From: Dictyostelium discoideum | Lineage: Eukaryota | Reading direction: 5' to 3' | Assembly: GCA_000004695.1 (NCBI GenBank) | Contig: CM000152.2 | Location: forward strand, 3,584,001 to 3,648,000 | DNA length: 64,000 nt | In this document: positions 1 through 64,000 of the stretch, in pieces | Layout: each line of letters starts with the position of its first letter | Position numbering within the stretch: position 1 is the first letter of the stretch | Notes under the pieces: model-generated | Seen by the model: only the letters and a program-made list of their open reading frames with translations | Database searches by the model: none | Told to the model about the DNA's origin: nothing | Program-made: the position numbers and the translations under genes

Positions 1-1096
1 ATATTTTAACATGTGATATCCAATAAAAATATAATAAATAAACTTGATCATCCAAACAATCTCTATTTTTTCAGTTAGATTTGTATATTCTATTGTAATT
101 TTACATTTAACACATTTCAAATTATATAATCTCATCATCAATTATTTTCTGAATAATAAAAATTTAAATTACTAATATTTTACTATTTTTGATGGTAGTT
201 ATATTTTTTTTTTTCATTTTATGAACAACTTTATATAAAAATTTTGACGATATGAAATAATCATTCAAAATCTTTAAAGTGTTTACTATTAGTGGTAATA
301 ATTGTAAAAAAAAAAAATGTTTATATTTTTGCGAATGAAAATAATAAAAATATACAATCATACCACACTCAACAAATATACCATAGTACAATAATTTTGG
401 GGATCAAATTTATTTTTTTTTAAAAAAAAAAAAATAATAGTGATAATAGGTAATGGGTGGAGTGGGTTCGAATTTAAAAAAATTATTAATATTATTTATT
501 ATTATTTTTATTATCAACAAAATAAAAAAAATTTCAAGCTCACGCTAACACTACAAATTTATTTAAATATTTAATTTTTTTTTTTTATAATTATATAATC
601 AAAAAAAAAAAAAAAAAAAAACTTAAAATTTTATATGTAATAATGAATTTAAATAAAGATAAAAAAATAATTTATTAAATGAATTAATATTAATATTTTT
701 TAAAAATTTGTTATTTGATATTTGTGAAATTTAAATTTTACCTTTGACAATTTAAATAAAATAAAAAATGAATAATTCAAATTGAGAAATAAAAAAAACA
801 ATAATAAAAAAATTAACACTTTAAGTAAAGAATTAAAAAATAAAAAAAATAAAAAATAATAATAATAATTACAGAAAATCAGAAACAATCGTGTAAAAAA
901 AAAATGATTTTGAAGATATTTTTTATTTTCAAACAATTTGGTTGAGATATTTTTTTTTTTCAGACAATTGGAATTCAGAAAAAACTATTTTTTTAATTTT
1001 TTTTTTTAAATGATTGAAATTGTGTTTCTTTTTTTTTAATGTTCTAAGAAGACCAACACTTTAATTATAACAAATAAAAAATTAGGTTTTAAAAAT

Positions 1097-1127
<31 letters not shown>

Positions 1128-1216
1128 TGCAAAGATTGATCCTATTTAAAAGTTATTTTTTTTTTTTTTAATCATTAAATAAAAAATATAAAAATAAATA
1201 TATAAAATAGTAAATA

Positions 1217-1538
1217 ATGGTTCAATTGAAGAATTATCAGATTTAAAAGTTAGAAAGATATATGATCTAAATGTATTTGGTGTTTTAAATTTATTAAAAA
1301 ATTCAAAATTAATTGATGAATATTCAACTCAATCATTCATCGAAATGTTTAATAAATATTCACCACATTCCAAAAGTGATCCTGAAAAAGTTGCTGAACT
1401 CTTAATTAAATTACCAACAATTACCAAATAATTTATTCATTGGATCTGATTCATTATCAACTGCTAAACAACAATTACAATCACATTTATTGGAAGCTGA
1501 AAAATGGTCTGACCTTTCAATTTCAACAGACTACTAAA
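1217..1538 (+). pseudogene. Orphan coding remnant (two short in-frame blocks, separated by a stop and frameshift) in an otherwise non-coding AT-rich region. Not identified.
   Basis: Coding-like composition. Translation NGSIEELSDLKVRKIYDLNVFGVLNLLKNSKLIDEYSTQSFIEMFNKYSPHSKSDPEKVAELLIKLPTITK* is followed by FIGSDSLSTAKQQLQSHLLEAEKWSDLSISTDY*. No start codon or upstream exons are visible in the window. Confidence 0.25.
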
Positions 1539-1760
1539 AATATTGGAAAAAAAAAAAATTAAATAAACCTTTTTGTAAATAATAAACCTTTCAATTTCAA
1601 CTGGTCTTTGAAAAAAAAAATATATATTTTTTTCATTTCTTTTTTTTTCATTTAATATTAATCATTTTTTAAAAAATCTAATATTTCAATTCTTTATTTT
1701 TTCTTTTTTTAAATTTAATTATTCATTTTTTTTTTATTTTAATATAACCTCCAATATGAT

Positions 1761-1811
<51 letters not shown>

Positions 1812-2247
1812 CATTTAATTGGGAAAAAAAATAATAAAAAATAAAAATTATTAAAATAGAACACCAATAAGAAGATCTTAAAATTCTAATCAAAAAACAA
1901 ATGGAAATATTTTCTTTTTTATTTCTATTTTTTTTCAAATCTAAAAATAACTTTCTTAAAAAAAAAAAAAAAAAAAAGACGTGGTTTAATATTTAAATTT
2001 TTATTTTTTAATTTCATTTTTTGTGTGGCTTTTTTATTTTTTATATGCATTCACCACATGCACAACTATACAGTCAACGCTTTCATTTAATTTCCCCATT
2101 TTCTCACCAACAACAAAATACTATAAAATGAAAAAAGAAAATATTCATTTATTAAATAACAAAATAAAAAACAAATAAAACAAATAAAACAAATTTATAA
2201 ATAAATTCATTTAATAAATAATATAAAATAAAATAAAATAAAATAAA

Positions 2248-2814
2248 ATGTTATCAGAATTTTTCAACAGTTTAGCATCATTTTTTAGTAATATATTCTC
2301 ATTATTTGAAGGTAAAAAAGATACAAGAATATTAATGATTGGACTTGATGGTGCAGGTAAATCAACACTTTTATTTAAATTAAAATTGGGTGATGTAGTT
2401 TTAACCATTCCAACCATTGGATTCAATGTCGAAACTATTGTATATAAAAATTTATCAATGACAGTTTGGGATGTAGGTGGTCAACATAAAATTCGTGCAT
2501 TATGGAAACACTATTATCATGGTACAAATGCAATCATCTTTGTAGTTGACAGTACTGATCGTGAAAGAATGGATGAAGTTAAAGAGGAAATTGATAATCT
2601 TTTAATCCAAGATGAATTAAAAGGTATACAAATATTAGTACTTGCAAATAAACAAGATATGAATAATGCAATGAATACCGCAGAAATTGTAAACTCTTTA
2701 AATTTAAATTCAATTAAAGATAGAAAATGGTATGTCCAACCATGTAGTGCCATTAGATCAGATGGTATATATGAAGGATTTGATTGGGTAGCAAATTCAC
2801 TCAATAATAAATAA
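2248..2814 (+). CDS. ARF-family small GTPase (Arf/Arl-like), intact single-exon 188-aa protein
   Basis: The ORF carries a G1 P-loop [10 protein letters not shown]3 WDVGGQ, G4 NKQD and G5 CSA. Four decayed paralogues in the window align to it. Confidence 0.9.
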
Positions 2815-3079
2815 ATAAATAATCAAATAAAAGCCTTATATGTTAGTCAGTAAAAATACAAGGCTTTACTGACTAATATACAGTAAAAATAAATAAAGAT
2901 TAATAATTTTTTTTTTTTTTTAATAAACACTTATTTATTGATTTATTTTTTATTTTTTATTTGTTTTTTTTTATTATTTTTTTATTTTTTTTGTTTTTTT
3001 GGTTTATTTATTAATTTATTCGTTGTATTTTTTTTTTTTTTTTTGATTGTTTAATTAAACTACACAACTGACAGATGAT

Positions 3080-5805
3080 TTACTGGTTGATGGTGAAGGA
3101 TGAGAGCACCAACAGTATCACCAACACAAACAATTGAAATACCTGCAATTGCCCACCTGATAGTTTGGATGATCTACCGTTTGATGATGGAGGAGATAAT
3201 GGTAATTGAATTTCTTCAATTTTAACATCATAATGGAATGATGTTGAGCTAAATTGGAGATATAATACTCCTGATGTTTCATTAACAAATGAATTTGAAT
3301 GGCATGACAAACAATCGGTACTATTTGTAATATCAGTTTCATTTGAACTTAGTTTTGGGTTACTATCATACAATGTCTCATTTGGTGATAAACTGCATTG
3401 CAAATTACATGAAAGAGATACATTTGTTGATGAAACTACCAAACTTGCATAAATAATACCTGATAAACTAACACCACCAACTGATATTGAAATACCATCT
3501 TTATTATTTTTAATGGTTGGAATAACTGTAATCATTGGTTTTAAATATGTTAATATTGCATTTGGTCCCAAATCTTCTCCAATATATGTTGAAACAGAGA
3601 GTTGACTCTCTTTACAATCAGCTCTAACTATTAAAATCTTTTCATTTTGAACAATTATTGTAGTGTTTTTATAATTTGCTAATACTTTAACTTTGAATTC
3701 ATCTCCATTTGACAATAAATTCTTACCAGAAACTGTGATAAAACCTCCACAAGCAATTGTTTTATTATCCTTATTAATTATACCATAAATAACAGGTGGA
3801 AATTTTAAATTAAATAATGATTCCATTTTAATTCCATCCACTGTAATATTAATTGGACCATTTTCATAGGAGTTCAATGTTTTAATAGTTAATTGATTAT
3901 TTGTTAATGTTAGAATTTCTGATGAAATATCATTACCATTGAAATAAACTTTAATATATGATATTGAGTTACCGAAATTATTTCCATAAAATGTAATATT
4001 ATATTGACCTTTAGAAAATTTACGATTCTCAATATTTGGTGGAGCATACGAATATTCATCACTAATTGTATCTGAATTTAATTGAAAAATGAATTGTTTA
4101 TTGATACCAGTGCCATATGGTGTTGAGCATGTTGTTACATAGAAACTAGAATTTGAATATTGTAATGATGGTGTTGAACATTGAGTAGATGATGATGAAT
4201 TACCAACTGTAATACTTGGTTGTGATGATGAACTAATTGGACAATCCATATAATATATTTCAATATTTAATGAACCGTTTGAAAGATTTGGTCTATTGAT
4301 TACATTTATTAATAGTGATGATGCTGAGATTGAAATTGTATTTGAGGTCATATTAGAACCAACCAATTTCACTCGAGTGAAATTAATATTAAATGTACTA
4401 CATCTTAAAAGAGGTAATTTAAATGTCAAATTCTTTTCATCAGACGATACATTTAATTGGTCAATTTTAATATTATCATTAATTCCATTACCATATAATT
4501 GAACGAATGATTCTTCATTTTTACCAAAATGTGTACCAATTAATGTAACAAAACCATTTGAATATGATCCACTTGATAACGTTGGAGTATTATATGTTAA
4601 TGTTACACTATGAGGATTTATTGAATTACAACCACCGAAATTAACGTTAACTGGTAAATTTTTACCACCATTTTGATTTGGATCTAATTTACATTTTAAT
4701 TCATTTGTATTTGATTTAATATATGTACATTGTTTATTACCAATTGTAATTGATGGAGTAAATGATGAATTTAAAGTAGAAAATAATTTGTCTCCTTGAA
4801 TTGTTACAATACCATCGGAATAATTTGATACTGATGATACTGATATAATTAATGGTGGGAAACAATGAGTATAATTCTTTTCAGCCGGGATTTCATTTAC
4901 CTTAACACTAATTGAAATTGGGCCTAGATCAGGTCTATTAACGTTATTCACTTGAATTTGTGTATGATTTACTGAAATAATAAAATTTGTTTGCTTAATA
5001 TCATCAAAATAAACCTCTACCAAGCTTTTATCTGTAAAGAAGTTATCACCATTAATTGATAATATTAGGTACCCTCCGTCAAAAAAAGTACTTGATATTT
5101 TAGGTGATTCGTATGAAAATGGAAAAAGATTATCCCCAGTTTCATCAAAGGCAAATTCAAAATATCCAGAGCCTGGTGGAACTACTACAGTAATATTATT
5201 ACAGTCAAAAGATGGATCAGAGAAATTACCTTTAACAACAAAAGATGTCATATAATCAAATGTAGTTAGAATGTGATTTGGACCACCCCTAGATCTTAAA
5301 TAATTACCAGTAATTACTATATCACCTCCAGATGTTTTTGGTTTATTACTATATTTCAAATTAGTTACAAATGGATAATCTAAAGATGAAAGATCAAATG
5401 AACACTCTTCAACTGGACTTGATACTTCTCTTGCACATACCTTACTTTCTATACTACCCCATAATCTTGAAAATGGCTCATCTGAATGGAATGAACAATG
5501 TCTCCTATTACCAATAACTAGACTACAATTAAAATAATTTGGTGCCATTTCATATCTTGGTGTTGTTTCGTTTTGATACAAAATTAAACGGGTTGGGTAT
5601 GATCGAAAACTTTCAAAAGTTATTGAAAATGATTTTTCATCAAATATTACATCTTTGAAAAATAAATTAATTGAATAAATAACATAAACAAATTATTTAT
5701 TAAAATATTATGATACTTACCTACTGACATTGGACGACCAACTGAATGTCCTGATTTAAAAATTGAGAATAAAAATAAAATCAGTAATATTATTTTCTTT
5801 TCCAT
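3080..5805 (-). CDS. Tgr-family, tgrC-like type I membrane glycoprotein with IPT/TIG repeats, 885 aa. Structure is join(5721..5805,3080..5652), with a GTAAGT intron at 5653..5720.
   Basis: Exon 1 encodes the signal peptide [29 protein letters not shown] (phase 1). Exon 2 is an 833-aa open frame with repeated CGG...ITI/TG.NF IPT-like motifs and many N-glycosylation sequons. A C-terminal TM helix ([13 protein letters not shown]) is followed by a short tail. The gene is paralogous (about 60-70% identity) to 46672..49406. Confidence 0.8.
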
Positions 5806-5909
5806 TTTTATTTATTTTTATTTTATTGAATTTGGCTTTAAAAATAATATCGATTTAAAAAAGAGAAATTTTATTATTAATCGAGAAAATAATTTTTAAT
5901 TAAATAATG

Positions 5910-5940
<31 letters not shown>

Positions 5941-6682
5941 AAAATAGTAAGAATAATAAAAAAAAAAAAAAAAAATAATTAAAATAAAAACCAGCATTAA
6001 CTTCCAAAAATAGATATTGATTGGTATCATTTCATACATCAACCAAAAAAAAGATGTATAAATCTATTAAATTCACAAACAAACAAAATCCAAAAAAAAA
6101 TTTCTTTTTTAATTATCTTTTTGGTTTGAAAATTAATTTTTATTTGATTTTCCTAAATTTTTAATAACATTCAATCATCAATTCAAAATAATATTTATGT
6201 TAAATCTTTTTTTTTATAAAAAAAAAAAAAAAAAATAAAAATAAATTTAATTGACCGATTTTAAACATTTTTTATTTAAAAATTATAAACATTTGAAATT
6301 AAAAATAAAATACAAATTTTTTAATTTTGTATTTTATTACAATCTCTTAATTTCAAATGTTACGAATTAATAATAAAACACAAATTAATTTGTTTATTTT
6401 CTTTTAAAGAATTAATTGTAAATAATAAAAATTAATTAAAACAATTAAGAATTGGATGTATGTGAATTAACTGATAATAAAAGGGTAATAATTAACCATC
6501 TTGTGTATGTGTGAGAGTATTTTTTTTTTTTTTTAAAATTTTAAACCATGGAAATAAAAAAAATAAAAAAAATAAAAAAAAAAAAAAAAAATAAAAAAAA
6601 AAAAAAAAAATGAAAATATGTTTTTTTTTTTTTTTTTTTTTTTATTATTTTTTTTAGTATACTAAAACAACAGTACTCGAAA

Positions 6683-7824
6683 TTGATGGATGATAATCAT
6701 GTAAAAATTAAAAACTCTCTAATTGGAATTGATCCAAAAGTAATTGATAAAAATAAAATAAACACTTATAATAATAAAAGTAGTAGTAACAATATTCAAA
6801 ATAGTAATAATGCAAAAAACACAATCACTACCACCATTTCACCAATAATAATTCATGTCCAAAAAGAGAAGACTATCAATAATAGTAATAATAATGAAGA
6901 TGATGATGAAGAAGAAGATGAAGAAGAAGAAGAAGAAGAAGAAGAAGAAGAAGAAGAAGAAGAAGAAGAAGAAGAAGAAGAAGAAGAAGAAGAAGAAGAA
7001 GAAGAAGAAGATGAAGAAGAAGGAGAAGATGAAGATGAAGATGAAGAAGAAGGAGATGAAGATGATAATAATAAACATAAAAATAATAATGTCAGTGGGA
7101 AAAAAAGACCAAATTTAGACTCTGATTCAGAACCAATGATAGAATTTATTGAAATTGTTGAAGTAGATTCTGAAAGCAATAAAAGAAGGAAAATTGATTC
7201 TAACAAACCATGGTTTGATCCAATTAAAATGGAGCAGTCTATACTAACTCAGGTAATATTTATATTATATATTATATTATTATCATTTTCTTTAAATATA
7301 AAAAAATAATAAAAAAAAAAAAAAAAAAATAAAAAAAATAATAATAATAAAAGTAACTAACTTATTTATTTATATTTTAGTTCAATTTTTTTGAAATTAT
7401 ATATAGAATGAAAATCGAGTCATTTGGTTTGAGATTAGTAAAAGAGTAAGTTTAATTTATTAGTTCATAAATCAACAACATAATATTAACCTTTTTTTTT
7501 TTAAAAAAAAGGTTTGTTAGATTTATGATTATAAAATGTTTAGAAAAAGATAGAAGCCTTGGTGAAACTCCAACTAAATTACAAGCATCACCACTTATTG
7601 AATCATTTTGGCATTCATTAATTGTTGATATGGAGAAATATAAAATTTTTCAAAAATTATTACCAAAAAGATTTCAATGCAATCCATCAATTACATTAGA
7701 TCCAATAGAAGTTCAAATGGAAAGATTTCAAAAAACTTTACAACTTTATGATAAATATTTTCCAAATTATAAAAGAGATGATGAAATGTGGGATTTTAAA
7801 AAAAAGAAATTAATTTTAATTTAA
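6683..7824 (+). CDS. Acidic poly-Glu protein, 3 exons: join(6683..7252,7381..7445,7512..7824). Function unknown.
   Basis: The ATG ORF contains an (E)n tract of about 60 residues from a perfect (GAA)n run. A GTAATA donor sits at 7253 and a TTTTAG acceptor ends at 7380. A GTAAGT donor sits at 7446 and an AG acceptor at 7510-7511. Frames are conserved across both introns into the 99-aa ORF 7525..7824. The alternative acceptor at 7519-7520 is also in frame. Confidence 0.45.
6895..7075. repeat. (GAA)n microsatellite of about 60 units, coding poly-Glu
   Basis: A direct, near-perfect GAA run. The antisense ORFs in the track (6839..7078, 6853..7206, 6855..7118) are artefacts of it. Confidence 0.95.
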
Positions 7825-7953
7825 TAAACTATAAAACTATAAAAAATTGTAAATTTAAATATATGTAAATAATAATTTTTTTTTTTTTTTCTTTTATTTT
7901 TTTTTATTTATTTTATTTTTTTATTTATGTTATTCATTTTACACCACCACATT

Positions 7954-9099
<1,146 letters not shown>

Positions 9100-9899
9100 C
9101 TTTTTTTAAGACAATCAAAAAGATGTTGCATCCGATTCTAAAGAAACACCACCAACTCCGCCACCAATTGGTGACGTAGAAGAGGAAGAAGAAAAAGAAG
9201 AAAAAGTTGTTAGTCAAGTTAAAGAAGAAATCAATGAAACTAAATTTGAATCATCGTCATCGTTTGATGAACCAACAACAATAACAAGAACAAATAAAAA
9301 TATTAAACAAAAGAGTATTTCCTTTTTTTTTTTTATTTGTAATGAATTTATAGTGTTGAAGAATTATTATTATCATTTGGAATAGTGATTTCCTATCGAA
9401 AATATTCTCCAAAGTAATTGATTTCCATTTGGACATTTCATCTTGATCAATTTCCATTTCGTCTTCTTTGAGTTTGATTATAGTTACTTCAATTTGTTTT
9501 GACGATTCATAAAGATTGATGAATTGTCTTTTTAAAATCATTTCTATCCTTTTCATCAATCTCTATAAACAATACTTTTAAAATAGTATATTAAATTATA
9601 AATACAATAATCTACCGCTAACTTCTTTTAATTGTTTAGATTTTCTTTGTAATAGCATCCTAATAATATTTTAATTATTAAAAAAAAAAAAAAAAAATTG
9701 GTTAGTTTATATTTTTTAAATTTTTTAAAAAAAAAATTTACTTACAATGAGTCATTGACACGAGATTTTCATAACACCCACTACCTGCATCACCCATTGA
9801 TCTATATGGATTTGGATCAAATTGTTTTCTTTGAGAAGGTGGATTGCTAGTGGTCCACAATAATGACCAGCATCGTGACAAGGTGGATGAATGGCATAA

Positions 9900-10194
9900 A
9901 AGCACGAGTATACCCAGAATCAACGGCGGCACAAACGCTTGTTCTTAATGCTTCTACAACTCTCACTCTTAATGCTTGAGATTTATATGGTGGAATTAAG
10001 CATAGTCTTACTATTTAATGGTCTATCTGCTTTAGACAACGTACACCACCAGCTGGTGATCAGTGAGCTTGTATGAGCAGACCATAGAGCAAACATCTAG
10101 TGGACACTGACCCATTATTGGCAAACAGTTGTCTGACACCAGCATCTTTTAATTCAAGACAAACATTCTTTTTTTAAATTATTAAAAAAAAAAA

Positions 10195-10233
<39 letters not shown>

Positions 10234-10360
10234 TTAATTAAATTTTCTAAAAATACATTTTATACAGTTTTATTTACCTTTAATATTTATTAAATTGAAT
10301 TTATTAATTTTTAATAAATAAATAGCTTTTATTTTGTTAATTATTATTTTTTTTTAGTTA
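9900..10360. mobile_element. Interspersed repeat fragments: a GC-richer module Y (about 10020..10150) followed by an A-tract and a terminal module Z (10230..10360). Unclassified transposable-element remnants.
   Basis: Y matches 23525..23650 at about 80% identity. Z matches 23760..23900 and 16770..16865. These positions are GC-rich islands in AT-rich DNA. Confidence 0.4.
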
Positions 10361-10964
10361 TTTTATATTATTTTCTTTTTTGGTTGGACATATCTTCTTC
10401 TGAAATTGATGTCATCCATTCAATAAAATTACTTTGTGTGTTATTTAATAAATCTTTATCTCCATTTATCAATGATTAAAATGGTGTTGGTGGTGATGGT
10501 CTAGTTACTGTTGAGGTTGAAAGTAAAAATAATACAAAAAATAAAAATAAAAAGTGGGTTTAAAAAAAAAAAAAAATAAAAAAAAAATGAAAAAATGAAA
10601 AAAAAAAAAAAAAATTAAAAAAAATAATAATTTGATCTTGAAAATAAAAAAAAGATGGATCTATTAAATCAAAAAAAGATCCAAAAAAGTTAAAATTGGG
10701 TAAAATTTTCCAGGACAAAAACAAAAATGGTAAAAAAAAAAATTTAATAACAAATAGATTTCTTTTTATTGATTCAAATTTCGGAAAAATGACTAGATGC
10801 CCTACAAAATATAATTAAATAATATATTTAAAAAAAAAAAATAAAAAAATAAAAAAAAAGGTAAAAAATGAATCGAATTTTTTTTTTTTAAAAAATTTTT
10901 TTTTTTTTTTAAATTTCATCTTTTAATATTCTCCAATTAAAATTCACACACACAAAATATTACA

Positions 10965-11273
10965 ATGGGAAAAAGAAAACCAATACCATCAATCAACATT
11001 GGTAATAACCTAAATAAAAAACTTAAATTTTCAAAACAAGATTCAGATCAACAACAACAACAACAACAAGAACAACAACCACAACAACCACAACAACCAA
11101 TTATAAAATATAAATCCAAAAGAGAAAAAGAAATCCACGAAAAGATTGATAAAATTAAATCTGAAAGAAAGTTTATTTATAAAAATGTAATTATTATTTT
11201 TATTATTATTATTTATTATTTATTATTTATTATATTAATTTATTAATTTATTTTATTTTATTTTATTTTATTT

Positions 11274-11343
<70 letters not shown>

Positions 11344-12077
11344 GAATATTTTAAATATAGGCAGAGAGACATGTTAAATTAAGTTTGGAATATGCTGGGT
11401 TGGCATTGAGTTTACCAGCGGTCTTGAAAGACTTACACAGAGCATTGGAAAAATTTGATGCACTTGAGTCCAGTTTGATAGCTGAGCTAGAGTCTTTAAA
11501 AATACCAGTAAAAAATGCCAGTACCATACCAGTTTTGCATCCTCCAATTAACCATGTTAATACAAGTATTGCTACAACTGCTGCTGCCAGTATCAACAAC
11601 AACAACAACAATGATAACACCATTACCACAACCACCACCACCACTACTATCAGCAATGACAATCTTGCTTCAACTACAAATTCTTTACCAGTTAACTCTG
11701 TACCAAGAACCACTGCCACTTTATCAGATGTTAACAGCCTTATTACTGCAACTCTTGGACCCACTACTGCTCCTACTATTGGTTCTTCTGCAACCACTGG
11801 TGATACTACTGCAATTGATGGTACAAACACCAATGTCACCACTGATACTACCACCATAGAAACAACCATGAAGAAAAAAGGCAGACCACCACTTTTTAAA
11901 GAAATTCCAGAAAATTGTTATGTCTGTGGAGTAACCGAAACTCCATATTGGAGAAGAGGTACAGACGAAGGTGTAATGGTTGACCTCTGTAATGCATGTG
12001 GATTGCGTTACATGAAATTAGAAAAGAAAGAGAGACTTTTAAAACAAAAAAATAGTACCAGTAATGTTTTGAACTAA
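10965..12077 (+). CDS. GATA-type zinc-finger transcription factor, 2 exons: join(10965..11186,11361..12077)
   Basis: Exon 2 encodes a C-terminal CYVCGVTETPYWRRGTDEGVMVDLCNACGLRYMK, a C-X2-C-X17-C-X2-C GATA finger. Exon 1 (MGKRKPIP.., poly-Gln) ends at a GTAATT donor. The intron carries a T65 tract and a TATAG acceptor, and the frame is conserved. Confidence 0.7.
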
Positions 12078-12189
12078 CCTCTTTCTAAATCTTTTTTTTC
12101 GTTAGTAATTTATATCAACTTTTTAATCAAATTCATTTTTATACATATTTTTATTAATTTCTTAAAAAAAAAAACAATTATTGTAATAT

Positions 12190-12245
<56 letters not shown>

Positions 12246-12559
12246 ATTTTTAATCTTTAGCATACAAACAATATTTTAAATATTAAAAAATACTACAATT
12301 TTATATATATAAAAAAATCCTTTTTAAATAATTTATTTTTGTAGTATAAAAAAAAAAATAAAAAAAAAATAAATAAAGAAAATAAATTATTTATTTGTTT
12401 GTTATATCTTTTTTTTTTTTTTCTTTTTTTTTTTTTTTTTGAACACAAATAATCTTTATTTTTTAATAATAAAAATAATAATTTTAAATTTAAATTTAAA
12501 TTTTCACTAAATTGTTTCTTAAAATAGGAATACAATTGATATTCAAAGTTAACTGCATA

Positions 12560-13538
12560 TGTTGTAGTGAAAAAAAAAAAAAAATTTCCCCACATCAACA
12601 ATCGGGAATTTTCACAGTAAAATACAATGTATTAAAAAAATGTCAAGCAAATAATAAAAAAAAAAAAAAAAAAAAAAAAAATTAAATAGAAAAATAAGTT
12701 TAATGTAAAGTGAATGTAAATTTTTAGTGGATTTTATCACTACGTAGCTTGACATTTTTTTTTTTTTAAATTTATTTACTTATTTATTTATTTACTTATT
12801 TATTTATTTTTTTATTTATTTTATTTATTTTAATTTATTTTTTTTTTTTTTTTTTTAATAACTCTTAAATCAAATAACCTTCAAATCGAAAAAAAATTTT
12901 AGTTGGTTATCATAGTTTAGTAAAAAAAAAAAAAAAAAAAAAAAAATTTATATCAAAGTTTATAATTTAAAAAATACAATAATGTATATAGATAATAAAA
13001 AATATACATTCCATACACACCAAATGTGTTGTGTCGTTTCATTTTTGAAAGAAAAAAATGAAAATTCCCACTATTACCACCAAACACATTGGCATTCATT
13101 TTTTTTTTATGTCAATAAATTAAATGAATACAAAAAAAACTCACACTCACCACCACACCCACTTCTATATATCAAATTTGTATTGCATTTTTATTTTGTG
13201 TCTTTTCATAATAATAACAAAACACACCAAATGTGTTGTGTCTTTTCATTTTTTAAAACAAAAAATACTATAATTGTATTTATTCTCTAGTGTCGTTTCA
13301 TTTTTGAAAGAAAAAAAGAAAACTCTCAATATTACCCCAAACAAATTGGCATACATTTTATGTCAATAAATTATATGAATACAAATTAAAAAAACTCACA
13401 CCATCTATACATCTTATTTGTATGACATTTTTATGTTGTGTCTTTTCATTTTCCAAACAAAATTCTACAACTGATTTCATTCTCTTGTATCGTTTCATTT
13501 TTTAAAAAAAATAATACATTCACAATAAATAAATAAAA

Positions 13539-13573
<35 letters not shown>

Positions 13574-13840
13574 GATCACGTTCATGTTTATTTTTGAGTG
13601 TTCTATTTATCTATACTAAATTCATGTTAAAAATAAATAAAATTAAATCGTTAAAAAATAAGAAAATTTGAATTTAATTATTCATTTTTTGTAATTGTTT
13701 TTTATATTATTTTTTCTTGCAAGGTGGAATTCCTTAAAATTGGTAAATTCTTAAAAAATGTCAAATGTAAGTATTAAGTATTTTTACTGTGAAAATTCCC
13801 AAAGTTTGTGGGGAAATTTTTTTTTTCCACTCTCTGTATT
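12560..13840. mobile_element. Non-autonomous element, about 1.28 kb, bounded by roughly 90-bp imperfect terminal inverted repeats. It carries an internal array of hairpin repeats.
   Basis: 12560..12650 is the reverse complement of 13745..13835 at about 85% identity (..aaaaatttccccaca..gggaattttcacagtaaaatac..). This TIR is related to the TIR of element 30791..31718. The interior holds three tandem about-230-bp units containing the palindrome cacaccaaatgtgttgtgtc / gacacaacacatttggtgtg. Confidence 0.5.
13005..13500. repeat. Tandem array of three units of the hairpin-repeat family (minus orientation)
   Basis: The unit is ..ccaatgtgtttggtggtaatagtgag..ttcaaaaatgaaacgacac..aaaaaatgaaaagacacaacacatttggtgtg. 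The same family is at 16495..16660, 19296..19330, 21215..21250 and 28420..29130. Confidence 0.7.
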
Positions 13841-14190
13841 GTTGAGTATTTTAAAAAAAAAAAAAAAAAAAAATTAAATAAATAAAAAAAAAATAAAAAT
13901 AGATTGAGAAAGGGGTTTCTGTGCAACATTATAAAAAAAAAAAAAAATTAAATCAATTTTAAATTGAAATTTCATACAAACAAATAATATAATTGTAAAG
14001 AAAAAAATTATTTAATAACATTGATTTAATTACCGCTTCTATTAACAAAAGAAAATTATTTTTTATTTTTGTTTTAATTTATTTTTATTTTTTTTATTTT
14101 TTTTTATTTTAATTTATTTTCTAAATAGATAATATATATATTATAAAATTAAAAATTGATTTAATTTTATAAACAAAAAATTATTTGTTT

Positions 14191-14223
<33 letters not shown>

Positions 14224-14293
14224 TTTCTTTTCCCCTTTTTTATATTAACCTTTACAATAAAATTATAATTGTTTTTGAAAATTAAAATTCATT

Positions 14294-15733
14294 TTAACTT
14301 GGATTTAAAAATTCTTGATCAATTAAATTTGTCATTTGGTTGGGTTTCAAATTTAAGATATCAAAATGAATATTAACATTTAAATTTTTATCACATGGAA
14401 TGAAATTTGTTCTATCGTGAATATTTTCAAAATATGGACTTTCCAAAATTTCATTGACTGAATATCTATCTCTTGGATCCCAACATAGCATATTTTTTAA
14501 AAGGTCAATTTGAATTTGATTACAGCCTATAAATGTATTATTAAATGTTGGTTGAAAACTATTTTTTCTATTATATTCCATTAGGAAAAACAATAATTCT
14601 CCTTTTACAACATAAGCTCCTTCTGAAGCTTTTGGTGCACCTATTAATTTATAAATTGATTTCAAATGTTCTTTACCTAAAATTATTTTAAAAAAAAAAG
14701 TAAAAAGAAAATAAAAAAAATTAGAAATTTAAATAAATTAATTTATAATTTAAAATAATTAAATAAATAATAAAATAAAATACAAACTGTTGAAAGATCT
14801 AAATAATCTTTTACCTAACAATAGTTCTGCAAATAAAACACCAGCACCCCAAACATCAGTAGCTTCAGTATATAAAGAATCACCCCAAATTGTTTCAGGA
14901 GCACGATAAGAGTAAGTATTAGTAATATACTCCTTATTGAATAAAAAGGTAGGATCAGTATCTAATAGAAAGCAATTATTAAATTCTGTGAATTTAATAT
15001 TAAAATTTTCATCAACGAAAATTGAGTTTTCTGGATCTAAATCTCTATGGATAACTCCGGCAGAATGCATAAACTTTAAACCCATTAAAATTTCATAGAA
15101 CAATTGGCAAATATCATCTTGATCAAGCATGTTATTAGATATTAAATTCAATAATGAATATTGTGGTTGAATTGATTCAAAATAAAAATCTTCATCATCT
15201 TTTTGTTGAATCAATGTTGAATGTTGTTGTGGATTATCATTTGAACTTATAATTGAATTTAGAATAGATGTCAATGGAGGTTGATATGAATCTGAACATT
15301 TTCTTTTAAAAATACTTTGATAGGTTGAAATATGTTTACCACCTTGGAAAAGATTTTGAAAAATTAAATTTCTAATAATTCTATGGCCATTTAATTCATT
15401 ATCAAACATTCTTTTTGATAGTTTTTTTAAAATTACTCTTTTTTGAGTTTCAAAATTAAAAGCAATAAACATGATACCATTGGTGCCACAGTCTACAATT
15501 GTATTTGGATCAATTAGCATCTTTCTTGGAACAGAGATTGAACGACCATCGGTATAATAAGTTATTGTATCATTTTGATTGGATGGTGTTATTAATGTAG
15601 GTGGTGGTAACATTTGACCTTGGCCATTGCATTTTTTATAATTTTTACCAATATCAATAGTATCACTATTATTTTCAAAATCAAAAATATTATTGTCTGA
15701 ATTATCGTGATTTAGAATATAATAAATATCCAT
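14294..15733 (-). CDS. CMGC-group (MAPK/CDK-like) protein kinase, probably a pseudokinase. Two exons: join(14815..15733,14294..14676), 433 aa.
   Basis: Kinase subdomains are present: VILKKL, HRDLDPEN (D replaces the catalytic-loop Lys), TEF in place of DFG, YRAPE, DVWGAGV. A GTAAAAG donor and a TTTTAG acceptor are present with the frame conserved (..AELLLG|KEHLKS..). Confidence 0.75.
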
Positions 15734-16160
15734 TTTTATTATAATTTGAAAAATATTATATTTAAAATTATTAAAAGTAATAGAATAATAATACAAATAA
15801 TTAAATTATTAATAATAAAAAAAATATAAAAAATAAAAAATTAATTGTAATTGTTTTTATTTATTGTAGGATGTGCAATAAAAAAAAAAAAAATAAAAAA
15901 AATTAAAATTAAATTAAATTAAATTAAATTAAATTAAATTAAATTAAATTAAATTAAATAAATACAATTTAATTGTAATTAAATAATTATAAATAATATG
16001 TGAGACAGCTACAAAAAAAATTAAAAAGAAAGTGGTTAATCAACAAAGTAACCACAATCACACTCACCACCACCACTCAAAAATTACATAGCGATGTTTT
16101 TTTTTTTTTTTTTTTGGTGCATATTTTTTGAATTTTGCTTTTGGGAATGCAAATTTCAAC

Positions 16161-16211
<51 letters not shown>

Positions 16212-16494
16212 AATAGTGCGATATATTATTACTTGGTTTATTGCACTAAATTTTATTATGACAACACTATGACCACAAAAGTTTGTATAACTTAATTTTT
16301 TAATTTTCCATTGTTTTTTTTTTTTTTTTTAAAATTGATGTTTTTATCCTATCAGAGAAAAAATATTTTTTTAATATAAATTAGTATATAAAAATTGAAC
16401 ATTCAAAAATACACAATATGATAAAGAAAATAATTTATCCGTTCTTTTTTTTGAATTTTTTTTTTTTTTTTTGATCTAGATTTACAAATAAAAA

Positions 16495-16660
16495 ATTATC
16501 ATTAAAAAACAAAATATGCCAATGTGTTTGGTGGTAATAATGAGATTTTTCTTTTTTTTTCTTTCAAAAATGAACCGACACGATAGAATGAATTCAATTT
16601 TAGTATTTTTTTCCTTCAAAATTGAAAAGACACAACACATTTGGTGTGTTTTTTATTTTT
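16495..16660. repeat. Solo copy of the hairpin-repeat unit
   Basis: About 85% identical to the units at 28425..28600. Confidence 0.6.
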
Positions 16661-17582
16661 TTTATAATTTTTTTTTTTATTAAATTAAGAGAGTTGTTAA
16701 ATAATAATTATAATAATAAAAATAATTTTCAAAACAATTAAAATAAAGAATATATTACATCATCCAACAGAAAATACATTTTATACAATTTAATTTACCT
16801 TTAATATTTATTAAATTGAATTTATAAATTTTAAATAAATAAATAACTTTTATTTTTGTTAATTATTTTTTTTTTTTTTATAAAAGGTTGTTATTAAAAA
16901 ATTTTTTGTTTGGTTTTTTTTTTTTTTTTTAAATTTAAAAAAAGAATGTTAACTTATAGATCACTTTGCTAATGCCAGATAGTAATGAAATTAAACCATA
17001 GAAACTATTAAAATATTTTAGTGGTGAATTTTTTTATATTGCCTTGAATCAAGAGATTCTTGCTGCCTATGGCTGTTTGCCTATTTTTTCGTGTGCGACC
17101 ATTTGGTAAACTTGACATTTTAGGCTGCACCATGGTGATCGGCGACCACCACATACAAAGACTTAATTGAAAAAAAAAATTAAAATTTTATTTTTTAAAT
17201 TAGGCTCGTGACCAAATAAAAAACGCTTCAAACATACAACGAAATAAAATAAAATAAAATAAAATAAATAAAAAAATTATTTGTAATAATATTTTAAAAA
17301 ATAAATATTAATTTTAAAATTAATCAATTATTCTTAAACTATTATTTTATATAAATAAATCATTATTACCTTATTTAATTAAATAATATAAACAATTATT
17401 TTATTATTTTAATTTTCTATTAAATAAATTTGTTTTTTTATTTTTGTTTTATTTTTTCTTCATCTACAAGAATCATATTCTATATGTTAATGATTATTGA
17501 CTGTATTGTTGCGCATATGGTGATTTTTTTTATCTTTTTTTTTTTTTCTTTTTAAATAATAATTTAATACAACTTTGTATTC

Positions 17583-18075
17583 ACCTAAAAAAGATTTTGA
17601 ACAAGTCTATCACTGGATTTCTAGTTTCTCTGTAATACCAATAATAACAAGACGAATAGTTACACTAGCATCGTAGCAAAACCTTTGATTACCATAGAAT
17701 CAGAGATTAAAAATGGGTCAATATTCTCTTGTACTTGACCTTTCTTAATTGGGTCATATTCAGCAGTGATTGATGATTCATCATAAGTCATGTTGATAAT
17801 CAGCGTTAGCATGTAAAGCAACTTCAATTGATCTAATAGAATAAAGCATTTCTAGTGGTACAACATTCTTTGCTAATTAAACCATCACAAGCGGTTTCAT
17901 GATTTTCAAATACCACAGCGATAGATCTTTTCAATGATACATTTCGACAGAATTGGTTATCATATTTCAAGAGGGCACACTCTTCCAAAGGTTTCAATAC
18001 TTTTCAAACACCGATTGTGATGATTATAATTTTCTCTTTATTAAATTGGATAACTCTTCAATCATCATTCTCCAA
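17583..18075. mobile_element. Interspersed repeat X, about 0.5 kb, GC-richer, no long ORF. Unclassified.
   Basis: Matches the reverse complement of 22829..23455 (which has an extra internal segment) and the internally deleted copy at 42285..42345. Confidence 0.45.
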
Positions 18076-19666
18076 TTTTTGAAAATAAAAAAACAAAATT
18101 AGTAAAAATAATTAATTTATTTGTTCATTCATTTATTTTATTTATTTATTAATTTAATTTTTTTTTTTTTTTTTATTTTTATTTTTTTTTAAAAAAAAAA
18201 AAACAACCTACATTCATATGATATGGTGAACTTTTTACTTGTTTTACTATTTTGGTTGACCATATCCCCTGAATTATTTTGATTGGACTAAAAAAAAAAA
18301 ATAAAAAAAAAAAATAAAAAATTGTGAATGATAAATATTAAATATATTATTTTTTTTTTTTTTTTTTTTTAAATAAATAATAATTTAATACAATGTGGTA
18401 ACAATTGTGAATAAAAAAATAATAATTAATTCATTTTATGGTCAAACATCAAAAAATAAAAAATAAAAAAAGATCTGGCCAATTTTTTTTTTTTTTAACG
18501 TTGCGATAACTTTTTTTTTTTTTGATTTTTTTTTTTTTTTTTTTTTTTGATTTTTTTTTTTTTGATTTTTTTTTTTGCTTTTTATAAACTTTTTTTTTTT
18601 TCTCAACGTTTTCTGTATAAATTTTTTAAAAAATTGTTGGTGCAGTTAATTAATAAATAAAAAAATATAAAAAAAAAAAATTTTAGATTATTAATTGTTT
18701 TCTTTTTTTATTTTTATTTATTTTTTTTTTTAAAAAGCTCATTATTTTCTTTAAAAGGATTATAATGAGAATTGGATGGGTGGGAGGGGGTTATATTACC
18801 TATTTTTTAAGAAGATTTACTTTGTTATACCTTTTCTTTCAATGGTAACTATTGATAAAAAAATAAAATTATAATAATAAAATTAAAATTCAAATATTAA
18901 TTTTTTTTTTTTTTTTAATTTTAAAGATTAGTTTATGGTAGAGAAAACTTCCTAAAGAGCAACAAAGGTTCTGATTGGATAAACTTCAATTTACGGCAAT
19001 GGTACTTTAAAGTTTCCAAAAAGATTGTCCCAAAAGGTACGGCAATGGTGCTATTGGAACAAAAATATAACCAGCAACAATAAAAAAAAAATAAAAAATA
19101 AAAAAAAAAATAAAAAAAACTATTTCTTCTTGTGTTTGTTTTATTTATTCCTTTATTACTATACATTTTTTTTATATACCTCTTTGTTTTATTATCTTTT
19201 TTATCATTAAATTAGTGATATAAATCAAATAATAGTTTTATTTTTTTTTTTTTTTTGTTTTTTTTTTTATTATTTTTTTTTTTTTTTTATTACTATACAC
19301 ACCAAATGTGTTGTGTCTTTTCATTTTTCAAACCAACAAATACTGCATTTGCAATAATCTTTTTAATTATGTTGTGTTTATTTTTTTACATTACCAAAAA
19401 TTACTATTTCACCCAAACAGTGGTTGGTAGTGTTGTTATTTTTTTTACTTATATTTTTTTATTTTTTTATTTTTTTAATTTTTTTTTTTATGTGAGAATT
19501 AAATTAAAATACAAAAAAAAAATAAGAATAAAACCATTTTTTGTATATTTTTTCTATTTTCCCACGAAATCACAGAATTGTTGACCCCCAATGAGTGGTT
19601 TTTGTTTTTATAATTTTTTATTTTTTTTTATTTTTTTCAATTCATACACACAAAATAAAATCATAA

Positions 19667-19704
<38 letters not shown>

Positions 19705-20055
19705 CCACTCTTAAAAACAAAATAAATATTTTTAAATTAAAATAAAAATAACAAAAATCTATTTTAAGAAAAAAAAAAAAAAAAAAAAAAATAAAAAATT
19801 ATAAAAAAATTCTCGGCATCTCTGAAAAAATTATTCCCAAATTTTTTGGAAAAAAAAAAAAAGAAAATAAAAAAATTTAATTTGATCATCCAAAACATAA
19901 AAAAAATTAAAACAAATTAAAAAAAAAATATACATTAATTTTTTTTTTTCTTTTCAATTATTTTATTTTTATTTTCACACAACCAATTAATTTATATTCA
20001 TATATTAAATAATAATAAAAAAAAAAAAAAAAAAAAAATTATATAAATTTTTGAA

Positions 20056-20451
20056 ATGGTAAAAAATAGTGAACATCTACCATGGTATTTAGGCAGTGAC
20101 TCTGCAACCGCTGCTTCCACAGCAACTGATGCCACCTCTGCAGATGGTGCCGCCTCTGAAACTGATGCCGCCTCTGCAACTGATACCACCTCTGCAACTG
20201 ATCCCACCTCTGCAACTGATCCCATTGCCACTACCAATACCACCGGCATTACATCCAGTGGTCCTACTACCAACGGTAGAAGAGGTAGACCATATATATC
20301 AACACCACCAAATCGTTGCTATGATTGTGGAAGAACCAGATCTCCATATTGGAGAAAAGGAACCTACAACGGCCAAGTTGTACATCTTTGCAACGCTTGT
20401 GGTTTAAATCATATCAAAATCGCAAAAAAATCATCAGCAATATTTTTGTAA
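20056..20451 (+). CDS. GATA-type zinc-finger protein, single exon, 131 aa
   Basis: Contains CYDCGRTRSPYWRKGTYNGQVVHLCNACGL, a C-X2-C-X17-C-X2-C finger. The N-terminus is built from an imperfect 18-bp (SATDxT)n repeat. Confidence 0.75.
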   Translation: MVKNSEHLPWYLGSDSATAASTATDATSADGAASETDAASATDTTSATDPTSATDPIATTNTTGITSSGPTTNGRRGRPYISTPPNRCYDCGRTRSPYWRKGTYNGQVVHLCNACGLNHIKIAKKSSAIFL

Positions 20452-21401
20452 TTTAAAATCAAAACAATTTTATTTAATTTTACTTTTCAAAAAAAAAAAA
20501 AAAATAATAATAATAATTTGTATTAACAAATAAATAAATAAATAAAAATATAGCAATAAAGATTAAAAATTAAAAACACATAAATTATTTATTTTTTAAT
20601 ATTTCTTTTTTTTATTTATTTATTTTTAATAATTTAAAAATTAATTTTGGATATAATCCACACTTGATCCTGTTGATGTTGCAGTTTTTGCTAAAATGTT
20701 TGTCAATTGTTTTTTTATTTTTTATTTTGTAAATGAGTTATAAAAGCATTTAGAGGTAAATCAATTGTTTTTTTATTTTTTATTTTGTTTTTTTTAAGTT
20801 TTATAAATTTCTATGGGGAGTCGCACAGAAAATAAAATAATAAAAGAAAAATAAAAAAATAAAAAAAAACAAACCCACAAAATTACTTTTCACCACCTTT
20901 AATGCTGAAATTTTTACGTCAGACCCCTTATAAATTTCTTTATTTCTTTATTTATTTTATTTTTTTTAAATATTCATATTAAAAATAAATAAAATTAAAT
21001 CGTTAAAAAATTAAAATAAAAAATTTTGATAAATAATTATTTATCATTCATTTTTTGTAATTGTTTTTTTATTTTGAAGACAACAAAATGGAAGATTTTT
21101 TAAAAAAAAAAAAAAAAAAACCAAAAAAAATTGATTTATTTGGAATATTTTTTTATTTTATTTATGTTTTTTTTATGGAATGTGGGTTTTTTTATTATCT
21201 GTATTTTTTTTCTCTCAAAAAAGAAACGACACTACACATTTGTTGTATGAATTTATAAAACCTTAAAATTAAATATAAAAAAAAAAATAAAAATAAAAAA
21301 AATAAAAATAAAAATTCCCTTTCTAAAGAGTGAAACATTATGTGTCTTTTTTTGTTATTCATCAAATTTTATTTATTTTTTTTTCTATTTTTTTATAATT
21401 A

Positions 21402-21492
<91 letters not shown>

Positions 21493-21550
21493 TAAATAAA
21501 TAATACAGAAATTAAGTAAATAAAATTCGGATGGAACCTACATAAATTTA

Positions 21551-22033
21551 TTATTGTCCTTGATTTGGTTGGTTTGGTTGGTTTGCTGCTGCTGCTGCTG
21601 CTGCATCATCCTCAGCGAATAACTGGGCGATGAGATTCATGTCAACTAAATCGTGAGTATTAACTGGTGTTAAAACTGCATAGTTAATATCAATATGGGG
21701 ATATTGTTTTTGTGTATATAATATGGCCTCGTCAACTTCAGCTCTGATATCCCAACCTGCTTGATCAGATCTTGCGAAAAAAATAGCAGCGGTGTCACCC
21801 ATTTTTGGGTACCATATTGGGTTTCTATTGAGTCTTGCTTTAAATCTTTTTCTGGCATTTGTTATGTAATTAGGTGAGGCGTAATCATAATTGGCACCGT
21901 TATTGGTAGCAGCCAAGGCAAGTACAGTTTGTGGTATTTGATCTAAATCTCTAATTTTTATTGCTTTTGTGACAATTACTTTTGAACAATACACACCATT
22001 GTCATTATATAAACTTGGGTTGATTGACGACAT
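21551..22033 (-). CDS. Hypothetical 160-aa protein, copy 1 of a duplicated gene
   Basis: Intact ATG-to-stop ORF with coding-like composition. It is nearly identical to 30124..30606 (2 aa differences) and ends in poly-Ala and NQP repeats. Confidence 0.65.
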   Translation of the reverse strand: MSSINPSLYNDNGVYCSKVIVTKAIKIRDLDQIPQTVLALAATNNGANYDYASPNYITNARKRFKARLNRNPIWYPKMGDTAAIFFARSDQAGWDIRAEVDEAILYTQKQYPHIDINYAVLTPVNTHDLVDMNLIAQLFAEDDAAAAAAANQPNQPNQGQ

Positions 22034-22608
22034 TCTTGAAAAAATAAAAAAATTAAAAAAAAAAAATTTTTTTTGAAATGATTTTTATCTAAAATATTTC
22101 GAGATTTTATAAAAAAAATTAAACTTTTTTTGATTTTGCAGCGTCACCACTACTATGTAAAATATTTACAATGCATTTACAATGCAATTACATTGTGATT
22201 TGTCTTTAAGTAAATTAACGTATCCCATATTAATTTTATCTATAATCAGAGAGATATAAAACTAATTTTTTTTTTTTTTTATATCTAAAAACTAGGAAAA
22301 AATATTAAAAAATAAAAATAAAAAAATCTTTTTAATTAAAAATATTTATTCGGTCATTCATTTTTCTTTTTTTTTTTTAAAAAAAAAACAATAAATAAAT
22401 AAAGGAAAAAAAGAAATTTATGAAACTTAAAAAAAAAAAGTAAAAAAGTTTTTTTTGGAATTTATTTTTTTTTTTTTTTTATATTTATAATTCAACAATA
22501 AACAAAATCAACAACATAATGTCTAAATGATCAAATAATTCTCTGGGTGAAGATATGGTCAACCAAAATATAAAACAAGTAAAAAAAGTTCAATATAGAT
22601 GTAAGTTG

Positions 22609-22639
<31 letters not shown>

Positions 22640-22828
22640 GAAAAAATAAAAACAAATAAAAAATAAATAAAAATAAAAAATAAATAAAATAAAAAAAAAA
22701 AAAATAAATAAATAAAATAAATAAATAAATAAATAAATAAATAAATTAAAAAATTAATGTATGAATTAGTAAATAAATAAATTAATATTTTTACTAATTT
22801 TTTTTTATTTATTTTCAAATTAGAGAAT

Positions 22829-23455
22829 GATCATTGAAGAGTTATCCAATTTAATAAAGAGAAATTTATTATGGTCACAATCGGTGTTTGAAATGTATTG
22901 AAACCATAGAAAGGGTGTACCCGCTTGAAATATGACAACTAATACTCGAAATGTACCATTGAAAAGAGCTATCGCTATTGTATTTGAAAATCGTGAAACC
23001 ACTGGCGATGATTTAATTGGCAAAGAATGTGTACCACTAGAAATGGTTTAATCTATTCGATCAATAGAAATTGCTTTACATGTTCTCGCTGATTATAAAC
23101 ATGACCTATGATGAATAATCGATCACTGCTGAATGTGACCCAATTAAGAAAAGTCAAGCATAAGAGAATATGACCCATTCTTAATCTCTGGTTCTATGGT
23201 AATCAAAGGTTTTGGTACTATGTTAGTCACAGCCGTTGGTGAAATTATAATAATTTCATTCAATAGTAAACAAGTTAGCCAAAATCAACAAAAATGTTAA
23301 ATTATGTTACACTTTGAATTATACAAATTCATTATTAGTTTTAGCAAGTGAAAACTCCATTCGAGACAAAACAAGATAATATTGGTGTTGTTATTATTGG
23401 TATTACAGAGAAACTAGAAATCCAGCGATAGACTTGTTCAAAATCTTTTTTAAGC
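22829..23455. mobile_element. Repeat X copy (reverse orientation relative to 17583..18075), inserted in the ARF upstream region
   Basis: This segment is absent from the paralogous sequence at 42285, which retains only the two X termini. Confidence 0.5.
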
Positions 23456-23524
23456 CAATACAACGCTCAATTAAATTATTATTTTTTAAAATCACATATT
23501 CACAACTATACAGTCAATAATCAA

Positions 23525-23900
23525 ATGGTCGTACACCACCAGCTGGTGGTCAGTGACCTAATATGAGAAGACCGCAGTCTACAAATATCTAGCGAACACT
23601 GACCCATTATTGTCAAACGGCCGTCGGACACCAGCCTTTTAATTCATTACCACCTGGCATTGGCAAAAGTGATCTATAAGTTAAAAATTTTTAACTTATA
23701 GATCTATAAGTTAAAAATTTTTTTTAAATTGTTTAAAAAAAAAATAAAAAAAAAAATTAATTAAATTTTCTAAAATACATTTTATACAGTTTTATTTACT
23801 GTTGTAGGGAATTTTTTTTGAAATTTCGCTTTCTAAACGGCAGTGAATTTTTACACTAAAATACACTGTTTATACCTTTATTTATTAAATTGAATTAATA
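23525..23900. mobile_element. Repeat modules Y and Z carrying a solo 78-bp TIR (23789..23866) of the TTAA-type element. A 34-bp perfect palindrome lies at 23659..23692.
   Basis: Y matches 10020..10150 and Z matches 10230..10360. The solo TIR is identical in sequence to 30791..30866. Confidence 0.45.
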
Positions 23901-24518
23901 AATGTATAACTTTTTTTTATTTTTTTTAATAAATTTTTTTTTTTTTTTTTTTTTTTTATATGGATTGATGTATAAACAAAATAATTCAAAATTGTAAAAT
24001 TAATTATTAAAATTAAAAATAAAAATAATAAAAAATAATAAAAATTAATAATTAAAATTAAAAATAAAAATAATAAAAATATGAATTTTATTACTAAATC
24101 TTTTTTTTTTTTTTTTTTTAATTTTTATTCCCATTTTTCCTTTTTTTTTTTTTTTTTTTAGATTTACTGTACTTTACTTTATATTTGTCGTCAATGCATC
24201 ACTTTGAAAATTTAAAATACATAACAAAAAAAAAAAAAAAATTAAACAGTGCAGGAATTGATTTTTCAATTAAAAAAAAAGAAAAATCTCACTATTTCCA
24301 TGATTATTGTTTCTATTAATACTATAACCCCATTATTATTACCATTTATATTAATATTATTATAAATTGTTTTTTTTTTTTTTGTTCACCCCCAATAAAT
24401 TTATCACAAAATATGTCCTCATTCATTAGTTATTAAAGAAACTAAAAATAAAATAAAACAATAAATATAATTAAAATAACAAAATAAAATAAAATAAAAT
24501 AAAATAAAATAAAATAAA

Positions 24519-24614
24519 ATGTTATTAGAAATTCTCAACAGTTTAGCATCATTTTTTAGTAAGATATTCTCATTATTTGAAGGTAAAAAAGATATAAGAA
24601 AATTATTGATTGGA
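24519..24614 (+). pseudogene. ARF 5' fragment (first about 30 codons), fused to the antisense 3' part of a tgrC-like pseudogene
   Basis: [32 protein letters not shown] matches the ARF N-terminus, including the conserved (aaaat)n leader. The junction falls at a shared TTGGA. Confidence 0.7.
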
Positions 24615-26770
24615 ATTTCTGAAATCATTGGTTTTATACGTCAATGTTGTACTTGGTCCCTGGACGAACTCCTGTAGTATTTTTATTATTTGATTTTACA
24701 TTAACTTTGAATTCTTTGTCACTTGTCAATAAATTCTTACCAGAAACTGTGATATGACCTCCACAAGTAAGTGTTTTATTATCTTTATTTGTTATATGAT
24801 AAATGACAGGAGGTAATGTTAAATAAAAGAATGAATCCATATAATTACCATCTACAGTAATATTAATTGGGCCATTTTTATATGAATCCAATATTTTAAT
24901 AGTTAATTGATGATCTTTTAATTCTAGAATTTCTGATGAAATATCACTACCATTTAAATAAACTTTAATTAATGATGTTGAATTACCAAAATTATTACCA
25001 TGTAATTCAATATTAGTTCCATCATCTGAAATTGTACGATTCTCAACTTCAGGTGGTGCATATGAGAATTGATCACTGACTGTCTCTGAGTTTAATTTGA
25101 ATATAAATTGTTTATTAATACCAGTGCCATATGGTGTTGGACATGTTGTTTTATAGTAACTAGAATTTGATGATGGTATTGAACATAGTGAGGCTGATGA
25201 TGAATCACCAACAGTAATACTTGGTGCTGGTGAACTAATTGTACAATCCATATAAAATATTTCAATATTTAATATTCCATTTGATACTGTTGGTCTATTG
25301 GTTACATTTACTGATAATGATGCAGAAATTGAAAGTGTGTTTGCGGTAATATTAGAACGAGTGAAATTACTATTAAATGATCTACATCTTAAATGAGGTA
25401 ATTCAAATGTTAAACTCTTTTCATCAGATGATACATTAAATTTGCTAATGTTTGTATTATTAATTCCATCACCTATAATTGAATGGATGATTCGTTATTT
25501 GTACCAAGATTTGTACCAATTAATGTAACGATACCATTTGAATATGACCCACTTGATAATGTTGGAATATTATATGTAAATAATACACCATTAGGACTTG
25601 TTGAATCACAACCACCGAAATTAACTTTAACCGGTAAGTTTTTACCACCCAGTTCATTTTTTTCTTATTTACATTCCAATTCAGTTGGTGTTGATATAAT
25701 AAATGTACATTGTTTATCACCAATTATAATTGATGGTGTCAAAGATGAATTTAAAGTCGAAGATAGTTTTTCACCTTTAATTGTTACAATACCATCTAAA
25801 CGATTTGATAATGATGATATTGATGTTATAATTGCTGGGAAACAATGATTATAATTCTTTTCAATTGAGACACCATTTACGGTAATACTAACAGACATTG
25901 GGCCAGGCGCAACTCTATTAATGTTACTCACTTGAATTTGTGTATGATTTACTGAAATAATAAAATTTAGTTGAGTAATACCATCAAAATAAACCGTAAC
26001 CAACTTTTTATTTGTAAAGAAGTTATCACCATTAATTGTTATTATTTGTTTCAATGAGTCAAAAACGGTACTTGATATTTTAGGTGATACGTATGAAAAT
26101 GGTACTTTAAATACACCAGTTTCATCATAGTACAACCTAAAAGTTCCAGATCCTGGTGGAAATATTACAGTAATATTATTTAGAGTAGATCCATCAGAGA
26201 AATTACCTTTAACAACCAAAGGTTTAGAAGTATCAATGGAATTTAGAAGGAAATTAGGACCACCAAATAATCTTAAATATGAGCCAGTAATGACCCTATC
26301 TTCACCAGATGTTTTGGTTTTTTACTATATTTCAAATTGGATGCTTTTGGATAATATATTAAAGGCGAAACATCAAATGTACAATCCTCAACAGTATTTG
26401 ATATATCTCTAGCACATATCTTACTGTCTATACTACCCCATAATCTTGAGAATGGTTCATCTTAATGGAATAAACAATGCTCTCTCCATCAACTAGGGTA
26501 CAATTGAAATAATTTGGTGCCATTTCAGTTCTGGGTTCTTTTTCGTTTTTATACAAAATTAAACGGGTAGAATATGGGAGATTACTATTAAAAATAAATG
26601 TAAATGATTTATCATCATATATTACATCTAATAAAAAAAATTAATTACATAAACAAATTATTATAAATAATTAAAAATTTAATGATAATACCTATTGGTG
26701 ATGGACGATACATTGAATATCCTGATTTAAAGAACAAAAATAAAATCAGTAATATTATTTTCTGTTCCAT
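24615..26770 (-). pseudogene. tgrC-like pseudogene: 3' truncated with multiple frameshifts. The exon-1 signal peptide and intron are retained.
   Basis: Fragments 24634..25251 and 25665..26219 align to the intact paralogue 46672..49406. Exon 1 ([27 protein letters not shown] plus gtaagtat) lies at about 26696..26770. Confidence 0.8.
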
Positions 26771-26926
26771 TTTTATCAATAATTTTTTTTATTTTGAACT
26801 TGGCTTTGTCAATAATTTTTATAAAAGAAAATTAAAAAAGAGAAATTTAATTATTTTAGGAAATTTTAATTTTAATTAAATAAATAGATAAAAAAAGATA
26901 AAAAAAAATTAATAAATGTAGAAAAA

Positions 26927-26961
<35 letters not shown>

Positions 26962-27194
26962 ATAAATATATAAATTAAAAAAACAAAATAAAATAAAAAA
27001 ATAAATAATAATAATGAAAAAAAACCATAAAATTCTAAAAAGAGGCTATCTGGTGAATGAGTTTGAGTGTGGTGTTTCATTTATATGAAAAGGGAGTGGT
27101 TTTTTTTGTTGAATGGGGTATTTTTTTTTATGTTAAACCCCTTTTTCTAAAAATAAAAAATGTTTTTTTATGTAAATTTTTTATTAGGAAGTGT

Positions 27195-28120
27195 GAATTA
27201 TATAATGAAACAGTTGTCAATGTAAAAATGGATACGGTTGGAAGAAAATATTATTTAAATCCACTCGAGTTTCCTTACAAGAATCTGCTATGCGATTTAA
27301 ATATTTTATTTAAATTCACACCAGAAATCCCATAATTCTCAAATATACCCACTACAGGTGGAGAATTCGGGTTCACCTTCAACTTTCCTTGCAACTATAA
27401 GCGAACCGCCAAATCAATATATAAAACAATATATAAAGAAACATCTATTTTAAATCTCAGTTTCGATACAAGCAAAAATCAGTTCGTTACTTACTTGGAT
27501 CCAGGGTGTGGTCCTTTATATTTAATTAGTGATAATATCACCATTTTCAGTACAACAATTGAAAGTGGTGCCATACCCAATGTACCAATTCTCGATGATG
27601 ATAAAGGTATTTTAACTATTCAAGGTAGTAATCTCTACAACACGTCAATTAAAATTTATTTCAACTAACATTGTGAAAGACACCAACCCTATTGGTACAA
27701 TAGATGCTTCCCATTCTTCTGTCACATTCTCAGTTGAAGAATTTTTAACTCCAAATAATTGGACAATTGAAGTCTCAATATGTGGCTCATTTTATAAAAG
27801 CTATTCCTACCCATATGGATTACCGGTTCTCACTAAAATGGAAGGGGGTACTTAATGATAATGGTGGTAATATGGTATTTACTGGAAAGCATTTAAGACC
27901 AAAACCAATATTGACAAAAAGAAAACTGCAACATTGGAAGAACCTGGATTTTTTATTGAAAATAATAATACCATTTTTATATTCCTACCAAATAATACTC
28001 AACCTGGTTTTATGAACCTTGTTGTTGGTGACGGTGGTCGTGAAATATTTACATCTCCATGATATAATTATCGCTCCAACTATTACTGCTGGCCAAACCT
28101 TCAAATCAAGTGGTAATAAA
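27195..28120 (+). pseudogene. tgrB-like pseudogene: signal peptide lost, frameshifts and stops, internal deletion
   Basis: Aligns to exon 1 and exon 2 of 49930..52846 (..VVNVKMDTVGRKYYLNPLEFPYKNLLCDLNI..). It is divergent from the tgrC-like pseudogene, with the conserved promoter motif between them. Confidence 0.7.
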
Positions 28121-28419
28121 TGGTTAAATAAATAATAAAAAAAAAAAAAAAAATATAATCCAGGTTTAATTAATTTTAAAACAAATTATTTATTCCATCC
28201 ATTTTTTTTATTATTTTATTAGTATAGATAAATAGAACACTCAAAAAATTAACAAAATGATATAAAAAATAAAAAGAAATGAAGGTGACCACTTTATTTT
28301 TAAATTTTTAAATTTTTTTTTTATTTTTTTTTTTTTATATATATTTAATTATATTTCTATAAATATATATATGAAAAATATAAATAAAATGATTTTATTT
28401 ATTTATTGAAGTATAAAAA

Positions 28420-29130
28420 AATATATGAGAATGTGTTTGGTGGTAATAGTGAGGGTTTTCTTTTTTTTTCTTTCAAAAATAAAACGACACTAGAGAATGA
28501 ATACAATTTTAGTATTTTTTGTTTTAAAAAATGAAAAGACACAGCACATTTGGTGTGTATTGGGTGTGTGTTTTTGTTATTGTTATGAAAAGACAAACAT
28601 AAAAATGCCATACAAATTTGTTTTTAGAAGTGGGTGTGGTGGTAAGTGGGTTTTTTATATGTATTTATATTCATATAATTTATTGATTATAAAAAAAATA
28701 TTCCAATGTGTTTAGTGGTAATAGTGGGAGTTTTCTTTTTTTTCTTTCAAAAATGAAACGACACAAGAGAGTGGGTTTAGTTGTGCAATTTTGTTTAAAA
28801 AATGAAAAGACAAAAAATAAAAATTACATACAAATTAGATGTATAGAAGTGGGTGTGGCGGTAAGTGTGAGTTTTTTATTTGTATTTATAATTTATTGAT
28901 ATAAAAAAAATATATGATTATTTGTTTGGTGGTAATAGTGAGGATTTTCTTTTTTTTTGTTACAAAAATGAAACGACACTAGAGAATGAATACAATTTTA
29001 GTATTTATTATTTTAAAAAATGAAAAGACACAACACATTTAGTGTTTGTGGAATGTGGGTTTTTTTATTATCTGTATTTTTTTTCTTTCAAAAAAGAAAC
29101 GACACTACACATTTGTTGTATGTATTTTAT
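28420..29130. repeat. Tandem array of about 3.5 units, period about 250 bp, of the hairpin-repeat family (plus orientation)
   Basis: The motif ..gtgtttggtggtaatagtgag..caaaaatgaaacgacac..aaaaaatgaaaagacacaacacatttggtgtg recurs at about 28425, 28705 and 28925. A partial unit lies at 29090..29130. Confidence 0.65.
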
Positions 29131-29814
29131 TATCTAGATAATATTTATTTTATATTATAAATCTAAAGAAATGAACTCTAAATAAAAATTAATAGAGTAT
29201 ATGTGTTTGGGGTGAATAATATAATTGTTTTTTATTTTATTTGAATGGGTACTTGTGTTGTTTTTTATTTTTTTATTGATAAAAATAGATACTATGAGAT
29301 TAATTTTATTTATTTTTTTTTTTTAATTTTTTTTTTTTATTTTTTTTATATATTAATAAAATTATCTAACTATTTATTTATTATTTTTTATTTTGGACTA
29401 TAGATTTTTTTTTTTTTGGGAAAAATAAGAATTTAAAAAAAAGAAAAAAAGAAAACAAAATAAATTAATAAAATGAAAAAAATAAATAATAACTAAAACA
29501 GCTAAAACTAAATTAAATAATATATTATATAAATAATAATTATAAATAACAACCCAACTAAATCTAGTTAGATTTATTTTTGATTGTTTTTTTTTTTAGG
29601 GGTTTATTGCCATTCTTTAAAATTTCTATTTATTTTTTAAAAAATTAAAATAAAAAAAAAATATCTTGGGACGAGCAACACTGGTATTAGCATGGTAAAC
29701 CTAATGTATTTTCAAACTCTCATATTTTTGTTCTATAACAATGGAAACATAGAAATATTTTTATGTAGGTTCCATCCGAATTTTATTTACTTAATTTCTG
29801 TATTATTTATTTAT

Positions 29815-29875
<61 letters not shown>

Positions 29876-30123
29876 TAATGTAAATTTTATTTATTTTTTT
29901 TCTATTTTTTTATAATTATTTTAGTAATTGTTTATTTTAATAGTAATATTCAAATTTGATGAATAACAAAAAAAGACACATAATGTTTTACTCTTTAGAA
30001 AGGGAATTTTTATTTTTATTTTTTTTATTTTTATTTTTTTTTTATATTTAATTTTAAGGTTTTATAAATTCACAATGAGACCTAGTATTATTATATAAGA
30101 GTTAAATTAAATAAACTAATTTA

Positions 30124-30606
30124 TTATTGTCCTTGATTTGGTTGGTTTGGTTGGTTTGCTGCTGCTGCTGCTGCTGCATCATCCTCAGCGAATAACTGGG
30201 CGATGAGATTCATGTCAACTAAATCGTGAGTATTAACTGGTGTTAAAACTGCATAGTTAATATCAATATGGGGATATTGTTTTTGTGTATATAATATGGC
30301 CTCGTCAACTTCAGCTCTGATATCCCAACCTGCTTGATCAGATCTTGCGAAAAAAATAGCAGCGGTGTCACCCATTTTTGGGTACCATATTGGGTTTCTA
30401 TTGAGTCTTGCTTTAAATCTTTTTCTGGCATTTGTTATGTAATTAGGTGAGGCGTAATCATAATTGGCACCGTTATTGGTAGCAGCCAAGGCAAGTATAG
30501 TTTGTGGTATTTGATCTAAATCTCTAATTTTTATTGCTTTTGTGACAATTACTTTTGAACAATACTCACCATTGTCATTATATAAACTTGGGTTGATTGA
30601 CGACAT
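30124..30606 (-). CDS. Hypothetical 160-aa protein, copy 2 of the duplicated gene
   Basis: Identical to 21551..22033 except V14E and V36I. The 3' flank carries a small inversion relative to copy 1. Confidence 0.65.
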   Translation of the reverse strand: MSSINPSLYNDNGEYCSKVIVTKAIKIRDLDQIPQTILALAATNNGANYDYASPNYITNARKRFKARLNRNPIWYPKMGDTAAIFFARSDQAGWDIRAEVDEAILYTQKQYPHIDINYAVLTPVNTHDLVDMNLIAQLFAEDDAAAAAAANQPNQPNQGQ

Positions 30607-30790
30607 TCTTGAAAAAATAAAAAAATTAAAAAAAAAAATTTTTTTTGAAATGATTTTTATCTAAAATATCTCGAGATTTTATAAAAAAAATTAAACTTTT
30701 TTTGATTTTGCAGCGTCACCACTACTATGTAAAATATTTACAATGCATTTACAATGCAATTACATTGTGATTTGTCTTTAAGTAAATTAA

Positions 30791-31009
30791 TGTTGTAGGG
30801 AATTTTTTTTGAAATTTCGCTTTCTAAACGGCAGTGAATTTTTACACTAAAATACACTGTTTATACGTAGTGTAAAAATTCACTAAAATTTTTTTTTTTT
30901 TTTTATAAATTAAAAACAATTTATTTAATCAAAATAATAAAAAAACTAATTTTAAACAATTATTTGTTGTTTAAGAATTAAATAACAATTTAAATTGTTA
31001 GATTTGAGC

Positions 31010-31047
<38 letters not shown>

Positions 31048-31334
31048 TTTTTTTTTTATTTTTTATTTTTCTTTTTTTTTTATTTTTCATTTTTTTTTTA
31101 TTTTTTATTTTTTTTTTTTATTTTTTTTTTTTCATTTTTTTTTTTATGTAACGAAGACACAAAAATAAGTTAATATTAAATAAGTGAACAAAGACACTAA
31201 TTATAGTTGACCCGCATTTAAATAATAATAATAATAATAATAATTCTATTAACTCGAGTTTATAATTATAAATAATATAAATACTAAAAATAATTATATA
31301 AACAATAATGAATACCATAATTAAAATATAAACC

Positions 31335-31379
<45 letters not shown>

Positions 31380-31470
31380 ATTTTTTTCAATTTTTTTTTA
31401 TCGAACAATTTTATTTTATTCCCCAAAAATGAAAACAATCGATAAAAAAAAAAATTGAAAAAAATAATTG

Positions 31471-31502
<32 letters not shown>

Positions 31503-31718
31503 GCAAACTAAATTTTTTTGTTATAAAAAATAAATAACAAGCAAATAACTGAATAAAATTGGTTTTTTATTTTTCTGATTAAATAAATTGTTTTTTAATT
31601 TAATTATAAAAAAAAAAAAAATTTAGTGAATTTTTACACCATGCATAAACAGCGTATTTTAGTGTAAAAATTCACTGCCGTTTAGAAAGCGAAATTTCAA
31701 AAAAAATTCCCCACAACA
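30791..31718. mobile_element. Non-autonomous DNA-transposon-like element, 928 bp, with 76-bp terminal inverted repeats and a TTAA target-site duplication. No ORF.
   Basis: TIR-L 30791..30866 is tgttgtagggaatttttttt..aatacactgtttatac and TIR-R 31643..31718 is its reverse complement (2 mismatches). Flanking TTAA lies at 30787..30790 and 31719..31722. The uninterrupted paralogous site taaatTAACgtatccc is at 22209..22222. Confidence 0.75.
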
Positions 31719-31901
31719 TTAACGTATCCCATATTAATTTTATCTATAATCAGAGAGATATAAAACTATATTTCCCTAATTATAGATCAAACAAATAAGA
31801 ATCAATAATCTAATTCACAAATTCAATTTTAAAAAAAGGATAAAAAAATCAGGCAATAATAATTATGGGATGTGTAAAACATTCACAACAATTATATTTA
31901 T

Positions 31902-32102
31902 TTATTCATCGTTATGTTGACATGAATTTTGAACATCTTTAATAAGAAGAAATTGTTTTATATAGTCTGACATTAACAAACTAAACGATTCGGTGCATTG
32001 CTTTATTACTTCTGGTGTACTTGAATAATTCGATTTATTACATAGCGATTCCATCATACGAATACATAGAGAGTCTATTTGTTTAATTCCTTCTAAATCC
32101 AT
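31902..32102 (-). CDS. Island ORF, 66 aa, hypothetical
   Basis: ATG ORF in the compositionally atypical island, 37 bp from the next ORF. Confidence 0.3.
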   Translation of the reverse strand: MDLEGIKQIDSLCIRMMESLCNKSNYSSTPEVIKQCTESFSLLMSDYIKQFLLIKDVQNSCQHNDE

Positions 32103-32138
32103 CTTGAATGTTTTGTAATAATGATTGGTTTTTTTATT

Positions 32139-32378
32139 TTATAAATTGTTTGTGATATGTTTATATAACCGGAATAATTCTTTGTCTTCTTCACGAAATA
32201 GTTCTTCGGAATCTTTATAGTGCAGTCTAAAAAAGCCAGTAAATTTACCTGTTTCGTCATCAAGTATTGGTACGTGTTTTATATTCGATTTCAAATATTG
32301 AATTTTTAAAATGAAATTATTTATAGTTGCTACAACTTGTCTATGTGATAAATATATCTCGTCTTCTTCTCCTTGCAT
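32139..32378 (-). CDS. Island ORF, 79 aa, hypothetical. Possibly a HicB-like partner of the adjacent HicA-like ORF, but this is speculative.
   Basis: Divergent from the HicA-like ORF with a 75-bp spacer. The segment HVPILDDETGKFTGFFRLHY weakly resembles the HicB N-terminal beta-strands. Confidence 0.3.
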   Translation of the reverse strand: MQGEEDEIYLSHRQVVATINNFILKIQYLKSNIKHVPILDDETGKFTGFFRLHYKDSEELFREEDKELFRLYKHITNNL

Positions 32379-32453
32379 GTTTTAAAATGATTTATTTGAA
32401 TAATAAAATTGATTTAAAGAAATAAAATATATAGAAATGTATATAAAAAAGAA

Positions 32454-32642
32454 ATGAAATATTCAAGAGTTGAAAAAACCCTCAAAGAAAATGGTTGGGT
32501 AATGGAACGTATGAAAGGGGGTCACGCACAATTTAGGAATGATAGTGGTGGATCGACTACTGTTCCGTATAATGGTAATAAAGATATACCAATTGGTACA
32601 TTAAAAGCCATCGAAAAACAAACTGGTGTGAGTATTATATAG
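32454..32642 (+). CDS. HicA/YcfA-family toxin-domain protein, 62 aa
   Basis: MKYSRVEKTLKENGWVMERMKGGHAQFRNDSGGSTTVPYNGNKDIPIGTLKAIEKQTGV fits the HicA consensus (..L.k.GW..vr.kGSHh.F.h......tvP.H..kdl..GTl.sIlKQaGl) along its whole length. It uses codons rare in the host (ggg, cac, gca, tcg, ccg). Confidence 0.6.
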   Translation: MKYSRVEKTLKENGWVMERMKGGHAQFRNDSGGSTTVPYNGNKDIPIGTLKAIEKQTGVSII

Positions 32643-32659
32643 TTTATTTATTTATTTAT

Positions 32660-32944
32660 TTAAAAACCAATTATTGTGTTGTATACATCACGGATATTAT
32701 GATGTTTATGATTAAAGAACATGGGATTTATGGGACCATGTGAAAATATTTCCTCACGTGTTGGCATTGGTCTCATTTCTGGTTCTGTGATAATGTTGTA
32801 GTATTGTTTGAGAATACTATATTCTTTATATGTTTTTACTTCATTTGTTTTTAACATTTGAGCTAGTATCATTTGTGTTTGGAGCGCAGATTTTATTTGA
32901 TTATGTGTATCCATTTCGTTGTTATATGTGTATGTTAAAAACAA
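32660..32944 (-). CDS. Island ORF, 94 aa, hypothetical
   Basis: ATG ORF 18 bp downstream of the HicA-like ORF, on the opposite strand. Confidence 0.35.
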   Translation of the reverse strand: MFLTYTYNNEMDTHNQIKSALQTQMILAQMLKTNEVKTYKEYSILKQYYNIITEPEMRPMPTREEIFSHGPINPMFFNHKHHNIRDVYNTIIGF

Positions 32945-33046
32945 TAATGATTATGATTTTATATTTTTTTCTTTTTGACTTTTAAACTGTTGTATCAGTG
33001 TAGTATTGTGCTGGTTGAACAGCAACCGTTAATTGTTCTGTTGATG

Positions 33047-33481
33047 TCATACCAGCTGGAGGAAGCGAATATAGACGTAAATTAAGTGGTGTCGCTGAGC
33101 CAAGGGAAAGCACTTTGCAATAGCAGATTTACCGGTAGAGTCAACACAAATGAATGAACAATATGCACTGGTAACCCTGGTTGGAATGGTAGTTGATGTC
33201 CAAGTGAACCCGAGCATCTTATCTGCGTATCCACCGGTGTTTGCTGGTAATGTGAGTGTGGAGAAATATATTGTGACTTGACCTTTCGATCTATTGTACG
33301 CGAAAATGGCACTTAAACCTGGAATTGTTGCGATTGGGGTTGTGTTGTTAATTGATGATATCACATGTACAGTCAAAGATATTTGATGGTATGAGAAGTT
33401 ATCGGAACCAAAAACCTTCCCCGATCGATTTATGATTCTTCCATTGTCTTGTAAAATTAAATCTCCAAATATAGATGTCAT
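33047..33481 (-). CDS. Island paralogue family member P1, 144 aa
   Basis: The N-terminus MTSIFGDLILQDNGRIINRSGK is shared with 34324..34740 and 34907..35353. The protein is beta-rich and has no signal peptide. Confidence 0.5.
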   Translation of the reverse strand: MTSIFGDLILQDNGRIINRSGKVFGSDNFSYHQISLTVHVISSINNTTPIATIPGLSAIFAYNRSKGQVTIYFSTLTLPANTGGYADKMLGFTWTSTTIPTRVTSAYCSFICVDSTGKSAIAKCFPLAQRHHLIYVYIRFLQLV

Positions 33482-33622
33482 TCTTTTGTTGTGGTAATAT
33501 GTTGTGTTGTTTTATGTGTAATACGTTTTTCCATTTTAGATTTATTTATTTGTGATTAGTAACTTTCTTTTTGTGTTGGAAGACGATTTTACCCTCGGCT
33601 ATGTATTTGTGTTTTTCAGCTA

Positions 33623-34225
33623 CTATTTTTGATCTCTGATACATTTATCGGGCATCATTTTCAACCAATCATACCATTCTAAATCAAACATTGGTCTAAT
33701 GTTGTCATTAATCATAGCACGAACCACTAACCAATTCAGTGTTGACGAACTATATCCTGGATGGCCGTAACGGCTGTTCGTTATGTGGTTGAATTGGAAG
33801 TCAGAGTATGTTCTGTTGTATAGAATTCCATACAAGAATTTCAACCCTTTCGAACGCTTCGATGTATAGTGTCTTTTATTTCTGAACTTTCCAGTTTCAA
33901 TAAATTTCCATATATCTGGTTTGGTGAATTTTTCCAAAACAGATTTAATATGGTCGTAATTTGGGTGATTGTATATTAATAGTACCCTTGTCTTTAAAAC
34001 ATGTGGGGGATGTCTTGATGTTTTACTGCATGTTTTTAAATGATTAATTACACCTTTATCATCTGGTGGTGCAAGAAACACTAGAATCACTCGCTTTGTC
34101 ACTACACTCCTCCAAACTTTCCAAAATAATACTTCTGATGGTGATGAGACTGGTTTTTTATTTGATGTAAAAGATTCCTCTATCTCTCTCTTTCTTTTAT
34201 TTGTGTCTTTGATTGGTTCGTTCAT
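33623..34225 (-). CDS. Island ORF, 200 aa, hypothetical basic protein
   Basis: Intact ORF with N-terminal KRKRE. No recognised domain. Confidence 0.4.
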   Translation of the reverse strand: MNEPIKDTNKRKREIEESFTSNKKPVSSPSEVLFWKVWRSVVTKRVILVFLAPPDDKGVINHLKTCSKTSRHPPHVLKTRVLLIYNHPNYDHIKSVLEKFTKPDIWKFIETGKFRNKRHYTSKRSKGLKFLYGILYNRTYSDFQFNHITNSRYGHPGYSSSTLNWLVVRAMINDNIRPMFDLEWYDWLKMMPDKCIRDQK

Positions 34226-34323
34226 TTGGTAATATAATAATAAATGTAAAGAATCGCAATTGTTTGATTAAATAAATCTAAATTTGATATCGAAAACAAA
34301 CAACACATTATCACATTCAAATT

Positions 34324-34740
34324 ATGACATCTATACATTGTAATTTAGTTTTGCAAGACGGTGGTAGGATCATTAGTAAAGACGGCAGTGCGCAAGCACA
34401 GGGGATCGGCAACAGCGAAATCATCCCATTCACAACAGACGCATTCATAACGTCAACTTTTCCTGACAACCCACCAGTTGGAAGTCCAAAGAGAAAGACA
34501 ATTCAGTGTATCGCTTACAAATACAGAAAAGGACCATCGTCATACACTATTAGGGTCTCAATCCCATCTATTTCTTTTCCAATGGGAGACTATGATGGAC
34601 ACTGTTTGGGTTTTATCCAGCCATCGGCATCATTGGGGATCAAAGTGCGTATTACATACTTTGGGTTCTTTCAATTTACAACTGATACTGGCACAGTAAA
34701 AACAACTAAAAACAGTTCAATTATGAACTATGGGGGATGA
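34324..34740 (+). CDS. Island paralogue family member P2, 138 aa
   Basis: Starts MTSIHCNLVLQDGGRIISKDGS. About 42% GC, with runs such as gcgcaagcacaggggatcggcaacagcg. Confidence 0.5.
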   Translation: MTSIHCNLVLQDGGRIISKDGSAQAQGIGNSEIIPFTTDAFITSTFPDNPPVGSPKRKTIQCIAYKYRKGPSSYTIRVSIPSISFPMGDYDGHCLGFIQPSASLGIKVRITYFGFFQFTTDTGTVKTTKNSSIMNYGG

Positions 34741-34906
34741 TAACATTCCGTATTTCCAATCATCTCTACCGATAACATCATCGGTGCCCGTATCATTCGT
34801 GACAAGTAATTCTGATGGTGTTTTTCCATACACTGGAATATAATGGCCCTTTTTCTAAATAAACAAATAAACACTATATTTTATTACCAAGAACCACAAC
34901 AAAAGA

Positions 34907-35353
34907 ATGACATCTATATTTGGAGATTTAATTTTACAAGATGGAGCTAAAATAATTCGTAGGGACGGTTCATCTTTAATTCCATCTAGAACCATCAGAA
35001 ATGCCACCATTAATATTGGAACCATGACCAATACCTCAACACCTGGTAGTTTGATAACTATACAGGCTGAAGCAACATTTATCATAGACGACGATAAGTA
35101 CGTCGAAATGCTCATAGGTATGAAATTTATACCAACTTCAACACACAATGGGAGAGTCATGGTAATCTCTGGCCTTCCATTAGATTTGGTATCAACAAAA
35201 CCACCAAACGGATCATGTATGGTTACAGGTGACGATAACTATGCAATTATTACAATGGCACATTTCGATAGATGGGTAACTGGTGTACCACAAGCACAGT
35301 TAGCATCAACAATTCCATTATCCGGGTTACCTACAACAACCCATCTTCTTTAA
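34907..35353 (+). CDS. Island paralogue family member P3, 148 aa
   Basis: Starts MTSIFGDLILQDGAKIIRRDGS. It shares the internal motif MLIGMKFIPTST with P1 (MLGFTWTSTT). Confidence 0.5.
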   Translation: MTSIFGDLILQDGAKIIRRDGSSLIPSRTIRNATINIGTMTNTSTPGSLITIQAEATFIIDDDKYVEMLIGMKFIPTSTHNGRVMVISGLPLDLVSTKPPNGSCMVTGDDNYAIITMAHFDRWVTGVPQAQLASTIPLSGLPTTTHLL

Positions 35354-35483
35354 TACAAAAACTTCAGGGTCTTTTATAAATTATAAATAAAAACTATAAT
35401 CATTATTTTTTAAAAAAATAAGAACCATTATGTGATAAAGCGTTATTAAATATATGTTATTATTTATTTTTTTTATTGTATTT

Positions 35484-35738
35484 TTATTTTTGAAAGTAAC
35501 CACCACATAATGTAATTTGTGGTGTGATATCTTTTGACGGTGGTGAACCATCTTCTGGCCATATATTTAATATTGATCTGTAAATGGCCGATGTTTGTAG
35601 ATATGATTCTTGCTTTGCGATATAGTATAAATGTTTAATCCTTAAATTATCTTCTTCATCAGAGGCATTGTTTTCAGAAGCGATGCAAATTCTTATTAGT
35701 TGTCTTTCTATTTTTAATTCCATTCTATCTGATAGCAT
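35484..35738 (-). CDS. Island ORF, 84 aa, hypothetical
   Basis: Intact ATG ORF. Confidence 0.3.
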   Translation of the reverse strand: MLSDRMELKIERQLIRICIASENNASDEEDNLRIKHLYYIAKQESYLQTSAIYRSILNIWPEDGSPPSKDITPQITLCGGYFQK

Positions 35739-35875
35739 TCTGTCGCTATCAATAGCCTGTTGATCATTGATTTATTTATATGTATTTGTGTTATTTCATC
35801 TGGTGTGTCTATGTTCATTGTTTGTATTTGTTTGATGTTTTCGATAATAAAAAATTTATTTTATTTATTGGTTTT

Positions 35876-36241
35876 TTATTTTTCGACATTTTCGCAATCA
35901 CTGTCTGAATATTCGTATTCTTCGAACCTTGATTCTTCGCCAATATCAGAATCATCACTATCAGGATCGTAAATATAAGAATGTTCTTCGCAAAGTGGAT
36001 CGTTCTTTTTGTTTGAACACCAATTACCATAAAGATCGGCGATATCCACACCTTTTTTTGATTCTTCTTTGAAACTATCATGTATATACTCCAAACACCC
36101 ACTTACACAACACCTCAAAATGTGGTAGTCACAGTTTGAACATTTGAGTGAATATCTTTCCAACGGATGGTCTGATTGTGTGTGGTGTATAAATATCTGT
36201 TGATTTCTACAGTTTTCGCAATAGGTTTTGAAACAGTGCAT
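35876..36241 (-). CDS. Island ORF, 121 aa, Cys-rich (possible zinc-binding) acidic protein
   Basis: CxxC..CSNC..C..CxxGC..CEEH spacing, plus an acidic D/E/S tail. Confidence 0.4.
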   Translation of the reverse strand: MHCFKTYCENCRNQQIFIHHTQSDHPLERYSLKCSNCDYHILRCCVSGCLEYIHDSFKEESKKGVDIADLYGNWCSNKKNDPLCEEHSYIYDPDSDDSDIGEESRFEEYEYSDSDCENVEK

Positions 36242-36538
36242 TTTGAATAATGAATAAAGAAATTACAAATAATTTAAATAAACAAATAAAGATGCACGTC
36301 GAATGGTTGGGTGAAACAAAGAGTGATGAAATATTCAATAAAAGAATGGAAATTATCGAAAAACTCCAGCAGTTACTTTTAACTCAAATCGAAATTGGTT
36401 TGAATATCTAAGAAAACGTAGACCTGCTTTGACCTGTACCATCACTATACTATCACTATATTCTCACTGTAGCGATACTGATCTAGTACAGTAAAAAAAC
36501 TGTGGTTTTTATTTATCAATTTTATAAAAATAAAAAGT

Positions 36539-36787
36539 TTATTTATTATTTATTTTTGTTTGTTTTTTTGGTTGAATTATTGGTTGTTTCTTACCACTTC
36601 TTTCAAGTTTTAATGGTTGTGTATTATCTTTTTTTGAAACACGCTTTCTTTTAGTGTAAATTGTTGGTGGAACACCCTTTGGTAATGTTACTTCTTTGTT
36701 TTCAACACCTTCTTCTTCAACCTGTTTATTGTTTTCCATTTGTTGTTTTACATATTTAAAAAAAAACAATAATATATATTTAAACAT
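36539..36787 (-). CDS. Island ORF, 82 aa, lysine-rich basic protein
   Basis: High K/R/Q content, which could indicate nucleic-acid binding. Confidence 0.3.
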   Translation of the reverse strand: MFKYILLFFFKYVKQQMENNKQVEEEGVENKEVTLPKGVPPTIYTKRKRVSKKDNTQPLKLERSGKKQPIIQPKKQTKINNK

Positions 36788-36959
36788 TGTGTATAATTCG
36801 ATTATAATAATAACAATTGTTATTAGAAAATTTAAATAATTTAATGATTTTGATTATTTTTTATTTTTATTTTACTAAAAAACATGATCCAAATAACACA
36901 GCGTTTGTACAGTACCAGCAATGTATTAATACAGTGATAGTACAGTGTTTGTATAGTGT

Positions 36960-37457
36960 TTATAAGGTTGACACAACGCTATCTTCTATCACTTCTTTAA
37001 CAACGGATTTCACTGTGGATGGTAATGTAATAACAGCGGATGATGGCCAGTATCTGTAAATTACGTAACCCAATGCTGAAATTGCGAGAATACCACCAAC
37101 GATTTGAAGATCACCACGTTTATAAAATGGTACTTCACTAACTAAATTTGCTAGTGGTTGTGATGGCGCTATTATCTCTTTGTTTTCTATTTCACCACCA
37201 TCGATTATCACAACCACTGGCTCTTGTTTTACTTGTGGAAGAGTGTCAAGGTCTATTAAATCGATTACTTCGCCGTCACCAGAAACACCTAATAAATCGA
37301 ATGTTGGTGATAATGATTCGGGTATCGGAATGTTAATTTGTTTTTTCGAAAGATTGGATTTTTTCTCTTTTTTATTTGTGATTGTCTTTGCTACCTTGAT
37401 TCTTGTCTTTACCTCTTTTACATTTATATTTTCTGGGTTGATAATAAGTTTTGACAT
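36960..37457 (-). CDS. Island ORF, 165 aa, with a predicted single TM helix near the C-terminus
   Basis: The GGILAISALGYVIY hydrophobic segment is preceded by a lysine-rich N-terminus. Confidence 0.35.
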   Translation of the reverse strand: MSKLIINPENINVKEVKTRIKVAKTITNKKEKKSNLSKKQINIPIPESLSPTFDLLGVSGDGEVIDLIDLDTLPQVKQEPVVVIIDGGEIENKEIIAPSQPLANLVSEVPFYKRGDLQIVGGILAISALGYVIYRYWPSSAVITLPSTVKSVVKEVIEDSVVSTL

Positions 37458-37518
37458 TTTTATTTAAATGATTATACTCATTTTATTTATTTGTTTACAA
37501 GTTTGTATTTTGAGATTT

Positions 37519-37755
37519 TTATTTATATTTTTTATCAATAAGTTCTTTGATGGAAAGTGACTCAGAATCATTGATTTCTGGTATTGTGAAATCATAACGA
37601 TTATACTTGAATGCAATGAACTCTTCTTGACTCTTGAATATTACTTTACCACGACTTGCTCTAGAGAATGTTAGATATCTTAACCAACTAACTGGTGCGT
37701 TGTTTTTTGCCAACCAACAATGAAAGTATCGTGTAGATGATAAATAAACCTCCAA
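37519..37755 (-). CDS. Island ORF, 78 aa, hypothetical
   Basis: Intact ATG ORF, 62 bp from its neighbour. Confidence 0.3.
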   Translation of the reverse strand: MEVYLSSTRYFHCWLAKNNAPVSWLRYLTFSRASRGKVIFKSQEEFIAFKYNRYDFTIPEINDSESLSIKELIDKKYK

Positions 37756-37808
37756 AAGAAATGATTCAACACCATCATCGGTACGAGGAAAGAGAACATT
37801 GAACGATC

Positions 37809-38468
37809 TTAAATTAATAGCAGATCGAGTTTATTTGGGTCATGATAAATTGGTTTTGAAAGCGAGAACACTCTAGCATTAATACCACCAAGATTTGTTA
37901 CATTTTCGGCAGAGTTTTTCGAAACACTAGTTGGTAATGGATCAAAAGCATGTTCCCATATTTCTTCTATTTCAGATTCTCCTTCTGGTTCGGAAATTTG
38001 TAGTGTATCGTTATTATGTTGAGAGTTATCGATTTCATCATCTTCCTCATTGGATTTTATAGGTGATTGGATCGTTGCTGCGCTGGTAGATGTGGCTGTA
38101 GTTGTAGTGGTTTTGGTTGGTGACCGGTAATCGTCGTGTTTCTGTTCGTCTTCTTCTTTATCTTTTGATTGTTGTTGTAAGAGTTCTTTTAGCTGTTGTT
38201 GTTTAAGTTGACGTAGTTGGTTTTGTTGATGATAGTGTTGTTCCATTTCAAGTTGTTTTGATATGTGGTGTTGTTGATTTGGTGGTGGTGAAAGGAATGA
38301 AATTGGTGATGAATAATGTTGGTGTGTTGGAGTCATTATCTCCATTGGTTGGTATGATTTATCTCTATTGTCTATTATTTCTTTGTAGATTCTATTTTCA
38401 ATTTTAGCTACATTATACTTTTTCTTTAAAACACATCGTGTTTTATTTTTTTTTTTTTCAAATACCAA
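37809..38468 (-). CDS. Island ORF, 219 aa, Gln-rich then acidic protein
   Basis: Contains HYHQQNQLRQLKQQQLKELLQQQ, a Thr/Ser tract and an acidic tail. It is the last ORF before the AT-rich host flank. Confidence 0.35.
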   Translation of the reverse strand: MVFEKKKNKTRCVLKKKYNVAKIENRIYKEIIDNRDKSYQPMEIMTPTHQHYSSPISFLSPPPNQQHHISKQLEMEQHYHQQNQLRQLKQQQLKELLQQQSKDKEEDEQKHDDYRSPTKTTTTTATSTSAATIQSPIKSNEEDDEIDNSQHNNDTLQISEPEGESEIEEIWEHAFDPLPTSVSKNSAENVTNLGGINARVFSLSKPIYHDPNKLDLLLI

Positions 38469-38538
38469 TTTAATTCTAACTTTAAATATAAAAAAACAAT
38501 GATGTTCCTATATTAAGAAACAATGTTATTTATTATTT

Positions 38539-38576
<38 letters not shown>

Positions 38577-38777
38577 AGTGTGTCTTGCATGTTTATATAC
38601 AACATTTTTTTTATTATTTTATTTTAAAAAAAAAAGCGGAACTGAAATATTTGGAAATGGTTTTTCTAAAAATAGAATTTTTTGATCGGCCAAAAATGAA
38701 AAATAATTACATCATTACAATAAAATGGGAAAATAATGAGAAAACAATAGAGATTTGTAAAAATTAATACTAAAATT

Positions 38778-38818
<41 letters not shown>

Positions 38819-39223
38819 TAATCCAAGTGTGGGAAGTTTTATATTATTAAATTTACAGATAATGCAATACCACTCTTTTTTTTTTTTTATTTGGGTGTGA
38901 TAAATAAAAAACAAAAATAAAAATAAAAAAAAAACAAATGGTGGTGATTGATTGTGTGCTGTTTTCTTAAAAAATAAATAAATAAAAAAAAAAATTTAAA
39001 AATAAAAATATACTTTTTGAAATTACATATTGACACAATGATATAAATAATTTTTTTTTTTTCATTATTATTTTTATTTTTTTGTTCACTCAAAAACATC
39101 TCTATTTTATTTTATAAAAGCTACACATTGTAAATCCAAATTTTTATTACCTTTCAAGTAAATATTATTTTTTATTTTAGTTTTAAAAATATATTTTATT
39201 AACCTTTTTTTATCTTTTTTTTC

Positions 39224-39256
<33 letters not shown>

Positions 39257-39267
39257 TCTTATAAAGA

Positions 39268-39624
39268 ATGGAAAACCCATTCAATTCCAATACCCATAAT
39301 AATTATAATTATAATAATTATAATAATAATAATTATAATAATAATAATAATTATTATAATAATAATTATAATAATAATTCAAATAATAATAGAATCTCAA
39401 TTAATGACATTTTAAATGAAGGCACTGCGCCAACAACTAAATCAATTTGCCAAAACCAAATCCATGGTCCTCCATCTAAAATTATTACAAAAGTTTTGGA
39501 TTCTAAACCACCAAGGGAAGTTGTTTCACATGATAATCATTTTAATCAACCAAATAATTTAGATAACTGTTCTTTCCAAATTACAAAAGAGGTAATTAAA
39601 ATATTTAAATCAATAATTAAATAA
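39268..39624 (+). CDS. Possible small Asn/Tyr-rich protein gene, 118 aa
   Basis: The ORF runs from ATG to stop with a poly-N/Y repeat. Its 3' half is unique sequence. No further support. Confidence 0.25.
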   Translation: MENPFNSNTHNNYNYNNYNNNNYNNNNNYYNNNYNNNSNNNRISINDILNEGTAPTTKSICQNQIHGPPSKIITKVLDSKPPREVVSHDNHFNQPNNLDNCSFQITKEVIKIFKSIIK

Positions 39625-39704
39625 AAAAAAAAAAAAAAAAAACCTTAAATATAATACTAATTTTGGGTGAATATAACATGATAAAGTCCTATAATAATAA
39701 TTAA

Positions 39705-39739
<35 letters not shown>

Positions 39740-40019
39740 TATTTATATTGATAATGATAATAGTAATAATAATAATTTTAATTGTTATAATTCAATATAT
39801 TTTGAAATCGATAATGATACAACAAATAAAACTGAAATCTGTAATAATTATTATTGAATAAATAATAATTGTGACTTGTGTGTTGGTAGTAAATACTTGC
39901 AAAGATTGTGTTACAAGAAATTAAACATTCCTGTTTCCTAACTGCAAGAAAAAAAAACTCTATTTTTACCTGGACTGCTTGGTGAAATTTTTCACTTCCC
40001 ACTTGGCAAAAAAAAAAAT

Positions 40020-40078
40020 CCAAATCAAATCAAATCAAATAAAATCAAATCAAATCAAATCAAATAAAATAAAATTAA
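40020..40078. repeat. (CAAAT)n pentanucleotide microsatellite
   Basis: Direct repeat. Confidence 0.9.
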
Positions 40079-40289
40079 ATCAAATCATTCATTATTAAAT
40101 AAAGTAATAATAAAAATAAAAATAAATAAAAATAAATAAAATATTAATTTACCACAAACAAAATCTTTTTTTTTTTTTTTTTTTATTATTTGTTTGTGTA
40201 TTTGTGAAAAAAAACCAAAGAAGTATAATAAAATCATTTTTTACAACATCATTGATTATTTTATGTATACCAAACAATAACACTATGGG

Positions 40290-40480
40290 ATTTTTAACAC
40301 TTATTTATAAAAACAAATTCGCAGTGAGTTTTCACTCTAAAATGCACTGTTTAAATACCCTAGATTTTTTTTTTTTATTTTTTATAATTATAAAACAATC
40401 TATTTAACCAAAAAAAAACTAATTTTAAATAGTCAAAATTAAATAATAATTTTCTTTTAAGTTTGGCGCCAAATTTTTTT
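40290..40480. mobile_element. Diverged left-end fragment of the TTAA/TIR element family
   Basis: ..ttcgcagtgagttttcactctaaaatgcactgtttaaatac.. plus internal sequence match 30830..31010. Confidence 0.4.
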
Positions 40481-40483
40481 TTT

Positions 40484-40735
40484 TTACATGGTACAGTGTG
40501 ATACACCATCACCTGAATCCATAACGATACCAGTGGTACGACCAGATTCATATAATGATAATACATCTTGAATGGCGACATACATAGCTCGAGTGGTGAA
40601 AGTTTCAAACATAATTTGGGTCATCTTTTCTCTATTTGCTTTTGGATTTAATGGTGCTTCAGTTAAGAGAACTGGACGCTCTTCTGGTACAACACGTAAT
40701 TCGTTGTAGAAAGTATGATTTAATAACAATAACAA
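40484..40735 (-). pseudogene. Actin gene fragment (residues about 88-170 only)
   Basis: [75 protein letters not shown] is nearly identical to conserved actin. There is no start codon and no remainder of the gene. Confidence 0.85.
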
Positions 40736-40831
40736 TAATAATTATCTACATTTTTAAATCTTCACAAACTATGAACTCATTTCTTTTAATTATTGTTTTT
40801 TTTTTTTTTTTAATTATTGTTTTTGCTAAAA

Positions 40832-40905
40832 TACCAATTACTATTATTATTACTATTACTATTACTATTACTATTACTATTACTATTACTATTACTATTA
40901 CAATT
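40832..40905. repeat. (TATTAC)n hexanucleotide microsatellite
   Basis: Direct repeat. Confidence 0.9.
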
Positions 40906-42047
40906 CGATTGGTGTTATAATCTGAAGTTTATTAAATTTCTATTTGAATCCATAACCTATTCTTATTTTGTAACTGATTCAGGTTTGGAACATTATTAAA
41001 ATAGAGTTTGTGAAGTTAAATAATTTATCGCTGAAGTTGTAGTTCAAATCTGACAACCAAAATTTATATTTTTTTTTAATTTTTTATTAGTTTTTTAACA
41101 TCGATTTAATTTTATTTATTTTTAATATGAATTTAATATAGATAAATAGACCATGATTAGATTGATTCGTTTTATGGTTGTCAAATTTTTTTATTTTGTT
41201 AACGTTGTGATACTTTTTTTTTTTTTTTTTAGGTTTCTTGTTCTTTTTATAAATTTTTTTTTATTTATTTCAATTTCCAGAATTTTATTTTTTCAACAAA
41301 AATAGGATTCACTCCAATAAAATATATTTTTTAAAAATATATATTTCTTAATTCTTACAATTAATAAGTTGAAAAAAAAATTAAAAATTAAAAATTAAAT
41401 CCAAATAAAAACTATTTTTAGAAATAAAAAAAATAAAAATAAAAATTAAATAATTAAGATTAAAAATTAAAAACACAAAAAAAATTTATACTTTTTTTAA
41501 TTTTTCTTTTTTTAATTATTTTAAATAATTTAAAAAATAATTTTGAATGTGACCAACACTTGGTCCCGTTGATGTTGCTGTTTTTGCTATTAATTTTGAT
41601 TTATTTTTTTTATTTTTTTTAAAGTTTATTTAAAATTTCCTCATTTATGTTTATCACTTTTATTTTTTTTTTTTACATATAATTTTTTTTTTCAAGAGAA
41701 GTAATTTATTTTTTTTTTTATATCTAAAAACTAGGAAAAAATATTAAAAAATAAAAATAAAAAAATCTTTTTAATTAAAAATATTTATTCGGTCATTCAT
41801 TTTTCTTTTTTTTTTTTAAAAAAAAAACAATAAATAAATAAAGGAAAAAAAGAAATTTATAAAACTTAAAAAAAAAAAGTAAAAAAGTTTTTTTTGGAAT
41901 TTATTTTTTTTTTTTTATATTTATAATTCAACAACAATAATCAAAATCAACAACATAATGTCTAAATGATCAAATAATTCTCTGGGTGAAGATATGGTCA
42001 ACCAAAATATAAAACAAGTAAAAAAAGTTCAATATAGATGTAAGTTG

Positions 42048-42078
<31 letters not shown>

Positions 42079-42749
42079 GAAAAAATAAAAACAAATAAAA
42101 AATAAATAAAAATAAAAAATAAATAAAATAAAAAAAAAATAAATAAATAAATAAAATAAATAAATAAATAAATAAATAAATAAATTAAAAAATTAATGTA
42201 TGAATTAGTAAATAAATAAATTAATATTTTTACTAATTTTTTTTTTTTTTATTTTCAAATTAGAGAATGATCATTTGGTATTACAGAGAAACTAGAAATC
42301 CAGCGATAGACTTGTTCAAAATCTTTTTTAAGCCAATACAACGCTCAATTAAATTATTATTTTTTAAAATCACATATTCACAACTATACAGTGTCAATAA
42401 TCAAAGCGCTTTGAAAATTTAAAGTACATAACAAAAAAAAAAAAAAAAATTAAACAGTGCAGGAATTGATTTTTCAATTAAATGAAATTAAAAAAAGAAA
42501 AATCTCACTATTTCCACGATTATTGTTTCTATTAATACTATAACCTCATTATTATTATTACCATTTATATTAATATTATTATAATTATTTTTATTATTTT
42601 TTTTTTTTTGTTCACCCCCAATAAATTTATCACAAAATATGTCCTCATTCATTAGTTATTAAAGAAACTAAAAATAAAATAAAACAATAAATATAATTAT
42701 AATAACAAAATAAAATAAAATAAAATAAAATAAAATAAAATAAAATAAA

Positions 42750-43245
42750 ATGTTATTAGAAATTCTCAACAGTTTAGTATCATTTTTTAGTAAGATATTC
42801 TCATTATTTGAAGGTAAAAAAGATATAAGAATAATAATGATTGGACTTGACCGTGTAGGTAATCCAATACTTTTATATAAATTAAAAGTAGGAGATGTTG
42901 TTTCAACCATTCCATCCATTGGATTCAATGTTGAACTATTGAATATAAAAATTTAAATGATAGTTTAGGATGTAGGTGGCCAGTATTAAATTGGCACATT
43001 ACAGAAACACTATAATCATGGTTCAAATGAAATCATCTTTGTAGTGGATAGAACTAATTGTGAAAGAATTAATCAAGTTAATGAAGAAGTTGATAATCTT
43101 TAATTCAAGATGAATTAAAAGGTAAATTCTTTAAATTTAAATTCAATTAAAGATAGAAAATGGTATATTCAACCATGTAGTGCCATTAAATCAAATGATA
43201 TATATGAAGGATTTGATTGGATTGCAAATTCACTCAATAATGAAT
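42750..43245 (+). pseudogene. ARF-family GTPase pseudogene (internal stops and an internal deletion)
   Basis: Aligns to 2248..2814. GKST is lost, stop codons follow NIKI, and a central block is deleted. The 5' leader (aaaat)n is conserved. Confidence 0.8.
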
Positions 43246-43559
43246 AAATAAATGAAATAAATTAATAAATAAAAACCTTGTATATTTATATATATATATA
43301 TATATAGTAAAAATAAATAAATAAATAAATAATGTTAAATTAAATTTTTTATTTTATCTTTATTTATTTTATTTTAAGTTTTTTAAGTTTTAATTTTACA
43401 CATATGTGATTTGTGATTTTAAATTCACATTTTCTTTTTATTTTATTTGAAACAGTTTTTTACACCAACTTCTTTTAATTTTTTATGATTTTCTTTTGCA
43501 ATAATCATCCTAACAATATTTTTAAAAAAAAAAAATAAAATAATTGGTTAGTTTATATT

Positions 43560-44700
43560 TTTTTAATAAAAAAAAAAATAATTTCTTACAATGAGTTGAT
43601 TTTAATTTGATTTCAAAAAAGAGAATAGAAATTTGAAAATATGAAGATGGTTCTACTATTGATAAAAGTGATGGTGATGATTGAGTGAAGAAGCAGGACA
43701 ACTGTGATAAGCAGTCATTGATTCTGTATCATCGATTGCCAATAAAACTTGATGTTGTCTTTTGTTTGATTTACATTCTTTACTTCATCACCATCATCTT
43801 GTTCCATTTCTTGATAATCTAAAACTACTTTTTTTTTATCAAGATTTGTGAGATTTTCTAATTATTCCTTTGTGAATAGTTCTTTTTGATTTAAATCATT
43901 CAATTTATCATCTTCGCCATCTTGTTGTTGATCTTTTTCAAGTTTTCTTTTTCTTTTTCTTTTTCTTTTTCTTTTTCTTTTTCTTTTTCTTTTTCTTTTT
44001 GTTTTTGTTTAAATCGATCTTGTTTAAATTTTGATGTTGATATCTTTTTATTTTCGGTTGTTGTTAAGAAGAACGGTTCTTCCACTCATTACTTGAATCA
44101 CCCATTGATATATATTGATATGGATCAACTTGTTTTTGTTTCTTTGGTGGTCGTTGTGCGCTTGATTGTGGTGGTGGTAGTGGTTGAAATTTAAGAATTT
44201 TTAAGGGAACCTGTTTGTATCATTTTCAGATGGAATTGACTGGGCCATAAAACTATTGTTATCAGCATTATCTAGATTATATTAATCTTTCATGTATTCA
44301 TAAGTGTTGAAAATTTTGATTTACTAGCAGGTGTTTTATCTTTTAACGCCTAATGATTGCCCTGAATCTTTTGGTGTTCATCTTGTTCATTGTAGTTAGT
44401 GATGTTTGATCTTCTTCTGGTTGTTCTTTCTCTGGTTAATCAACTTCTAAATTGACTGAATCAATTTTTGTTGTGGATTTGATCAATTGGTACATTCTTT
44501 GGTGCTTGTAAACTACACCATCAGCTTTTAAGGCTGGTTGATAAGAGATAACCCATTTCCTCAACTCTTGGGATTAATCCATTTACAAAATTACTAATGT
44601 TATAATTCTTCTGAATGATTCAACATTTATTCTTCTGTTAAATCATTCATAATATCAAAATCTTTACGCATCTATTTATATATTTATAGAAAAAAAAAAA
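43560..44700 (-). pseudogene. Degenerate pseudogene or repeat remnant, many stops
   Basis: 43480..43600 is similar to 9640..9760 (..attggttagtttatatttttt..cttacaatgag). 43900..44700 is similar to the reverse complement of 62300..63100. It contains a (TTTTTC)n run at 43935..43990. Confidence 0.35.
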
Positions 44701-45525
44701 TTTATAATTATTAATGTTATATTTGAAAAAAAAAAAAAATTATTAAAAAAATAAAAAAAAACTTACTTTATCATTTAAACCAGTTCTGGAATTGAACAAA
44801 TTGTTTGTTTTACACTTCTCATTTTAACTTCAGATTTAAGTAATGGTTGAGTTAAATCGGCGATTTTGTATATTGGATATTTCTTTTGGTAGTATTCCAA
44901 AAATATAGTTGTACCCTCAATAATATCGGTTACTTTTGAATTTGGACCTTTACATAATATAACGAGTTACAACAACTGGTGTTTAATAAGTTTTACCCAT
45001 TAATGAATATTCCATTGATCTCATAAACTATTTTGATTTTTAAAAAGTATTAAAAAAAAATAAAATAAAATAAAAAGATGAATATGGTTATACAAAAATT
45101 AAAAACTTACAGATTTAATTAAAATATAAAAGAGTTGAAATTATTGATTTATCATTGACTTGTATCATTTATCTCTTGCTATTTACGCTGGTGAGAAATT
45201 GGTTGATTTTGGTTTCTGGAACAGTTGCAATATCTTGGATATCATCATTATCATCTCCAACTAAATCTTTTCTTGAAATTCTTACATCTTGTGGAGCAGC
45301 CGAGGTCTAAACATAAACTGTAAAAAAAAAAAATTGAAATAATAAAAATGAAAATATATATAAACAAATTCTCAATAATAAATAAATAAATAAATAAAAG
45401 CCTTGTATATAGTAAAAAAAAAAAATGAAAAAAAAAAAAAAAAAAAAAAAAAATTTTTTATTTATATAAAAAAAAAACCATATATTTTCACATTTTAAAA
45501 TTTTTTTTGGCGCTTTTTTTTTTCA

Positions 45526-45561
<36 letters not shown>

Positions 45562-45990
45562 AGGTTAATGAAATTTCATGTTCAACACTTTTTAATATAC
45601 CACTAGATAACCAATATAAAATTGAATTAACAATAATAAATCAACGACTGAAAAAAAAAAAATGCAAATGCACTTATACGTTTTAGGTTGTAGTTTGCTT
45701 ATATGCAAAGTCAGTAAAATTTATCAGTGTTCTTTATTTAGTATAAAAGTTGTAATTAATAATTAATAATTAATAATTAATAATATATATATATATATTA
45801 TAATATATTAATCAATTTCATTCAACCAAACCAAAACAATCGCCCAAAGAGGTGGTAATGGTCCTCATTCATTAGTTATTAAAGAAATAAAAAATAAAAT
45901 AATAAAATAAAACAAATAAATATAATTAAAATAATAACAAAATAATAAAATAAAAAGCAATAAAATAAAATAAAATAAATTAAAAATAAA

Positions 45991-46492
45991 ATTTTATCAG
46001 AATTTTCAACAGTTTAGCATCATTTTTCTGTAAGATATTCTCATTAGTTGAAGGTAAACCAATACTTTTATATAAATACAAAATAGGTGATGTTGTTTCA
46101 ACCATTCCAACCATTGGATTCAATGTTGAACTATTGAATATTAAAATTTATCGATGACAGTTTGGGATGTAGGTAGTGAGTATTAAATTGACACATTATA
46201 GAAACACTATTACCATGGTTCAAATGCAATCATCTTTGTAGTGGATAGTACTGATCGTGAAAGAATTAGCCAAGTTAAAGAAGAAATTGATAATCTTTTA
46301 ACTCAAGATGAAATAAAAGGTATACAAATATTAATATTTGCAAATAAACAAGATATGGATAATGCAATGAATACTGCAGAAATGTGAACTCTGTAAATTT
46401 AAATTCAATTAAGGATAGGGATCAACCATGCAGTGCCATTAAATCACCACACGGTATATATGAAGGATTTGATTGGGTACCCAATAATTAAT
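45991..46492 (+). pseudogene. ARF-family GTPase pseudogene (ATG lost, deletion of the P-loop region, stops)
   Basis: Aligns to 2248..2814. The start ATG is mutated to ATT and GLDGAGKST is deleted. Confidence 0.8.
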
Positions 46493-46671
46493 AAATAAAT
46501 GAAATAAACAAAATAAATAAATAAAAGCCTTGTATATATAGTAAAAATAAAATAAAGATATAATAAAAAATTTTAATTTAACATTTATTTATTTATTTAT
46601 TTATTTTATTTTTAGTTAAGTTTTAATTTTACACATATGTGATTTGTGATTTTAAATTTACATTTTTTTTT

Positions 46672-49406
46672 TTAAAATTTTTTACCTATAAATTTTTTCA
46701 CACGAAAAGGTATTTTAAAGTAATAGGCAAGAGCACCGATAGCAAGAGCACCACCAACACTACCAATTGTAGAACCTATTATTAAACCATTTGATGGTTT
46801 GGATGATTTAGTTTCAACATCTCTTTGACTAACGTTTGGTGATGGAGATAATTTAATTTCTTCAATTGTGACATTATATTGAAATGATGTTGAGTTAAAT
46901 AGGAGATATAATACTCCTGATGTATTTTTCACACTTGAACCGGAATGGCATGATAAACAATCAGTATTACTATTTGTAATATTAGTTTCACTTGAATCAC
47001 TATCATCAAGTATTTCATTTGGTGATAAACTACATTCTAAATTACATGAAAGAGGAACAGTTTCTGATGAAACTGTTAAGCTTGCATTGAGAATATCTGT
47101 AAAACTATAACCACGAATTATTGCTAAAATACCTTTTTCAATTTTATTTTCAATGGTTGGAATTTCTGAAATCATTGGTTTTATATAGGTCAATGTTGTA
47201 CTTGGTCCTGAACGAACTCCAATGAATGTTGTAACAAAGAGTGAACTCTCTCTACTTTCATCTCTAACTATTAATATCTTTTCATCTTGAGCAAATACTG
47301 TGGTATTTTTATTATTTGATTTTACATTAACTTTGAATTCTTTGTCACTTGTCAATAAATTCTTACCAGAAACTGTGATAAGACCTCCACAAGCAAGTGT
47401 TTTATTATCTTTATTTGTTATACGATAAATGACAGGAGGTAATGTTAAATAAAATAATGAATCCATATAATTACCATCTACAGTAATATTAATTGGGCCA
47501 TTTTCATATGAATCCAATATTTTAATAGTTAATTGATGATCTTCTAATTCTTGAATTTCTGATGAAATGTCACTACCATTTAAATAAACTTTAATTAATG
47601 ATGTTGAATTACCAAAATTATTACCGTGTAATTCAATATTAGTTCCATCATCAGAAATTGTACGATTCTCAACTTCTGGTGGTGCATATGAGAATTGATC
47701 ACTGACTGTCTCTGAGTTTAATTTGAATATAAATTGTTTATTAATACCAGTACCGTATGGTGTTGGACATGTTGTTTCATAGTAACTAGAATTTGATGAT
47801 GGTATTGAACATGGTGAGGCTGATGATGAATCACCAACAGTAATACTTGGTGCTGATGAACTAATTGTACAATCCATATAATATATTTCAATATTTAATA
47901 TTCCATTTGATACTGTTGGTCTATTAATTACATTTACTGATAATGATGCTGAAATTGAAAGTGTTTTTGCGGTAATACCAGAACGAGTGAAATTAATATT
48001 AAATGATCTACATCTTAAATGAGGTAATTCAAATGTTACACTCTTTTCATCAGATGATGATACATTAAATTGGCTAATGTTTGTATTTTTAATTCCATCA
48101 CCATATAATTGAATGGATGATTCGTTATTTGTACCAAGATTTGTACCAATTAATGTAACGATACCATTAGAATATGATCCACTTGATAATGTCGGAATAT
48201 TATATGTAAATGATACACCATTAGGACTTGTTGAATCACAACCACCGAAATTAACGTTAACTGGTAAGTTTTTACCACCCAATTCATTTGCATCCAATTT
48301 ACATTCCAATTCAGTTGTTGTTGATTTAATAAATTTACATACTTTATCACCAATTGTAATTGATGGTGTCAATGATGAATTTAAAGTTGAAGATAATTTT
48401 TCACCTTTAATTGTAACAATACCATCTAAATGATTTGATACTGATGATATTGATGTTATTATTGCTGGGAAACAATGAATATAATTCTTTTCTATTGAGA
48501 CCTCATCTACGGTAATATTAACAGACATTGGACCGGGATCAACTCTATTATAGTTATTCACTTGAATTTGTTTATGATTTACTGAAATGATAAAATTGGG
48601 TTGGTCAATACCATCAAAAGAAACCTTAACCAAGTCTTTATCTGTAAAGAAGTTATCACCATTAATTGTTATTATTTGTTTTGATGAGTCTGAGACAGAG
48701 CTTGATATTATAGGCGATTCGTATGAAAATGGTACAGGATTATCCCCAGTTTCATCATAGTACAACCTAAATTTTCCGGATCCTGGTGGAAATGTTACAG
48801 TAATATTATTACAGTCAAAAGATGGATCAGAGAAATTACCTTTAACAACAAAAGGTTTATTTACATCAATGGAATTAATAAGGAAATTAGGACCACCAAA
48901 TAATCTTAAATATGAGCCAGTAATGACTATATCTTCACCAGATGTTTTTGGTTTTTTACTATATTTCAAATTGTATACTTTTGGATAATATACTAAACCC
49001 GAAGCATCAAATGTACAATCCTCAACAGTATTTGATTTATCTCTAACACATACCTTACTGTCTATACTACCCCATAATCTTGAGAATGGTTCATCTGAAT
49101 GGAATAAACAATGTCTCTCTCCATCAACTAGAGAACAATTGAAATAATTTGGTGCCATTTCAGTTCTGGGTTCTTTTTCGTTTTTATACAAAATTAAACG
49201 GGTAGAATATGGGAGATTACTATTAAAAATTAATGTAAATGATTTATCATCATATATTGCATCTAATAAAAAAAATTAATTACATAAACAAATTATTATA
49301 AAGAATTAAAAATTTAATGATACTTACCTATTGGTGTTGGAGGATTCATTGAATATCCTGATATAAAGAACAAAAATAAAATCAGTAATATTATTTTCTT
49401 TTCCAT
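46672..49406 (-). CDS. tgrC1: Tgr-family, tgrC-like type I membrane glycoprotein, 889 aa. Structure is join(49328..49406,46672..49262). It is the partner of the divergent tgrB-like gene.
   Basis: Exon 1 encodes [27 protein letters not shown] (GTAAGT donor). Exon 2 is an 839-aa open frame with IPT/TIG-like repeats, the [15 protein letters not shown], and the 14-aa tail [14 protein letters not shown]. The symbol is tentative. It is chosen because this is the only intact divergent B/C pair in the window, and that architecture is known for D. discoideum tgrB1/tgrC1. Confidence 0.75.
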
Positions 49407-49597
49407 TTTTATCAATGATTTTTTTTATTTTGAATTTGGCTTTTTAATAATTTTTATAAAAGAAAATTAAAAAAGAGAAATTTAATTATTTTAGGAAAAT
49501 TTAATTTTTATTAAATAGATAAAAAAAGATTAAAAAAAAAATTAATTTATAATAAATGTAGAAAAAAAAAATAAAAAAATAAAAAAATAAAAAAATA

Positions 49598-49628
<31 letters not shown>

Positions 49629-49929
49629 TAAATAAATATATAAATTAAAAAAACAAAATAAAATAAAAAAATAAATAATAATAATGAAAAAAAACCATAA
49701 AATTCTAAAAATAGAGGCTATCTGGTGAATGAGCTTGAGTGTGGTATTTCATTTATTTGAAAAGGGGTATTTTTTTTTTTGTTAAACCCCTTTTTCTAAA
49801 AATAAAAAAAAAATTTTATTTGGTAGGGGCAAATCATTTTTTTTTTTTATTATTAATAAAAATAAATTTTTTTTTATTTTTTTTATTTTTATTATTGTTT
49901 AAATTTATAATGCTACAAGTTTTACAAAA
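49407..49929. promoter_or_regulatory. Bidirectional intergenic promoter region shared by the divergent tgrC-like and tgrB-like genes. It contains a conserved GC-richer motif at 49688..49800.
   Basis: There are 523 bp between the two start codons. The motif attctaaaaatagaggctatctggtgaatgagcttgagtgtggt..gttaaacccctttttctaaaaata is conserved at 27019..27155 and 56750..56850 upstream of the other tgrB-like copies. Confidence 0.5.
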
Positions 49930-52441
49930 ATGAAAGTAATATATATTTATTTGTTATTATTATTAGTTTGTAAATTTTTATTTGTTAAATCAAGTTGCTC
50001 TTTAAAAGTTGGAAAAATAGAATGTACAAAAGAATTAGAAACGTTTTTATTATATAATGAAACAGTTGTCAATGTAAAAATGGATACAAATGGAGTAAAA
50101 TATTATTTTAATGCACTCGAGTTTCCTTACAAGAATCTGTTATGCGATTTAAATATTGATATTAAATTCACACCAGAAATCCCATCATTCCCAAATATAC
50201 CTACAACAGGTGGAGACTTCGGGTTCACCTTCAACTTTCCTTGCGACTATAGGCGAAGAGTCAAACGAATAGAAATAGAAAGAACTATATTATCTCTCAG
50301 TTTTGATACAAGCAAAAATCAGTTCGTTACTTACTTGAATCCAGGGTGTGGTCCTTTCAATATTAGTAGTAGTGGGATTCAGATTTTGAGTACAACTTAT
50401 GAAACTGGTGCCATACCCAATGTACCAATTCTCGATGATGATAAAGGTATTTTAACTATTCAAGGTAGTAATCTCTACAATACATCAATTAAAATTTATT
50501 CAAATAACATTCTTAAAGACACCAACCCTAGTGGTGCACTAGATGCTTCCCATTCTTCTGTCACATTCTCCGCTGAAGAATTTTTAACCCCAAATAATTG
50601 GACAATTGAAGTCTCAATATGTGGCTCATTTTATAAGAGCTATTCCTTCCCATATTTTCCAAAGCTCGATAAAATGGAGGGGGTACTTAATGATAATGGT
50701 GGTAATATGGTATTTACTGGAAAGCATTTAAGACCAAAACACAATGTTACTGGTACTTTTGGTAATAAAACTATTGAGTGTCTCACATCCAATTCTTCAA
50801 AAAGCATAACATGTACCATTCCAAGTCGTAAAAACTATGGTTTTCTTGGTTATGATATTCCTGTAACAATTACTGTAAGTAGGATACAATATATATATTA
50901 TAAATACATATTGTTATCATATAACATTACTAATTATTTTTTAAATAATATTTTATTAATAGATTGACGGTGAATATAAATCAAATACAATTAAAATATC
51001 TTATGATCTTCCATTGATTCAAAGTGTTTCACAAAGGGGTAATTCACAGATTTTCGATGTGACCGGTGTGTATTTTTCTGGTGTTAAGAATATGACTGTA
51101 ATTACTGGTAAAAACATGAAAACTGATATTATCCAAAAGAAAACTGCAACATTGGAAGAACCTGGATTTTTTATTGAAAGTAATTATACCATTTTTATAT
51201 TCCTACCAAATAATACTCAACCTGGTTTTATGAACCTTGTTGTTGGTGACGGTGGTAGTGAAACATTTACATCTCCAAGATATAATTTCAAGATCACTCC
51301 AACTATTACTGCTGGCCAAACCTTCAACTCAACTACAAGTGGTAATGATTTAGAAATTAAAGGCATCTTTATGAGAACTGTTGATTCTGATGGTAGAGAT
51401 GTTCCACTAACAGTCAATAGTGGGTCTGGTGGTCTTGTTTGCAATCCATTAAAAGATGGTGATGGTTTATTATTCACCTGTGTTCTAGGACCTGGTTTCG
51501 GTTCAAGCCATACAATGAACGTTTACTATAATCTTATACCCATTGGATCATTTACCGTTAGCTACAATCCTCCATACCTTGGCACAAGTGAACAAGAAAA
51601 AGATGGGACCATTAAAATGAATGGTAAGGACTTAGGGGAATCTGTTAAGGATTCAATTATGACCGTTGTTTATTCTGATGGTAATACAGTAAATGGAACC
51701 GTAATTAAAAGTAGTCATACTTCTCTTATATTTAGGTATCCTATAGGCAATAGAAACACTGCAAGCTATATATTCCAACTTGGTGATCAAAAGAGTAATA
51801 AGGCAGGTCCATTCACTTTGAAACCTATTATTGAAAACACTGATCCTGCTGTACCATGTGGCGGTGGAGTGGTTACTATCAATGGTCATTACTTTTTTAA
51901 CTATACCAAAGATACCACAACTATTACCATTGGTAAAGTACCATGTAATATTTCTTCAATTAGTGAAACAACCATTGAATGTGTAATTGTACCAAATCTT
52001 AGATCTCTTTCTCCATACTACACATCTGGCACTAAACCATTAGTAATCAGTAGCTCAAATCCTGGTACTGAAAAGGTCTACCAATTGACACCTGCAGGTC
52101 TAAACTATAAGTTTGCACCACCAACCATTACAAATACATCTGCAATTGATCAAACCGCTTTAATTACTATATATGGTACATCATTTGGTGATGCAAATCT
52201 TGAAATTCTAATCAATGATAAACCATGTACACAACCTGAAATTAACATTCACACCTATTCTAGTTTAACCTGTAATGTAACCAACTATGATGAAATGAAA
52301 ATATATAACTACTCTAATACTAAATTCAATATTAGTATCTCTGTTGATGGTCAGTACTTTATTGCTGATATTTTCCAATTTAAATGTAAGTTACATACAA
52401 TCATATCATTCTCTATCTTATTATTTATTACTATTGCTGTA

Positions 52442-52479
<38 letters not shown>

Positions 52480-52846
52480 TTATTATATTACTGTATATTA
52501 TAAAGATGAATCAGGAATTATTTATAGTGAAAACAAATCAACAGGATTTCCAAATGAGATGTATCTCGGTTTTGTTGTTTTTGTAATATTTATAGCATTA
52601 ATTTCATTTGCCGCTAAAAATCAGATTGAAAAATATTTTGAAGAGAGAAAATCCAGAAAAGCATTTAGATCACTTGATAATTTACGTCTAAAACTTCGTC
52701 AGAAACATGCTACTGAAATCGCCAAACATTACACATTTGGTGAACAAAGTGCTCCAAAGCCAGATAAAAGTACCTTCTATGATATAAGAAAGAAATTATC
52801 TAGACTTCCACTCATCAGACGTTGTTTCAAAGAACATACTGATTAA
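49930..52846 (+). CDS. tgrB1: Tgr-family, tgrB-like type I membrane protein with IPT/TIG repeats, 902 aa, 3 exons: join(49930..50874,50963..52385,52506..52846)
   Basis: The signal peptide MKVIYIYLLLLLVCKFLFVKSSCS is present. GTAAGT donors sit at 50875 and 52386, and AG acceptors at 50961-50962 and 52504-52505, with all phases consistent (0 and 1). Exon 3 encodes the TM LGFVVFVIFIALISFAA and a 75-aa cytoplasmic tail. IPT-like motifs such as VPCGGGVVTINGHYF occur. The symbol is tentative, as for tgrC1. Confidence 0.75.
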
Positions 52847-53020
52847 ATAATAAACCAGCAGTAATAAATAATTTCATCCAAATCCAATAATATCCAATTT
52901 TAATTTAATTCAAAATCAAACCAATATGTAATCTATATCTTCTTTCCATCTCTTTTATACTATTATAATTTTACTTCATTCATAATATATTTAAATAAAT
53001 AAATAAATAAAAAAAAAAAA

Positions 53021-53063
<43 letters not shown>

Positions 53064-53269
53064 AAATAGTTACTTAATTATTTTGTGTTGCATTGTTGAA
53101 AACATTGAAAAAACATTCAATTTCCTCAACTTTCATTCTACAATAGTTTCATACTATTTAATATATAAAATTATTGGGTGCAGGATAAGTTTATCAATTT
53201 ATTTATATATTTGTTCTGTTTTTGGCAGAAATAAAAATAAAAATAATGTGAGCGAAAATATGAAAATTT

Positions 53270-53300
<31 letters not shown>

Positions 53301-53770
53301 ATTTGGCACAGAAAAATAGAAGACTCAAAAATAATAAAAAAAAAATATTCAATATTATAATAAATTTATTTGAATAAAAAAAACGTTATTAATTTTTTTT
53401 TATTATTTTTCATTTATTTTTTTTAATCTTGGTCAAAAAAAAAAAGCATTTGGTGATCCATGGAACAATTTTTGCAAAATCAAAAAAAAAAAAAAATAAA
53501 AATATAAAAAAAGATATTTATTTTAAAAAAAAAATATCCAACAAAAAAACAAAAATTGTAATTTTTTTTTTTATTTTTTTTGATATACTATTGTTATGGG
53601 TAAAAATATTGTGTTTATTTGTTTTTTTTTTTTTTTTTTTTTTTTTTGATATACTATGGGTAAAAATTTGAAAAGGTACACTGTTTTTTACTATGTTTTT
53701 TATAACTTTTTTTTTTTTTCACCCATTTTTTTTTATATGTTATTAATGTTTTTTGACTTTTTTTTTTTTT

Positions 53771-53955
53771 CCCATCACACTGTTTGATAATGTTTGTTTT
53801 ATTTGGTAGTGTTTTTATTTTTTTCACTTAATTTATTTAGTTATGTTTGTAATATTTGTTTTTTCCCATCACACTGTTTGATAATGTTTGTTTTATTTGA
53901 TAGTGTTTTTATTTTTTTCACTTAATTTATTTAGTTATGTTTGTAATATTTGTTT
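53771..53955. repeat. Tandem duplication, 2 x about 92 bp
   Basis: cccatcacactgtttgataatgtttgttttatttg(g/a)tagtgtttttatttttttcacttaatttatttagttatgtttgtaatatttgtttttt occurs twice in tandem. Confidence 0.85.
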
Positions 53956-54435
53956 TTTTTTTTCTCAAACTATTAATAATTATACTAATAACCATTACAA
54001 AATAAACTATGAAAGTTAACAATTTTTTTTTTTTTTATCAATTTGTTCGCTTTCTCAATGCATTTTGAGCTTGCAGAGATATAATTTATGAAAAAAAAAA
54101 AATAGAATTTTCAATGGGCTCAAAAATAATATTTTCCAGTGTGACCAGAACATATATCTTTTTTCTTTTTTTTTTTTTTTTTGTCATCTCATTTTCCAAC
54201 TCACCACTGTTTAATTTAAAAATAAATTTATTTTTAAAAAAAAAAAATAAAAATAAAATAAAAAATAAAAATAAAATAAAAAAATGAATAATTGAAAAAA
54301 AAAAAAAATAAAATGAAAAATGAATAATTGAAAAAAAAAAAAAATAAAAACCCCATTCAATTTTTTTTTTCTCTTTTTATATTTATTATATTACCTCTCT
54401 TTAAATCTATAATTAAATAATAGATTTACAAAAAT

Positions 54436-54828
54436 ATGAATGCAGAATTATTTCAATTTCCAAATAATAAAAAAAATTTAAAAAGAGCTCATGATGACAG
54501 TGATGAAGCCTTTTTCAATAAAAAGAATGATAATAGTTTAAAAGAATTCAGAACTGATGTTGTTTTTCAAGATTTTCAAGTAAACAATTATAATTATAAT
54601 TTTAATCAAACTCAACAAAACTTTTATTCAATGGGTAGCATCCAAAGCCACACACCAAGTATTGTAGTTCCAAATCCATCAATTTCAAAGCCTCCACAAC
54701 TAATAAATCAAAATAATATTAACATTCAATCATCAATTCCAAATATTAATATAACTAGTAATATTAACCAAAACAATTTAAACGTTTTAAATAGAAACCC
54801 AAAAAATTGTTTAAATCATTTTTTTTGA
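54436..54828 (+). CDS. Possible small Asn-rich protein gene, 130 aa
   Basis: ATG ORF with a partly unique N-terminus (MNAELFQFPNNKKNLKRAHDDSDEAFF). Low complexity otherwise. Confidence 0.25.
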   Translation: MNAELFQFPNNKKNLKRAHDDSDEAFFNKKNDNSLKEFRTDVVFQDFQVNNYNYNFNQTQQNFYSMGSIQSHTPSIVVPNPSISKPPQLINQNNINIQSSIPNINITSNINQNNLNVLNRNPKNCLNHFF

Positions 54829-55181
54829 AAATAAAAAAAAATTAAAAAATTAAAAATTAAAAAATAAAATAAAATAAATTTAATTAATAAATCAGAGTCT
54901 AAACATTTTTTTAATTAATTATTTAAAATTAATAAATTAAATGAAGAAAATAAAATAAATTAATTCTATTTTATTTTAATTATTAAAGTAATAATTAATT
55001 AATAATTAAAAATATTATATTACAATTTTTTCAATCTTTTTACAATTTTTAAAATTTTCTTTATTTTTTATTTTTTATATATAATTATAGATGTTATGAA
55101 ACAATAAAATAATTATTTTTATTTTTTTTTATTTTTTTTTTTTAAAAATTAAAATAATTGAATGAATGTGTTTGTGGTAAG

Positions 55182-55214
<33 letters not shown>

Positions 55215-55261
55215 ATAATTTATCAGATATACCTGGGTCAACATTACAACCAACAGTTCTA

Positions 55262-56100
55262 TCAATTAAAAATGCCATGTTGTGTGCAAAAAAAAAAAAA
55301 AAGTATTAATATTAAATATCTATAAATATTATTAAAATTTAAAATGATTATAATAATTAGCAGATTTTTTAAATCGAAATAAAGGTGACCCATTTGGAAA
55401 GTGAAGAATTGAAATAAATCAGCAGCCATTTGATGTTCATCCAATAATACGTGGTAATGAGTTGGATTAATTGAAGCTTTGAAGGCAACTCTGGGAAACC
55501 AAAAAGAAATCATACCAGCGGCATATCTATTGATGTTATTTCCCAAGATTTTCTAATACGGTTTGAGATCTAACTATTTTGGTAGTTGAATCACTTAATA
55601 ACATGGTACCGACTTCTGTTGAGCACTGAAACCTTTCCAAACTTCTAAAAAGTGTTTTGAAATTCTCTTTTACCAACTGGTGTTTAATAATTTTTACCCA
55701 TTAATGAATATCCTATTGATCTCATAAACTATTTTAATTTTTAAAAAATATTATAAAAAAAAGATTAATATGAAAAAAAAAAAAATGGAATAAAATAAAA
55801 TAATATAAAAAAATTAAAAACTTACAGATTTAGTTAAAATATTAACGAGTTGAGAGTTATTTGATTTATCATTAATTTGTATCTTTTATCTCTTGCTACT
55901 TGTGGTGGACCAAAATCAATTCAAAATCAACCAATTTCTTAACAGTGCGAATAAGACAAAAAGTATTTTCCAATACTTTCTCGAACCATGCAATATCTTG
56001 GATATCATCACTGTCATCTCTAAACCTTTTCTTGAAATTCTTAAAGCATCCTGTGATTAAGGTGAAAATAAAAAAAATAAAAAGGAAAAATAAAATTTTT
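55262..56100 (-). pseudogene. Degenerate gene remnant, paralogous to 44700..45310
   Basis: 55640..56060 aligns with 44940..45300 (..ccaactggtgtttaata..tttacccattaatgaatat..cattgatctcataaactatttt..). It has stops in all frames apart from the 94-aa piece at 55262..55546. Confidence 0.3.
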
Positions 56101-56962
56101 TTTTTTTTTTTTTTTTTTCGACAAACGGAGCGCCAAAAATACAAAATGATTTGAAAAATAAAAATGTAATCATTCTAATTATATTTAAAAAAAAAAAAAA
56201 TTGGGTTAAAACAAAGGAACGGAATATATTTCTGATTAATTTTGTTTTAATATTTATAAACTGTTATAAAAAAAAAAATAAAAAAAATAAAAATAAACTT
56301 TTCTTTTTTTTTTCTTGTTATTTTAAAATAAAAGAAATTGCTAGAGTATAAAAATAATAGAAAGGTGTTTTAAATCATTATAAAACAAGAATATATAAAA
56401 ACAAATAAAAATGATAGGACTACAGTCATTCATTAGTTTTATAATTTAATAATAAACAATCATTTATTTATTTGTTTAATAATTTATTTATTTAAATAGT
56501 ACAGCTTATTCACAAATACCCAAACATCGATAATCTTAATCTACAATAATAATTATTAGAATAAAATAATTTAATAAATGATCAAACTGTTAGTCAATTA
56601 CCATCACCACCACCACCACCACCAACTCGTGATTCCAACACTATCTCACCAAACTCAACCATCTATTCTAACTTAACCATAAAACACCAGAAAAAAAAAA
56701 AATTTTAACAAATAAATTGAAAAAAAAAAAAAAAAAAAAATTATAATGAAATTCTAAAAATTGAGGCTATCTGGTGAATTGGCTTGGGTGTGGTGTATAA
56801 TTTATATGAAAGGTGTGTTTTTTTTTGTTGAACCCCTATTTCTAAAATAGAAATGCTTTTTTTTTTGTAAATAATATTTTTTTTTTTTTTTTTTATTTTA
56901 ACCTCAAATTAATTTTTTTTTTTTTATTATCGTTTTTATTTTAATATTATAATTTTAACAAA

Positions 56963-58047
56963 ATGAAAGTTTTATATATTTATATATTGTTATTGGTTTG
57001 TAAATTTTTATTTGTGAAATCAAGTTGCTCTTTAAAATATGAAAAAATAGAATGTACAAATGAATTTGAAACATTTGAATTATATAATGGTACTGTTGTC
57101 AATGTAAAAATGGATACAGTTGGAGGGAGATATTATTTTAATCCACTAAAGTTTCCTTACAAGAATTTGCTATGCGATTTAAATATTTTAATTAAATTCA
57201 CACCAGAAATCCCATCATTCCCAAATATACCCACAACAGGTGGAGAATTCGGGTTCACCTTCAACTTTCCTTGCACCTATAAGCGAACAGTCAAAGAAAT
57301 AGGAACAGAAAGAACTTTATTATCTCTCAGTTTTGATACAAGCAAAAATCAGTTCGTTACTTACTTGGATCCAGGGTGTGGTGCTTTAAATTTGTTTTTT
57401 GAAAATATCCAGATTTTGAATTCAACTTTTGAAACTGGTGCCATACCCAATGTACCAATTCTCGATGATGATAAAGGTATTTTAACTATTCAAGGTCGTA
57501 ATCTCTACAACACTTCAATTAAAATTTATTCAACTAACATTCTGAAAGACACCAACCCTATTGGTGCACTAGATACTTCCCATTCTTCTGTCACATTCTC
57601 CGCTGAAGAATTTTTAACTCCAAATAATTGGACAATTGAAGTCTCAATATGTGGCTCATTTTATAAAAGCTATTCCTACCCATATTTACCGGTGCTCATC
57701 AAAATGGAGGGGGCACTTAATGATAATGGTTGTAATATGGTATTTACTGGAAAGCATTTAAGACCAAAACACAATGTTACTGGTACTTTTGGTAATAAAA
57801 CTATTGAGTGTCTCACAACCAATTCTTCAAAAAGCATAACATGTACCATTCCAAGTCTTAAAAGTTATGGTTCTCTTGGTTATGATATTCCTGTAACAAT
57901 TACTGTAAGTAGGATACAATATATATTATAAATACATATTGTTATCATATAACCAATTACTAATTATTTTTTAAATAATATTTTATTTAGATTGATGGAG
58001 AATACAAATCAAATACAATTAAAATATCATATGATATTCCAAGGTAT
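56963..58047 (+). pseudogene. tgrB-like gene, truncated. Exon 1, intron 1 and the first 19 codons of exon 2 remain, then the match ends in a stop.
   Basis: Exon 1 at 56963..57904 is 314 codons and about 85% identical to 49930..50874. A GTAAGT intron lies at 57905..57990. After ..ISYDIP the alignment ends and a stop follows. Confidence 0.75.
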
Positions 58048-58249
58048 ACTTTTAAAATAAAAAAATAAAGAAATATAATACTCTTTTTTTTTTTTTAATT
58101 ATTACTTTATTTTTAAAATTTCTACTTTTTTTTTTTTTTTTTTTTATTAAAATCTTTACGTTAATAATTTAAAAAAAAAAATTATAAAAAATAAATAAAT
58201 AAATAAATATTATTATTTATTTATTTATTTTTTATAATTTAAATCCGTT

Positions 58250-58450
58250 TGAACATAGGGTCAGCATAAACCCCACTACCACACCCTCACTGCTGGAGAG
58301 GAGATGGTAGGAGGCGTTATGGTCTATATGATTACTCAGTAAAATAAGCAGGTATTCTACGTTTTATGGTGTATAATCGAATAGACTGATGTCGATGATC
58401 AAGTGACCTTGATTATGTTCGAAGCCACGTAACACAATATCATGGTCTGC
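58250..58450. other. About 200-bp GC-richer (about 45% GC) unique fragment of unknown origin, downstream of the truncated tgrB-like copy
   Basis: Sequence gtttgaacatagggtcagcataaaccccactaccacaccctcactgctggagaggagatgg... It resembles neither the rRNA motifs I can recall nor any repeat family in this window. Confidence 0.3.
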
Positions 58451-58829
58451 CACAAAATCAACAAAAACAATAACAAATAATTATAAAATTTGATTTGATT
58501 AATAATAAATTTTAAAAAAAAAAAAAAAAAATTTTTACACTTCAACCAAATCTAATTTTATAAAAAATAAAATAAATTCAATTATTTTTAATAAGAATTT
58601 AGTATAGATAAATATACACAAAATGATATTAAAATTTAAAAAAAAAAAATGAATGTAATCATTCTATTTTTTTATTAATTTTTTTTTTTTTTATTTATAT
58701 CGATATAAACAATTTTGAAAACAAAGGAATGGAATATGGTTCTGATTAATTTTTTTTGTTTTAATATTAATTTTTTATTCATAAAAAAAAAAAAAAATAA
58801 AAAAAAAATAAAGATAAAAATAAACTTTT

Positions 58830-58874
<45 letters not shown>

Positions 58875-59331
58875 GAAAATCTAAAAATATTAAATAAAAT
58901 ATTATTTAATAAATAAAAAATAATAAAATAACAAAATAATAAAAAAATGTAATAATAAATAATAATAAAAAAAAAAATTTTAATATTAATAATAATAAAA
59001 AAATAAATTGATTTGTTTTAACTTTTTTTTTTGGTGGCATTTTTATTTTTTAAGTGCATTCACCACGTGCACAACCAAATAGTCAACAATCACTAACAAT
59101 TTATAACATGTTGGTTCTTGTAGGTGAAAAAAACTGGAAAAAAAAGATACAAAAATGAAGAAAAAAAATAAATTTTAAATCATTCAAAAAATAAAACAAA
59201 TAAATAAATATAAATAAATAAAAATAAATTAAACAAATTTATAAATAAATTCATTTAATAAATATAATTAAAGTAACAAAATAAAATAAAATAAAATAAA
59301 ATAAAATAAAAATAAAATAAAATAAAATAAA

Positions 59332-59893
<562 letters not shown>

Positions 59894-60105
59894 ATAATAA
59901 AAAAAAAGTTCATATATTTTTATTATTATTTTTTATGTGTTTGTTTATTTATTTACTTATTTATTTTATCATTTAATTAATTATTTATTAGTCCGTTTGC
60001 TTATTAGTTTATTTATTTATTTTTTTATTTATTTTTTTATTTATTTATTTTAAAAGTTTTAATTTTATAAAATGTGATTTTAAATTTACATTTTCTTTTA
60101 ATTTT

Positions 60106-60228
60106 TTAAAAGTTTTTTCTTAAATATTTTTTTGCGCGACTTATTATTCTAAAAATAAAGAAACAACCAATGATAGAACAACTAGAAGCAATACCAATAA
60201 ATACAAAAGCTGCAGTTAAACCAGCTGA

Positions 60229-60260
<32 letters not shown>

Positions 60261-61240
60261 CTTCTTCTTCTTCTTCTTCTTCTTCTTCTTCTTCTTCTTC
60301 TTCTTCTTCTTCTTCTTCTTCTTTGCCAATAATATATTGTGTTAATGATATACCCTTAAGACTTATTGAATTACAACCACCGAAATTAACGTCAGGTGAT
60401 ACTATTTCACAAAATTCATTTACATCTAATTGACATTTCAATTGAGTTGTTTTTGAATTTATAAATGTACATTGTCTATCACAAATTGTAATAGATGGGA
60501 TAAATGATGAATTTAAAGTCGAAGATAATCTAGAACCATTAATTGTTATAATACCACCTAAATCATTTGGAAATAATGATACTGAATTTACTATTGCTGG
60601 GAAACAATAGGTATAATTCTTTTCATTTGAGACACCATTTACAGTAATACTAACAGATATTAGACCAGGATCAACTATATCATAGTTATACACTTGAATT
60701 AGTTTATGTTTTACTGAAATAACAAAATCAGGTTGATTAATACCATCAAATAAAACCGTAACCAGCTTTTTATTTGTATGGAAGTTATCACCACTAATTA
60801 CTATATCTTTTGATGGGTGTAAATAAATACTTGATATTTTAGGTGATCCATATTAAAATGGTAAAGGATAATACCCGTCTTGGTAAAGGACTACCCGAAA
60901 TTCTCGAGAATGGTTCATCTGCATAGAATAAACAATATCTCTTATTATATATATAGATGACAATCAAAATAATTTGGTACCATTTCATATCTGGGTGTTG
61001 TTTCGTTTTCATACAAAATGAAACGGGTAAAATATGGGGAATCACCGTTAAAAATTAATATAAATGATGTTATATCATATTCTACTTCTAATATAAAAAA
61101 TTAATTAATTTCATAAACACATTATTTTAATAAATAATTAAAAAATGATACTTACCAATTGGATTTGAAAAATCCATTGAATACCTTGATTTAAAAATTG
61201 AGAATAAAAATAAAATCAGTAATGAAATTTTCTTTTCCAT
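60106..61240 (-). pseudogene. tgrC-like pseudogene. The central roughly 1.5 kb is replaced by (TTC)n, i.e. poly-Glu on the coding strand. The N-terminal region is frameshifted, and the signal-peptide exon and intron are retained.
   Basis: The 195-aa ORF joins an IPT region, E31, the TM FVFIGIASSCSIIGCFFIF, and the tail RIISRAKKYLRKNF. Exon 1 ([29 protein letters not shown] plus gtaagtatc) lies at about 61153..61240. Confidence 0.75.
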
Positions 61241-61979
61241 TTTTATTAATAATTATTAAAAAAAGAAAATTAAATTAGAGAAATAATAATTAATATTGAG
61301 TAATTAATTAATTTTTTTTTTTTTTAAAAAAATAATAACAGCATGGGTTGGTAAAAAACTGTGTGAGATTAGTTGGCATGTGGAAAAAAAAAATATATAA
61401 TAATAAAACACAAAGAATTTCAAAAAAAAAATAAAAATATATAAAAAATAATAAATGTATGAAATAAAAAAAATGTTTTTTTTTTTTTTTTTTTTTAATG
61501 ATTAATTTTTTATTATTAATTTATTTACCTTATATATTTTATTAGTTATAAATACAAAAAGTATTTTTTAAAAATTATAATAATATTCATTTTAATAATA
61601 ACAATTTTTTTTTTTTTTTTTAATTTATTATTATTGTCATTTTCATTTTCTTTATTTTCATTATTATTATGATTTATTATAATAAATCATAGAAATAATG
61701 TAAATAGAGATATTCAAAATGACAACAATAATAAAAACGTTTTTCACACCAAAAAGAATTAAATTTTTTTTTTTTCTTTTTTTTTTTTTCTTTTTTTTTT
61801 TTTCTTTTTTTTTCAAAAACCTTCAAATTTTTTTTTTTTTTTTCATTTTCCATCATCTTTATAATTAATAATAAATGTAATTTTTCTTTAAAAATAATTC
61901 ATTTTTTATTTTTATTTTTTTTATTTTATTTTTTAAACCGTACATTTTATTAACTGTTATTAATTAATTATAAATTACT

Positions 61980-63600
61980 ATCATATGGACAAAGGCCAAC
62001 AACAAAAAGATTAACCACCTTCAAGATGTTGAAAAAGTGAATGAAGAAGAAAATAAAGTTTATAGTATCAGCATCACCAAAATTATATACATCAAAACCC
62101 ATATCACCTACTAGTAGTGGTAAAACTTCAACATGTTGGTAGAATATTTAGCAAGGCACTAAGATAGAGCCAGATCTGGATTATTTCAATTGTTTTATTC
62201 AAGTAGTTATCTTTTTTTTTTTTTTTTTGTGAAAATTTTAAATCAAAGATCAGGTGATATGGAATTCGATCAATTATCATGGTATCAGCATCAAATCCTA
62301 TAGAAACACTATCAATTCGCGTCCACCATCATCTATCGTTTAATGACCTATCCTGCAACTGATCCGGATTGGCAAATATTTTAACTGGTTTAGAATTATT
62401 CTACGTAAATCTTTAGAATGGTAATCACCAAAAGATCCAGAGCAACCATTAGGCGATAAAGACAAAACAATTGGTAGTAAATCAAATGTTTCAAAACTGA
62501 TGAAGAGATGAAAGATGAATCTAAGGTAATGCTGATGACAATAGTGGTATGACTTGGCCAACTCCATCTAAAAATAATACAGACATGTGCTCTTAACATC
62601 TTAAATTTCAACCACTACCACCACCACAATCAAGGGTATAACTCTGACTCTCAGTGGATATTCCACAAAATAAAGCTCAAGATGGTCGAGTAGAACAAGA
62701 AGAGGATCAAATGGATATCGATAATGAAGAAGAAGATGATATGGCTGTTGATCATAAACAAGAAATTAAACATCAAGATGATTCTAAACAACTCAATGAA
62801 AATAAAAAGATATCAATTTAAAACAAGATCAACATAAACAACATAAGGAAAAAGAAAAAGAAAAATTGGAAAAGATCAATAAGATGGTGAAGATGATAAA
62901 TTGGATGGTTTAAATCAAAAAGAACAATTCACAGAGGAACAATTAAAAAATTTCACAAATACTGAAAAGAAGATCTGGACAATTGGGACTTATTCTTGAA
63001 CCAACTTTGGCAACTAAATTACAAGGAGATTATAAACCAAAACCAACCAAGAGACAATATCAAGTTTTATTGACAATCATCGATAATACTTAATCAATGG
63101 CTTCCTATCACTGTGGTTTTGCATTAGAAGCTATGATACTATGATTTCAATGTAGTTGGTCAGTTAGGTATTGTTAGATTTGGAAAGATGATATTCAATT
63201 GGCGTTCATTCGATCAAGTTTTCTGATCAAACGCAGTGTCCTGCCTGAAATCACACAATTTAAACTCCAACAAACTAAAACCAATATGGTTAACTTCCTC
63301 TCCAAAACCCTTCAAGTCATGGATATGAATAAACGATCAAGTTTAGGTGAACTATGCATTGGTTTTCATTGTTTTTGATGGCTGAAGTTTTAGTGATCCA
63401 GAAACTACAAAGAAATATCAAAGATCAGGTTTAAATTTATTACGATCAATCATTCATAATAGATTCAAATCTAAAGGACATGAAAGAGATTAGAGGTTAC
63501 CAATAGTTAGCTTTTTAATTAGAAAAAATTGGGTATTGTATGATCAATTATTGTCAATACTAATCTCATCAATCAACACCTCAACTCATTAAATTCAGAT
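61980..63600 (+). pseudogene. Degenerate pseudogene remnant with coding-like composition and stops in every frame
   Basis: Less AT-rich than intergenic DNA. The region 62300..63100 is homologous to the reverse complement of 43900..44700. Confidence 0.35.
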
Positions 63601-63633
63601 GGTCCAAAGAAGATAGATCTAAAAAAGATAAAG

Positions 63634-63825
63634 CAGCAGGGACTACAACAGCAACAACACCAACACCAACACCAACACCAACAGCGACAACAACACCAAC
63701 ACCAACAGCGACAACAACACCAACACCAACACCAACACCAACACCAACACCAACACCAACACCAACACCAACACCAACACCAACACCAACACCAACACCA
63801 ACACCAACACCAACAGCTGATAAAC
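63634..63825. repeat. (CAACAC)n hexanucleotide microsatellite of about 30 units
   Basis: Direct repeat. The track ORFs 63581..63829 and 63643..63834 are artefacts of it. Confidence 0.9.
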
Positions 63826-64000
63826 CCATTTCATTCTAAAGTTATATGCTAATGGTTATAAAACTATATCCACAATAACAATTATCATCTGAAATACTAG
63901 GAAAATCAAGAATGAACAAAAATTACAACAACCACCATTACAAGAACTAAAAGAATAAACCACAATATTAGTAATAGTTATAGTATTAGTTATAGTATTA

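Follow-up and report, generated by a model that had tools for sequence, protein, structure and literature searches.

A putative decayed TIR transposon copy enclosing a locally spread tandem repeat at the tgrB1/tgrC1 locus of Dictyostelium discoideum

Results

The element lies between convergent genes at an allorecognition hotspot

The window, by which we mean the whole 64,000-nucleotide stretch analysed here, comes from chromosome 3 of D. discoideum AX4 and has a G+C content of 23%. It contains a kinase open reading frame (14759-15796, reverse strand) that is 100% identical to AX4 DDB_G0280643, and a second reverse-strand frame (46672-49191), 99% identical to LagC/TgrC1, that stands head-to-head with a tgrB-type gene at 49930-52447. 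Additionally, positions 4188-25824 match a lab-strain chromosome 3 assembly (L006) with 99% identity over 21 kb. The gene identities and this match therefore place the window at the tgrB1/tgrC1 allorecognition locus. A 2025 study called this locus a hotspot at which local duplications, inversions and recombination occur, and found there neither an enrichment of transposable elements nor an associated motif (PMC12745789).

Comparison of the window with itself revealed many segmental duplications. The repeats described below were tried as marks of the duplication breakpoints and rejected in this role, since 5 of the 68 endpoints in the window lie within 100 bp of one, against 5.9 expected (P = 0.72). 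A search for tRNA genes found none, such that a TRE-type retrotransposon context is unlikely, and Pfam scans of 18 of the window's longer open reading frames found no transposase domain.

The structure of interest occupies a 2.2-kb space between the 3' ends of two convergent genes. Its parts, the neighbouring genes and a related element elsewhere in the window are as follows.

ends near 12106: GATA-factor gene, convergent with the kinase gene
12560-12652, forward strand: left TIR, matching the TIR profile at 12560-12647 (E 9.5e-13) and pairing with 13778-13826; composed of the terminus TGTTGTAGTG at 12560, an A15 run, TTTCCCCACA, the core GGGAATTTTCACAGTAAAATAC (12604-12625) and motif M1, AAAAAATGTCAAG (12636-12647)
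12653-12715, forward strand: A26 run and a unique 'loop' piece; 12676-12725 is 98% identical to positions 10568-10617 of a locus from another strain (L010), where the context is different
12716-12753, reverse strand: inner inverted copy of the right subterminal region, recognised by fuzzy motif searches and direct reading of the sequence; contains GTGGATTTTATCAC, TACGTAG and CTTGACATTTTTT; reverse complements of motifs M2 and M1
12754-12958, forward strand: T-rich low-complexity DNA (TTTA repeats), then segment P (about 12858-12950)
13000-13510, forward strand: tandem U units (nhmmer E 8.5e-57, 5.6e-64 and 3.3e-05)
13511-13573, forward strand: A-rich spacer that includes an A30 run
13574-13753, forward strand: S module and tail; S itself (13574-13652) is ~80 bp long and has the core GAGTGTTCTATTTATCTATACTAA (nhmmer E 2.3e-16)
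13754-13835, reverse strand: right TIR, composed of M1 in direct orientation (13754-13765), CTGTGAAAATTCCC, TGTGGGGAAAT, a T10 run and CCACT
ends near 14296: kinase gene DDB_G0280643, reverse strand
30787-31722, forward strand: the related young 'TTAA element', 928 bp at 30791-31718

The ends are related inverted copies, one of them damaged

An initial sequence-only reading had described the ends as inverted copies of about 90 bp. Inverted copies they are, but over a shorter length: when aligned with the reverse complement of 13778-13826, positions 12575-12625 agree in 46 of 52 columns, giving a similarity of ~50 bp, 10 of them poly-A. The local alignment score of this pair was 69, compared with 18.9 +/- 3.1 for shuffled arms (maximum 33; z about 16), and a score at least as high was reached by two of 1000 pairs of random window segments placed 1.2 kb apart. 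The right terminus lacks the terminal TGTTGT and reads CCACTCTCTG in place of the expected CCACTACAACA, its last ~6 nt being missing or replaced. No target-site duplication is present at the element, the left flank reading ...GCATA before TGTTGTAG and the right flank reading CTCTGTATTG after CCACT. The nearest TTAA sites lie 7 and about 20 nt away, and the element itself is not flanked by TTAA.

The organisation of the ends is more complex than that of a simple TIR, the M1 copies at 12636 and 13754 having the same (direct) orientation. In about 170 kb, M1 (AAAAATGTCAAG) occurs four times, at 12636 (+), 12748 (-) and 13754 (+) and in the orthologous block of the divergent strain L001. The reverse complement of the inner inverted copy (12716-12753) agrees with the inner part of the TTAA-element TIR (TACGTAGTGTAAAAATTCACTAAAAT) at 24 of 29 positions, as counted by eye, and in a fuzzy motif search a 17-mer of this copy matched window positions 30867-30883 with 3 substitutions. 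This layout fits a long structured TIR of about 195 bp, the right side of which has been partly deleted; it also fits a MITE of ~160 bp whose centre was interrupted by an inserted block of ~1.1 kb. Across its 1.28 kb the element has no open reading frame longer than 102 aa; there are two of this length, both in low-complexity frames, and a protein search found no homologue of the 102-aa frame that lies inside the units, and thereby no additional repeat copies in assemblies.

The ends belong to a TTAA-inserting family

The TTAA element provides a reference for these ends. It has TIRs of 114 bp with 5 mismatches, of the type TGTTGTAGGGAATTTTTTTTGAAATTTCGC..., and a TTAA duplication on both sides. 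It lies in one copy of a segmental duplication of 94-98% identity, the paralogue of which retains the empty site as an uninterrupted GTAAATTAACGTATCCC at 22214-22221. Because of the TTAA duplication and this precise empty site, the TTAA element is a bona fide recent insertion and demonstrably mobile.

The proposed relationship of our element to the TIR of the TTAA element held up. Both share the terminal TGTTGTAG, AAATTTC at an offset of about 21, and a core, G(G/T)GAATTTT(C/T)ACA(G/C)TAAAATAC, at an offset of 43-44; more precisely, behind the terminus TGTTGTAGTG the core GGGAATTTTCACAGTAAAATAC begins 44 nt in, compared with 43 nt in the TTAA element. When up to 4 edits were allowed, the matches to this core were limited to its partner end and to two TTAA-family ends (23843 and 30834). 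A TIR profile was built from six ends and run on the window and on nine other Dictyostelium loci (about 190 kb), such that the Dictyostelium DNA examined came to about 250 kb, mostly from the same hotspot. It returned exactly six matches, all of them in the window (12560, 13821 on the reverse strand, 23801, 30792, 31717 on the reverse strand, and 40285), and none in the nine other loci. Solo or partial ends of the family are found at 23800-23875 and 40285-40372. The window carries no fewer than four loci of this TTAA-inserting MITE family, among which is one clean and recent insertion.

Either end of our element, when aligned with the TTAA-element TIR, gave a best local match of 21-29 bp with scores of 25-36, compared with 69 between the two ends. 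Since the ends are closer to each other than to the TTAA element, they appear to be a cognate pair of a distinct subfamily. No second copy with the same ends was found in the window or in the nine other loci (about 190 kb).

The interior is a U-then-S composite that also occurs without TIRs

The interior had been described as carrying three units of ~230 bp. Profile searches recovered two full units, 13000-13218 and 13219-13459, whereas the third is only a 54-nt stub (13457-13510). Neighbouring units are 76% identical (13031-13268 compared with 13290-13517), and each unit has alternating GTGTCTTTTCATTTT and GTGTCGTTTCATTTT motifs and a CA-rich patch, CTCACACTCACCACCACACCCAC. The 20-mer CACACCAAATGTGTTGTGTC has eight matches in the window at up to 3 mismatches, against 0.01 expected. 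It had been taken for a perfect 20-bp palindrome present in all three units of the element. However, its reverse complement differs, the 20-mer having been listed together with its opposite strand, and it contains nothing longer than a 5-6-bp inverted repeat (AACACA/TGTGTT) with a 5-nt loop; moreover, it occurs just twice in the element, at 13016 and 13223. A retroposed origin of the interior was rejected, there being no poly(A) at the expected junction.

The reported occurrences of the units elsewhere in the window are real. An array that had been placed at 28420-29130 with 3.5 units was recovered at 28401-29118 on the reverse strand with about 3.3 units, and solo copies were recovered at 16505-16651 (-), 19295-19376 (+) and 21201-21257 (-). 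None of the arrays was detected by Tandem Repeats Finder, because the units are too diverged and contain indels. The corresponding features are listed below.

16366-16651, reverse strand: TIR-less U-then-S composite with 0.6 unit (16505-16651) and S at 16366-16430
19295-19376, forward strand: U fragment
21201-21257, reverse strand: U fragment with a variant 20-mer, TACAACAAATGTGTAGTGTC, in common with 29101-29120
28195-29118, reverse strand: TIR-less U-then-S composite with ~3.3 U units (28401-29118) and S at 28195-28270

Every unit copy above fragment size is followed by an A-rich spacer and then by S, in the same orientation. Units are arranged head-to-tail with identities of 76-93%, and the three AX4 composites (the element, the 28-kb array and the copy at 16.4-16.7 kb) contain 2.2, 3.3 and 0.6 of them, respectively. 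With those of L001 and L010 this gives five composites, a single one of which is flanked by TIRs. When the five were compared in pairs, the part common to all corresponded to about 12990-13755. Its left edge is variable and truncated within the array, whereas its right edge is fixed (about 13755); in the element, this right edge is the exact start of M1 and of the TIR. No units are present at any of the three other TIR-family loci of the window. S is also found without units, including in a gene-dense locus of another strain outside the hotspot (L007, 3219-3296). For the unit motif and the S core, an exact-pattern search of JGI metagenome contigs returned no match.

The settings of the TIR-less copies are diverse. 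The composite at 28195-29118 adjoins a truncated tgrB-like paralogue that ends at 28109, and no TIR profile match lies nearby. The composite at 16366-16651 is situated upstream of DDB_G0280643, and the same position is occupied in L001 and L003. Since a private variant of the 20-mer is common to 21201-21257 and 29078-29133, the fragment at 21201-21257 is the paralogous edge of the segmental duplication that relates 21.2-22.3 kb to 29.1-30.8 kb.

The interior block is shared between strains

Orthologous loci were retrieved via the kinase protein. In L001 and L003, two divergent D. discoideum strains, units lie on either side of the kinase gene, upstream as well as downstream, which is also the arrangement in AX4. 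At the orthologous site their number differs, with 2.2 in AX4, about 0.8 in L001 and about 1.3 in L003, and these differences fit unequal exchange or slippage; the final AX4 unit and its orthologues share 93% identity. Positions 15101-14129 of L001 are 80% identical to window positions 12749-13773, and conservation of segment P is limited to this block. The L001 block retains M1 and possibly a decayed TIR core (GTATATGTAGTGATAAAATTC compared with GTATTTTTACTGTGAAAATTC), and is without the outer TIR and the left end. Accordingly, the TIR profile recognised no end in L001 or L003, even though both strains carry the interior block. Because the L001 block is orthologous and keeps M1 and a possible core, the insertion would be older than the split of the AX4 and L001 lineages.

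Both L001 and L003 have an extra inverted unit directly beside the kinase flank, and the GATA-gene segment of L003 is inverted relative to AX4 and L001. Units are present in another part of the hotspot of the L003 strain (L010); they are absent from 44 kb of non-hotspot DNA of that strain (L007 and L008) and from the 15 kb to the left of the window (L009).

Alignments of AX4 with D. cf. discoideum, D. citrinum and D. dimigraforme lose homology at 13840-13872, immediately beyond the right TIR (for L002 we placed the boundary by eye at about 13835, owing to a shared TGTAT). Beyond this point a second kinase gene replaces the repeat block in all three sister species, and neither units nor TIRs were found in their loci. 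The other outgroup flank is not syntenic, and the TIR end coincides with a break in synteny and not with an insertion site. No clean empty site of the element was found among the strain and outgroup loci compared.

No support for a structured RNA in the units

The units had also been proposed to be structured small-RNA-like modules, with RNA folding of a unit suggested as a check. This gained no support from folding, covariation, Rfam or published miRNAs. When ten unit segments were folded on both strands, z-scores ranged from -2.5 to +0.2 and the folds differed among copies, so that no stable or shared fold emerged. The consensus fold of nine copies from three strains consists of two 7-bp hairpins (-5.7 kcal/mol per 100 nt) with 0 compensatory pairs. 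Rfam returned no match at the gathering score and none of relevance at E<=5, and a set of 29 miRNA sequences published for D. discoideum (PMC6161686, PMC4894637) gave no match to the element at up to 3 mismatches, the single match in the scan being a low-complexity chance match outside the element.

Discussion

The results presented above are compatible with more than one history, and the one that we favour, to which we give an even chance, is that 12560-13835 is an old, immobile, ORF-free copy of a non-autonomous TIR transposon, and that its U-then-S composite is a passenger block that has spread locally. The element would belong to the same TIR family as the young, TTAA-inserting element of 928 bp at 30791-31718, and was presumably once mobilised in trans by the transposase of this family, which would be encoded outside the window. 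Its interior would code for nothing and consist of U units of ~230 bp in tandem, followed by the A-rich spacer and S (~80 bp). This composite, in turn, would be a separate repeat of the chromosomal neighbourhood, present also without TIRs, which spreads via segmental duplication and not by transposition, and in which the number of units shifts through unequal exchange or replication slippage. Its other occurrences would be accounted for by the segmental duplications that are typical of the locus. The element appears old because of the 12% divergence between its arms, its damaged terminus and the absence of a duplication. If correct, both ends would derive from one former transposon, the composite would be either cargo or a later insertion into that transposon, and the element would probably be without present function. 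Against this reading we count the lack of a target-site duplication, the incomplete right terminus, the lack of a second copy of the subfamily and of a clean empty site in the about 250 kb examined, the synteny break at the TIR end, the lack of TIR profile matches in L001 and L003 and the complex layout of the ends.

The earlier suggestion of a MITE-like family that amplifies an internal satellite can be kept in part. The element is indeed TIR-bounded, ORF-free and related to a mobile, TTAA-inserting element. However, we find no support for transposition as the process that amplified the units or generated the TIR-less arrays, since only one of five composites is flanked by TIRs, no units occur at the three other TIR loci and unit number differs between strains at the orthologous site.

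The same structure could also have arisen as a nested mosaic, in which a TTAA-family MITE of ~160 bp was split by a ~1.1-kb block of hotspot duplication comprising the loop, the T-rich DNA, P, U and S; the 1.28-kb interval would then never have been mobile, and the units would never have been part of a transposon. Such a block is bracketed by the direct repeats TTAAAAAA(A)TGTCAA at 12630-12650 and 13748-13768, and the right boundary of the composite coincides with the start of M1 in three independent contexts (the AX4 element, the AX4 array and L010). The prevalence of TIR-less composites (four of the five), the lack of units at other TIR-family loci and the local duplications and insertions for which the locus is known (PMC12745789) all point in the same direction. 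Nevertheless, a duplication of 14-17 bp is the signature of no known Dictyostelium insertion process for a block of this kind, and poly(A) is absent from the expected junction. Moreover, the L001 block lies beside M1 and a possible remnant of the core, which would place block and right end together in the common ancestor, and the inner inverted copy at 12716-12753 is left unexplained. On balance, we consider a split MITE rather unlikely. A chance arrangement, in which a repeat block of other origin happens to lie between two solo TIR remnants that have nothing to do with each other, seems highly improbable to us, even in a region that is heavily rearranged and in which solo and partial ends of the family do occur. 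The two ends share a subfamily-specific A-run, TTTCCCCACA and GGGAATTTTCACAG, all of which are absent from the other four ends, and they are correctly oriented, with their outer ends facing outwards, at a distance of 1.2 kb. With six ends in 64 kb, we estimate the frequency of a correctly oriented partner within 1.3 kb at roughly 5%, a figure that does not yet require the subfamilies to match.

A different question is whether the U units have been kept for a function, either as small-RNA precursors or as clustered cis-regulatory sites. In every unit the CA-rich patch and an ACACACC...GTGTTGTGT motif are kept against an intergenic background of 85-90% A+T, and some parts of the unit reach about 90% identity between copies and between strains. 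The CA/GT-rich patches bear what we take to be a resemblance to the G-box/CAE elements bound by GBF. There is also a precedent for small RNAs, in that miRNAs derived from the transposon thug-S are documented (PMC4894637, PMC6161686). However, the units have no stable or shared fold, no compensatory pairs and no match in Rfam or among published miRNAs; their position and orientation relative to genes are inconsistent; and none are present in the three sister-species loci. We therefore regard a function as very unlikely, and return to a decayed transposon copy with a passenger block as the preferred reading.

It is a distinctly long shot that the U-then-S module and the TTAA-family MITEs are unannotated, D. 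discoideum-specific hotspot repeats, the dispersed direct and inverted homology of which fuels duplications and inversions that diversify allorecognition genes. The hints in this direction are that units are found in hotspot DNA of three strains and are absent from the 44 kb of non-hotspot DNA and the three sister-species loci, and that inverted pairs of units adjoin an inversion private to L003 and, in both L001 and L003, the point on the kinase side at which homology breaks. The endpoints of the segmental duplications, which are no closer to these repeats than expected by chance, speak against it. If true, this would supply the hotspot mechanism that was sought and not found by the 2025 study (PMC12745789). 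More immediately, the present analysis extends the list of repeats in a well-studied genome by one decayed transposon copy and one short tandem repeat of variable unit number, and is of modest value for work on the tgrB1/tgrC1 hotspot. The TTAA-family MITEs and the U-then-S module may be unlisted in annotations of transposable elements based on proteins or on Repbase. Such repeats confound alignments, and they are usable as markers for dating local duplications.

How, then, does the element compare with known systems? It resembles MITEs with internal tandem repeats in its length of 1.28 kb, its lack of an open reading frame, its TIRs and its tandem subrepeats of variable number, and its relative at 30791-31718 has a clean target-site duplication and an empty site. 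In contrast to such MITEs, the element itself has no target-site duplication, its right terminus is incomplete and we saw no other copy that carries the same ends; in addition, its internal repeat also exists apart from the ends, which is unusual for a MITE family. The exact duplication of TTAA by the 928-bp relative recalls the piggyBac superfamily and its MITEs. Typical piggyBac ends are CCC...GGG, whereas the termini of this family are TGTTGTAG...CTACAACA; the element also lacks TTAA flanks, and no transposase was found in the window.

The catalogued D. discoideum elements DDT, thug and Tdd are low-copy DNA transposons with transposases unlike those of known families, according to the passage in PMC5633606 that summarises Glockner et al. 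(2001). They come from the same organism, and are compared with the element here by their descriptions. One repetitive element among these names, thug-S, gives rise to small RNAs. A string search of the literature with six diagnostic 14-22-mers returned no match.

Finally, the interior resembles minisatellite or VNTR arrays in that its units are head-to-tail and vary in number among paralogues (0.6 to 3.3) and among strains. It differs from them in that the arrays are very short, are always tied to S and are confined to a few places within tens of kb. Overall, we view the element as an ordinary decayed remnant of a mobile element combined with a local, variable tandem repeat.

Synteny around the element

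The kinase gene DDB_G0280643 allowed the locus to be compared with its counterparts in three sister species (L002, L004 and L005, ~11700-14000). In all three, the genes that come after the kinase gene are a paralogous kinase gene and a TIG/ComC gene; in D. discoideum the repeat block and a GATA gene come next. The point at which synteny breaks (window 13840) coincides with the right end of the element's TIR.

Within D. discoideum, one strain carries a rearrangement here. Taking the arrangement in AX4 and in a second strain (L001) as the reference, the GATA-gene/DnaJ segment of L003 (14884-17984, against window 9782-12224) has the opposite orientation with respect to the kinase gene, and copies of the ~230-bp U unit flank the inverted segment on both sides and in both orientations. 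Elsewhere in that strain's hotspot (L010 10568-10617), 50 bp from inside the element's left end (window 12676-12725) recur in a different context, adjoining a GPR180-like gene fragment. This stretch is 98% identical, far above the ~80% usual between these strains.

Dispersed modules and related ends

The ~80-bp S module (TATCATTTTGTGTATTTTTGAGTGTTCTATTTATCTATACTAAATTCATATTAAAAAT), which follows the U units and an A-rich spacer in the element, is also scattered on its own.

Copies of the S module
Window: 13574-13652, 16366-16430, 28195-28270, 41098-41153, 53281-53333, 58576-58634
L001, orthologous kinase locus of another strain: 14395, 15097, 15599
L007, non-hotspot locus: 3219-3296
L010, another part of the hotspot: 13609

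Three copies lie directly downstream of tgrB1 or tgrB-like fragments, and a SET-domain gene at a non-hotspot locus of another strain has one copy ~170 bp upstream of it.

The window also contains members of the TTAA family, to which the element's ends are related, and a short-period repeat.

30787-31722: 928-bp non-autonomous element, 114-bp TIRs, TTAA duplication
23800-23875: solo left end
23671-23704: perfect 34-bp palindrome
40285-40372: degraded left end
40487-40730, minus strand: putative actin-like pseudogene fragment
20100-20224: 18-bp period repeat CTCTGCAACTGATGCCAC, 6.9 copies, within a small annotated gene

The 928-bp element is a clean, recent insertion, and its exact empty site is found at 22214-22221, in a paralogous segment 94-98% identical. 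The solo end and the palindrome both lie in a 676-bp stretch (23526-24201) that is missing from a 92-98% identical paralogue at 42405-42409. The degraded end adjoins the putative actin-like fragment, a reading based on a translation inspected by eye.

Conserved patches in the U units

Every U unit contains a CA-rich patch, CTCACACTCACCACCACACCCAC, at the position equivalent to window 13140-13165, and also an ACACACC/GTGTTGTGT motif. The patch and the motif appear to resemble the G-box/CAE sites of late Dictyostelium promoters.

Follow-up and report, generated by a model that had tools for sequence, protein, structure and literature searches.

Organization of the locus

The window analyzed here, a continuous stretch of 64,000 nucleotides from chromosome 3 of Dictyostelium discoideum AX4, holds the tgrB1/tgrC1 allorecognition locus. 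Exact matches to arrK, V4, DDB_G0280661, and DDB_G0280673 lie within it, the ORF at 46672–49191 is 99% identical to LagC/TgrC1 (AAF72532), and tgrB1, tgrB2, and tgrB_ps were placed in it by tblastn. The genes and pseudogenes against which we read the junction described below are the following:

2248–5805: intact canonical convergent unit, composed of arrK at 2248–2814 (+ strand) and a tgrC paralogue at 3080–5805 (− strand)
27198–28117, + strand: tgrB_ps, decayed divergent partner of tgrC_ps1, with 383 bp deleted internally at an AAAAC microhomology
42750–43465, + strand: ARF pseudogene c3, the "left parent," closest relative of the ARF stub at 24519–24614
46005–46482, + strand: ARF pseudogene c4, convergent with tgrC1, with a 45-bp deletion between AGGTAAA repeats
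46672–49406, − strand: tgrC1 (lagC), the "right parent," 99% identical to LagC AAF72532, with the equivalent of the breakpoint at 47157–47161

In the intact unit, the stop codons of arrK (2814) and of the tgrC paralogue (3080) face each other, in agreement with the convergent arrangement and the spacing of ~270 bp given in a preliminary description of this DNA. The c3 pseudogene carries stops and a 65-bp deletion, and an orphan tgrC 3′ end of ~22–25 bp is attached to it. No convincing genes emerged from ORF scans of the 2.4-kb spacer at 43400–45900 or of the extra 1.4 kb at 22836–24201. For comparison outside the window, six loci from three other assemblies were available: L003 is from cf. discoideum, L004 and L006 are from GCA_054859355.1, and L005, L007, and L008 are from GCA_054859385.1.

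An ARF 5′ end abuts antisense tgrC sequence

At 24614/24615, antisense tgrC sequence directly follows 32 ARF-like (arr) codons, which are preceded by their leader. The segments that make up this region are:

24202–24518, + strand: (AAAAT)n leader with the ARF-type sequence upstream of it, 92% identical with gaps to 42409–42749 upstream of c3
24519–24614, + strand: ARF (arr) 5′ stub, ATG and 32 codons, stopping just short of the P-loop
24519–24677, + strand: chimeric ORF of 52 codons, 1–32 from ARF and the other 20 from antisense tgrC
24610–24614: TTGGA microhomology, shared by the two parents and left as a single copy at the breakpoint
24615–24672, − strand: last kept piece of tgrC_ps1, TgrC1 codons ~707–727
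24672–24673: second junction, where 78 bp of tgrC1 (47221–47298) are missing in frame, with 1-bp microhomology
24673–26770, − strand: body of pseudogene tgrC_ps1, a non-processed tgrC1 duplicate with its first intron kept and its start codon at 26770

Reading of the sequence and blastn both bear out the earlier placement of an ARF–antisense tgrC joint at 24519–24625. To the left, 24400–24614 aligns with c3 and its upstream leader (42626–42845; 95.5%, E 1e-97) and 24434–24614 with arrK and its upstream sequence (2165–2343; 87%), and an alignment of all ARF copies, taken from the window and five other loci, ends exactly at 24614. To the right, 24607–24672 aligns with antisense tgrC1 at 47154–47220 (91%, E 2e-20), and 24672–24800 with 47298–47426 (96.9%). 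The TTGGA already reported at the breakpoint is indeed common to both parents, and the overlap extends imperfectly to 9 of 10 positions across 24605–24614 (ARF AATGaTTGGA against tgrC1 AATGgTTGGA). The joined parts are colinear in both sets of intact paralogues, c3 and tgrC1 (42845 to 47162) and arrK and its tgrC neighbor (2343 to ~3523). Outside the 10-bp overlap, ARF and antisense tgrC have no alignable similarity. Hence, homologous recombination between them (NAHR/SSA) is excluded because it would need a long stretch of shared sequence, and the homology does not exceed 10 bp.

A joint of this kind might also be created in silico, if reads from repeated ARF and tgrC copies were misjoined in the reference. 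The region consists of repeats that are 80–97% identical and is prone to misassembly, and cross-mapping of short reads has been noted for the tgr family in the literature. However, the 182-bp junction segment (24519–24700) recurs with 100% identity in a long-read assembly made independently and de novo, GCA_054883475.1 (probably AX2-214, from Nanopore and Illumina data), which matches the window with 0 mismatches over the whole 20.6 kb, and the copy in question has private substitutions on either side of the joint. We reject an assembly artefact, to which we assign a negligible probability; the ARF–tgrC junction is real.

The ARF stub derives from a c3-type gene

The stub retains the N-terminal helix region of the ArrK/ArrJ type, matching ArrK residues 1–34 by tblastn (E 3.6e-10). 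ARF homology ends at LIG, before GLDGAGKS; the P-loop GxxxxGK[ST], the switch regions, and the NKxD motif are absent from the stub, and nothing ARF-like was detected 3′ of its end by tblastn or alignment. Counted over the 96 coding nucleotides from the ATG at 24519, the stub shows 4 differences from c3 and 7 from arrK. The resemblance is thus one of coding sequence, as had been proposed, and a similarity limited to the (AAAAT)n leader can be discarded.

The same counts speak against the arrK-type intact unit that was originally taken as the source of the stub. With 4% coding substitutions against c3 at 42750 and 7% against arrK, and with the blastn alignments pointing the same way, we reject arrK as the parent in favor of c3. 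Upstream of the ATG, substitutions between 24202–24518 and the corresponding region of c3 amount to 2.2%, and the upstream flanks of the two differ by 1–2%.

The tgrC side is the pseudogene tgrC_ps1

The tgrC part of the junction is the already annotated pseudogene tgrC_ps1, under which name the literature on the AX4 tgrBC cluster lists a truncated gene that contains internal stops and has tgrB_ps as its partner (bioRxiv 10.1101/2025.10.22.684067; PMC12745789). The distance from the functional tgrB1/tgrC1 to the tgrC_ps1/tgrB_ps pair downstream of it is ~20 kb. What is described here is the same object, a tgrC copy downstream of tgrC1 that is truncated, interrupted by internal stops, and oriented head-to-head to a tgrB fragment. 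Neither of the two publications mentions the ARF stub, the microhomology, or where to the base pair the truncation lies; tgrC_ps1 being known, only this base-pair anatomy is new.

The breakpoint falls within I726-P727-T728 of TgrC1, at codon 727 of 888, which corresponds to codon ~740 of the 885-residue arrK-adjacent tgrC; the position of codon ~640 given at first needs correction accordingly. The junction thereby defines exactly what tgrC_ps1 has lost: codons 728–888 (the last 161), including the membrane anchor, and the stop codon. Homology ends at codon 727 and the transmembrane segment of TgrC1 starts at residue 851, so the C-terminal transmembrane segment and tail are missing. Over the aligned segments between residues 26 and 680, amino-acid identity to the TgrC1 ectodomain (TIG/Ig_TgrO1) is 71–96%, and the tgrC_ps1 gene call in the AX2-like assembly carries PF01833 (TIG, a faint hit) and PF24612 (Ig_TgrO1).

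The reading frame is broken by three frameshifts and two in-frame stops (tblastn against TgrC1). Within 24615–24672, we find a 2-bp deletion, a 1-bp insertion, and a premature stop at 24634–24636, and the 78-bp deletion follows 58 bp away from the ARF–tgrC junction. The C-terminal end of an old gene model, P0058, also falls in this last piece.

An origin as a processed pseudogene is rejected, given that tgrC_ps1, like tgrC1, still has its first exon (26 aa) and the intron gap after it; the co-duplicated shared promoter and tgrB partner contradict it as well. A homology search with the conceptual tgrB_ps protein returned matches of the tgrB1/tgrB2 type, none of them specifically tgrB_ps-like. 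The tgrB_ps/tgrC_ps1 pair is a decayed duplicate of tgrB1-tgrC1 itself.

Duplication history and size of the missing stretch

The closest paralogous segment to the copy carrying the junction is 41699–51332, in which c3 and tgrC1 are separated by the 2.4-kb spacer and c4. Measured on this map, the missing stretch is 4316 bp and includes the spacer and the second ARF pseudogene, whereas on the arrK unit it is ~1.18 kb; the parents being paralogues rather than ancestors, the deleted length and the order of duplication and joining are estimated by comparison rather than observed directly. The deletion of roughly 1.2 kb in the preliminary description consequently holds for the arrK unit, but not for the closest map.

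Relative to 41699–51332, substitutions in the junction-bearing copy amount to 1.0% in the left flank, 2.2% in the ARF upstream region, 3.1% in the promoter, 3.4% in the tgrC 3′ half, and 4.1% in the second tgrB part; overall, divergence along the duplicate ranges from 1 to 8%, a spread that could stem from gene conversion, which would weaken dating. The c3 and c4 pseudogenes differ from each other by 8.5%, compared with 1.0–4.1% for the duplicate; c3 and c4 therefore diverged before the duplication. Furthermore, the tgrC 3′ relic beside c3 (~22–25 bp) is of a C-terminal type that differs from tgrC1. The c3 gene was already an orphan and did not have a tgrC1-type gene as its partner. The order of divergence and the orphan relic lead us to favor a missing stretch of ~4.3 kb over one of ~1.2 kb.

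The shorter stretch would follow from a canonical convergent ancestor, with a full ARF gene ~130–270 bp from the tgrC stop, from which ~1.1–1.2 kb was deleted at TTGGA. The loss would then have been confined to the body of the ARF gene, the sequence between the two genes, and the 3′ end of tgrC, and the pseudogene at 42750 would be a separate partial copy of the left part of the unit. Such ancestors are plausible in so far as the canonical ARF–tgrC unit recurs (arrJ and arrK units, c4–tgrC1, c5, L003, L005, and L008); c3 itself has retained the intergenic spacer along with ~22 bp from the 3′ end of a tgrC, implying that a c3-type ARF once faced a tgrC, and the gap on the arrK unit has the appropriate size. 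Yet this history requires two independent duplications, both by chance colinear with 41699–51332. It also has to accommodate a tgrC_ps1 of tgrC1 type (3.4% in the 3′ half) next to the 8.5% between c3 and c4, and the difference in C-terminal type between the relic at c3 and tgrC1. We regard it as possible, although rather doubtful.

Formation of the junction

Taken together, the 3′ breakpoint of tgrC_ps1 is probably the scar of a duplication followed by a non-homologous joining across ~4.3 kb at TTGGA. In a first step, to which colinearity and divergence point, a segment running from the left flank through c3, the 2.4-kb spacer, c4, tgrC1, and the shared promoter to the 5′ part of tgrB1 would have been duplicated. 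In a second step, c3-type ARF codon 32 would have been joined non-homologously to tgrC codon 727 in one of the copies, with removal of everything in between (~4.3 kb on the present paralogous map) and with the ends meeting at the common TTGGA (AATGrTTGGA). The geometry of this second step is seen directly; its mechanism is inferred.

This is the footprint expected of microhomology-mediated end joining after resection of a double-strand break, or of microhomology-primed template switching, and the sequence suggests that one of these two is most likely the mechanism. The microhomology, the deletion geometry, and the lack of long homology all fit the end joining originally proposed, but the sequence cannot separate it from replication-based template switching. 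Scars of microhomology-mediated end joining (alt-EJ/theta-mediated) resemble the present junction in the 5-bp overlap found in both parents and kept once, in the deletion geometry, in the lack of long homology and of filler DNA, and in the small local mutations nearby. They differ in that the pathway is defined by Pol theta, PARP, and ligase, whereas here the event is known from its sequence. In the Dictyostelium literature, this pathway has been no more than surmised, from CRISPR outcomes.

Considering all pairs of breakpoints between ARF c3 and tgrC1, the probability of a microhomology of at least 5 bp is 0.012, which leaves a ~1% chance of coincidence for a single 5-bp overlap. Four other internal deletions in the window have microhomologies of 1, 3, 5, and 7 bp. 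A cluster of indels adjoins the junction, with three events in 66 bp and then none for 750 bp, an observation made post hoc. The 2-bp deletion, the 1-bp insertion, and the 78-bp deletion may reflect error-prone repair in the same event, or later decay because the C-terminal end no longer mattered.

Alternatively, the junction could have been made during the duplication, through a fork or break-induced replication that switched template at the microhomology (FoSTeS/MMBIR-type), leaving the ARF 5′ end for the 3′ region of tgrC, in which case this copy never held the missing stretch. In addition to the microhomology itself, the small indels and the second deletion within 66 bp of the junction represent a complexity typical of replicative switching, and many discontinuous partial duplications are present at the locus in other strains. 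However, the junction has no templated insertion, the small lesions are equally well explained by ordinary pseudogene decay, and the end product is the same as that of duplication and subsequent deletion. We consider a switch during duplication unlikely.

Possible consequences of the fusion

As a result of the joining, the ARF promoter and leader are directed antisense into tgrC_ps1. Because promoter, leader, and ATG are all kept, the fusion might yield a new 52-aa peptide or a promoter-driven RNA antisense to tgrC_ps1 with an effect on tgrC1, to ~1 kb of which it would be ~97% complementary. Nevertheless, c3, the closest ARF copy, is itself a dead gene, the + strand has no gene call here in the AX2-like annotation, and the last 20 codons of the ORF are out-of-context antisense sequence. 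We therefore hold a functional fusion to be highly improbable, and the 52-codon ORF probably has no meaning. A pseudogene-derived antisense or siRNA regulator of tgrC1, directed at ~1 kb in the 3′ half of the mRNA, would be a speculative reading of the sequence with very little likelihood, as would a weaker variant in which the repeated microhomology junctions and the small indels beside them are left by locus-specific error-prone break repair that drives the hotspot. The junction rather represents a neutral scar in an annotated pseudogene, ordinary for a published hypermutable hotspot and of little weight alone.

Relation to other strains and to published tgrBC variation

Neither an undeleted nor an orthologous allele was found in L003–L008, which contain other ARF/tgrC/tgrB rearrangements without the junction seen at 24614. 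An exact look-up of the neighboring V4 gave no match elsewhere, and a homology search returned the AX4 cluster only. The failed search for orthologous alleles fits the published finding that 34 kb downstream of tgrC1 in AX4 are unalignable with OT3A (Holland, Ahmed et al., PNAS 2025, PMC12745789).

That study describes the tgrBC locus as a hypermutable hotspot in which arr genes are often co-duplicated, and hypothesizes that local double-strand breaks are repaired non-homologously, but provides no evidence at the level of junctions (PMC12745789). The junction reported here lies inside the unalignable region, and similar partial duplicates of tgrB, tgrC, and arr occur in L003, L005, and L008. 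To the published picture, the window adds five junctions with 1–7 bp of microhomology, a small and anecdotal sample. Their mechanistic value is modest, in that they show the footprint predicted by the non-homologous repair model.

A truncated tgrC paired with tgrB1 is also present in a cryptic species (strains EO1089/EO1176 of bioRxiv 10.1101/2025.10.22.684067; ACTFIZ_008739 in our comparison), and, like tgrC_ps1, it has no transmembrane end and adjoins an ARF gene. Its breakpoint is a different one, however, with ~590 bp gone (tgrC1 ~46816–47407) and a full-length ARF kept. This truncation is therefore independent of that of tgrC_ps1, and C-terminal tgrC truncations arose independently in different lineages.

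The tgrB1/tgrC1 locus and its ARF-tgrC units

The window is AT-rich (23% GC), and four of its ORFs match proteins of Dictyostelium discoideum AX4 chromosome 3 exactly (ArrK, V4, DDB_G0280661, and DDB_G0280673). Together with tgrC1, tgrB1, tgrB2, and the ARF units mapped here, these matches establish that the window holds the allorecognition locus tgrB1/tgrC1 itself and its surrounding debris.

Features of the tgrB1/tgrC1 locus (positions are those of the window)
Immediately upstream of the window: additional arrJ unit
2248–2814: arrK, exact match to ArrK
2248–5805: intact convergent unit of arrK and tgrC
21551–22033: vegetative-specific protein V4 (DDB_G0280533), exact match
24519–24614, + strand: ARF stub, 32 codons
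42750–43253, + strand: ARF pseudogene c3, with stops and a 65-bp deletion
46005–46482, + strand: ARF pseudogene c4, with frameshifts and a 45-bp deletion between two AGGTAAA repeats; convergent on tgrC1
46672–49191, − strand: tgrC1 ORF, 839 codons, 99% identity to LagC/TgrC1, wild TgrC1 alleles next best
49406–46672, − strand: tgrC1 gene
49930–52447, + strand: tgrB1 (tblastn)
56963–58012, + strand: tgrB2 (tblastn)
59332–59887: frameshifted ARF pseudogene c5, with a tgrC fragment beyond it at 60331–61115

ARF relics thus number four (the stub, c3, c4, and c5), and functional tgrC1 itself has a pseudogene, c4, as its convergent ARF partner. Downstream of tgrB2, the stretch 59332–61257 comprises c5, about 420 bp that match no assigned feature, and the N-terminal part only of a tgrC copy (− strand); it is another truncated ARF-tgrC unit, the fifth in the series.

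An ARF 5' end joined to an antisense tgrC pseudogene

The preliminary description of an ARF 5' end fused antisense to tgrC at TTGGA is borne out by the alignments: positions 24400–24614 match c3 and its leader at 95.5%, 24607–24672 match antisense tgrC1 (47154–47220) at 91%, and 24672–24800 match 47298–47426 at 96.9%. Both parents carry TTGGA at the breakpoint, where the overlap extends to AATGaTTGGA in ARF and AATGgTTGGA in tgrC1, and the alignment ends at 24614 for every ARF copy, both in the window and in five loci of other assemblies. The similarity is not confined to the leader, as 96 coding nt from the ATG at 24519 also match, with protein-level similarity to ArrK at E = 3.6e-10 (tblastn). 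This coding part differs at four positions from c3 and at seven from arrK, making c3 a closer parent than the arrK unit originally proposed.

The antisense sequence is part of a multiply disrupted tgrC1 copy, which forms with its neighbor the pair tgrC_ps1/tgrB_ps of the AX4 annotation. In a tblastn alignment of TgrC1 running from 26631 to 24673, the frame changes three times and is broken by two in-frame stops; the start codon and first exon (26 codons) lie at 26770. The copy is arranged head-to-head with a tgrB fragment at 27198–28117 that is frameshifted and internally deleted. A truncated tgrC_ps1 with internal stop codons has been reported previously (bioRxiv 10.1101/2025.10.22.684067, 2025); its old 577-aa gene model (P0058) ends at a stop codon at 24634–24636, 20 nt short of the junction. 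The breakpoint falls at I726-P727-T728 of the 888 residues of TgrC1, or at about codon 740 of 885 in the arrK-adjacent paralogue, rather than at codon ~640 as first estimated. Hence, tgrC_ps1 has lost its final 161 codons and with them the transmembrane segment, which starts at residue 851.

For tgrC_ps1 (24673–26770), blastp places the old gene model closer to the wild TgrC1 allele C0JMP6 (86.8%) than to AX4/LagC TgrC1 (81.8%), as would be expected if pseudogene copies served as a reservoir of foreign allele types. In tgrB_ps, 63 nt directly before a 383-bp deletion (27843–27905) are perfectly identical to tgrB1 (50678–50740) in an alignment with about 7% substitutions around them; this patch may represent gene conversion. 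The pseudogene pair is flanked by two V4 gene copies (21545–22218 and 30118–30790), direct repeats with 99.4% identity over 674 bp. They are far closer to each other than are the tgr duplicates between them (1 to 8% divergence), pointing to a recent duplication of V4 or to gene conversion.

Parent copies and size of the probable deletion

The decayed duplicate carrying the stub and the pseudogene pair (copy 2) is colinear with 41699–51332 in four alignment blocks.

Colinear blocks of copy 2 and the paralogous segment
22260–22835 with 41699–42275
24202–24614 with 42409–42845
24607–27111 with 47154–49781
27194–28109 with 50049–51332

On this map, the stretch missing at the junction is 42846–47161, or 4316 bp, containing the c3 body, a 2.4-kb spacer in which an ORF scan gave nothing convincing, ARF c4, and the tgrC 3' end. 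The same two breakpoints lie ~1.18 kb apart on the arrK unit, so the ~1.2-kb deletion initially proposed holds there and not on the closest paralogous map. Counting substitutions only, copy 2 diverges from the paralogous segment by 1.0% in the left flank, 2.2% upstream of the ARF, 3.4% in the tgrC 3' half, 3.1% in the shared promoter, and 4.1% in the distal part of tgrB. Because c3 and c4 differ by 8.5%, more than any of these values, their lineages were already distinct when copy 2 arose.

The c3 pseudogene is followed at 43253–43465 by ARF-tgrC intergenic spacer and ~22–25 bp of a tgrC 3' coding end. This relic has the C-terminal type seen at two loci of other assemblies (L005 and L008), unlike tgrC1, whereas tgrC_ps1 is of the tgrC1 type, and the ARF partner of tgrC1 is c4. 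The c3 pseudogene was therefore already an orphan, left over from an older unit that has lost its tgrC body, and did not have a tgrC1-type gene as its partner. Given the divergence ordering and this foreign-type relic, we regard the 4.3-kb deletion as likelier than the 1.2-kb version. Gene conversion, documented in the tgr family, could blur the dating of copy 2, and no undeleted allele was found among the six loci from other strains (L003–L008). The earlier interpretation is thus right in kind and needs revision in parent copy, breakpoint codon, probable deletion size, and gene identity.

Copy 2 is also longer at 22836–24201, with 1.37 kb against 133 bp in the paralogous segment (42276–42408). 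An ORF scan of this stretch gave nothing convincing; an inverted match to 17664–18190 (22696–23227) partly overlaps it.

Mechanism of joining

A simple deletion between convergent genes of one chromosome would bring ARF sense into tgrC antisense, with no inversion required. No homology between ARF and antisense tgrC extends past the 10-bp overlap. This rules out recombination between long repeats, whether homologous or by single-strand annealing. The junction contains no filler DNA. When all possible breakpoint pairs between ARF c3 and tgrC1 were enumerated, microhomology of at least 5 bp occurred in 1.2% of pairs (1.15% for arrK and its tgrC partner). The footprint is that of microhomology-mediated end joining, as first suggested, here acting on a resected break, or that of microhomology-primed template switching in replication; sequence alone does not separate the two. 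Formation after or during the duplication would be equally compatible.

Within 66 bp of the junction, the tgrC side carries deletions of 2 bp and 78 bp (the latter in frame, with 1-bp microhomology) as well as a 1-bp insertion, and the next 750 bp are indel-free. Under uniform indel placement, the chance of such a cluster is about (66/820)^3, roughly 5e-4, a post hoc figure. Alternatively, the truncated gene could have been selected for some time, with only its new C-terminal end free to decay. An error-prone, non-homologous process would fit both the cluster and the microhomology at other deletions.

Microhomology at the other datable deletions inside genes of the window (parents are paralogues; small sample)
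45-bp deletion in c4: AGGTAAA, 7 bp, null probability 0.0016
383-bp deletion in tgrB_ps: AAAAC, 5 bp, null probability 0.012
65-bp deletion in c3: GTA, 3 bp, null probability 0.084

Comparison with other assemblies and published work

The 182-bp junction segment is unchanged in the independent assembly GCA_054883475.1, with 0 mismatches and 11 indels over the surrounding 20.6 kb. An assembly artefact is thereby ruled out. As GCA_054883475.1 probably represents AX2-214, assembled de novo from Nanopore and Illumina data (from Table 1 of PMC12745789), the junction presumably predates the AX2/AX4 lab-lineage split.

The junction is absent from L003–L008, which represent three assemblies. In the cryptic species cf. 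discoideum (L003, GCA_054859235.1), a tgrC at 12016 (ACTFIZ_008739, 693 aa) is, like tgrC_ps1, C-terminally truncated, but it lacks a different piece (~590 bp, tgrC1 coordinates ~46816–47407) and keeps a full antisense ARF downstream, so its truncation arose independently. The two wild D. discoideum assemblies (L004–L008; GCA_054859355.1 and GCA_054859385.1) contain, among other arrangements, an ARF copy without its 5' end, tgrC fragments adjoining sequence of the 43.7–45.3 kb spacer, and a tgrB fragment running directly into the 3' end of an ARF. In L008, on a 120-kb contig of GCA_054859385.1, ARF/tgr junctions lie at 6413 and 10869: one ARF lacking its first ~110 nt is joined to spacer, and one tgrB fragment sits directly on an ARF 3' end.

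Used as homology queries, the V4 neighbor and the conceptual tgrB_ps protein gave no usable anchors for the orthologous site. These outcomes are in line with the 2025 PNAS study (PMC12745789), in which a 34-kb stretch of AX4 beyond tgrC1 on its downstream side could not be aligned with OT3A, and the tgrBC locus is described as a hotspot where duplications and rearrangements occur locally, with arr genes as frequent passengers. Published work already describes the pseudogene pair, the truncated tgrC_ps1, and an unstable locus (PMC12745789; bioRxiv 10.1101/2025.10.22.684067). Neither source mentions the ARF stub or where the breakpoint lies, and PMC12745789 does not mention microhomology or end joining; dictyBase may annotate the stub. 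The junction is thus a new, well-resolved example of a familiar event type, at a locus where such events are known to occur.

Coding and regulatory potential

The chimeric ORF (24519–24677, + strand) has 52 codons and ends ahead of the P-loop, its closest ARF relative (c3) is a dead gene, and no + strand gene is called over the junction in the GCA_054883475.1 annotation; hence, nothing suggests that it is meaningful. It also seems very improbable that the retained putative ARF promoter drives antisense RNA across tgrC_ps1; such a transcript would be ~97% complementary to the tgrC1 3' half. Elsewhere in the window, a 275-codon ORF (7954–8781, − strand) contains a dense short-period tandem repeat (8474–8729), and comparable arrays lie at the ends of L003.

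Follow-up and report, generated by a model that had tools for sequence, protein, structure and literature searches.

Element A, a 928-bp element with long inverted arms and no coding capacity, is most probably a MITE/foldback-type DNA transposon that is non-autonomous and belongs to class II (cut-and-paste), as judged from its sequence and that of its insertion sites. It was found in a window of 64,000 nt (the whole stretch of DNA that was analysed, ~22% G+C) from chromosome 3 of Dictyostelium discoideum. The class II/MITE assignment was based on terminal inverted repeats (TIRs) with defined ends, a target-site duplication (TSD) seen against an empty site, and a small, non-coding body. The presence of related older copies in the window (copies C and D) indicated that element A belongs to a family and is not a one-off.

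Structure of element A

The features of element A and its immediate flanks were as follows:

30787-30790, no strand: left TSD copy, TTAA, 4 bp, corresponding to a single TTAA at the paralogous empty site
30791-31718, plus strand: element A, complete 928-bp non-coding TIR/foldback-like element with ends 5'-TGTTGTAGGG...CCCCACAACA-3'
30791-30916, plus strand: left terminal inverted repeat, outer well-conserved arm, with weaker similarity on to ~31087
30833-30884, plus strand: left subterminal hairpin, 17-bp stem AGTGAATTTTTACACTA / TAGTGTAAAAATTCACT, dG -17.4, z -5.2
31088-31424, plus strand: central core, non-palindromic and AT-rich, containing long stretches of T and one (AAT)n run
31593-31718, minus strand: right terminal inverted repeat, outer arm, with weaker similarity inward to ~31425
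31625-31676, plus strand: right subterminal hairpin, 17-bp stem, dG -14.7, z -3.6
31719-31722, no strand: right TSD copy, TTAA, 4 bp, read from the sequence

The tips of element A were 5'-TGTTG...CAACA-3' (TG..CA). A repeat search of the window paired the inverted arms at 30787-30916 and 31593-31722 over 130 nt with 92% identity, TTAA included. Arm against arm, 41/42 positions were identical at the tips and 92/97 in the outer arm, while 91.5% of the aligned bases were identical over 297 nt. The inverted ends given in the preliminary description were present, but the length of 76 bp assigned to them was too short in view of the 92/97 identity and the similarity reaching to ~300 bp. A probe of the terminal 57 nt matched at 30791 (plus strand), 31718 (minus strand, 1 mismatch) and 23800 (plus strand), with 0 matches expected in shuffles. 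About two-thirds of the 928 bp consisted of the two arms, which enclosed a T-run-rich core of 337 bp. The AT-rich interior had been described as free of open reading frames, and the ORF check agreed with this as the longest frame was a low-complexity one of 106 aa and no credible ORF was present. The subterminal hairpin reported at each end was likewise recovered, with energies computed as DNA for both 17-bp stems. When folded as single-stranded RNA, the whole element was predicted to form one long hairpin (-275.5 kcal/mol, z -21.7). No tRNA was found in element A and no family was matched in an Rfam scan of the window.

Filled and empty insertion sites

The ORF at 30124-30606 (minus strand) was DDB_G0280543 with 100% identity, while the ORF at 21551-22033 (minus strand) was its paralogue, the vegetative-specific protein V4 (DDB_G0280533, P14330). 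The duplicated unit at 21545-22264 comprised the V4 ORF and 230 bp upstream, and contained the empty counterpart of the insertion site:

22215-22218, no strand: paralogous site that lacks element A, with a single TTAA, within the duplicated V4 unit of 720 bp (21545-22264)

Over its 720 bp, the unit 21545-22264 differed from 30118-30790 plus 31723-31768 by only 3 substitutions and by an indel in 1 homopolymer (99.6% identity). The size difference between the two copies of the unit was exactly 932 bp, made up of the 928 bp of element A and the 4 bases that were duplicated. The V4 copy read GTAAATTAACGTATCCC at the empty site, uninterrupted and with a single TTAA, and the filled site read GTAAATTAA[TGTTGTAGGG...CCCCACAACA]TTAACGTATCCC, where the inner brackets enclose the element. 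The insertion point lay upstream of DDB_G0280543, at a distance of 184 bp from its ATG, and the element was missing from the V4 copy. Two earlier observations, an empty paralogous site near 22209-22222 and TTAA on both sides of the element, were thereby confirmed, the former as a single TTAA with flanks of 99.6% identity. From these alignments, the insertion of element A may postdate a very recent duplication, or the V4 copy could equally have lost the element by precise excision; both would imply mobility. An independent assembly, GCA_054883475.1 (CM142509.1), differed from window positions 20068-40635, element A included, by 0 mismatches and 13 indels.

A second filled and empty pair was found in the same window:

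23800-23875, plus strand: copy B, solo left end of 76 bp, 76/76 identical to the left end of element A and ending in the subterminal hairpin loop, with the left host 4-mer TTAC at 23796-23799
10274-10278, no strand: empty paralogous site for copy B, ...TATTTAC|CTTTA..., with the insertion point between 10277 and 10278

The host sequence of copy B was duplicated at ~10040-10320. The empty site in the 10-kb copy read ...CAGTTTTATTTAC|CTTTAATATTTATTAAATTGAATT, and the filled site in the 23.8-kb copy read ...CAGTTTTATTTAC[TGTTGTAGGG...CTGTTTATAC]CTTTATTTATTAAATTGAATT. The base before TGTTG at copy B was C, which also occurred in the empty paralog and was hence host-derived. The whole TTAC was likewise present in the empty paralog. 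Copy B had neither a right end nor a second TTAC, so TTAC is a putative TSD that was seen on one side only, and the junction showed TAC/AC microhomology. The solo TIR of the preliminary description was thus real, although its position was 23800-23875 and not 23789-23866.

Length of the duplication and target preference

The element A pair alone was compatible with duplications of 0, 2, 3, 4 or 5 bp and could not fix the duplication length, given the palindromic TTAA and the inverted ends. Besides 4 bp, site A could be read as 0 bp (AATGTTG...CAACATT into TT|AA), as a 2-bp TA or, with unequal ends, as a 3-bp TAA/TTA or a 5-bp ATTAA. The 0-, 2-, 3-, 4- and 5-bp readings of site A would point to quite different superfamilies. 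At copy B, the TGTTG tip bordered the host DNA of an unrelated site. This indicated a mobile family with TGTTG as its true end, and the host C before TGTTG excluded the symmetric 0-bp and 2-bp (TA) readings. On these two informative junction sets, a 4-bp duplication with TGTTG...CAACA ends is the only symmetric reading left. The cut-and-paste-type insertion with a target-site duplication that had been proposed for this element was accordingly upheld by pair A and by the second filled/empty pair, with a length of 4 bp.

Two duplication types of known MITEs were rejected. A Tc1/mariner-type (Stowaway-like) TA duplication needs an A-TGTTG start, but copy B has a host C at that position. A PIF/Harbinger-type (Tourist-like) 3-bp TWA duplication was obtained at A only with unequal ends, and TAC precedes TGTTG at B.

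TTAA accounted for 1.67% of the 4-mers in the window (rank 14/256) and TTAC for 0.51%, together 2.2%. Copy A was flanked by TTAA/TTAA and copy B by host TTAC (n=2), and the chance probability that 2/2 sites were TTA(A/C) was ~5e-4 from the window 4-mer frequencies (n=2). Some preference for TTA-type target sites is likely from these two sites, while strict TTAA specificity is not supported by them.

Under the proposed mechanism, a transposase supplied in trans would bind the ~40-bp tips and the subterminal palindromes. It would then cleave an A/T-rich site of the TTA(A/C) type with a stagger of 4 nt, and the 4-bp duplication would result from repair of the gaps. Copy B may be the remnant of an internal deletion, or of an abortive gap repair after excision, that stopped in the hairpin loop, with rejoining presumably on the TAC/AC microhomology.

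Related copies and copy number

Two diverged relatives of element A were located in the window:

40321-40485, plus strand: copy C, diverged fragment, 69.5% identical to element A positions 41-235, without the second hairpin arm and ending at an actin pseudogene fragment
12560-13837 (right end approximate), plus strand: element D, older related element with left end TGTTGTAGTG... and ~75-bp TIRs related to those of A

The match of copy C stopped at the first T run of element A, and the copy adjoined a diverged actin fragment on the minus strand that was confirmed by translation. A diverged end fragment next to an actin piece had been placed at 40290-40480; both parts were found, with the fragment now delimited to 40321-40485. 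The 40 bp upstream of copy C were considered as a diverged tip and rejected as host flank, since strain ACTFIR has the flank without the element part. A Pack-type element carrying the actin piece was also considered, and no right-hand partner for copy C was found. Element D had a degenerate right tip and no recognisable duplication, and it had ...TTTCCCCACA... and GGGAATTTTCACAGTAAAATAC in common with element A as well as a left end that also started with TGTTG. The related TIR family that had been suggested at 12560-13840 therefore corresponds to element D.

Overall, the window contained one full copy, one solo end and two diverged relatives. It thus holds a family whose members differ in age, A and B being young. 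The number of intact copies (one) and of informative junction sets (two) counts against the transposon reading.

Further Dictyostelium DNA of ~165 kb was sampled as eight loci (L002-L009) around tgr genes in AX4-type, ACTFIR, ACTFIW and ACTFIY assemblies, which comprised three other strains and two further AX4-type regions. Neither the terminus nor the hairpin of element A was found in these ~165 kb from the eight tgr loci. TIR and hairpin-pattern scans of public genome and metagenome contigs gave 0 matches in collections that probably hold little or no Dictyostelium DNA. Over the window and the ~165 kb of tgr loci, the family is sparse or locally concentrated. A transposase gene was found neither in the window nor in linkage with element A, and the additional ~165 kb of Dictyostelium sequence yielded no transposase partner. 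Sampled locus L007 did contain a Harbinger-like DDE_Tnp_4 gene, but it was rejected as a partner, since it lacked real TIRs and did not resemble element A in sequence.

Genomic locus

The ORF at 46672-49191 (minus strand) was LagC/TgrC1 with 99% identity, and several further TgrO1/TIG genes were present. The window thus spans the tgrB1/tgrC1 allorecognition region. A protein database search with V4/DDB_G0280543 and with the neighbour DDB_G0280661 showed no homologues beyond the AX4 lineage. Element A was probably mobile in recent times inside this highly polymorphic region, 184 bp upstream of a V4 paralogue.

Identity of the element and its transposase

Alternatively, element A could have arisen within a single V4 unit by inverted duplication and be a palindrome of local origin or a gene for a hairpin RNA (small-RNA precursor). 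The ~300-bp arms do fold into one very long hairpin, and transposon-derived hairpins are known sources of D. discoideum microRNAs (PMC4894637). Such an origin is nevertheless highly improbable in view of the exact boundaries and the 4-bp host duplication, the identical 76-bp tip at an unrelated site with its own empty paralog, the diverged relatives elsewhere in the window, and the window's lack of Rfam matches and of known D. discoideum microRNAs. A role in small-RNA production would also agree with element A being a transposon.

Thug elements are short, with inverted ends, and thug-T or another catalogued short element is a possible identity for element A. There is close to an even chance that element A belongs to one of the D. 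discoideum families catalogued by Glockner et al. (2001), namely thug-S, thug-T or DDT-S, and that only the locus is new. The repeat catalogue of D. discoideum has been described as charting all its transposable elements (PMC5633606) and includes the small 'thug' DNA elements, which make up ~0.1% of the genome (PMC5633606), and element A sits in the AX4 reference lineage. However, thug-S and DDT-S carry gene models or transcripts and element A has no ORF. Specifically, thug-S is a transcribed element with an intron-containing annotated gene and the miRNA_can_D3 hairpin (PMC4894637, PMC12405889), and its hairpins are processed into microRNAs (PMC4894637, PMC6161686). The thug-S-derived microRNA pair (PMC4894637) was absent from the whole window with ≤4 mismatches allowed, no other known D. 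discoideum microRNA was present in the window, and the sparseness of the family in the ~165 kb sampled also argues against a catalogued family. A literature search returned no usable text on thug-T, MITE or piggyBac in Dictyostelium, and the original thug descriptions lay outside the searched text. Rather unlikely is an uncatalogued D. discoideum foldback-like non-autonomous family with integrase-type TG...CA ends and 4-bp duplications. If that were the case, a Ginger2-like transposase distinct from Tdd-4/5 would have been very recently active locally in the tgrB1/tgrC1 region, with the potential to alter promoters there and to supply the RNAi machinery with long hairpin RNAs.

Regarding the enzyme, the TTAA duplication had been taken as the hallmark of piggyBac-like targeting, which would make element A a piggyBac-superfamily MITE inserted at TTAA by a DDD transposase, whose precise excision could restore the empty paralog. 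Several observations agree with this, namely the clean TTAA duplication at the intact copy, the perfect single TTAA in the paralog, a second site (TTAC) that is one base off TTAA, and the subterminal repeats that piggyBac ends typically carry. In addition, piggyBac-like elements are known in Amoebozoa, from Entamoeba invadens (PMC5381638), the only amoebozoan in a survey of 157 piggyBac elements (PMC5381638). However, piggyBac elements combine TTAA sites and precise excision with 12-19-bp TIRs and C[C/A/T][C/A/T]...G ends, and excision is abolished when the terminal G is lost (PMC5381638), whereas the tips here are T...A (TGTTG/CAACA) and the TIRs are ~100-300 bp long. Moreover, 1/2 target sites is TTAC and host-derived, TTAA is common in the window (1.7% of positions) and is also the target of Kolobok, and no piggyBac transposase has been described for D. 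discoideum, whose transposases are reported to have no significant similarity to known ones (PMC5633606). The hallmark claim was therefore not sustained and a piggyBac origin is improbable. Kolobok elements produce TTAA duplications and have 5'-RR...YY-3' termini (PMC9587614); membership in this group was rejected because element A has TG...CA where RR...YY is required.

The Ginger2/TDD group, named after Tdd-4 and Tdd-5 of D. discoideum (PMC2836005), has TGTNR termini and TIRs of 45-297 bp (260 bp in Tdd-4, 297 bp in Tdd-5) (PMC2836005). Duplications are 4 bp in most members and 5 bp in Tdd-4/5 (PMC2836005), the target is an A/T-rich RTATAY, and short non-autonomous derivatives exist (PMC2836005). 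The TGTTG tip, which is shared by the two ends of A, by B and by the left end of D, fits TGTNR, a pattern that occurs at only 0.9% of window positions, and the TIR length of element A falls within the Ginger2/TDD range of ~45-300 bp. The 6-bp contexts ATTAAC and TTTACC matched RTATAY at 4/6 and 2/6 positions, respectively, a partial fit that counts against a Ginger2 target. The TG...CA/TGTNR tips, together with the great TIR length and a 4-bp duplication of A/T type, favour a transposase of the Ginger2/TDD kind over piggyBac, and Tdd-4/5 are unlikely as the resident mobilising partner since they make 5-bp and not 4-bp duplications. Set beside Tdd elements by description, element A may tentatively be assigned to mobilisation by an integrase-like DDE transposase of the Ginger2/TDD kind other than Tdd-4/5 themselves. 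The probability left after the integrase-like and piggyBac transposases falls to some other enzyme. The reference sequences of Tdd-4 and Tdd-5 are AAFI02000006.1:352615-356458 and AF298206, respectively.

Significance

As a small TIR transposon of the non-autonomous type in a well-studied genome, element A is not out of the ordinary, and the general picture of transposons is unchanged by it. It would be modestly more important if the family proved to be missing from the catalogues and to depend on a new transposase of integrase type that acts in the tgr allorecognition region. The expression and control of Dictyostelium DNA transposons have not been studied in detail (PMC5633606), and the present loci provide two clean before/after insertion sites for such a transposon. 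The analysis also corrects a misassignment, as a TTAA flank in a 78%-AT genome does not mean piggyBac.

Comparison with known systems

Like other foldback-like or long-TIR MITEs, element A consists mostly of two inverted arms, lacks an ORF, is A/T-rich and lies near genes; it differs in that its arms have no subrepeat arrays and its copy number appears low. It resembles piggyBac-type MITEs in the duplicated TTAA around the intact copy, in its subterminal repeats and in the clean empty site, but the ends are T...A instead of C...G, the TIRs are much longer than 12-19 bp and the second insertion is at TTAC (PMC5381638). With Kolobok, the common feature is the 4-bp TTAA duplication (PMC9587614). 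Thug-S and thug-T are also small DNA elements of the D. discoideum genome whose transposase is not understood (PMC4894637, PMC6161686). Thug-S, compared here by description and by its microRNA pair only, differs in having a gene with an intron and the miRNA_can_D3 hairpin, neither of which is present in element A. The Ginger2/TDD elements, with the likeness drawn by description, share the TGTNR/TG...CA tips and long TIRs (~126 bp well conserved and ~300 bp in total in element A). Most of them duplicate 4 bp at palindrome-like sites rich in A/T, they occur in D. discoideum as well, and short non-autonomous derivatives of them exist. They differ from element A in the 5-bp duplications of Tdd-4 and Tdd-5 and in the target RTATAY, compared with A-TTAA-C and T-TTAC-C at the two sites described here.

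Filled and empty paralogous sites

A second pair of filled and empty sites, absent from the preliminary description, was identified in the window, with the empty site at 10274-10278 and the filled site at 23796-23876. The 76-bp solo end (a copy of the left end of the 928-bp element A) was an insertion relative to the paralogous site with host TTAC adjoining it, and was truncated inside the hairpin loop, where TAC/AC microhomology was found. A further segmental duplication, 92-98% identical, started 46 bp past the empty TTAA site of element A and its 22-24-kb copy was broken by two insertions of approximately 560 and 680 bp.

Pairs of the 92-98% identical segmental duplication
22260-22835 and 41699-42275
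23397-23525 and 42275-42405
24202-24617 and 42409-42848

A conserved G+C-richer block of approximately 110 bp with the palindrome CCACCAGCTGGTGG was also observed at 10040-10150 and 23530-23640. The copy at 10 kb resembles the final part of a coding region, and the copy at 23.5 kb lay within the approximately 680-bp insertion relative to 42405-42409.

Repeat family and actin fragment

A repeat family of approximately 150-250 bp, both dispersed and tandem, filled the interior of element D, an older relative of element A, and contained units such as ...CACCAAATGTGTTGTGTC(G/T)TTTCATTTTT... The family was also arrayed near 28.4-29.1 kb, where the GC skew was +0.27. In fragment C, a diverged partial copy related to element A, the T-run end directly abutted an actin pseudogene fragment.

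Repeat family and actin fragment in the window
13029-13517, repeat family
16505-16668, repeat family
19264-19344, repeat family
28394-29107, repeat family
~40487-40705 (-), actin pseudogene fragment, ~68 codons

Genes of the window

The window corresponds to the allorecognition region of tgrB1/tgrC1 (lagC). LagC showed 99% identity with the tgrC1 of the window, several Tgr paralogues were present and a partial tgrC1 copy of approximately 2.5 kb (91% identical) was found at 24672-27160. For the paralogues V4 and DDB_G0280543 and for DDB_G0280661, no homologue beyond the AX4 lineage was found among 5.8 billion proteins, nor in the other D. discoideum strain assemblies within that database. These genes are either lineage-specific or unannotated elsewhere.

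Genes and tgr-region features in the window
3083-5653 (-), tgr region
24673-26966 (-), tgr region
46672-49266 (-), tgr region
49930-52447 (+), tgr region
56963-57931 (+), tgr region
21551-22033, V4
30124-30606, DDB_G0280543
33623-34225, DDB_G0280661

Strain assembly GCA_054859385.1

Relics related to element D were identified in a tgr contig of this assembly (L002, 3900-4500), consisting of TTTCCCACATCAACA and a 51-bp stretch that shared 98% identity with window 12675-12725, and they adjoined the flank of fragment C. Judged from these relics, old members of this family arose before the strains diverged. At another tgr locus (L007), a DDE gene and a pol gene were both located less than 10 kb from a tgr gene.

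Genes at L007
1-1785, Ty3/gypsy-type pol
4463-5539, DDE gene

The inverted repeats around the DDE gene were low-complexity ones only. The gene encoded 330 aa with DDE_Tnp_1/DDE_Tnp_4 domains, which are Harbinger-like.

Follow-up and report, generated by a model that had tools for sequence, protein, structure and literature searches.

A compact gene island on chromosome 3 of Dictyostelium discoideum may well be an endogenous viral-like element

Endogenized fragments of Nucleocytoviricota are known from amoebae, e.g., Acanthamoeba, as gene-dense, ORFan-rich and compositionally distinct inserts in the nuclear genome that vary between strains, are partly eroded and carry no mobility genes (PMC5203793, PMC12210455). 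Almost no virus-related genes have been found in Dictyostelium (PMC5203793). An island in chromosome 3 of D. discoideum AX4 shares these properties, but it has no NCLDV hallmark gene (in its relatives an AEP primase domain and a VLTF3-like gene below the threshold are all there is), its source lineage is unmatched in IMG/VR and its host is Dictyostelium. Mriyaviruses and Yaravirus are related to giant viruses, small (35-45 kb) and rich in ORFans, one member having an amoebal host (bioRxiv 10.1101/2024.02.29.582850). The contigs related to the island (47-58 kb) fall into a comparable size class and similarly combine few recognizable genes and a VLTF3-like factor with no polymerase seen. None of the genes that define the group (MCP, packaging ATPase, VLTF2, RuvC and HUH endonuclease) was seen here, and membership in it is therefore not established. 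Compact, ORFan-rich selfish DNA specific to Dictyostelium also includes the Ddp1/Ddp2 plasmid families and the dictyostelid transposons (DIRS, Skipper, TRE, DDT/Tdd, thug). Unlike these, the island has no Rep, reverse transcriptase, transposase or tyrosine recombinase, and no terminal repeats were found; the comparison with the Ddp plasmids is one of gene content and terminal repeats.

The island lies at 31769-38468 of the window (the whole 64-kb stretch of DNA analyzed) and covers the annotated hypothetical genes DDB_G0280655 to DDB_G0280673 with neighbours, up to DDB_G0280675. Its ~6.7 kb hold 14-15 ORFs of 50-219 aa on both strands (~2.1 genes per kb) and are 82% coding, with spacers of 8-172 bp (pooled GC 0.22), much as a sequence-only reading of this DNA had described. 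With the nucleotide frequencies of the island, stops should come every 13-14 codons, and a frame would stay open for at least 120 codons with a probability of ~1e-4, so these ORFs are not chance products. The features are given below, where L005 is a contig of the public sequencing run ERR13950607 and L001 a locus of another strain, at another genomic position than the AX4 island.

31769..31901, left junction and first spacer; the insert begins at 31769 relative to a paralogous empty copy (22262/22263)
31902..32102, minus strand, 66-aa orphan ORF of the variable left arm; DNA at 31871-32042 is 92-93% identical to L001 13357-13511
32139..32378, minus strand, 79-aa orphan ORF, divergent from hicA, not recognizable as HicB
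32454..32642, plus strand, HicA-family toxin gene DDB_G0280655, 62 aa, without cognate HicB
32660..32944, minus strand, 94-aa orphan ORF with a TTG start, no matches
32982..33481, minus strand, paralogue 1 of the predicted fibre-head family, frameshifted in AX4; an annotated 77-bp "intron" patches the shift
33623..34225, minus strand, 200-aa orphan DDB_G0280661 with a basic N-terminus
34324..34843, plus strand, paralogue 2 of the same family, DDB_G0280663, 138 aa in AX4
34907..35353, plus strand, paralogue 3 of the same family, DDB_G0280665, 148 aa
35484..35738, minus strand, 84-aa orphan ORF where L005 has 13463-13753, with no detectable similarity
35876..36241, minus strand, Cys-rich protein DDB_G0280669 with an acidic tail, first of a collinear block
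36250..36411, plus strand, 53-aa ORF, second of the block, 42% identical to L005 14158-14469 (1e-9)
36539..36787, minus strand, 82-aa basic protein, third of the block, 56% identical to L005 14570-14839 (2e-22)
36960..37457, minus strand, 165-aa protein DDB_G0280673, fourth of the block, 56% identical to L005 15579-16094 (3e-50)
37519..38468, minus strand, fifth gene of the block and right end of the viral-like DNA, split into ORFs 37519-37755 and 37809-38468
38469..41706, AT-rich, host-like rest of a 9.94-kb insert, not virus-like (GC 0.15-0.25, many homopolymers)
39268-39624, N-rich host-type ORF within the right 3.2 kb of the insert
40487-40714, minus strand, actin pseudogene fragment within the right 3.2 kb of the insert

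The composition of the island is distinct from that of its surroundings. A GC content raised to 35-42% had been proposed, and this holds for the core at 33.0-35.4 kb and for 36.9-38.4 kb, where 300-bp windows reach 0.33-0.45, but not for the island as a whole (mean 0.32). No 200-bp window falls below 15% GC, compared with 23% of those across the rest of the 64 kb, and the suspected loss of homopolymer tracts is real: there are 0.45 A/T runs of at least 8 per kb in the island and 6.5 outside it, 14-fold more. Formal measurement likewise agrees with the suggested shift in codon usage, since GC3 is 0.20-0.38 in 14 of 15 island ORFs and 0.12-0.28 in 13 host ORFs (Mann-Whitney p = 0.003), and GCG (0.09 vs. 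0.01), TCG (0.11 vs. 0.01), GTG (0.18 vs. 0.06), CAC (0.42 vs. 0.16) and AAC (0.38 vs. 0.16) are all more frequent than in the host. The host-favoured codons CCA, GGT, AGA, TTA and CAA stay favoured, and the preferences of the island are Dictyostelium-like in kind, not bacterial.

A paralogous copy of the flank at 22219-22262 pairs with 31722-31768 and then diverges abruptly, in keeping with the sharp left boundary noticed earlier. The continuation of this copy (22260-22835) pairs with 41699-42275 at 97.8% identity, and the insert relative to the paralogue therefore spans 31769-41706 (9.94 kb); the left edge stands, the 6.7-kb extent once assigned to the insert does not. The right part of the insert (38469..41706) has no tblastx match to any related locus. 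Neither TIR nor TSD was found at the ends of the island or the insert, the sole candidate duplication at the insert ends being a TA dinucleotide, which is not informative. The surroundings are a duplication-rich region with V4, tgr and Arf-like gene families. An assembly chimera or contamination, to which odd composition alone would point, has a negligible probability and was rejected: GCA_054883475.1, assembled independently, is collinear with this region across 20.6 kb that include both junctions, and the differences are in homopolymer lengths alone.

All relatives of the non-HicA genes come from assemblies of the Dictyostelium complex or from one of two sequencing runs, ERR13950607 and ERR13950634, and none from IMG/VR or JGI metagenomes. 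Homology of the core (33.0-37.8 kb), partly collinear, to much larger gene-dense elements of wild relatives is evident from these alignments. L005 (17.4 kb, GC 0.355, at least 27 genes in 16.7 kb, 0.36 A/T runs per kb) has homologues of nine core ORFs, five of them in the same order, and carries an RNase H (5.8e-19). A second contig of that run, L007, is flanked by an inverted repeat and has a paralogue-family member adjoining several replication-type genes, with a PrimPol-like AEP primase (PDB 5l2x, 1.8e-8), a YqaJ exonuclease (7.5e-20), a deoxynucleoside kinase dNK (1.9e-14), a GRF zinc ribbon and a Pox_VLTF3-like region (5.6e-4). The two gene sets are linked on contigs from three assemblies of wild members of the D. 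discoideum complex. In D. cf. discoideum (L010) and, in two copies, in D. discoideum GCA_054859385.1 (L008/L009), a collinear element at least 16 kb long unites L007-type genes, including the VLTF3-like gene (1e-4), with L005-type genes (424, 135 and 772 aa) and has 4-5 tandem fibre-head genes. Both VLTF3-like matches stay under the Pfam gathering score (20.1 and 22.5 bits vs. 25). A fragmentary second copy is present at another locus in strain GCA_054859355.1. GC3 is 0.30 in the island core and in L005 and L007 alike, and the codon usage of the island is that of the larger elements (r = 0.94) rather than that of the host (r = 0.89), so that its composition is best seen as the unchanged one of the source element, and "partly ameliorated", the term used before, describes it less well. 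Copies in the wild-strain NCBI assemblies have a host-like GC of 0.25-0.26 and many homopolymers, and, counter to a viral reading, could be old chromosomal islands, not viral genomes.

The triplet of paralogues recognized in the sequence-only reading is confirmed by 25-29% mutual identity and a conserved N-terminus of 21 residues. Paralogues 1 and 3 agree in all of their first 49 nt (100% identity), paralogue 2 would reach 172 aa if the G-run at 34732 were one base shorter, and the fibre-head genes of the island and L005 are 40% identical. Structure prediction supports a fibre-head fold, predicted not solved. Heads of this type occur in the receptor-binding proteins reovirus sigma-1, adenovirus fibre knob, phage RBP heads, marseillevirus NMV_189 and virophage Zav_19 (bioRxiv 10.1101/2023.01.23.525297), with which the paralogues share no sequence similarity and from which they differ by a very short tail (~25 residues). 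Within AX4 the family is confined to the island, and HMMER, run in full over 1.84 billion proteins drawn from public genomes, other dictyostelid proteomes not necessarily included, found it solely in D. discoideum-complex assemblies and the two runs. DDB_G0280661, with nearly equal GC1, GC2 and GC3 (0.33-0.35), has no homologue among 5.8 billion proteins, its sole similarity being a weak 19-27-residue match (EVLFWKVWRS...) to L005 5337-5819 and L009 12147-12599. The 35484..35738 ORF has no match in Pfam, PHROGs or related loci.

In the collinear block, DDB_G0280669 is 47% identical to L005 13789-14217 (2e-32), with the aligned Cys/His largely kept, and 32% identical to L008 7928-8308; it probably binds zinc. 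DDB_G0280673 has a single hydrophobic stretch near its C-terminus, read as a TM helix, and is 52% identical to its L008 and L009 homologues across the region with this stretch. The fifth gene, annotated as 251 aa with a 53-bp "intron", is 34% identical to L005 16190-16684 over 37609-37821, and looks disrupted because the 53-bp gap (GC 0.40) replaces ~30 aa that are unbroken in L005. Counting also the paralogue 1 frameshift and the G-run variant, two or three island genes, at least two, appear disrupted.

The left arm is variable. Its four ORFs, HicA included, and two core ORFs have no relatives among the related elements compared. The 31902..32102 ORF has the motif CCAATCATTAT 23 nt upstream of its start codon ATG, and many L005 genes are likewise preceded by this motif. 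The 32139..32378 ORF has no notable Pfam, PHROG or PDB match and no homologue at related loci, and nothing in Pfam, PHROGs or related loci matched the 32660..32944 ORF. The HicA-like toxin suggested earlier is secure: DDB_G0280655 matches Pfam PF07927 (E = 1.8e-17, 63.6 bits, cutoff 27), PHROG 353 "toxin" (E = 3.8e-18) and PDB HicA chains (E = 1.5e-8), and is 38-46% identical to HicAs of bacterial plasmids and phages, with no particular donor. As in bacterial type II HicAB, the domain is full length, and the GGH of the query aligns with the GSH of a solved toxin, placing its His at the catalytic His of solved HicAs. Unlike in bacteria, no HicB adjoins hicA, which is set in a eukaryotic chromosome within a virus-like insert, and no related locus has a counterpart.

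HicA, a bacterial-type toxin, is also what speaks for a bacterial or phage cassette, horizontally acquired and partly ameliorated. For the whole island this is very improbable and contradicted by the other 13-14 ORFs, which match no phage or bacterial family; such an origin survives for hicA alone. No Pfam or PHROGs match was obtained for any island ORF except HicA, terminase, portal and tail genes were not found in the related contigs, and codon preferences are Dictyostelium-like. Among solved structures, the AEP primase of these contigs is nearest to a chain of PrimPol (PDB 5l2x), the eukaryotic enzyme, and the GRF zinc finger is a domain found for the most part in DNA-repair proteins of eukaryotes. 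It is improbable that the island is a native cluster of orphan genes, specific to the lineage and evolving fast, which the contigs captured from the host. The restriction of relatives to the D. discoideum complex, the host-like kind of codon preference and a location in a hotspot of V4, tgr and Arf-like family duplication would fit it, but the composition fits the 35%-GC contigs and not the host, five genes are collinear with the element, the tiny spacers are free of AT-rich host intergenic DNA, several genes are disrupted rather than maintained, and the paralogous flank copy has no insert. The confinement of family members to the complex and the two runs in the public-genome library, where other dictyostelids are not necessarily included, also argues against it.

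A non-viral selfish element, i.e., a large cargo-carrying transposon or a fragment of an integrated nuclear plasmid or episome, with the related 47-174-kb contigs as its copies, is rather unlikely as the source. Capsid (major capsid protein), packaging ATPase, DNA/RNA polymerase and integrase genes were not recognized by sequence in the island or ~50 kb of related DNA, and there are several copies, specific to their strains. The L001 fragment has a piggyBac-type transposase 2 kb away, a Phage_integrase-domain gene sits at the edge of L010, an inverted repeat bounds L007, and Dictyostelium harbours compact nuclear plasmids of the Ddp family. Against this, domain searches of all island ORFs found no reverse transcriptase, transposase, integrase or Rep, as had been stated before; the island has no replication or integration gene, no recombinase and no TIR or TSD, and the piggyBac gene has no counterpart in the 64 kb. 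Both the predicted fibre-head-like family and the VLTF3-like gene suggest an element that forms virions. The oriented motif [AT]TCATTAT, found at most 45 nt upstream of 9 of 27 L005 genes (9 sense, 1 antisense, P ~4e-9) and also upstream of two island genes, is placed close to start codons in a manner that we take to be typical of large DNA viruses.

The island is thus probably an endogenous viral-like element, a ~6.7-kb piece of a hitherto undescribed element of the D. discoideum complex, either a large dsDNA virus or a virus-like episome. The earlier alternative to a bacterial cassette, a new virus-like or mobile element, is upheld by collinear homology with 35%-GC contigs that are dense in genes and carry replication genes of viral type, by the fragmentary second copy in another strain and by the predicted fibre-head fold. 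That the source was a virus we infer, since no capsid, packaging or polymerase gene was found. The three paralogues would be fibre-head-type receptor-binding proteins of the virion surface, with the N-terminal 21 residues as an anchor and a variable beta-barrel head, and the Cys-rich, basic and membrane proteins would likewise belong to the virion or to the early proteins. HicA, the orphan RNase toxin of the left arm, could be cargo from bacteria, the food of the amoeba, and may have helped the source element via host shut-off or addiction, here with no antitoxin partner. The DNA may have entered through illegitimate recombination in the course of a nuclear infection that was abortive or latent, the piece becoming fixed within the duplication-rich V4/tgr region, where it would no longer move or replicate and would be decaying. 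The island matters because no described virus of D. discoideum, a model amoeba, was found in the literature searched, and, judged by its homologues, it looks like a decaying fragment of an element that has larger, more intact versions in wild relatives.

Exact look-ups identify the ORFs of the island (31769-38468) as annotated hypothetical genes of D. discoideum AX4 chromosome 3, those with names being DDB_G0280655 (HicA), DDB_G0280661, DDB_G0280663, DDB_G0280665, DDB_G0280669 and DDB_G0280673. The left flank carries a copy of the vegetative-specific V4 gene, DDB_G0280543. The sequence-only reading had raised the possibility of an assembly artefact. An independent assembly, GCA_054883475.1, is collinear with the window over 20.6 kb, differs from it in homopolymer lengths only and recovers the island with both junctions, which are therefore real. 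Look-ups of island and flank proteins, made to reach other strains, yielded only an AX-lineage assembly identical to the window. The features discussed below are as follows.

20056-20451, plus strand: host ORF of 131 aa, Ala/Thr/Ser-rich
30789-31720: 932-bp non-autonomous element, 48 bp left of the island
31769-38468, both strands: the island
32139-32378, minus strand: neighbour of the HicA gene
32660-32944, minus strand: neighbour of the HicA gene
32982-33481, minus strand: paralogue 1 of the candidate fibre-head family
34324-34843, plus strand: family paralogue DDB_G0280663
34907-35353, plus strand: family paralogue DDB_G0280665
40487-40714, minus strand: actin fragment of 76 codons

The 6.7 kb of the island hold 14-15 ORFs on both strands (~2.1/kb, 82% coding) separated by spacers of 8-172 bp, as expected of the compact, many-gene island first described. 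Given its base composition, one stop codon per 13-14 codons is expected, which puts ORFs of 120-200 codons beyond chance. The GC content of 35-42% originally proposed applies to the core at 33.0-35.4 kb and to 36.9-38.4 kb (0.33-0.45) but not to the island overall, where the mean is 0.32. No 200-bp window in the island falls below 15% GC, against 23% of those elsewhere, and A/T runs of eight or more, already noticed to be scarce, are 14-fold rarer (0.45/kb vs 6.5/kb). The suspected shift in codon usage also holds on formal measurement, with a GC3 of 0.20-0.38 in the island vs 0.12-0.28 in the host (p = 0.003). Both C-ending and G-ending codons are enriched (GCG 0.09 vs 0.01, TCG 0.11 vs 0.01 and GTG 0.18 vs 0.06 in island and host, respectively), and in each codon family the one that Dictyostelium prefers is still preferred here (CCA, GGT, AGA, TTA, CAA). 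Highly expressed Dictyostelium genes are not known to favour G-ending codons; since these rise in the island, the shift looks like the product of a different mutational background rather than of selection for expression. The host ORF at 20056-20451 has a GC of 0.45 (GC2 0.64), so high GC by itself is not specific to the island.

The island lies in a rearrangement-prone recognition-gene region. Segmental duplications fill the window as a mosaic of 77-99% identity (for example 3203-5990 / 24672-27111 / 46849-49781, 21545-22218 / 30118-30790 and 2143-2858 / 42647-43124 / 59281-59908), and the duplicated genes are of the tgr-type (TIG/Ig_TgrO1), V4 and Arf-like kinds. One duplicated copy (copy A, 21545-22835) aligns to the other (copy B) in three pieces, 30118-30790, 31722-31768 and 41699-42275, which reveals two separate insertions in copy B: 30789-31720 (932 bp) and 31769-41706 (9.94 kb). 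The left edge of the island, judged sharp from the sequence, is thus exact at 31769. Foreign composition is limited to the first 6.7 kb of the larger insertion; its last 3.2 kb are ordinary AT-rich host DNA with an N-rich ORF and the actin fragment, probably a pseudogene piece. The island ends have no terminal repeats, informative target duplication or tRNA gene: neither TIR, LTR nor TSD was found at 31769 or 38468, nor a tRNA gene nearby. The 932-bp element has terminal inverted repeats (TGTTGTAGGGAATTTTTTTTGAAATTTCGC...; 95% identical over 114 nt) and is bordered by a clean TTAA duplication, the paralogous empty site at 22213-22222 having the TTAA uninterrupted. It has a partial copy at 23796-23875 and a related fragment near 40321-40353, and looks like a piggyBac-superfamily MITE. 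It and the island are separate insertions.

Across all island ORFs, Pfam and PHROGs return a single match, the HicA-like toxin predicted from the sequence. For DDB_G0280661 no relative turned up among 5.8 billion proteins from sources that include NCBI nr. DDB_G0280655 matches PF07927 over residues 4-59 of 62 at 63.6 bits (cutoff 27), a full-length match to a domain of ~60 aa, and PHROG 353 with E = 3.8e-18. Its kgGHaqf segment aligns with rGSHyqw of PDB 9svk and with the mutated position of 4c26, so that the histidine corresponding to the catalytic residue of solved HicAs (G-S/G-H motif) is retained. Identity to HicAs of many unrelated bacteria and phages is 38-46%; word-indexed protein searches with HicA, DDB_G0280661 and the triplet profile returned only D. 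discoideum proteins or the query itself and thus shed no light on origin. Neither neighbouring gene has a HicB or antitoxin domain in Pfam, PHROGs or the PDB, and the divergent 79-aa ORF among them (32139-32378), considered as a HicB candidate, was rejected for want of support in Pfam and the PDB. DDB_G0280655 is therefore a predicted HicA toxin lacking a HicB partner.

The three island paralogues have a common conserved N-terminus, MTSIFGDLILQDGGRII. A word-indexed search with the triplet profile found D. discoideum proteins only, one of them at another locus in another strain (L001, a second fragmentary copy in GCA_054859355.1). When the family profile was run in full HMMER mode against 1.84 billion representative proteins, it recovered 11 further members of 108-176 aa, all beginning MTSVYGDLILQDGAK, from the assemblies GCA_054859385.1 and GCA_054859205.1, where they form tandem arrays of 2-5, and from contigs of runs ERR13950607 and ERR13950634. 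An AlphaFold model built on a four-sequence alignment was uninformative (pLDDT 39); with the 15-sequence alignment assembled after the HMMER search, an all-beta model was obtained (pLDDT 77, pTM 0.63) in which a compact beta-barrel head is predicted. This resembles a fold class that has been called “fiber head” in work on the virions of virophages and marseilleviruses (bioRxiv 10.1101/2023.01.23.525297). A Foldseek search of BFVD with the model gave no significant hit, and the fold assignment is accordingly held with moderate rather than strong confidence. A short N-terminus that does not vary, a head that is hypervariable and the tandem arrangement of the paralogues form a pattern that fits candidate receptor-binding spikes. 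Two of the genes are 100% identical over 49 nt at their 5' ends (33447-33495 and 34893-34941; 13 nt upstream and 36 nt coding) in proteins otherwise only ~25% identical, which suggests that gene conversion has acted or that the promoter and N-terminus are strongly constrained.

What, then, is the island related to? Two contigs from run ERR13950607, L005 (17.4 kb) and L007 (12.6 kb), have 35% GC, nearly no homopolymers and dense short genes on both strands. Five consecutive island genes, encoding Cys-rich, 53-aa, 82-aa basic, 165-aa membrane and split 251-aa proteins, correspond to five genes of L005 that are ordered alike, with identities of 34-56% (E down to 3e-50). Conservation extends to most of the aligned cysteines and histidines in the Cys-rich protein and, in the 165-aa protein, to most of the hydrophobic C-terminal segment that is predicted to be transmembrane. 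L005 also encodes two family members and an RNase H. On L007 a family member lies beside genes for a deoxynucleoside kinase, a YqaJ/lambda-type exonuclease and a GRF zinc-ribbon protein; a 446-aa protein has a PrimPol-like AEP domain (PDB 5l2x, 1.8e-8). For the 772-, 482-, 441- and 424-aa proteins encoded on the related contigs, the last of them highly conserved, PDB sequence searches were uninformative. Positions 1-30 and 12606-12635 of L007 are exact reverse complements (AATTTACCAACAAAATACCAGCAATTTACC), so that the 12.6-kb segment is bounded by inverted repeats in its source genome. Three further loci (L008 and L009 of D. discoideum GCA_054859385.1 and L010 of D. cf. discoideum GCA_054859205.1) share a collinear element of at least 16 kb with 85-93% protein identity, which physically joins L007-type genes, L005-type genes and a tandem family array; all these sequences are thus pieces of one kind of large element, strain-variable and present in at least two copies in one strain. 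The wild-strain contigs of interest include JBTAPF010000023.1 (47 kb), JBTAPH010000006.1 (58 kb) and JBTAPF010000005.1 (150-174 kb). Window homology to the related elements is confined to 33188-37821.

At L001 a 1.4-kb mini-island and a 150-bp piece are collinear with window 33671-32979 and 32042-31871, with genes different from those of the window between them. A piggyBac-type transposase gene (PF13843) lies 2 kb from this fragment (L001 5644-7315, JBTAPG010000035.1); a link to the island was rejected, as the window has no counterpart. The edge of L010 (20495-20531 and beyond, JBTAPH010000006.1) contains the start of a gene whose product has a Phage_integrase (tyrosine recombinase) domain; this gene could be the integrase of the element or belong to an adjacent DIRS-type retrotransposon. 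A 2OG-Fe(II) oxygenase (AlkB-like) gene adjoins the family arrays (L008 11138-11503, L009 8733-9311) and is missing from the AX4 island. Short basic element proteins carry SUMO-interaction-like hydrophobic-acidic motifs (EVIIISSDEEE, EVIVISSDDEE, EVIDLIDLD; L005 12577-12828, L001 9627-9857, window 36960-37457).

The island was initially taken to be partly ameliorated. GC3 is 0.30 in both the island core and the L005 and L007 genes, and relative codon usage of the core is most similar to theirs (r = 0.94, vs 0.89 for island and host), so the island is better described as retaining the composition of the element. In its preferences this composition is Dictyostelium-like, as a parasite that has long lived in such hosts would be expected to show. 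In the wild-strain assemblies the copies resemble the host more closely (GC 0.25-0.26, 3.7-5.1 homopolymers/kb). Of 27 L005 genes, 9 have the motif [AT]TCATTAT in the 45 nt that precede the start codon (9 sense, 1 antisense). These account for 9 of only 18 occurrences on both strands (P ~4e-9). The motif also precedes two island genes and may be an element-specific promoter.

Signs of decay are present in the AX4 copy. Compared with its L001 and L005 orthologues, paralogue 1 contains a frameshift, which the annotated 77-bp intron does no more than patch; the L001 copy is itself frameshifted. A gap of 53 bp with 40% GC splits the fifth gene of the collinear block at a place where coding is continuous in L005. 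The length of DDB_G0280663 (138 or 172 aa) is set by a G-run at 34732, GGGGG in AX4 and GGGG in GCA_054883475.1; either one of the assemblies is wrong here or the frameshift is a genuine polymorphism. Genes for replication, packaging and integration are absent from the island.

Comparison with known element classes yields no simple assignment. In agreement with the sequence-only reading, the island differs from dictyostelid transposons (DIRS, Skipper, TRE, DDT/Tdd, thug) in having no reverse transcriptase, DDE transposase or tyrosine recombinase, terminal repeats or TSD. The hallmark genes of Polintons, polinton-like viruses and virophages (pPolB or primase-helicase, RVE/YR integrase, MCP, penton, ATPase, protease) were not found in the island or related loci, a Phage_integrase-domain gene appearing only at the L010 edge. 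As for Dictyostelium nuclear plasmids (Ddp), the 5.8-billion-protein search yielded no plasmid protein for the two island families queried. As for Nucleocytoviricota, no double-jelly-roll MCP or A32-type packaging ATPase was recognised by Pfam or PDB sequence match in the island, L005, L007 or L010, searches that could miss divergent capsids. VLTF3 is considered diagnostic of this group (bioRxiv 10.1101/2024.02.29.582850). The 482-aa protein of L007 and its orthologue in the element shared by L008-L010 show sub-threshold matches to poxvirus VLTF3 (PF04947), both to one part of the profile, with 20.1 bits (5.6e-4) and 22.5 bits (1e-4), respectively, against a cutoff of 25; the window has no such factor. 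Among D5-type primase-helicase and polymerase functions only the AEP domain of L007 was found, with no helicase, family B DNA polymerase or RNA polymerase subunit in the element parts read. With VLTF3 below threshold, an AEP lacking a helicase and no capsid, ATPase or polymerase recognised by sequence in ~50 kb of related DNA, Nucleocytoviricota affinity is only suggested. The phage and metagenome comparisons called for at the outset gave a PHROGs match for HicA and none for other ORFs; IMG/VR scans with the paralogue family, DDB_G0280661 and the VLTF3-like alignment found nothing, nor did two JGI metagenome scans.

How are these observations best explained? The island is probably an endogenous piece, now eroding, of a large virus-like dsDNA element that occurs in the D. 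discoideum complex and has not been described before. This is the alternative that had been offered beside a bacterial or phage cassette, and collinear homology to gene-dense L005 now favours it. The cassette itself fails for the island as a whole, where Pfam and PHROGs match HicA only, and survives for hicA alone. It is improbable that the island began as a native cluster of orphan genes and that the element captured these later, a reading that is a poor fit to composition, collinearity and decay. The main rival, to which we give a low probability, is a non-viral large mobile element or episome.

The virus-like reading can be taken further, if tentatively. The VLTF3-like factor, AEP primase, fibre-head spikes and promoter-like motif could together mark a hitherto unrecognised lineage of nuclear dsDNA viruses, of middling size and with a distant relationship to Nucleocytoviricota, carried by and possibly still infecting the wild D. 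discoideum complex, with the AX4 island as a fossil. The 35%-GC contigs with intact ORFs from runs ERR13950607 and ERR13950634 would then represent a live or recently integrated genome.

We found no paper on these genes, runs or assemblies or on any endogenous viral element in Dictyostelium, and no description of a Dictyostelium virus. In an earlier screen, genes of viral derivation were reported to be almost lacking from D. discoideum (PMC5203793). Endogenous fragments of large DNA viruses are known in protists; the lineage and host here are new. D. discoideum ranks among the leading models in which host-pathogen biology, cell-autonomous immunity and social evolution are studied, and a new viral lineage, if real, would provide this system with its first virus. 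Should the virus-like reading be right, the named runs and wild-strain contigs would open a first route to a virus or virus-like episome of Dictyostelium and be a source from which to recover the complete element genome. The debate on how giant viruses relate to their small relatives would then also gain a new lineage dominated by ORFans, and the recognition-gene (tgr) region would gain a natural marker of strain history. The orphan HicA in a eukaryotic virus-like insert is itself an unusual case of a bacterial toxin gene travelling outside bacteria. Even if non-viral, the elements would still constitute a new class of large, strain-variable mobile DNA in the D. discoideum genome.

Follow-up and report, generated by a model that had tools for sequence, protein, structure and literature searches.

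A solitary HicA-family toxin gene of probable bacterial origin resident in a Dictyostelium discoideum chromosome

The 64-kb stretch of Dictyostelium discoideum DNA analysed in this study (hereafter the window) carries a gene, DDB_G0280655, whose product is a HicA-family toxin domain of full length and whose locus is genuinely eukaryotic and nuclear. It is highly likely that this hicA gene is an authentic and intact part of the chromosome in the AX4 lineage, that it is of bacterial origin, and that it is now solitary, with only its 189-bp ORF detectably foreign and its cognate hicB gone. A survey of type II toxin-antitoxin (TA) families detected no homologues other than PIN in eukaryotic genomes (PMC3141249), and the hicA of D. 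discoideum represents a clean, non-artefactual exception to the stated absence of non-PIN type II toxins from eukaryotes. The family assignment itself is already known, as the UniRef name of the protein (Q54V25) is 'Addiction module toxin, HicA family'; DDB_G0280655 is catalogued in UniProt/UniRef but unstudied, and a literature search found no discussion of it or of any other HicA from Dictyostelium or another eukaryote. What the present analysis adds to the UniProt entry is the solitary state of the gene, the divergent hicB/hicA arrangement of its nearest relatives, the result that the proposed partner is not HicB, and the location in the tgr cluster.

The gene is placed as follows:

32454..32642, plus strand: hicA coding sequence, DDB_G0280655 / XP_641106 / UniProt Q54V25 (ORF list, Pfam, exact look-up, AF2, Foldseek)

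In the ORF list, the frame runs from an ATG at 32454 to a TAG at 32640-32642 (62 codons plus the stop) and encodes the 62-aa protein MKYSRVEKTLKENGWVMERMKGGHAQFRNDSGGSTTVPYNGNKDIPIGTLKAIEKQTGVSII. A first-pass annotation, made from the DNA sequence alone, had claimed that this ORF belongs to the HicA family over its whole length and carries the core and C-terminal motifs of that family, and both claims are upheld. The protein contains the GGHAQF core and the C-terminal block TVPYNGNKDIPIGTLKAIEKQTG, and it matches Pfam PF07927 (HicA_toxin) with E = 1.8e-17 across profile positions 2-58 of 58, scoring 63.6 bits where the gathering cutoff is 27 bits. The PHROG 353 'toxin' profile also matches (E = 3.8e-18), and a PDB sequence search retrieved solved HicA chains with E-values from 1.5e-8 to 7e-4 (9svk_A at 1.5e-8, 4c26_A at 2.2e-7). 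A HMMER search of 1.84 billion representative proteins identified 356 relatives at E <= 1e-3. The score against a profile made from 79 bacterial relatives was 99.7 bits, with a rank that is inflated by the selection of that set for similarity to the query. When a HicA profile was run over the 1,353 stop-to-stop frames of the window, the sole match was the hicA ORF (9e-30). Judged by these comparisons, the match to the HicA family is far beyond chance.

An AF2 model of DDB_G0280655, computed from an eight-sequence alignment, has a pLDDT of 93.2 and the order a1-b1-b2-b3-a2, with helices at residues 3-12 and 47-57 and strands at residues 16-21, 24-28 and 34-38. The best six Foldseek matches of the model in the PDB are all HicA proteins (TM 0.70-0.87, rmsd 1.1-2.8 A) and include 6g26, 1whz, 4c26, 5yrz_B and 4p78_C, while lower matches are noise. 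DDB_G0280655 is accordingly modelled as a small single-domain protein with the dsRBD-like HicA fold, and it is basic (10 K+R versus 6 D+E, net charge +4). Two sites within the gene bear on its predicted activity:

32517..32525, plus strand: codons 22-24 (GGG GGT CAC), Gly22-Gly23-His24 of the b1-b2 turn, with the His in the catalytic position (codon list, column counts)

32571..32573, plus strand: codon 40 (AAT), Asn at the position of a second His in most relatives (column counts, alignment)

The Gly and the catalytic His of the b1-b2 turn in HicA are both needed for toxicity (reviewed in PMC11594946), and this His/Gly context, singled out for checking at the outset, is intact. In an alignment of 147 sequences, Gly22 and His24 are each found in 146 relatives and both are retained in DDB_G0280655, as is the nearly universal Gly14; His24 aligns with residue 24 of Burkholderia pseudomallei HicA(H24A) (PDB 4c26). 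According to PMC3969222, G22C and H24A abolish the toxicity of B. pseudomallei HicA, while G14C, S23A and P41A do not. At position 23 of DDB_G0280655, Gly (6 of 147 relatives) replaces Ser; because the S23A protein stays toxic in that same account (PMC3969222), this suggests that Gly23 is harmless. Position 40 is His in 114 of the 147 relatives (78%) and Asn in 6, and DDB_G0280655, with Asn, reads VPYNG where its relatives read VPYHG. The His that follows the 'VP' motif is common in the family but does not define it; in B. pseudomallei HicA, His40 is spatially near His24, and the available part of PMC3969222 gives no mutagenesis for it. Asn40 may lower the activity of DDB_G0280655. It is conceivable, but unlikely, that S23G and H40N have left the fold in place while weakening catalysis, making of the toxin a harmless small RNA binder. 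Such a change would explain how the amoeba tolerates the protein without an antitoxin, and the residue lost at position 40 is the second, spatially close His of most relatives (PMC3969222). However, Gly22 and His24 are the only residues shown to be essential and neither is altered, a substitution at position 23 is tolerated without loss of toxicity (PMC3969222), and Asn40 and Gly23 are each natural variants of bacterial relatives that generally keep an adjacent HicB.

Bacterial contamination or mis-assembly of the reference genome could in principle account for such a gene in a eukaryotic assembly, given that HicA is otherwise a family of prokaryotes and phages and that type II toxins besides PIN are said to be absent from eukaryotes (PMC3141249). 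The hicA gene lies on a 6.36-Mb contig of D. discoideum AX4, and an independent second assembly (GCA_054883475.1) has an identical hicA sequence at the syntenic place of a 6.43-Mb chromosome; over 20 kb of surrounding DNA, the AX4 window and the second assembly differ by 0 mismatches and only 10 gap openings. AT-rich DNA of the Dictyostelium type (0-16% GC) abuts both ends of the hicA ORF, which has 35% GC in a window of about 22% GC, and third-base usage in hicA is not distinguishable from that of resident genes (p = 0.2). The identical gene and context in two assemblies, the host-type flanks and the third-base usage exclude contamination for practical purposes, and we regard it as vanishingly improbable. 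The neighbours in the window are typical Dictyostelium genes, among them two V4 genes, ArfK, a GATA-finger ORF, a protein kinase and at least five Tgr-type (TIG / Ig_TgrO1) ORFs. The claim that a HicA is encoded in the nuclear locus of an amoeba thus stands: the gene is DDB_G0280655 of D. discoideum AX4, with the same context in both assemblies.

The relatives of DDB_G0280655 point to a bacterial source. The nearest is P0011, at about 60% identity, followed by P0171, P0170, P0169 and P0172 at 50-58%, although closer relatives may hide inside a 50% cluster of the representative-protein search. The contigs of these nearest relatives (from run SRR13180922 for P0011 and P0169, and from ERZ27317072 and ERZ28594829 for P0170) have 29-35% GC, and the genes adjoin restriction genes of the Mrr or Eco57I type; at the nucleotide level, hicA shares two blocks of 72-78% identity with the genes of P0011 and P0169. 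Best identities were 51% in GTDB species genomes, spread over Myxococcales, Alphaproteobacteria, Acidobacteria and others, and 53% in JGI metagenome contigs. HicA relatives are common on viral contigs, where full-length identity to DDB_G0280655 reaches at most 48%, and there is therefore no sign of a virus as the vector. All relatives with inspected context are on bacterial or viral/phage contigs. The 90% cluster of DDB_G0280655 has one member, and no orthologue from another dictyostelid came to light, in a setting where newer Dictyostelium annotations are without calls for ORFs this small. No remnants of other bacterial flanking genes (Mrr, Eco57I or others) were found within 29-39 kb of the window, and the detectable foreign segment consists of the 189-bp toxin ORF only. 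GC3 is 0.24 in the Dictyostelium gene and 0.15-0.30 in the nearest bacterial hicA genes; because the latter are equally AT-rich, composition cannot date the transfer. Babela massiliensis, a parasite of amoebae with a 27%-GC genome and HicAB (PMC4378268), offers a lead to the donor and is mentioned here as a lead only. One further protein scored as a HicA relative, P0043 (1569 aa, E = 6.7e-7, six stretches), is a bacterial cell-surface-type repeat protein; since it is a tandem array of Ig-like repeats, the match is most likely repeat-driven and spurious, and P0043 is not to be taken for a multi-HicA protein.

A HicB-like ORF was present within 600 bp in 83 of the 85 bacterial loci with HicA relatives, and in 76 of these 83 it was co-directional and immediately downstream of hicA, with a median gap of 5.5 bp. 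The arrangement around the Dictyostelium gene is different, and its elements are the following:

32379..32453: 75-bp spacer between the start codons of the divergent DDB_G0280653 and hicA, presumed to be a shared promoter region (GC 0.11; sequence)

32660..32914, minus strand: DDB_G0280657, an 84-aa orphan convergent with hicA, the two stop codons 17 bp apart (exact look-up)

32139..32378, minus strand: ORF79, exon 1 of the orphan DDB_G0280653 (ORF list; the annotated protein P0175 has its residues 1-70)

31902..32102, minus strand: ORF66, an unannotated 66-aa ORF directly downstream of ORF79 (ORF list; absent from the protein collection)

The first-pass annotation had noted that no co-directional HicB adjoins hicA, and this was confirmed: there is no co-directional ORF after the gene, stop codons abound in all three plus-strand frames beyond it, and the annotated gene that comes next is convergent. 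A profile of 90 HicB sequences, which recovered 89 bacterial ORFs as a positive control, left all 1,353 stop-to-stop frames of the window unmatched (best E = 4.3), and a tblastn search for HicB in the window returned nothing. Neither Pfam nor the HicB profile detected a DNA-binding partner at the locus that could serve HicB-mediated autoregulation. The gene is monocistronic, lying between divergent and convergent eukaryotic orphan ORFs in AT-rich DNA, and the layout is not that of a prokaryotic operon. An adjacent HicB having been sought and not found, the Dictyostelium locus is not a HicAB module; with only the toxin ORF detectably foreign, hicA is at most the remnant of one.

The divergent 79-aa ORF described by the first-pass annotation does exist (ORF list), but the suggestion that it is a candidate HicB partner found no support. 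ORF79 has no match in Pfam, NCBIfam, PHROGs or the PDB, reaches an hhalign probability of only 0.1% when compared with the HicB alignment of the nearest relatives, and is not matched by the 90-sequence HicB profile; with blastp and tblastn also negative, it was rejected as a diverged HicB. Its AF2 model (pLDDT 54.8) is too poor to read. DDB_G0280657 was likewise rejected as a HicB or partner (no Pfam, NCBIfam or PHROG match; hhalign probability 0.2% against HicB), as was ORF66 as a HicB (no Pfam or NCBIfam match; hhalign probability 0.3%). Homologues of DDB_G0280653 and DDB_G0280657 were sought and none were found. The annotated model of DDB_G0280653 (80 aa) splices residues 1-70 of ORF79 to an exon of 10 residues near 30700; the atypical intron that this requires is about 1.4 kb long and spans a 130-nt inverted repeat. 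This gene model looks doubtful. ORF66 starts 36 nt downstream of the ORF79 stop, and removal of a 102-nt GT-AG intron (32194 to 32093) could fuse both ORFs into one product of 124 aa.

A partner unrelated to HicB could in principle have replaced the antitoxin, with DDB_G0280653 or DDB_G0280657 neutralising or regulating a domesticated HicA in a eukaryote-specific two-gene module that is possibly tgr-linked. In favour of this, ORF79 is divergent and upstream of hicA, just where the nearest bacterial relatives have hicB; the four tiny ORFs of the locus form a tight cluster around hicA; and Tgr/TIG genes surround the locus. We nevertheless consider this quite improbable, as both orphans lack detectable similarity to HicB or to any family and lack any homologue, the structural model of ORF79 is of low confidence, DDB_G0280653 depends on its atypical intron, the newer annotation has no call for any of these ORFs, and no link connects HicA to Tgr function. 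The absence of calls concerns the annotation of GCA_054883475.1, which has no gene call for ORF66, ORF79/DDB_G0280653, hicA or DDB_G0280657 even though the DNA is identical (positions 11244-13611 of the extracted locus L007 correspond to about 30600-33000 of the window). The identity of the DNA indicates that the newer pipeline drops small genes, including the transferred hicA.

The window lies in a tgr gene cluster. Tgr-type ORFs are found at 3080-5581 (minus), 24634-25251 (minus), 46672-49191 (minus), 49930-52447 (plus), 56963-57931 (plus) and 60106-60693 (minus), at least five of them with TIG / Ig_TgrO1 matches. The ORFs at 46672-49191 (minus) and 49930-52447 (plus) stand head to head, about 740 bp apart, in the manner of the allorecognition genes tgrB1 and tgrC1, for which they are a candidate match only; hicA is about 14 kb from this pair. 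A published supplement equates tgrB1 with DDB_G0280689 and tgrC1 with DDB_G0280531, and DDB_G0280691 is at 54436-54828 of the window. The region around hicA also carries segmental duplications. The V4 (vegetative-specific protein) genes at 21551-22033 (minus) and 30124-30606 (minus) fall into one 90%-identity cluster, and a repeat of about 440 bp with 92% identity is found at 24203-24618 and 42410-42849, 18 kb apart. The 130-nt inverted repeat (30787-30916 and 31593-31722) is 92% complementary, has 676 nt between its arms, and contains long poly-T/poly-A runs. It sits between a V4-like gene and the cluster of small ORFs, and an 80-nt part of it recurs near V4 copies; it may be a repeat that accompanies V4, or else a small foldback element. 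A search for repeats on both sides of hicA, which might betray a mobile vehicle, found none; the one strong inverted repeat is that upstream of the ORF cluster. Three paralogous orphan ORFs at 33047-33481 (minus), 34324-34740 (plus) and 34907-35353 (plus) all start MTSI..L.LQD.G.II and have no Pfam, PHROG or NCBIfam match. Two of them are DDB_G0280663 and DDB_G0280665, with a GC of 0.38-0.41, which is high for the D. discoideum genome. Together with DDB_G0280661, 0280669 and 0280673, the MTSI-starting orphans make up a GC bump at 32-38 kb. A larger foreign island over the high-GC orphans at 33-38 kb was considered and rejected, as they have no phage or bacterial family matches. No tRNA or Rfam RNA genes were found in the 64-kb window.

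For the present status of the gene, it is quite plausible, at close to an even chance, that selection maintains hicA for a functional product that binds RNA or acts as an RNase, and the same strength attaches to its being a silent or nearly neutral passenger; some third status is improbable. Selection is argued from the erasure of the flanking bacterial DNA while hicA stays open and family-typical, and from substitutions that avoid conserved columns. The seven closest bacterial relatives share 20 invariant columns, and DDB_G0280655 keeps 17 of these; in variable columns it has the majority residue in 19 of 41. This difference indicates that the protein evolved under HicA-like constraint, the test not telling in which host; the constraint may predate the transfer. 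The case for a neutral passenger is made from the singleton status of the gene, the lack of an expression record among the sources searched, the missing newer gene call, and a position squeezed between orphans with a 75-bp spacer.

In its more specific form, the passenger reading is that hicA is a silent relic, left behind recently or by luck from a transferred hicB/hicA fragment. On this view it has no meaningful expression and no role in the amoeba, and it is still intact only because so short a frame has so far escaped disabling mutations. This is a plausible account, which we hold tentatively. DDB_G0280655 is alone in its 90% cluster, and the searches turned up no relative closer than about 60% identity; it is uncalled in the newer genome annotation; it is confined by orphan ORFs 75 bp upstream and 17 bp downstream; and the surrounding tgr/V4 region is repeat-rich and duplicated. 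In the available parts of the supplements searched for expression and proteome evidence (those of transcriptome, comparative-genomics and proteome papers), DDB_G0280655 was not found. On the other hand, the flanking bacterial sequence, including hicB, has been eroded to 0-16% GC, while the 189-bp ORF is open, full-length, family-typical and at 35% GC, and its substitutions spare the conserved columns. In DNA so AT-rich, stops should arise easily, and an open frame of 62 codons would not be expected to survive for long under neutrality.

The HicA protein, if made, would be expected to act like other HicA toxins. By analogy with the family (PMC3969222, PMC11594946), this small basic protein with the dsRBD-like HicA fold would bind RNA through its basic surface, and His24 of the b1-b2 turn would serve to cleave RNA independently of the ribosome and of translation. 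As no HicB masks the His24 site, the cell would have to tolerate HicA in another way, which could be low or conditional expression or an activity weakened by the change of His40 to Asn. A still more elaborate possibility, which we consider unlikely, is that selection maintains a domesticated bacterial HicA RNase, encoded by a solitary gene within the polymorphic tgr allorecognition cluster, for use as a stress, anti-bacterial, anti-viral or kin-conflict ribonuclease. Its restraint would then come, in place of HicB, from control of its expression or from an unrelated orphan neighbour (DDB_G0280653 or DDB_G0280657).

An expressed and active hicA would reveal how an RNase toxin from bacteria can be kept by a eukaryote in the absence of the antitoxin, and would provide a simple system for the domestication of toxin genes, in an organism that offers knock-out, inducible expression and growth on bacteria. 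If it is silent, hicA would be one more small relic of gene transfer in the genome of a bacterivore.

Compared to known systems, the closest counterparts of the Dictyostelium gene are the divergent hicB/hicA pairs of its nearest bacterial relatives (P0011, P0169, P0170, P0171 and P0172; loci L001-L006), whose HicA proteins are 50-60% identical to DDB_G0280655 in amino acids over the full length. The bacterial pairs and the Dictyostelium gene are alike in being AT-rich, of the same length and without a co-directional hicB. They differ in that the bacterial pairs keep a 131-aa HicB, divergent and 294-300 bp upstream, whereas Dictyostelium has a 75-bp spacer and no HicB, and in that the bacterial proteins have Ser23 and His40 where DDB_G0280655 has Gly23 and Asn40. 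The 131-aa divergent gene of these relatives is a true HicB (PDB 9svk_B, 7.3e-16; 5yrz_A, 8.5e-6). Of the 85 loci examined, 4 showed the divergent layout, all of them nearest-relative loci, and their spacer is constant at about 300 bp. Neighbouring genes in L001-L006 include Mrr_cat/NA-iREase1 or Eco57I restriction genes and SLFN/AlbA_2 genes, and these surroundings look like a defence island.

Among characterised proteins, the best-studied HicA is that of B. pseudomallei (PDB 4C26, 6G26), which superposes on the DDB_G0280655 model with TM 0.82 and rmsd 1.1 A at 38% identity; both are basic and have Gly22 and His24 at identical positions. The B. pseudomallei toxin is paired with and masked by HicB, has been shown to be toxic and has a role in persister formation, according to PMC3969222 and PMC11594946, whereas DDB_G0280655 is without HicB and is known from sequence and a model. 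The HicA of 9SVK is the best sequence match among solved structures (E = 1.5e-8, full length), and the HicB chain of the same entry is also the best match for the HicB of the nearest bacterial relatives; unlike the solitary Dictyostelium hicA, 9SVK is a complete toxin-antitoxin complex. The HicA of phages (PHROG 353) gives a strong profile match (3.8e-18), but viral relatives do not exceed 48% full-length identity. Finally, the PIN domain and the Dictyostelium HicA are both nuclease domains of the prokaryotic TA type in eukaryotic genomes; PIN is ancient and widespread in eukaryotes, whereas the Dictyostelium HicA is a singleton of a single species.

Follow-up and report, generated by a model that had tools for sequence, protein, structure and literature searches.

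An intact divergent gene pair in a tgr cluster of Dictyostelium discoideum, assigned by its sequence to the tgrC1–tgrB1 allorecognition locus

We analysed a stretch of 64,000 nt of Dictyostelium discoideum DNA (hereafter, the window), in which positions 46672-52846 hold two genes lying head to head around a common intergenic region (Table 1). The coding sequence on the minus strand, tgrC1, spans 2670 nt and translates into 889 amino acids; that on the plus strand, tgrB1, spans 2709 nt that join in frame into 902 amino acids. Both are free of stops and frameshifts. The splice junctions given for tgrB1 in the original prediction hold, and both genes show canonical GT-AG borders, AT-rich introns, in-frame splicing and products that equal deposited proteins. 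The support for the splice junctions (50874/50963, 52385/52506 and 49328/49262) is the exact agreement of the products with deposited protein models and with published residue numbering. Scanning the entire window for Rfam families and tRNAs gave no matches.

Table 1. Features of the tgrC1/tgrB1 pair, its shared promoter and the neighbouring tgr copies, in positions of the window
Feature	Position	Strand	Description
Intact tgrC paralogue	3080-5805		66% protein identity to TgrC1; different C-terminus; without tgrB partner
Decayed tgrC/tgrB pair	24672-28117		About 91%/87% DNA identity; disrupted (frameshifts, deletions)
tgrC1 exon 2	49262-46672	-	Codon 27 to stop; ectodomain, membrane span, tail; stop codon ends at 46672
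tgrC1 intron	49327-49263	-	65 nt, GTAAGT...TTATTAG, phase 1
tgrC1 exon 1	49406-49328	-	79 nt; start codon (ATG at 49406) and signal peptide
Shared divergent promoter	49407-49929		523 bp, ATG to ATG
Less-AT-rich island (AAATTCTAAAAATAGAGGCTATCTGGTGAATGAGCTTGAGTGTGGTATTTCATTTATTTGAAAAGGGGTA...GTTAAACCCCTTTTTCTAAAAATA)	49700-49805		About 105 bp; candidate cis-regulatory element
tgrB1 exon 1	49930-50874	+	ATG at 49930; aa 1-315: signal peptide, N-terminal ectodomain including G275
tgrB1 intron 1	50875-50962	+	88 nt, GTAAGT...AATAG, 12.5% GC
tgrB1 exon 2	50963-52385	+	Ectodomain, IPT/TIG repeats
tgrB1 intron 2	52386-52505	+	120 nt, GTAAGT...AAAG, 13% GC, long T run inside
tgrB1 exon 3	52506-52846	+	Last ~18 ectodomain residues, span aa 808-826, 76-aa tail with S845 and L846, stop codon (ends at 52846)
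tgrB2-like gene	56963-58068		85% protein identity to TgrB1; stops after 339 aa; without membrane span or tail
Disrupted tgr fragment	60331-61240

A Kyte-Doolittle scan placed hydrophobic peaks only at aa 1-22 and ~852-875 of TgrC1, and only at aa 1-22 and 808-826 of TgrB1, indicating for each protein a leader and a single C-terminal membrane span. Counting beyond the span of TgrC1 leaves a cytoplasmic tail of 14 aa, exactly as predicted. The predicted tail of 75 aa for TgrB1 is indeed long, although we count 76 aa, the gap reflecting only where the end of the span is set. The separate third exon said to encode this tail does hold it, but also encodes the span and the last ~18 residues of the ectodomain (YESGIIYSENKSTGFPNE). 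The tgrC1 intron had been placed immediately after the signal sequence; it is near the signal peptide, within codon 27, but falls ~7 residues past the likely cleavage site (…ISGYS/MNPP). Its position recurs in the tgrC paralogue (5720-5653), and that of tgrB1 intron 1 is also used in the tgrB2-like gene.

The ectodomains scored well above the Pfam TIG cut-off of 20.9 bits, with 77.7 bits for TgrC1 and 71.5 bits for TgrB1, and TgrC1 additionally matched Ig_TgrO1 (95.4 bits, above the curated cut-off). With E-set repeats, a signal sequence and a single C-terminal span, both proteins, judged by their sequences, fit the Tgr (Tiger: transmembrane, IPT/Ig, E-set repeat) family. Close homologues of Tgr proteins are lacking outside the dictyostelids (PMC12142906), and a sequence search with both proteins gave no meaningful PDB match.

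An exact-sequence look-up identified both products at 100% over their full length. The 902-aa plus-strand product is Tiger protein B1 (TGRB1_DICDI, Q54V07, XP_641124.1), and the 889-aa minus-strand product is Tiger protein C1 (TGRC1_DICDI, P42523, XP_641123.1; formerly LagC/gp150), both of D. discoideum AX4. Because both conceptual proteins match deposited proteins exactly from end to end, the correspondence is not due to chance. G275, S845 and L846 all lie at the published TgrB1 positions (numbering of PMC11088635), and the AX4 proteins and the pair agree in sequence, head-to-head layout, spacer, domains, tails and residues, with no difference detected. A second D. discoideum assembly (CM142509.1) carries the same annotated layout: an 889-aa gene on the minus strand and a 902-aa gene on the plus strand are likewise separated by 523 bp and have, as here, an Arf-like gene and a gene for 339 aa on their flanks; identity is 99.8% over 14.9 kb.

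The window also holds several related copies (66% protein identity; about 91%/87% DNA identity; 85% protein identity), which could suggest that the pair is a paralogous duplicate, such as tgrB2/tgrC2-C5 or the pseudogene pair, rather than the functional tgrB1/tgrC1. These copies were located by blastn with a low-complexity filter, as an unfiltered search was swamped by A/T-tract matches. They correspond to the tgrB2, tgrC2-C5 and tgrB_ps/tgrC_ps1 of the literature, and share with tgrB1/tgrC1 the family, the intron positions, the orientation and an Arf-like gene downstream of tgrC, as well as, in part, the promoter island. However, they are truncated, disrupted or partnerless, and no copy equals TgrB1 or TgrC1: they carry frameshifts and deletions, or encode proteins that match other entries exactly (XP_641091.1, XP_641126.1). 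Only at 46672-52846 does the window contain a tgrB/tgrC pair with both genes intact. Neither product was better matched by another tgr paralogue, the other copies being distinct sequences. The exact look-up of both products thus refutes the duplicate reading, to which we assign a vanishingly small probability.

Nothing in the sequence contradicts the identification, and the original prediction of a functional tgrB1/tgrC1 pair stands, in that both spliced products are identical to the annotated TgrB1 and TgrC1. The stretch is almost certainly the tgrC1-tgrB1 allorecognition (greenbeard) locus of D. discoideum, in an AX4-type sequence. The pair is already known, both genes being curated database entries. 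In clusters at 90% identity, TgrB1 has 9 members, mostly named tgrB1 alleles of wild isolates, and TgrC1 only 2; these cluster sizes, which are not a population analysis, are compatible with greater divergence of TgrC1.

The spacing of 523 bp between the two ATGs agrees with the value predicted, and the published figure is 524 bp, for a common intergenic region that co-regulates both mRNAs (PMC12142906). The genes have been described as head-to-head with a single shared promoter and an expression peak at ~9 h (bioRxiv 10.1101/2025.10.22.684067). Within this promoter, GC content is 24-34% in the island but 0-8% in the A/T tracts immediately upstream of it (49500-49699); the distance from the island to the start codon is 125-230 bp for tgrB1 and about 300-400 bp for tgrC1. 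By alignment, the island has two further copies, one within the pseudogene pair at ~27050-27160 and one at ~56740-56850, ahead of the tgrB2-like gene. The conserved promoter motif that had been taken as a sign of co-regulation is real, as an island of ~105 bp with two paralogous copies, but was given too much weight, since its conservation is expected from recent segmental duplication. Identity to the tgrB2-like copy is 88% and 80% in two 50-bp windows, versus 84-90% in adjacent coding DNA; since the island's identity matches that of the adjacent duplicated coding DNA, its conservation does not exceed what a duplication of this age predicts. The A/T tracts flanking the island show lower identity, which is largely due to indel slippage. 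An inverted-repeat scan of the promoter returned 38 pairs, almost all of them A/T-tract noise; the sole pair with non-AT bases, GAAAAGGGGT/ACCCCTTTTTC (49747-49768 / 49786-49807), was judged not significant.

We infer that the island is a candidate for a shared cis-element of tgrB1 and tgrC1. [quoted passage not shown] Expression of lagC (tgrC1) is GBF-dependent (PMC2257962 citing Iranfar 2006), the island holds G/T-rich stretches (TGGTG, GAGTGTGGT, AAAGGGGT), and exact KGKGKGK sites occur three times (56785-56818) in its paralogous copy ahead of the tgrB2-like gene. However, the GBF element as published, (T/G)G(T/G)G(T/G)G(T/G), which usually occurs as paired sites, has 59 matches in the window and no exact match on either strand of 49407-49929, where there are one-mismatch variants only. 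We therefore do not claim a direct GBF G-box in the tgrB1/tgrC1 promoter and consider direct binding rather unlikely; without an exact element in the shared promoter, the GBF dependence could be indirect. A somewhat more doubtful suggestion is that the island is a single bidirectional developmental enhancer coupling ligand and receptor, in which case the tgrB2-like gene would yield a co-expressed, secreted fragment of the TgrB ectodomain. That fragment might then influence recognition, for instance by acting as a decoy.

Gene structures, identity, topology, domains, arrangement and intactness were computed here, while the roles of the two proteins, the co-regulation of their genes and the signalling downstream come from the literature. 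Published work assigns the part of ligand to TgrC1 and that of receptor to TgrB1 (PMC11088635, PMC12142906), and the predicted assignment of the minus-strand gene to the ligand and the plus-strand gene to the receptor is borne out by the exact look-up together with these published roles. Co-expression at ~8-12 h of development, allele-specific binding in trans and signalling by the TgrB1 tail have been reported (PMC11088635, PMC12142906, bioRxiv 10.1101/2025.10.22.684067).

Taken together, the locus would operate as follows. Two single-pass membrane glycoproteins built of IPT/TIG and Ig-like repeats are encoded by genes that diverge from one shared intergenic promoter of 523 bp, and as a result of this arrangement both proteins would appear at the same time, in the aggregation-to-mound transition. 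TgrC1, with a tail of only 14 aa, would act as a displayed ligand, binding the TgrB1 ectodomain on a neighbouring cell in trans and in an allele-specific manner. TgrB1 would then signal by means of a conserved cytoplasmic tail of 76 aa, in which the S845 phosphosite and the site of the activating mutation L846F lie, and would connect to the RapGAPB-RapA pathway. Cells with matching pairs would stay in the aggregate, differentiate and cooperate, and mismatched strains would segregate.

An older view, in which TgrB1 and TgrC1 are a purely heterophilic adhesion pair and TgrB1 does not signal as a receptor, draws on the first description of TgrC1/LagC as the gp150 adhesion system (PMC2257962), and the IPT/TIG and Ig repeats of the ectodomains are indeed of adhesion type. 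Yet dominant activating mutations of tgrB1, among them the cytoplasmic-domain change L846F, bypass the loss of tgrC1 (PMC11088635; PMC12142906), and the TgrB1 tail is reported to be nearly invariant whereas the ectodomain is polymorphic (PMC11088635). Adhesion without receptor signalling is hence very improbable, and we favour TgrB1 as a signalling receptor for TgrC1.

From raw sequence alone, the original prediction had arrived at the right exon structure and topology for tgrB1/tgrC1 and had told ligand from receptor correctly, and the check also documents the duplication architecture that surrounds the pair. The locus, already published, is the best-characterised kin-recognition (greenbeard) system of a eukaryotic microbe and gates the transition to multicellularity. 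In Hydractinia Alr1/Alr2 and in SRK/SCR of the plant S-locus, ligand and receptor genes are tightly linked, co-inherited and polymorphic, and a match between them decides acceptance or rejection. Although tgrB1/tgrC1 has no sequence relationship to either system, it resembles both in being a linked and probably polymorphic recognition pair.

Reading 46300-53300, we rebuilt both gene models from sequence. The tgrB1 coding sequence (2709 nt over three exons) stays in frame and gives a product of 902 aa, and the tgrC1 coding sequence (2670 nt) gives one of 889 aa. The gap between the two divergent genes, measured from ATG to ATG over 49407-49929, is 523 bp, exactly as originally predicted. GC content across the window is 16-33% in 2-kb bins, and its introns are short, AT-rich and of the GT-AG type; such introns and such extreme AT-richness are typical of Dictyostelium, and database look-ups confirmed D. 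discoideum.

Both conceptual proteins were looked up by exact sequence among ~15 billion sequences, where a match is returned only upon identity from the first to the last residue. This identified the 889-aa product as 'Tiger protein C1' (TGRC1_DICDI, UniProt P42523, XP_641123.1, EAL67067.1) and the 902-aa product as 'Tiger protein B1' (TGRB1_DICDI, UniProt Q54V07, XP_641124.1, EAL67146.1), both of D. discoideum AX4. The proposal that this is the functional tgrB1/tgrC1 pair is thus borne out, since both products are residue-for-residue TgrB1 and TgrC1; the best matches of 46672-52846 are these two proteins themselves and not other tgr paralogues. Because the look-up demands end-to-end identity, the splice junctions proposed at 50874/50963 and 52385/52506 are those of the deposited protein models. 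TgrB1 residues G275, S845 and L846 were found at the positions used in published genetics, where S845 is a phosphosite and L846, a residue of the cytoplasmic domain, is altered by the activating mutation L846F (PMC11088635). The annotation of CM142509.1, from an independent D. discoideum assembly, shows the same layout: a minus-strand gene of 889 aa and a plus-strand gene of 902 aa, separated by 523 bp, in sequence that is 99.8% identical to the window across 14.9 kb. D. discoideum assembly GCA_054883475.1 has just 2 mismatches and 6 gap openings against window positions 43919-58860 (14.9 kb). Its tgrB1 gene span is shorter by 6 bp, and the gaps may reflect homopolymers of different length in introns or spacers.

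By hydropathy scan, each protein has a leader at its N-terminus and a single membrane span near its C-terminus. The cytoplasmic tail of the minus-strand product has the predicted 14 aa, while the long tail of the plus-strand product comes to 76 aa here instead of 75, a difference that stems solely from where the end of the span is set. The third tgrB1 exon, predicted to be the tail, does encode it, but also encodes the membrane span and ~18 juxtamembrane residues of the ectodomain. Similarly, the tgrC1 intron lies close to the signal sequence but not immediately after it, at codon 27, ~7 residues past the probable cleavage site. In Pfam, IPT/TIG domains in both proteins and, in TgrC1, a TgrO1-like Ig domain scored above the curated cut-offs; the mutual identity of the two proteins is only ~23%. 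No solved structure for either is detectable by sequence, which fits the reported absence of close homologues of Tgr proteins outside dictyostelids (PMC12142906).

Features of the tgrC1/tgrB1 pair and of related and neighbouring genes in the window
Feature	Position	Strand	Detail
tgrB1 start codon	49930	+	rebuilt gene model
tgrB1 intron 1	50875-50962	+	88 nt, GTAAGT…AG, 12.5% GC
tgrB1 intron 2	52386-52505	+	120 nt, GTAAGT…AG, 13% GC
tgrB1 stop codon end	52846	+	rebuilt gene model
tgrC1 start codon	49406	-	rebuilt gene model
tgrC1 intron (single)	49327-49263	-	65 nt
tgrC1 stop codon end	46672	-	rebuilt gene model
Intact tgrC paralogue, 885 aa	3080-5805	-	66% identical to TgrC1; exact match XP_641091.1
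Decayed divergent tgrC/tgrB pair	24672-26631, 27198-28117	-, +	frameshifts and deletions
Truncated tgrB copy, 339 aa	56963-58068	+	85% identical to TgrB1; exact match DDB_G0280693/XP_641126.1
tgrC fragment	60331-61240 (60331-61472 overall)	-	57% protein identity over aa 188-382, plus a weak N-terminal match
Intact Arf-like GTPase gene, 188 aa	2248-2811	+	Pfam Arf, 236 bits
Decayed Arf-like copy	24519-24620
Decayed Arf-like copy	42750-43235
Decayed Arf-like copy directly 3' of tgrC1	46005-46482
Decayed Arf-like copy	59332-59887
Three paralogous ORFs, ~140-150 aa	33047-33481, 34324-34740, 34907-35353	-, +, +

When the pair was searched against the whole window by tblastn and blastn, the window proved to be the tgrBC cluster, with several further tgr copies. 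The intact tgrC paralogue has its intron at the same position as tgrC1; unlike TgrC1, its product finishes in hydrophobic residues that leave essentially no cytoplasmic tail, and no tgrB partner was found upstream of it. The decayed pair retains 91% DNA identity to aligned tgrC1 segments and 87-92% to aligned tgrB1 segments, having lost the region matching 49810-50033 and both 3' ends; it is probably the tgrC_ps1/tgrB_ps of the literature (tgrB_ps/tgrC_ps1 in bioRxiv 10.1101/2025.10.22.684067), a name assignment made here. The truncated tgrB copy conserves the proximal promoter, exon 1 and intron 1 (56692-58068, +), meets a stop 25 codons into exon 2 and lacks the membrane span and tail. By our assignment, it fits the published tgrB2, a truncated tgrB without a membrane span (bioRxiv 10.1101/2025.10.22.684067). 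Its database entry carries the UniRef auto-name 'TgrB1', which could mislead. The upstream region of the tgrC fragment is partly conserved, and the fragment adjoins an Arf pseudogene. Judged from these sequences, no pair in the window other than 46672-52846 has kept both of its genes intact. The tgr cluster is reported to generate full and partial duplicates continually, and a diverging tgrB/tgrC pair with one promoter is the published criterion for functional loci across species (PMC12745789).

Of the five Arf-like copies, four carry stops and frameshifts and count as pseudogenes or fragments. An Arf-like gene lies tail-to-tail (convergent) with each tgrC copy; therefore, the segmental duplication unit seems to include it, as [arf-like → | ← tgrC | promoter | tgrB →]. 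Elsewhere in the window, just past the tgrB pseudogene, 28415-29135 holds a direct repeat of 215-275 bp, present three to four times, whose units carry G/T-rich boxes (e.g. GTGGGTGTGGTGGTAAGTGGG) and a conserved stretch TTTCAAAAATGAAACGACAC; Rfam gave no match for it. The three paralogous ORFs sit where the GC content of the window is highest (31-33%), all begin MTSI(F/H)(G/C)(D/N)L(I/V)LQD(N/G)G(R/A)(K)II… and match no Pfam family.

tgrB1 and tgrC1 are known to lie head-to-head on a single shared promoter, with expression peaking at ~9 h of development (bioRxiv 10.1101/2025.10.22.684067). Alignment of the spacer with its paralogous counterparts revealed a common island at ~49700-49805, AAATTCTAAAAATAGAGGCTATCTGGTGAATGAGCTTGAGTGTGGTATTTCATTTATTTGAAAAGGGGTA…GTTAAACCCCTTTTTC, where the spacer is least rich in A/T (24-34% GC, against 0-8% in the A/T tracts just upstream, 49500-49699). 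The pseudogene pair also has the island, as does the region upstream of the tgrB2-like gene; upstream of the intact tgrC paralogue it can be recognised only faintly. The island and its tgrB2-like copy are 80-88% identical, about as much as the coding sequence next to them (84-90%), and so conservation alone cannot separate function from recent duplication. The shared motif, which together with the pairing had suggested strict co-regulation, is thus real, but its conservation, matching that of adjoining coding DNA, is no proof of such regulation. Since expression of lagC (tgrC1) depends on the G-box binding factor GBF (PMC2257962), the published GBF element, (T/G)G(T/G)G(T/G)G(T/G), was sought in the promoter. 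No exact copy lies in 49407-49929, whereas the island upstream of the tgrB2-like gene contains three exact KGKGKGK sites (56785-56818). Dependence of the tgrB1/tgrC1 promoter on GBF could be indirect.

TgrC1 and TgrB1 each cross the membrane once, in type I orientation, and have ectodomains rich in repeats. Their genes diverge from one short spacer, and a substantial cytoplasmic tail is present in TgrB1 alone. In published work, the intracellular domain of TgrB1 is nearly invariant and its ectodomain polymorphic, activating TgrB1 mutations bypass the loss of TgrC1 (PMC11088635), and the TgrB1/TgrC1 pathway interfaces with RapGAPB-RapA (PMC12142906). On the strength of the exact look-ups, we identify this locus as the already known tgrC1/tgrB1 system itself, residue for residue, and not a relative of it.
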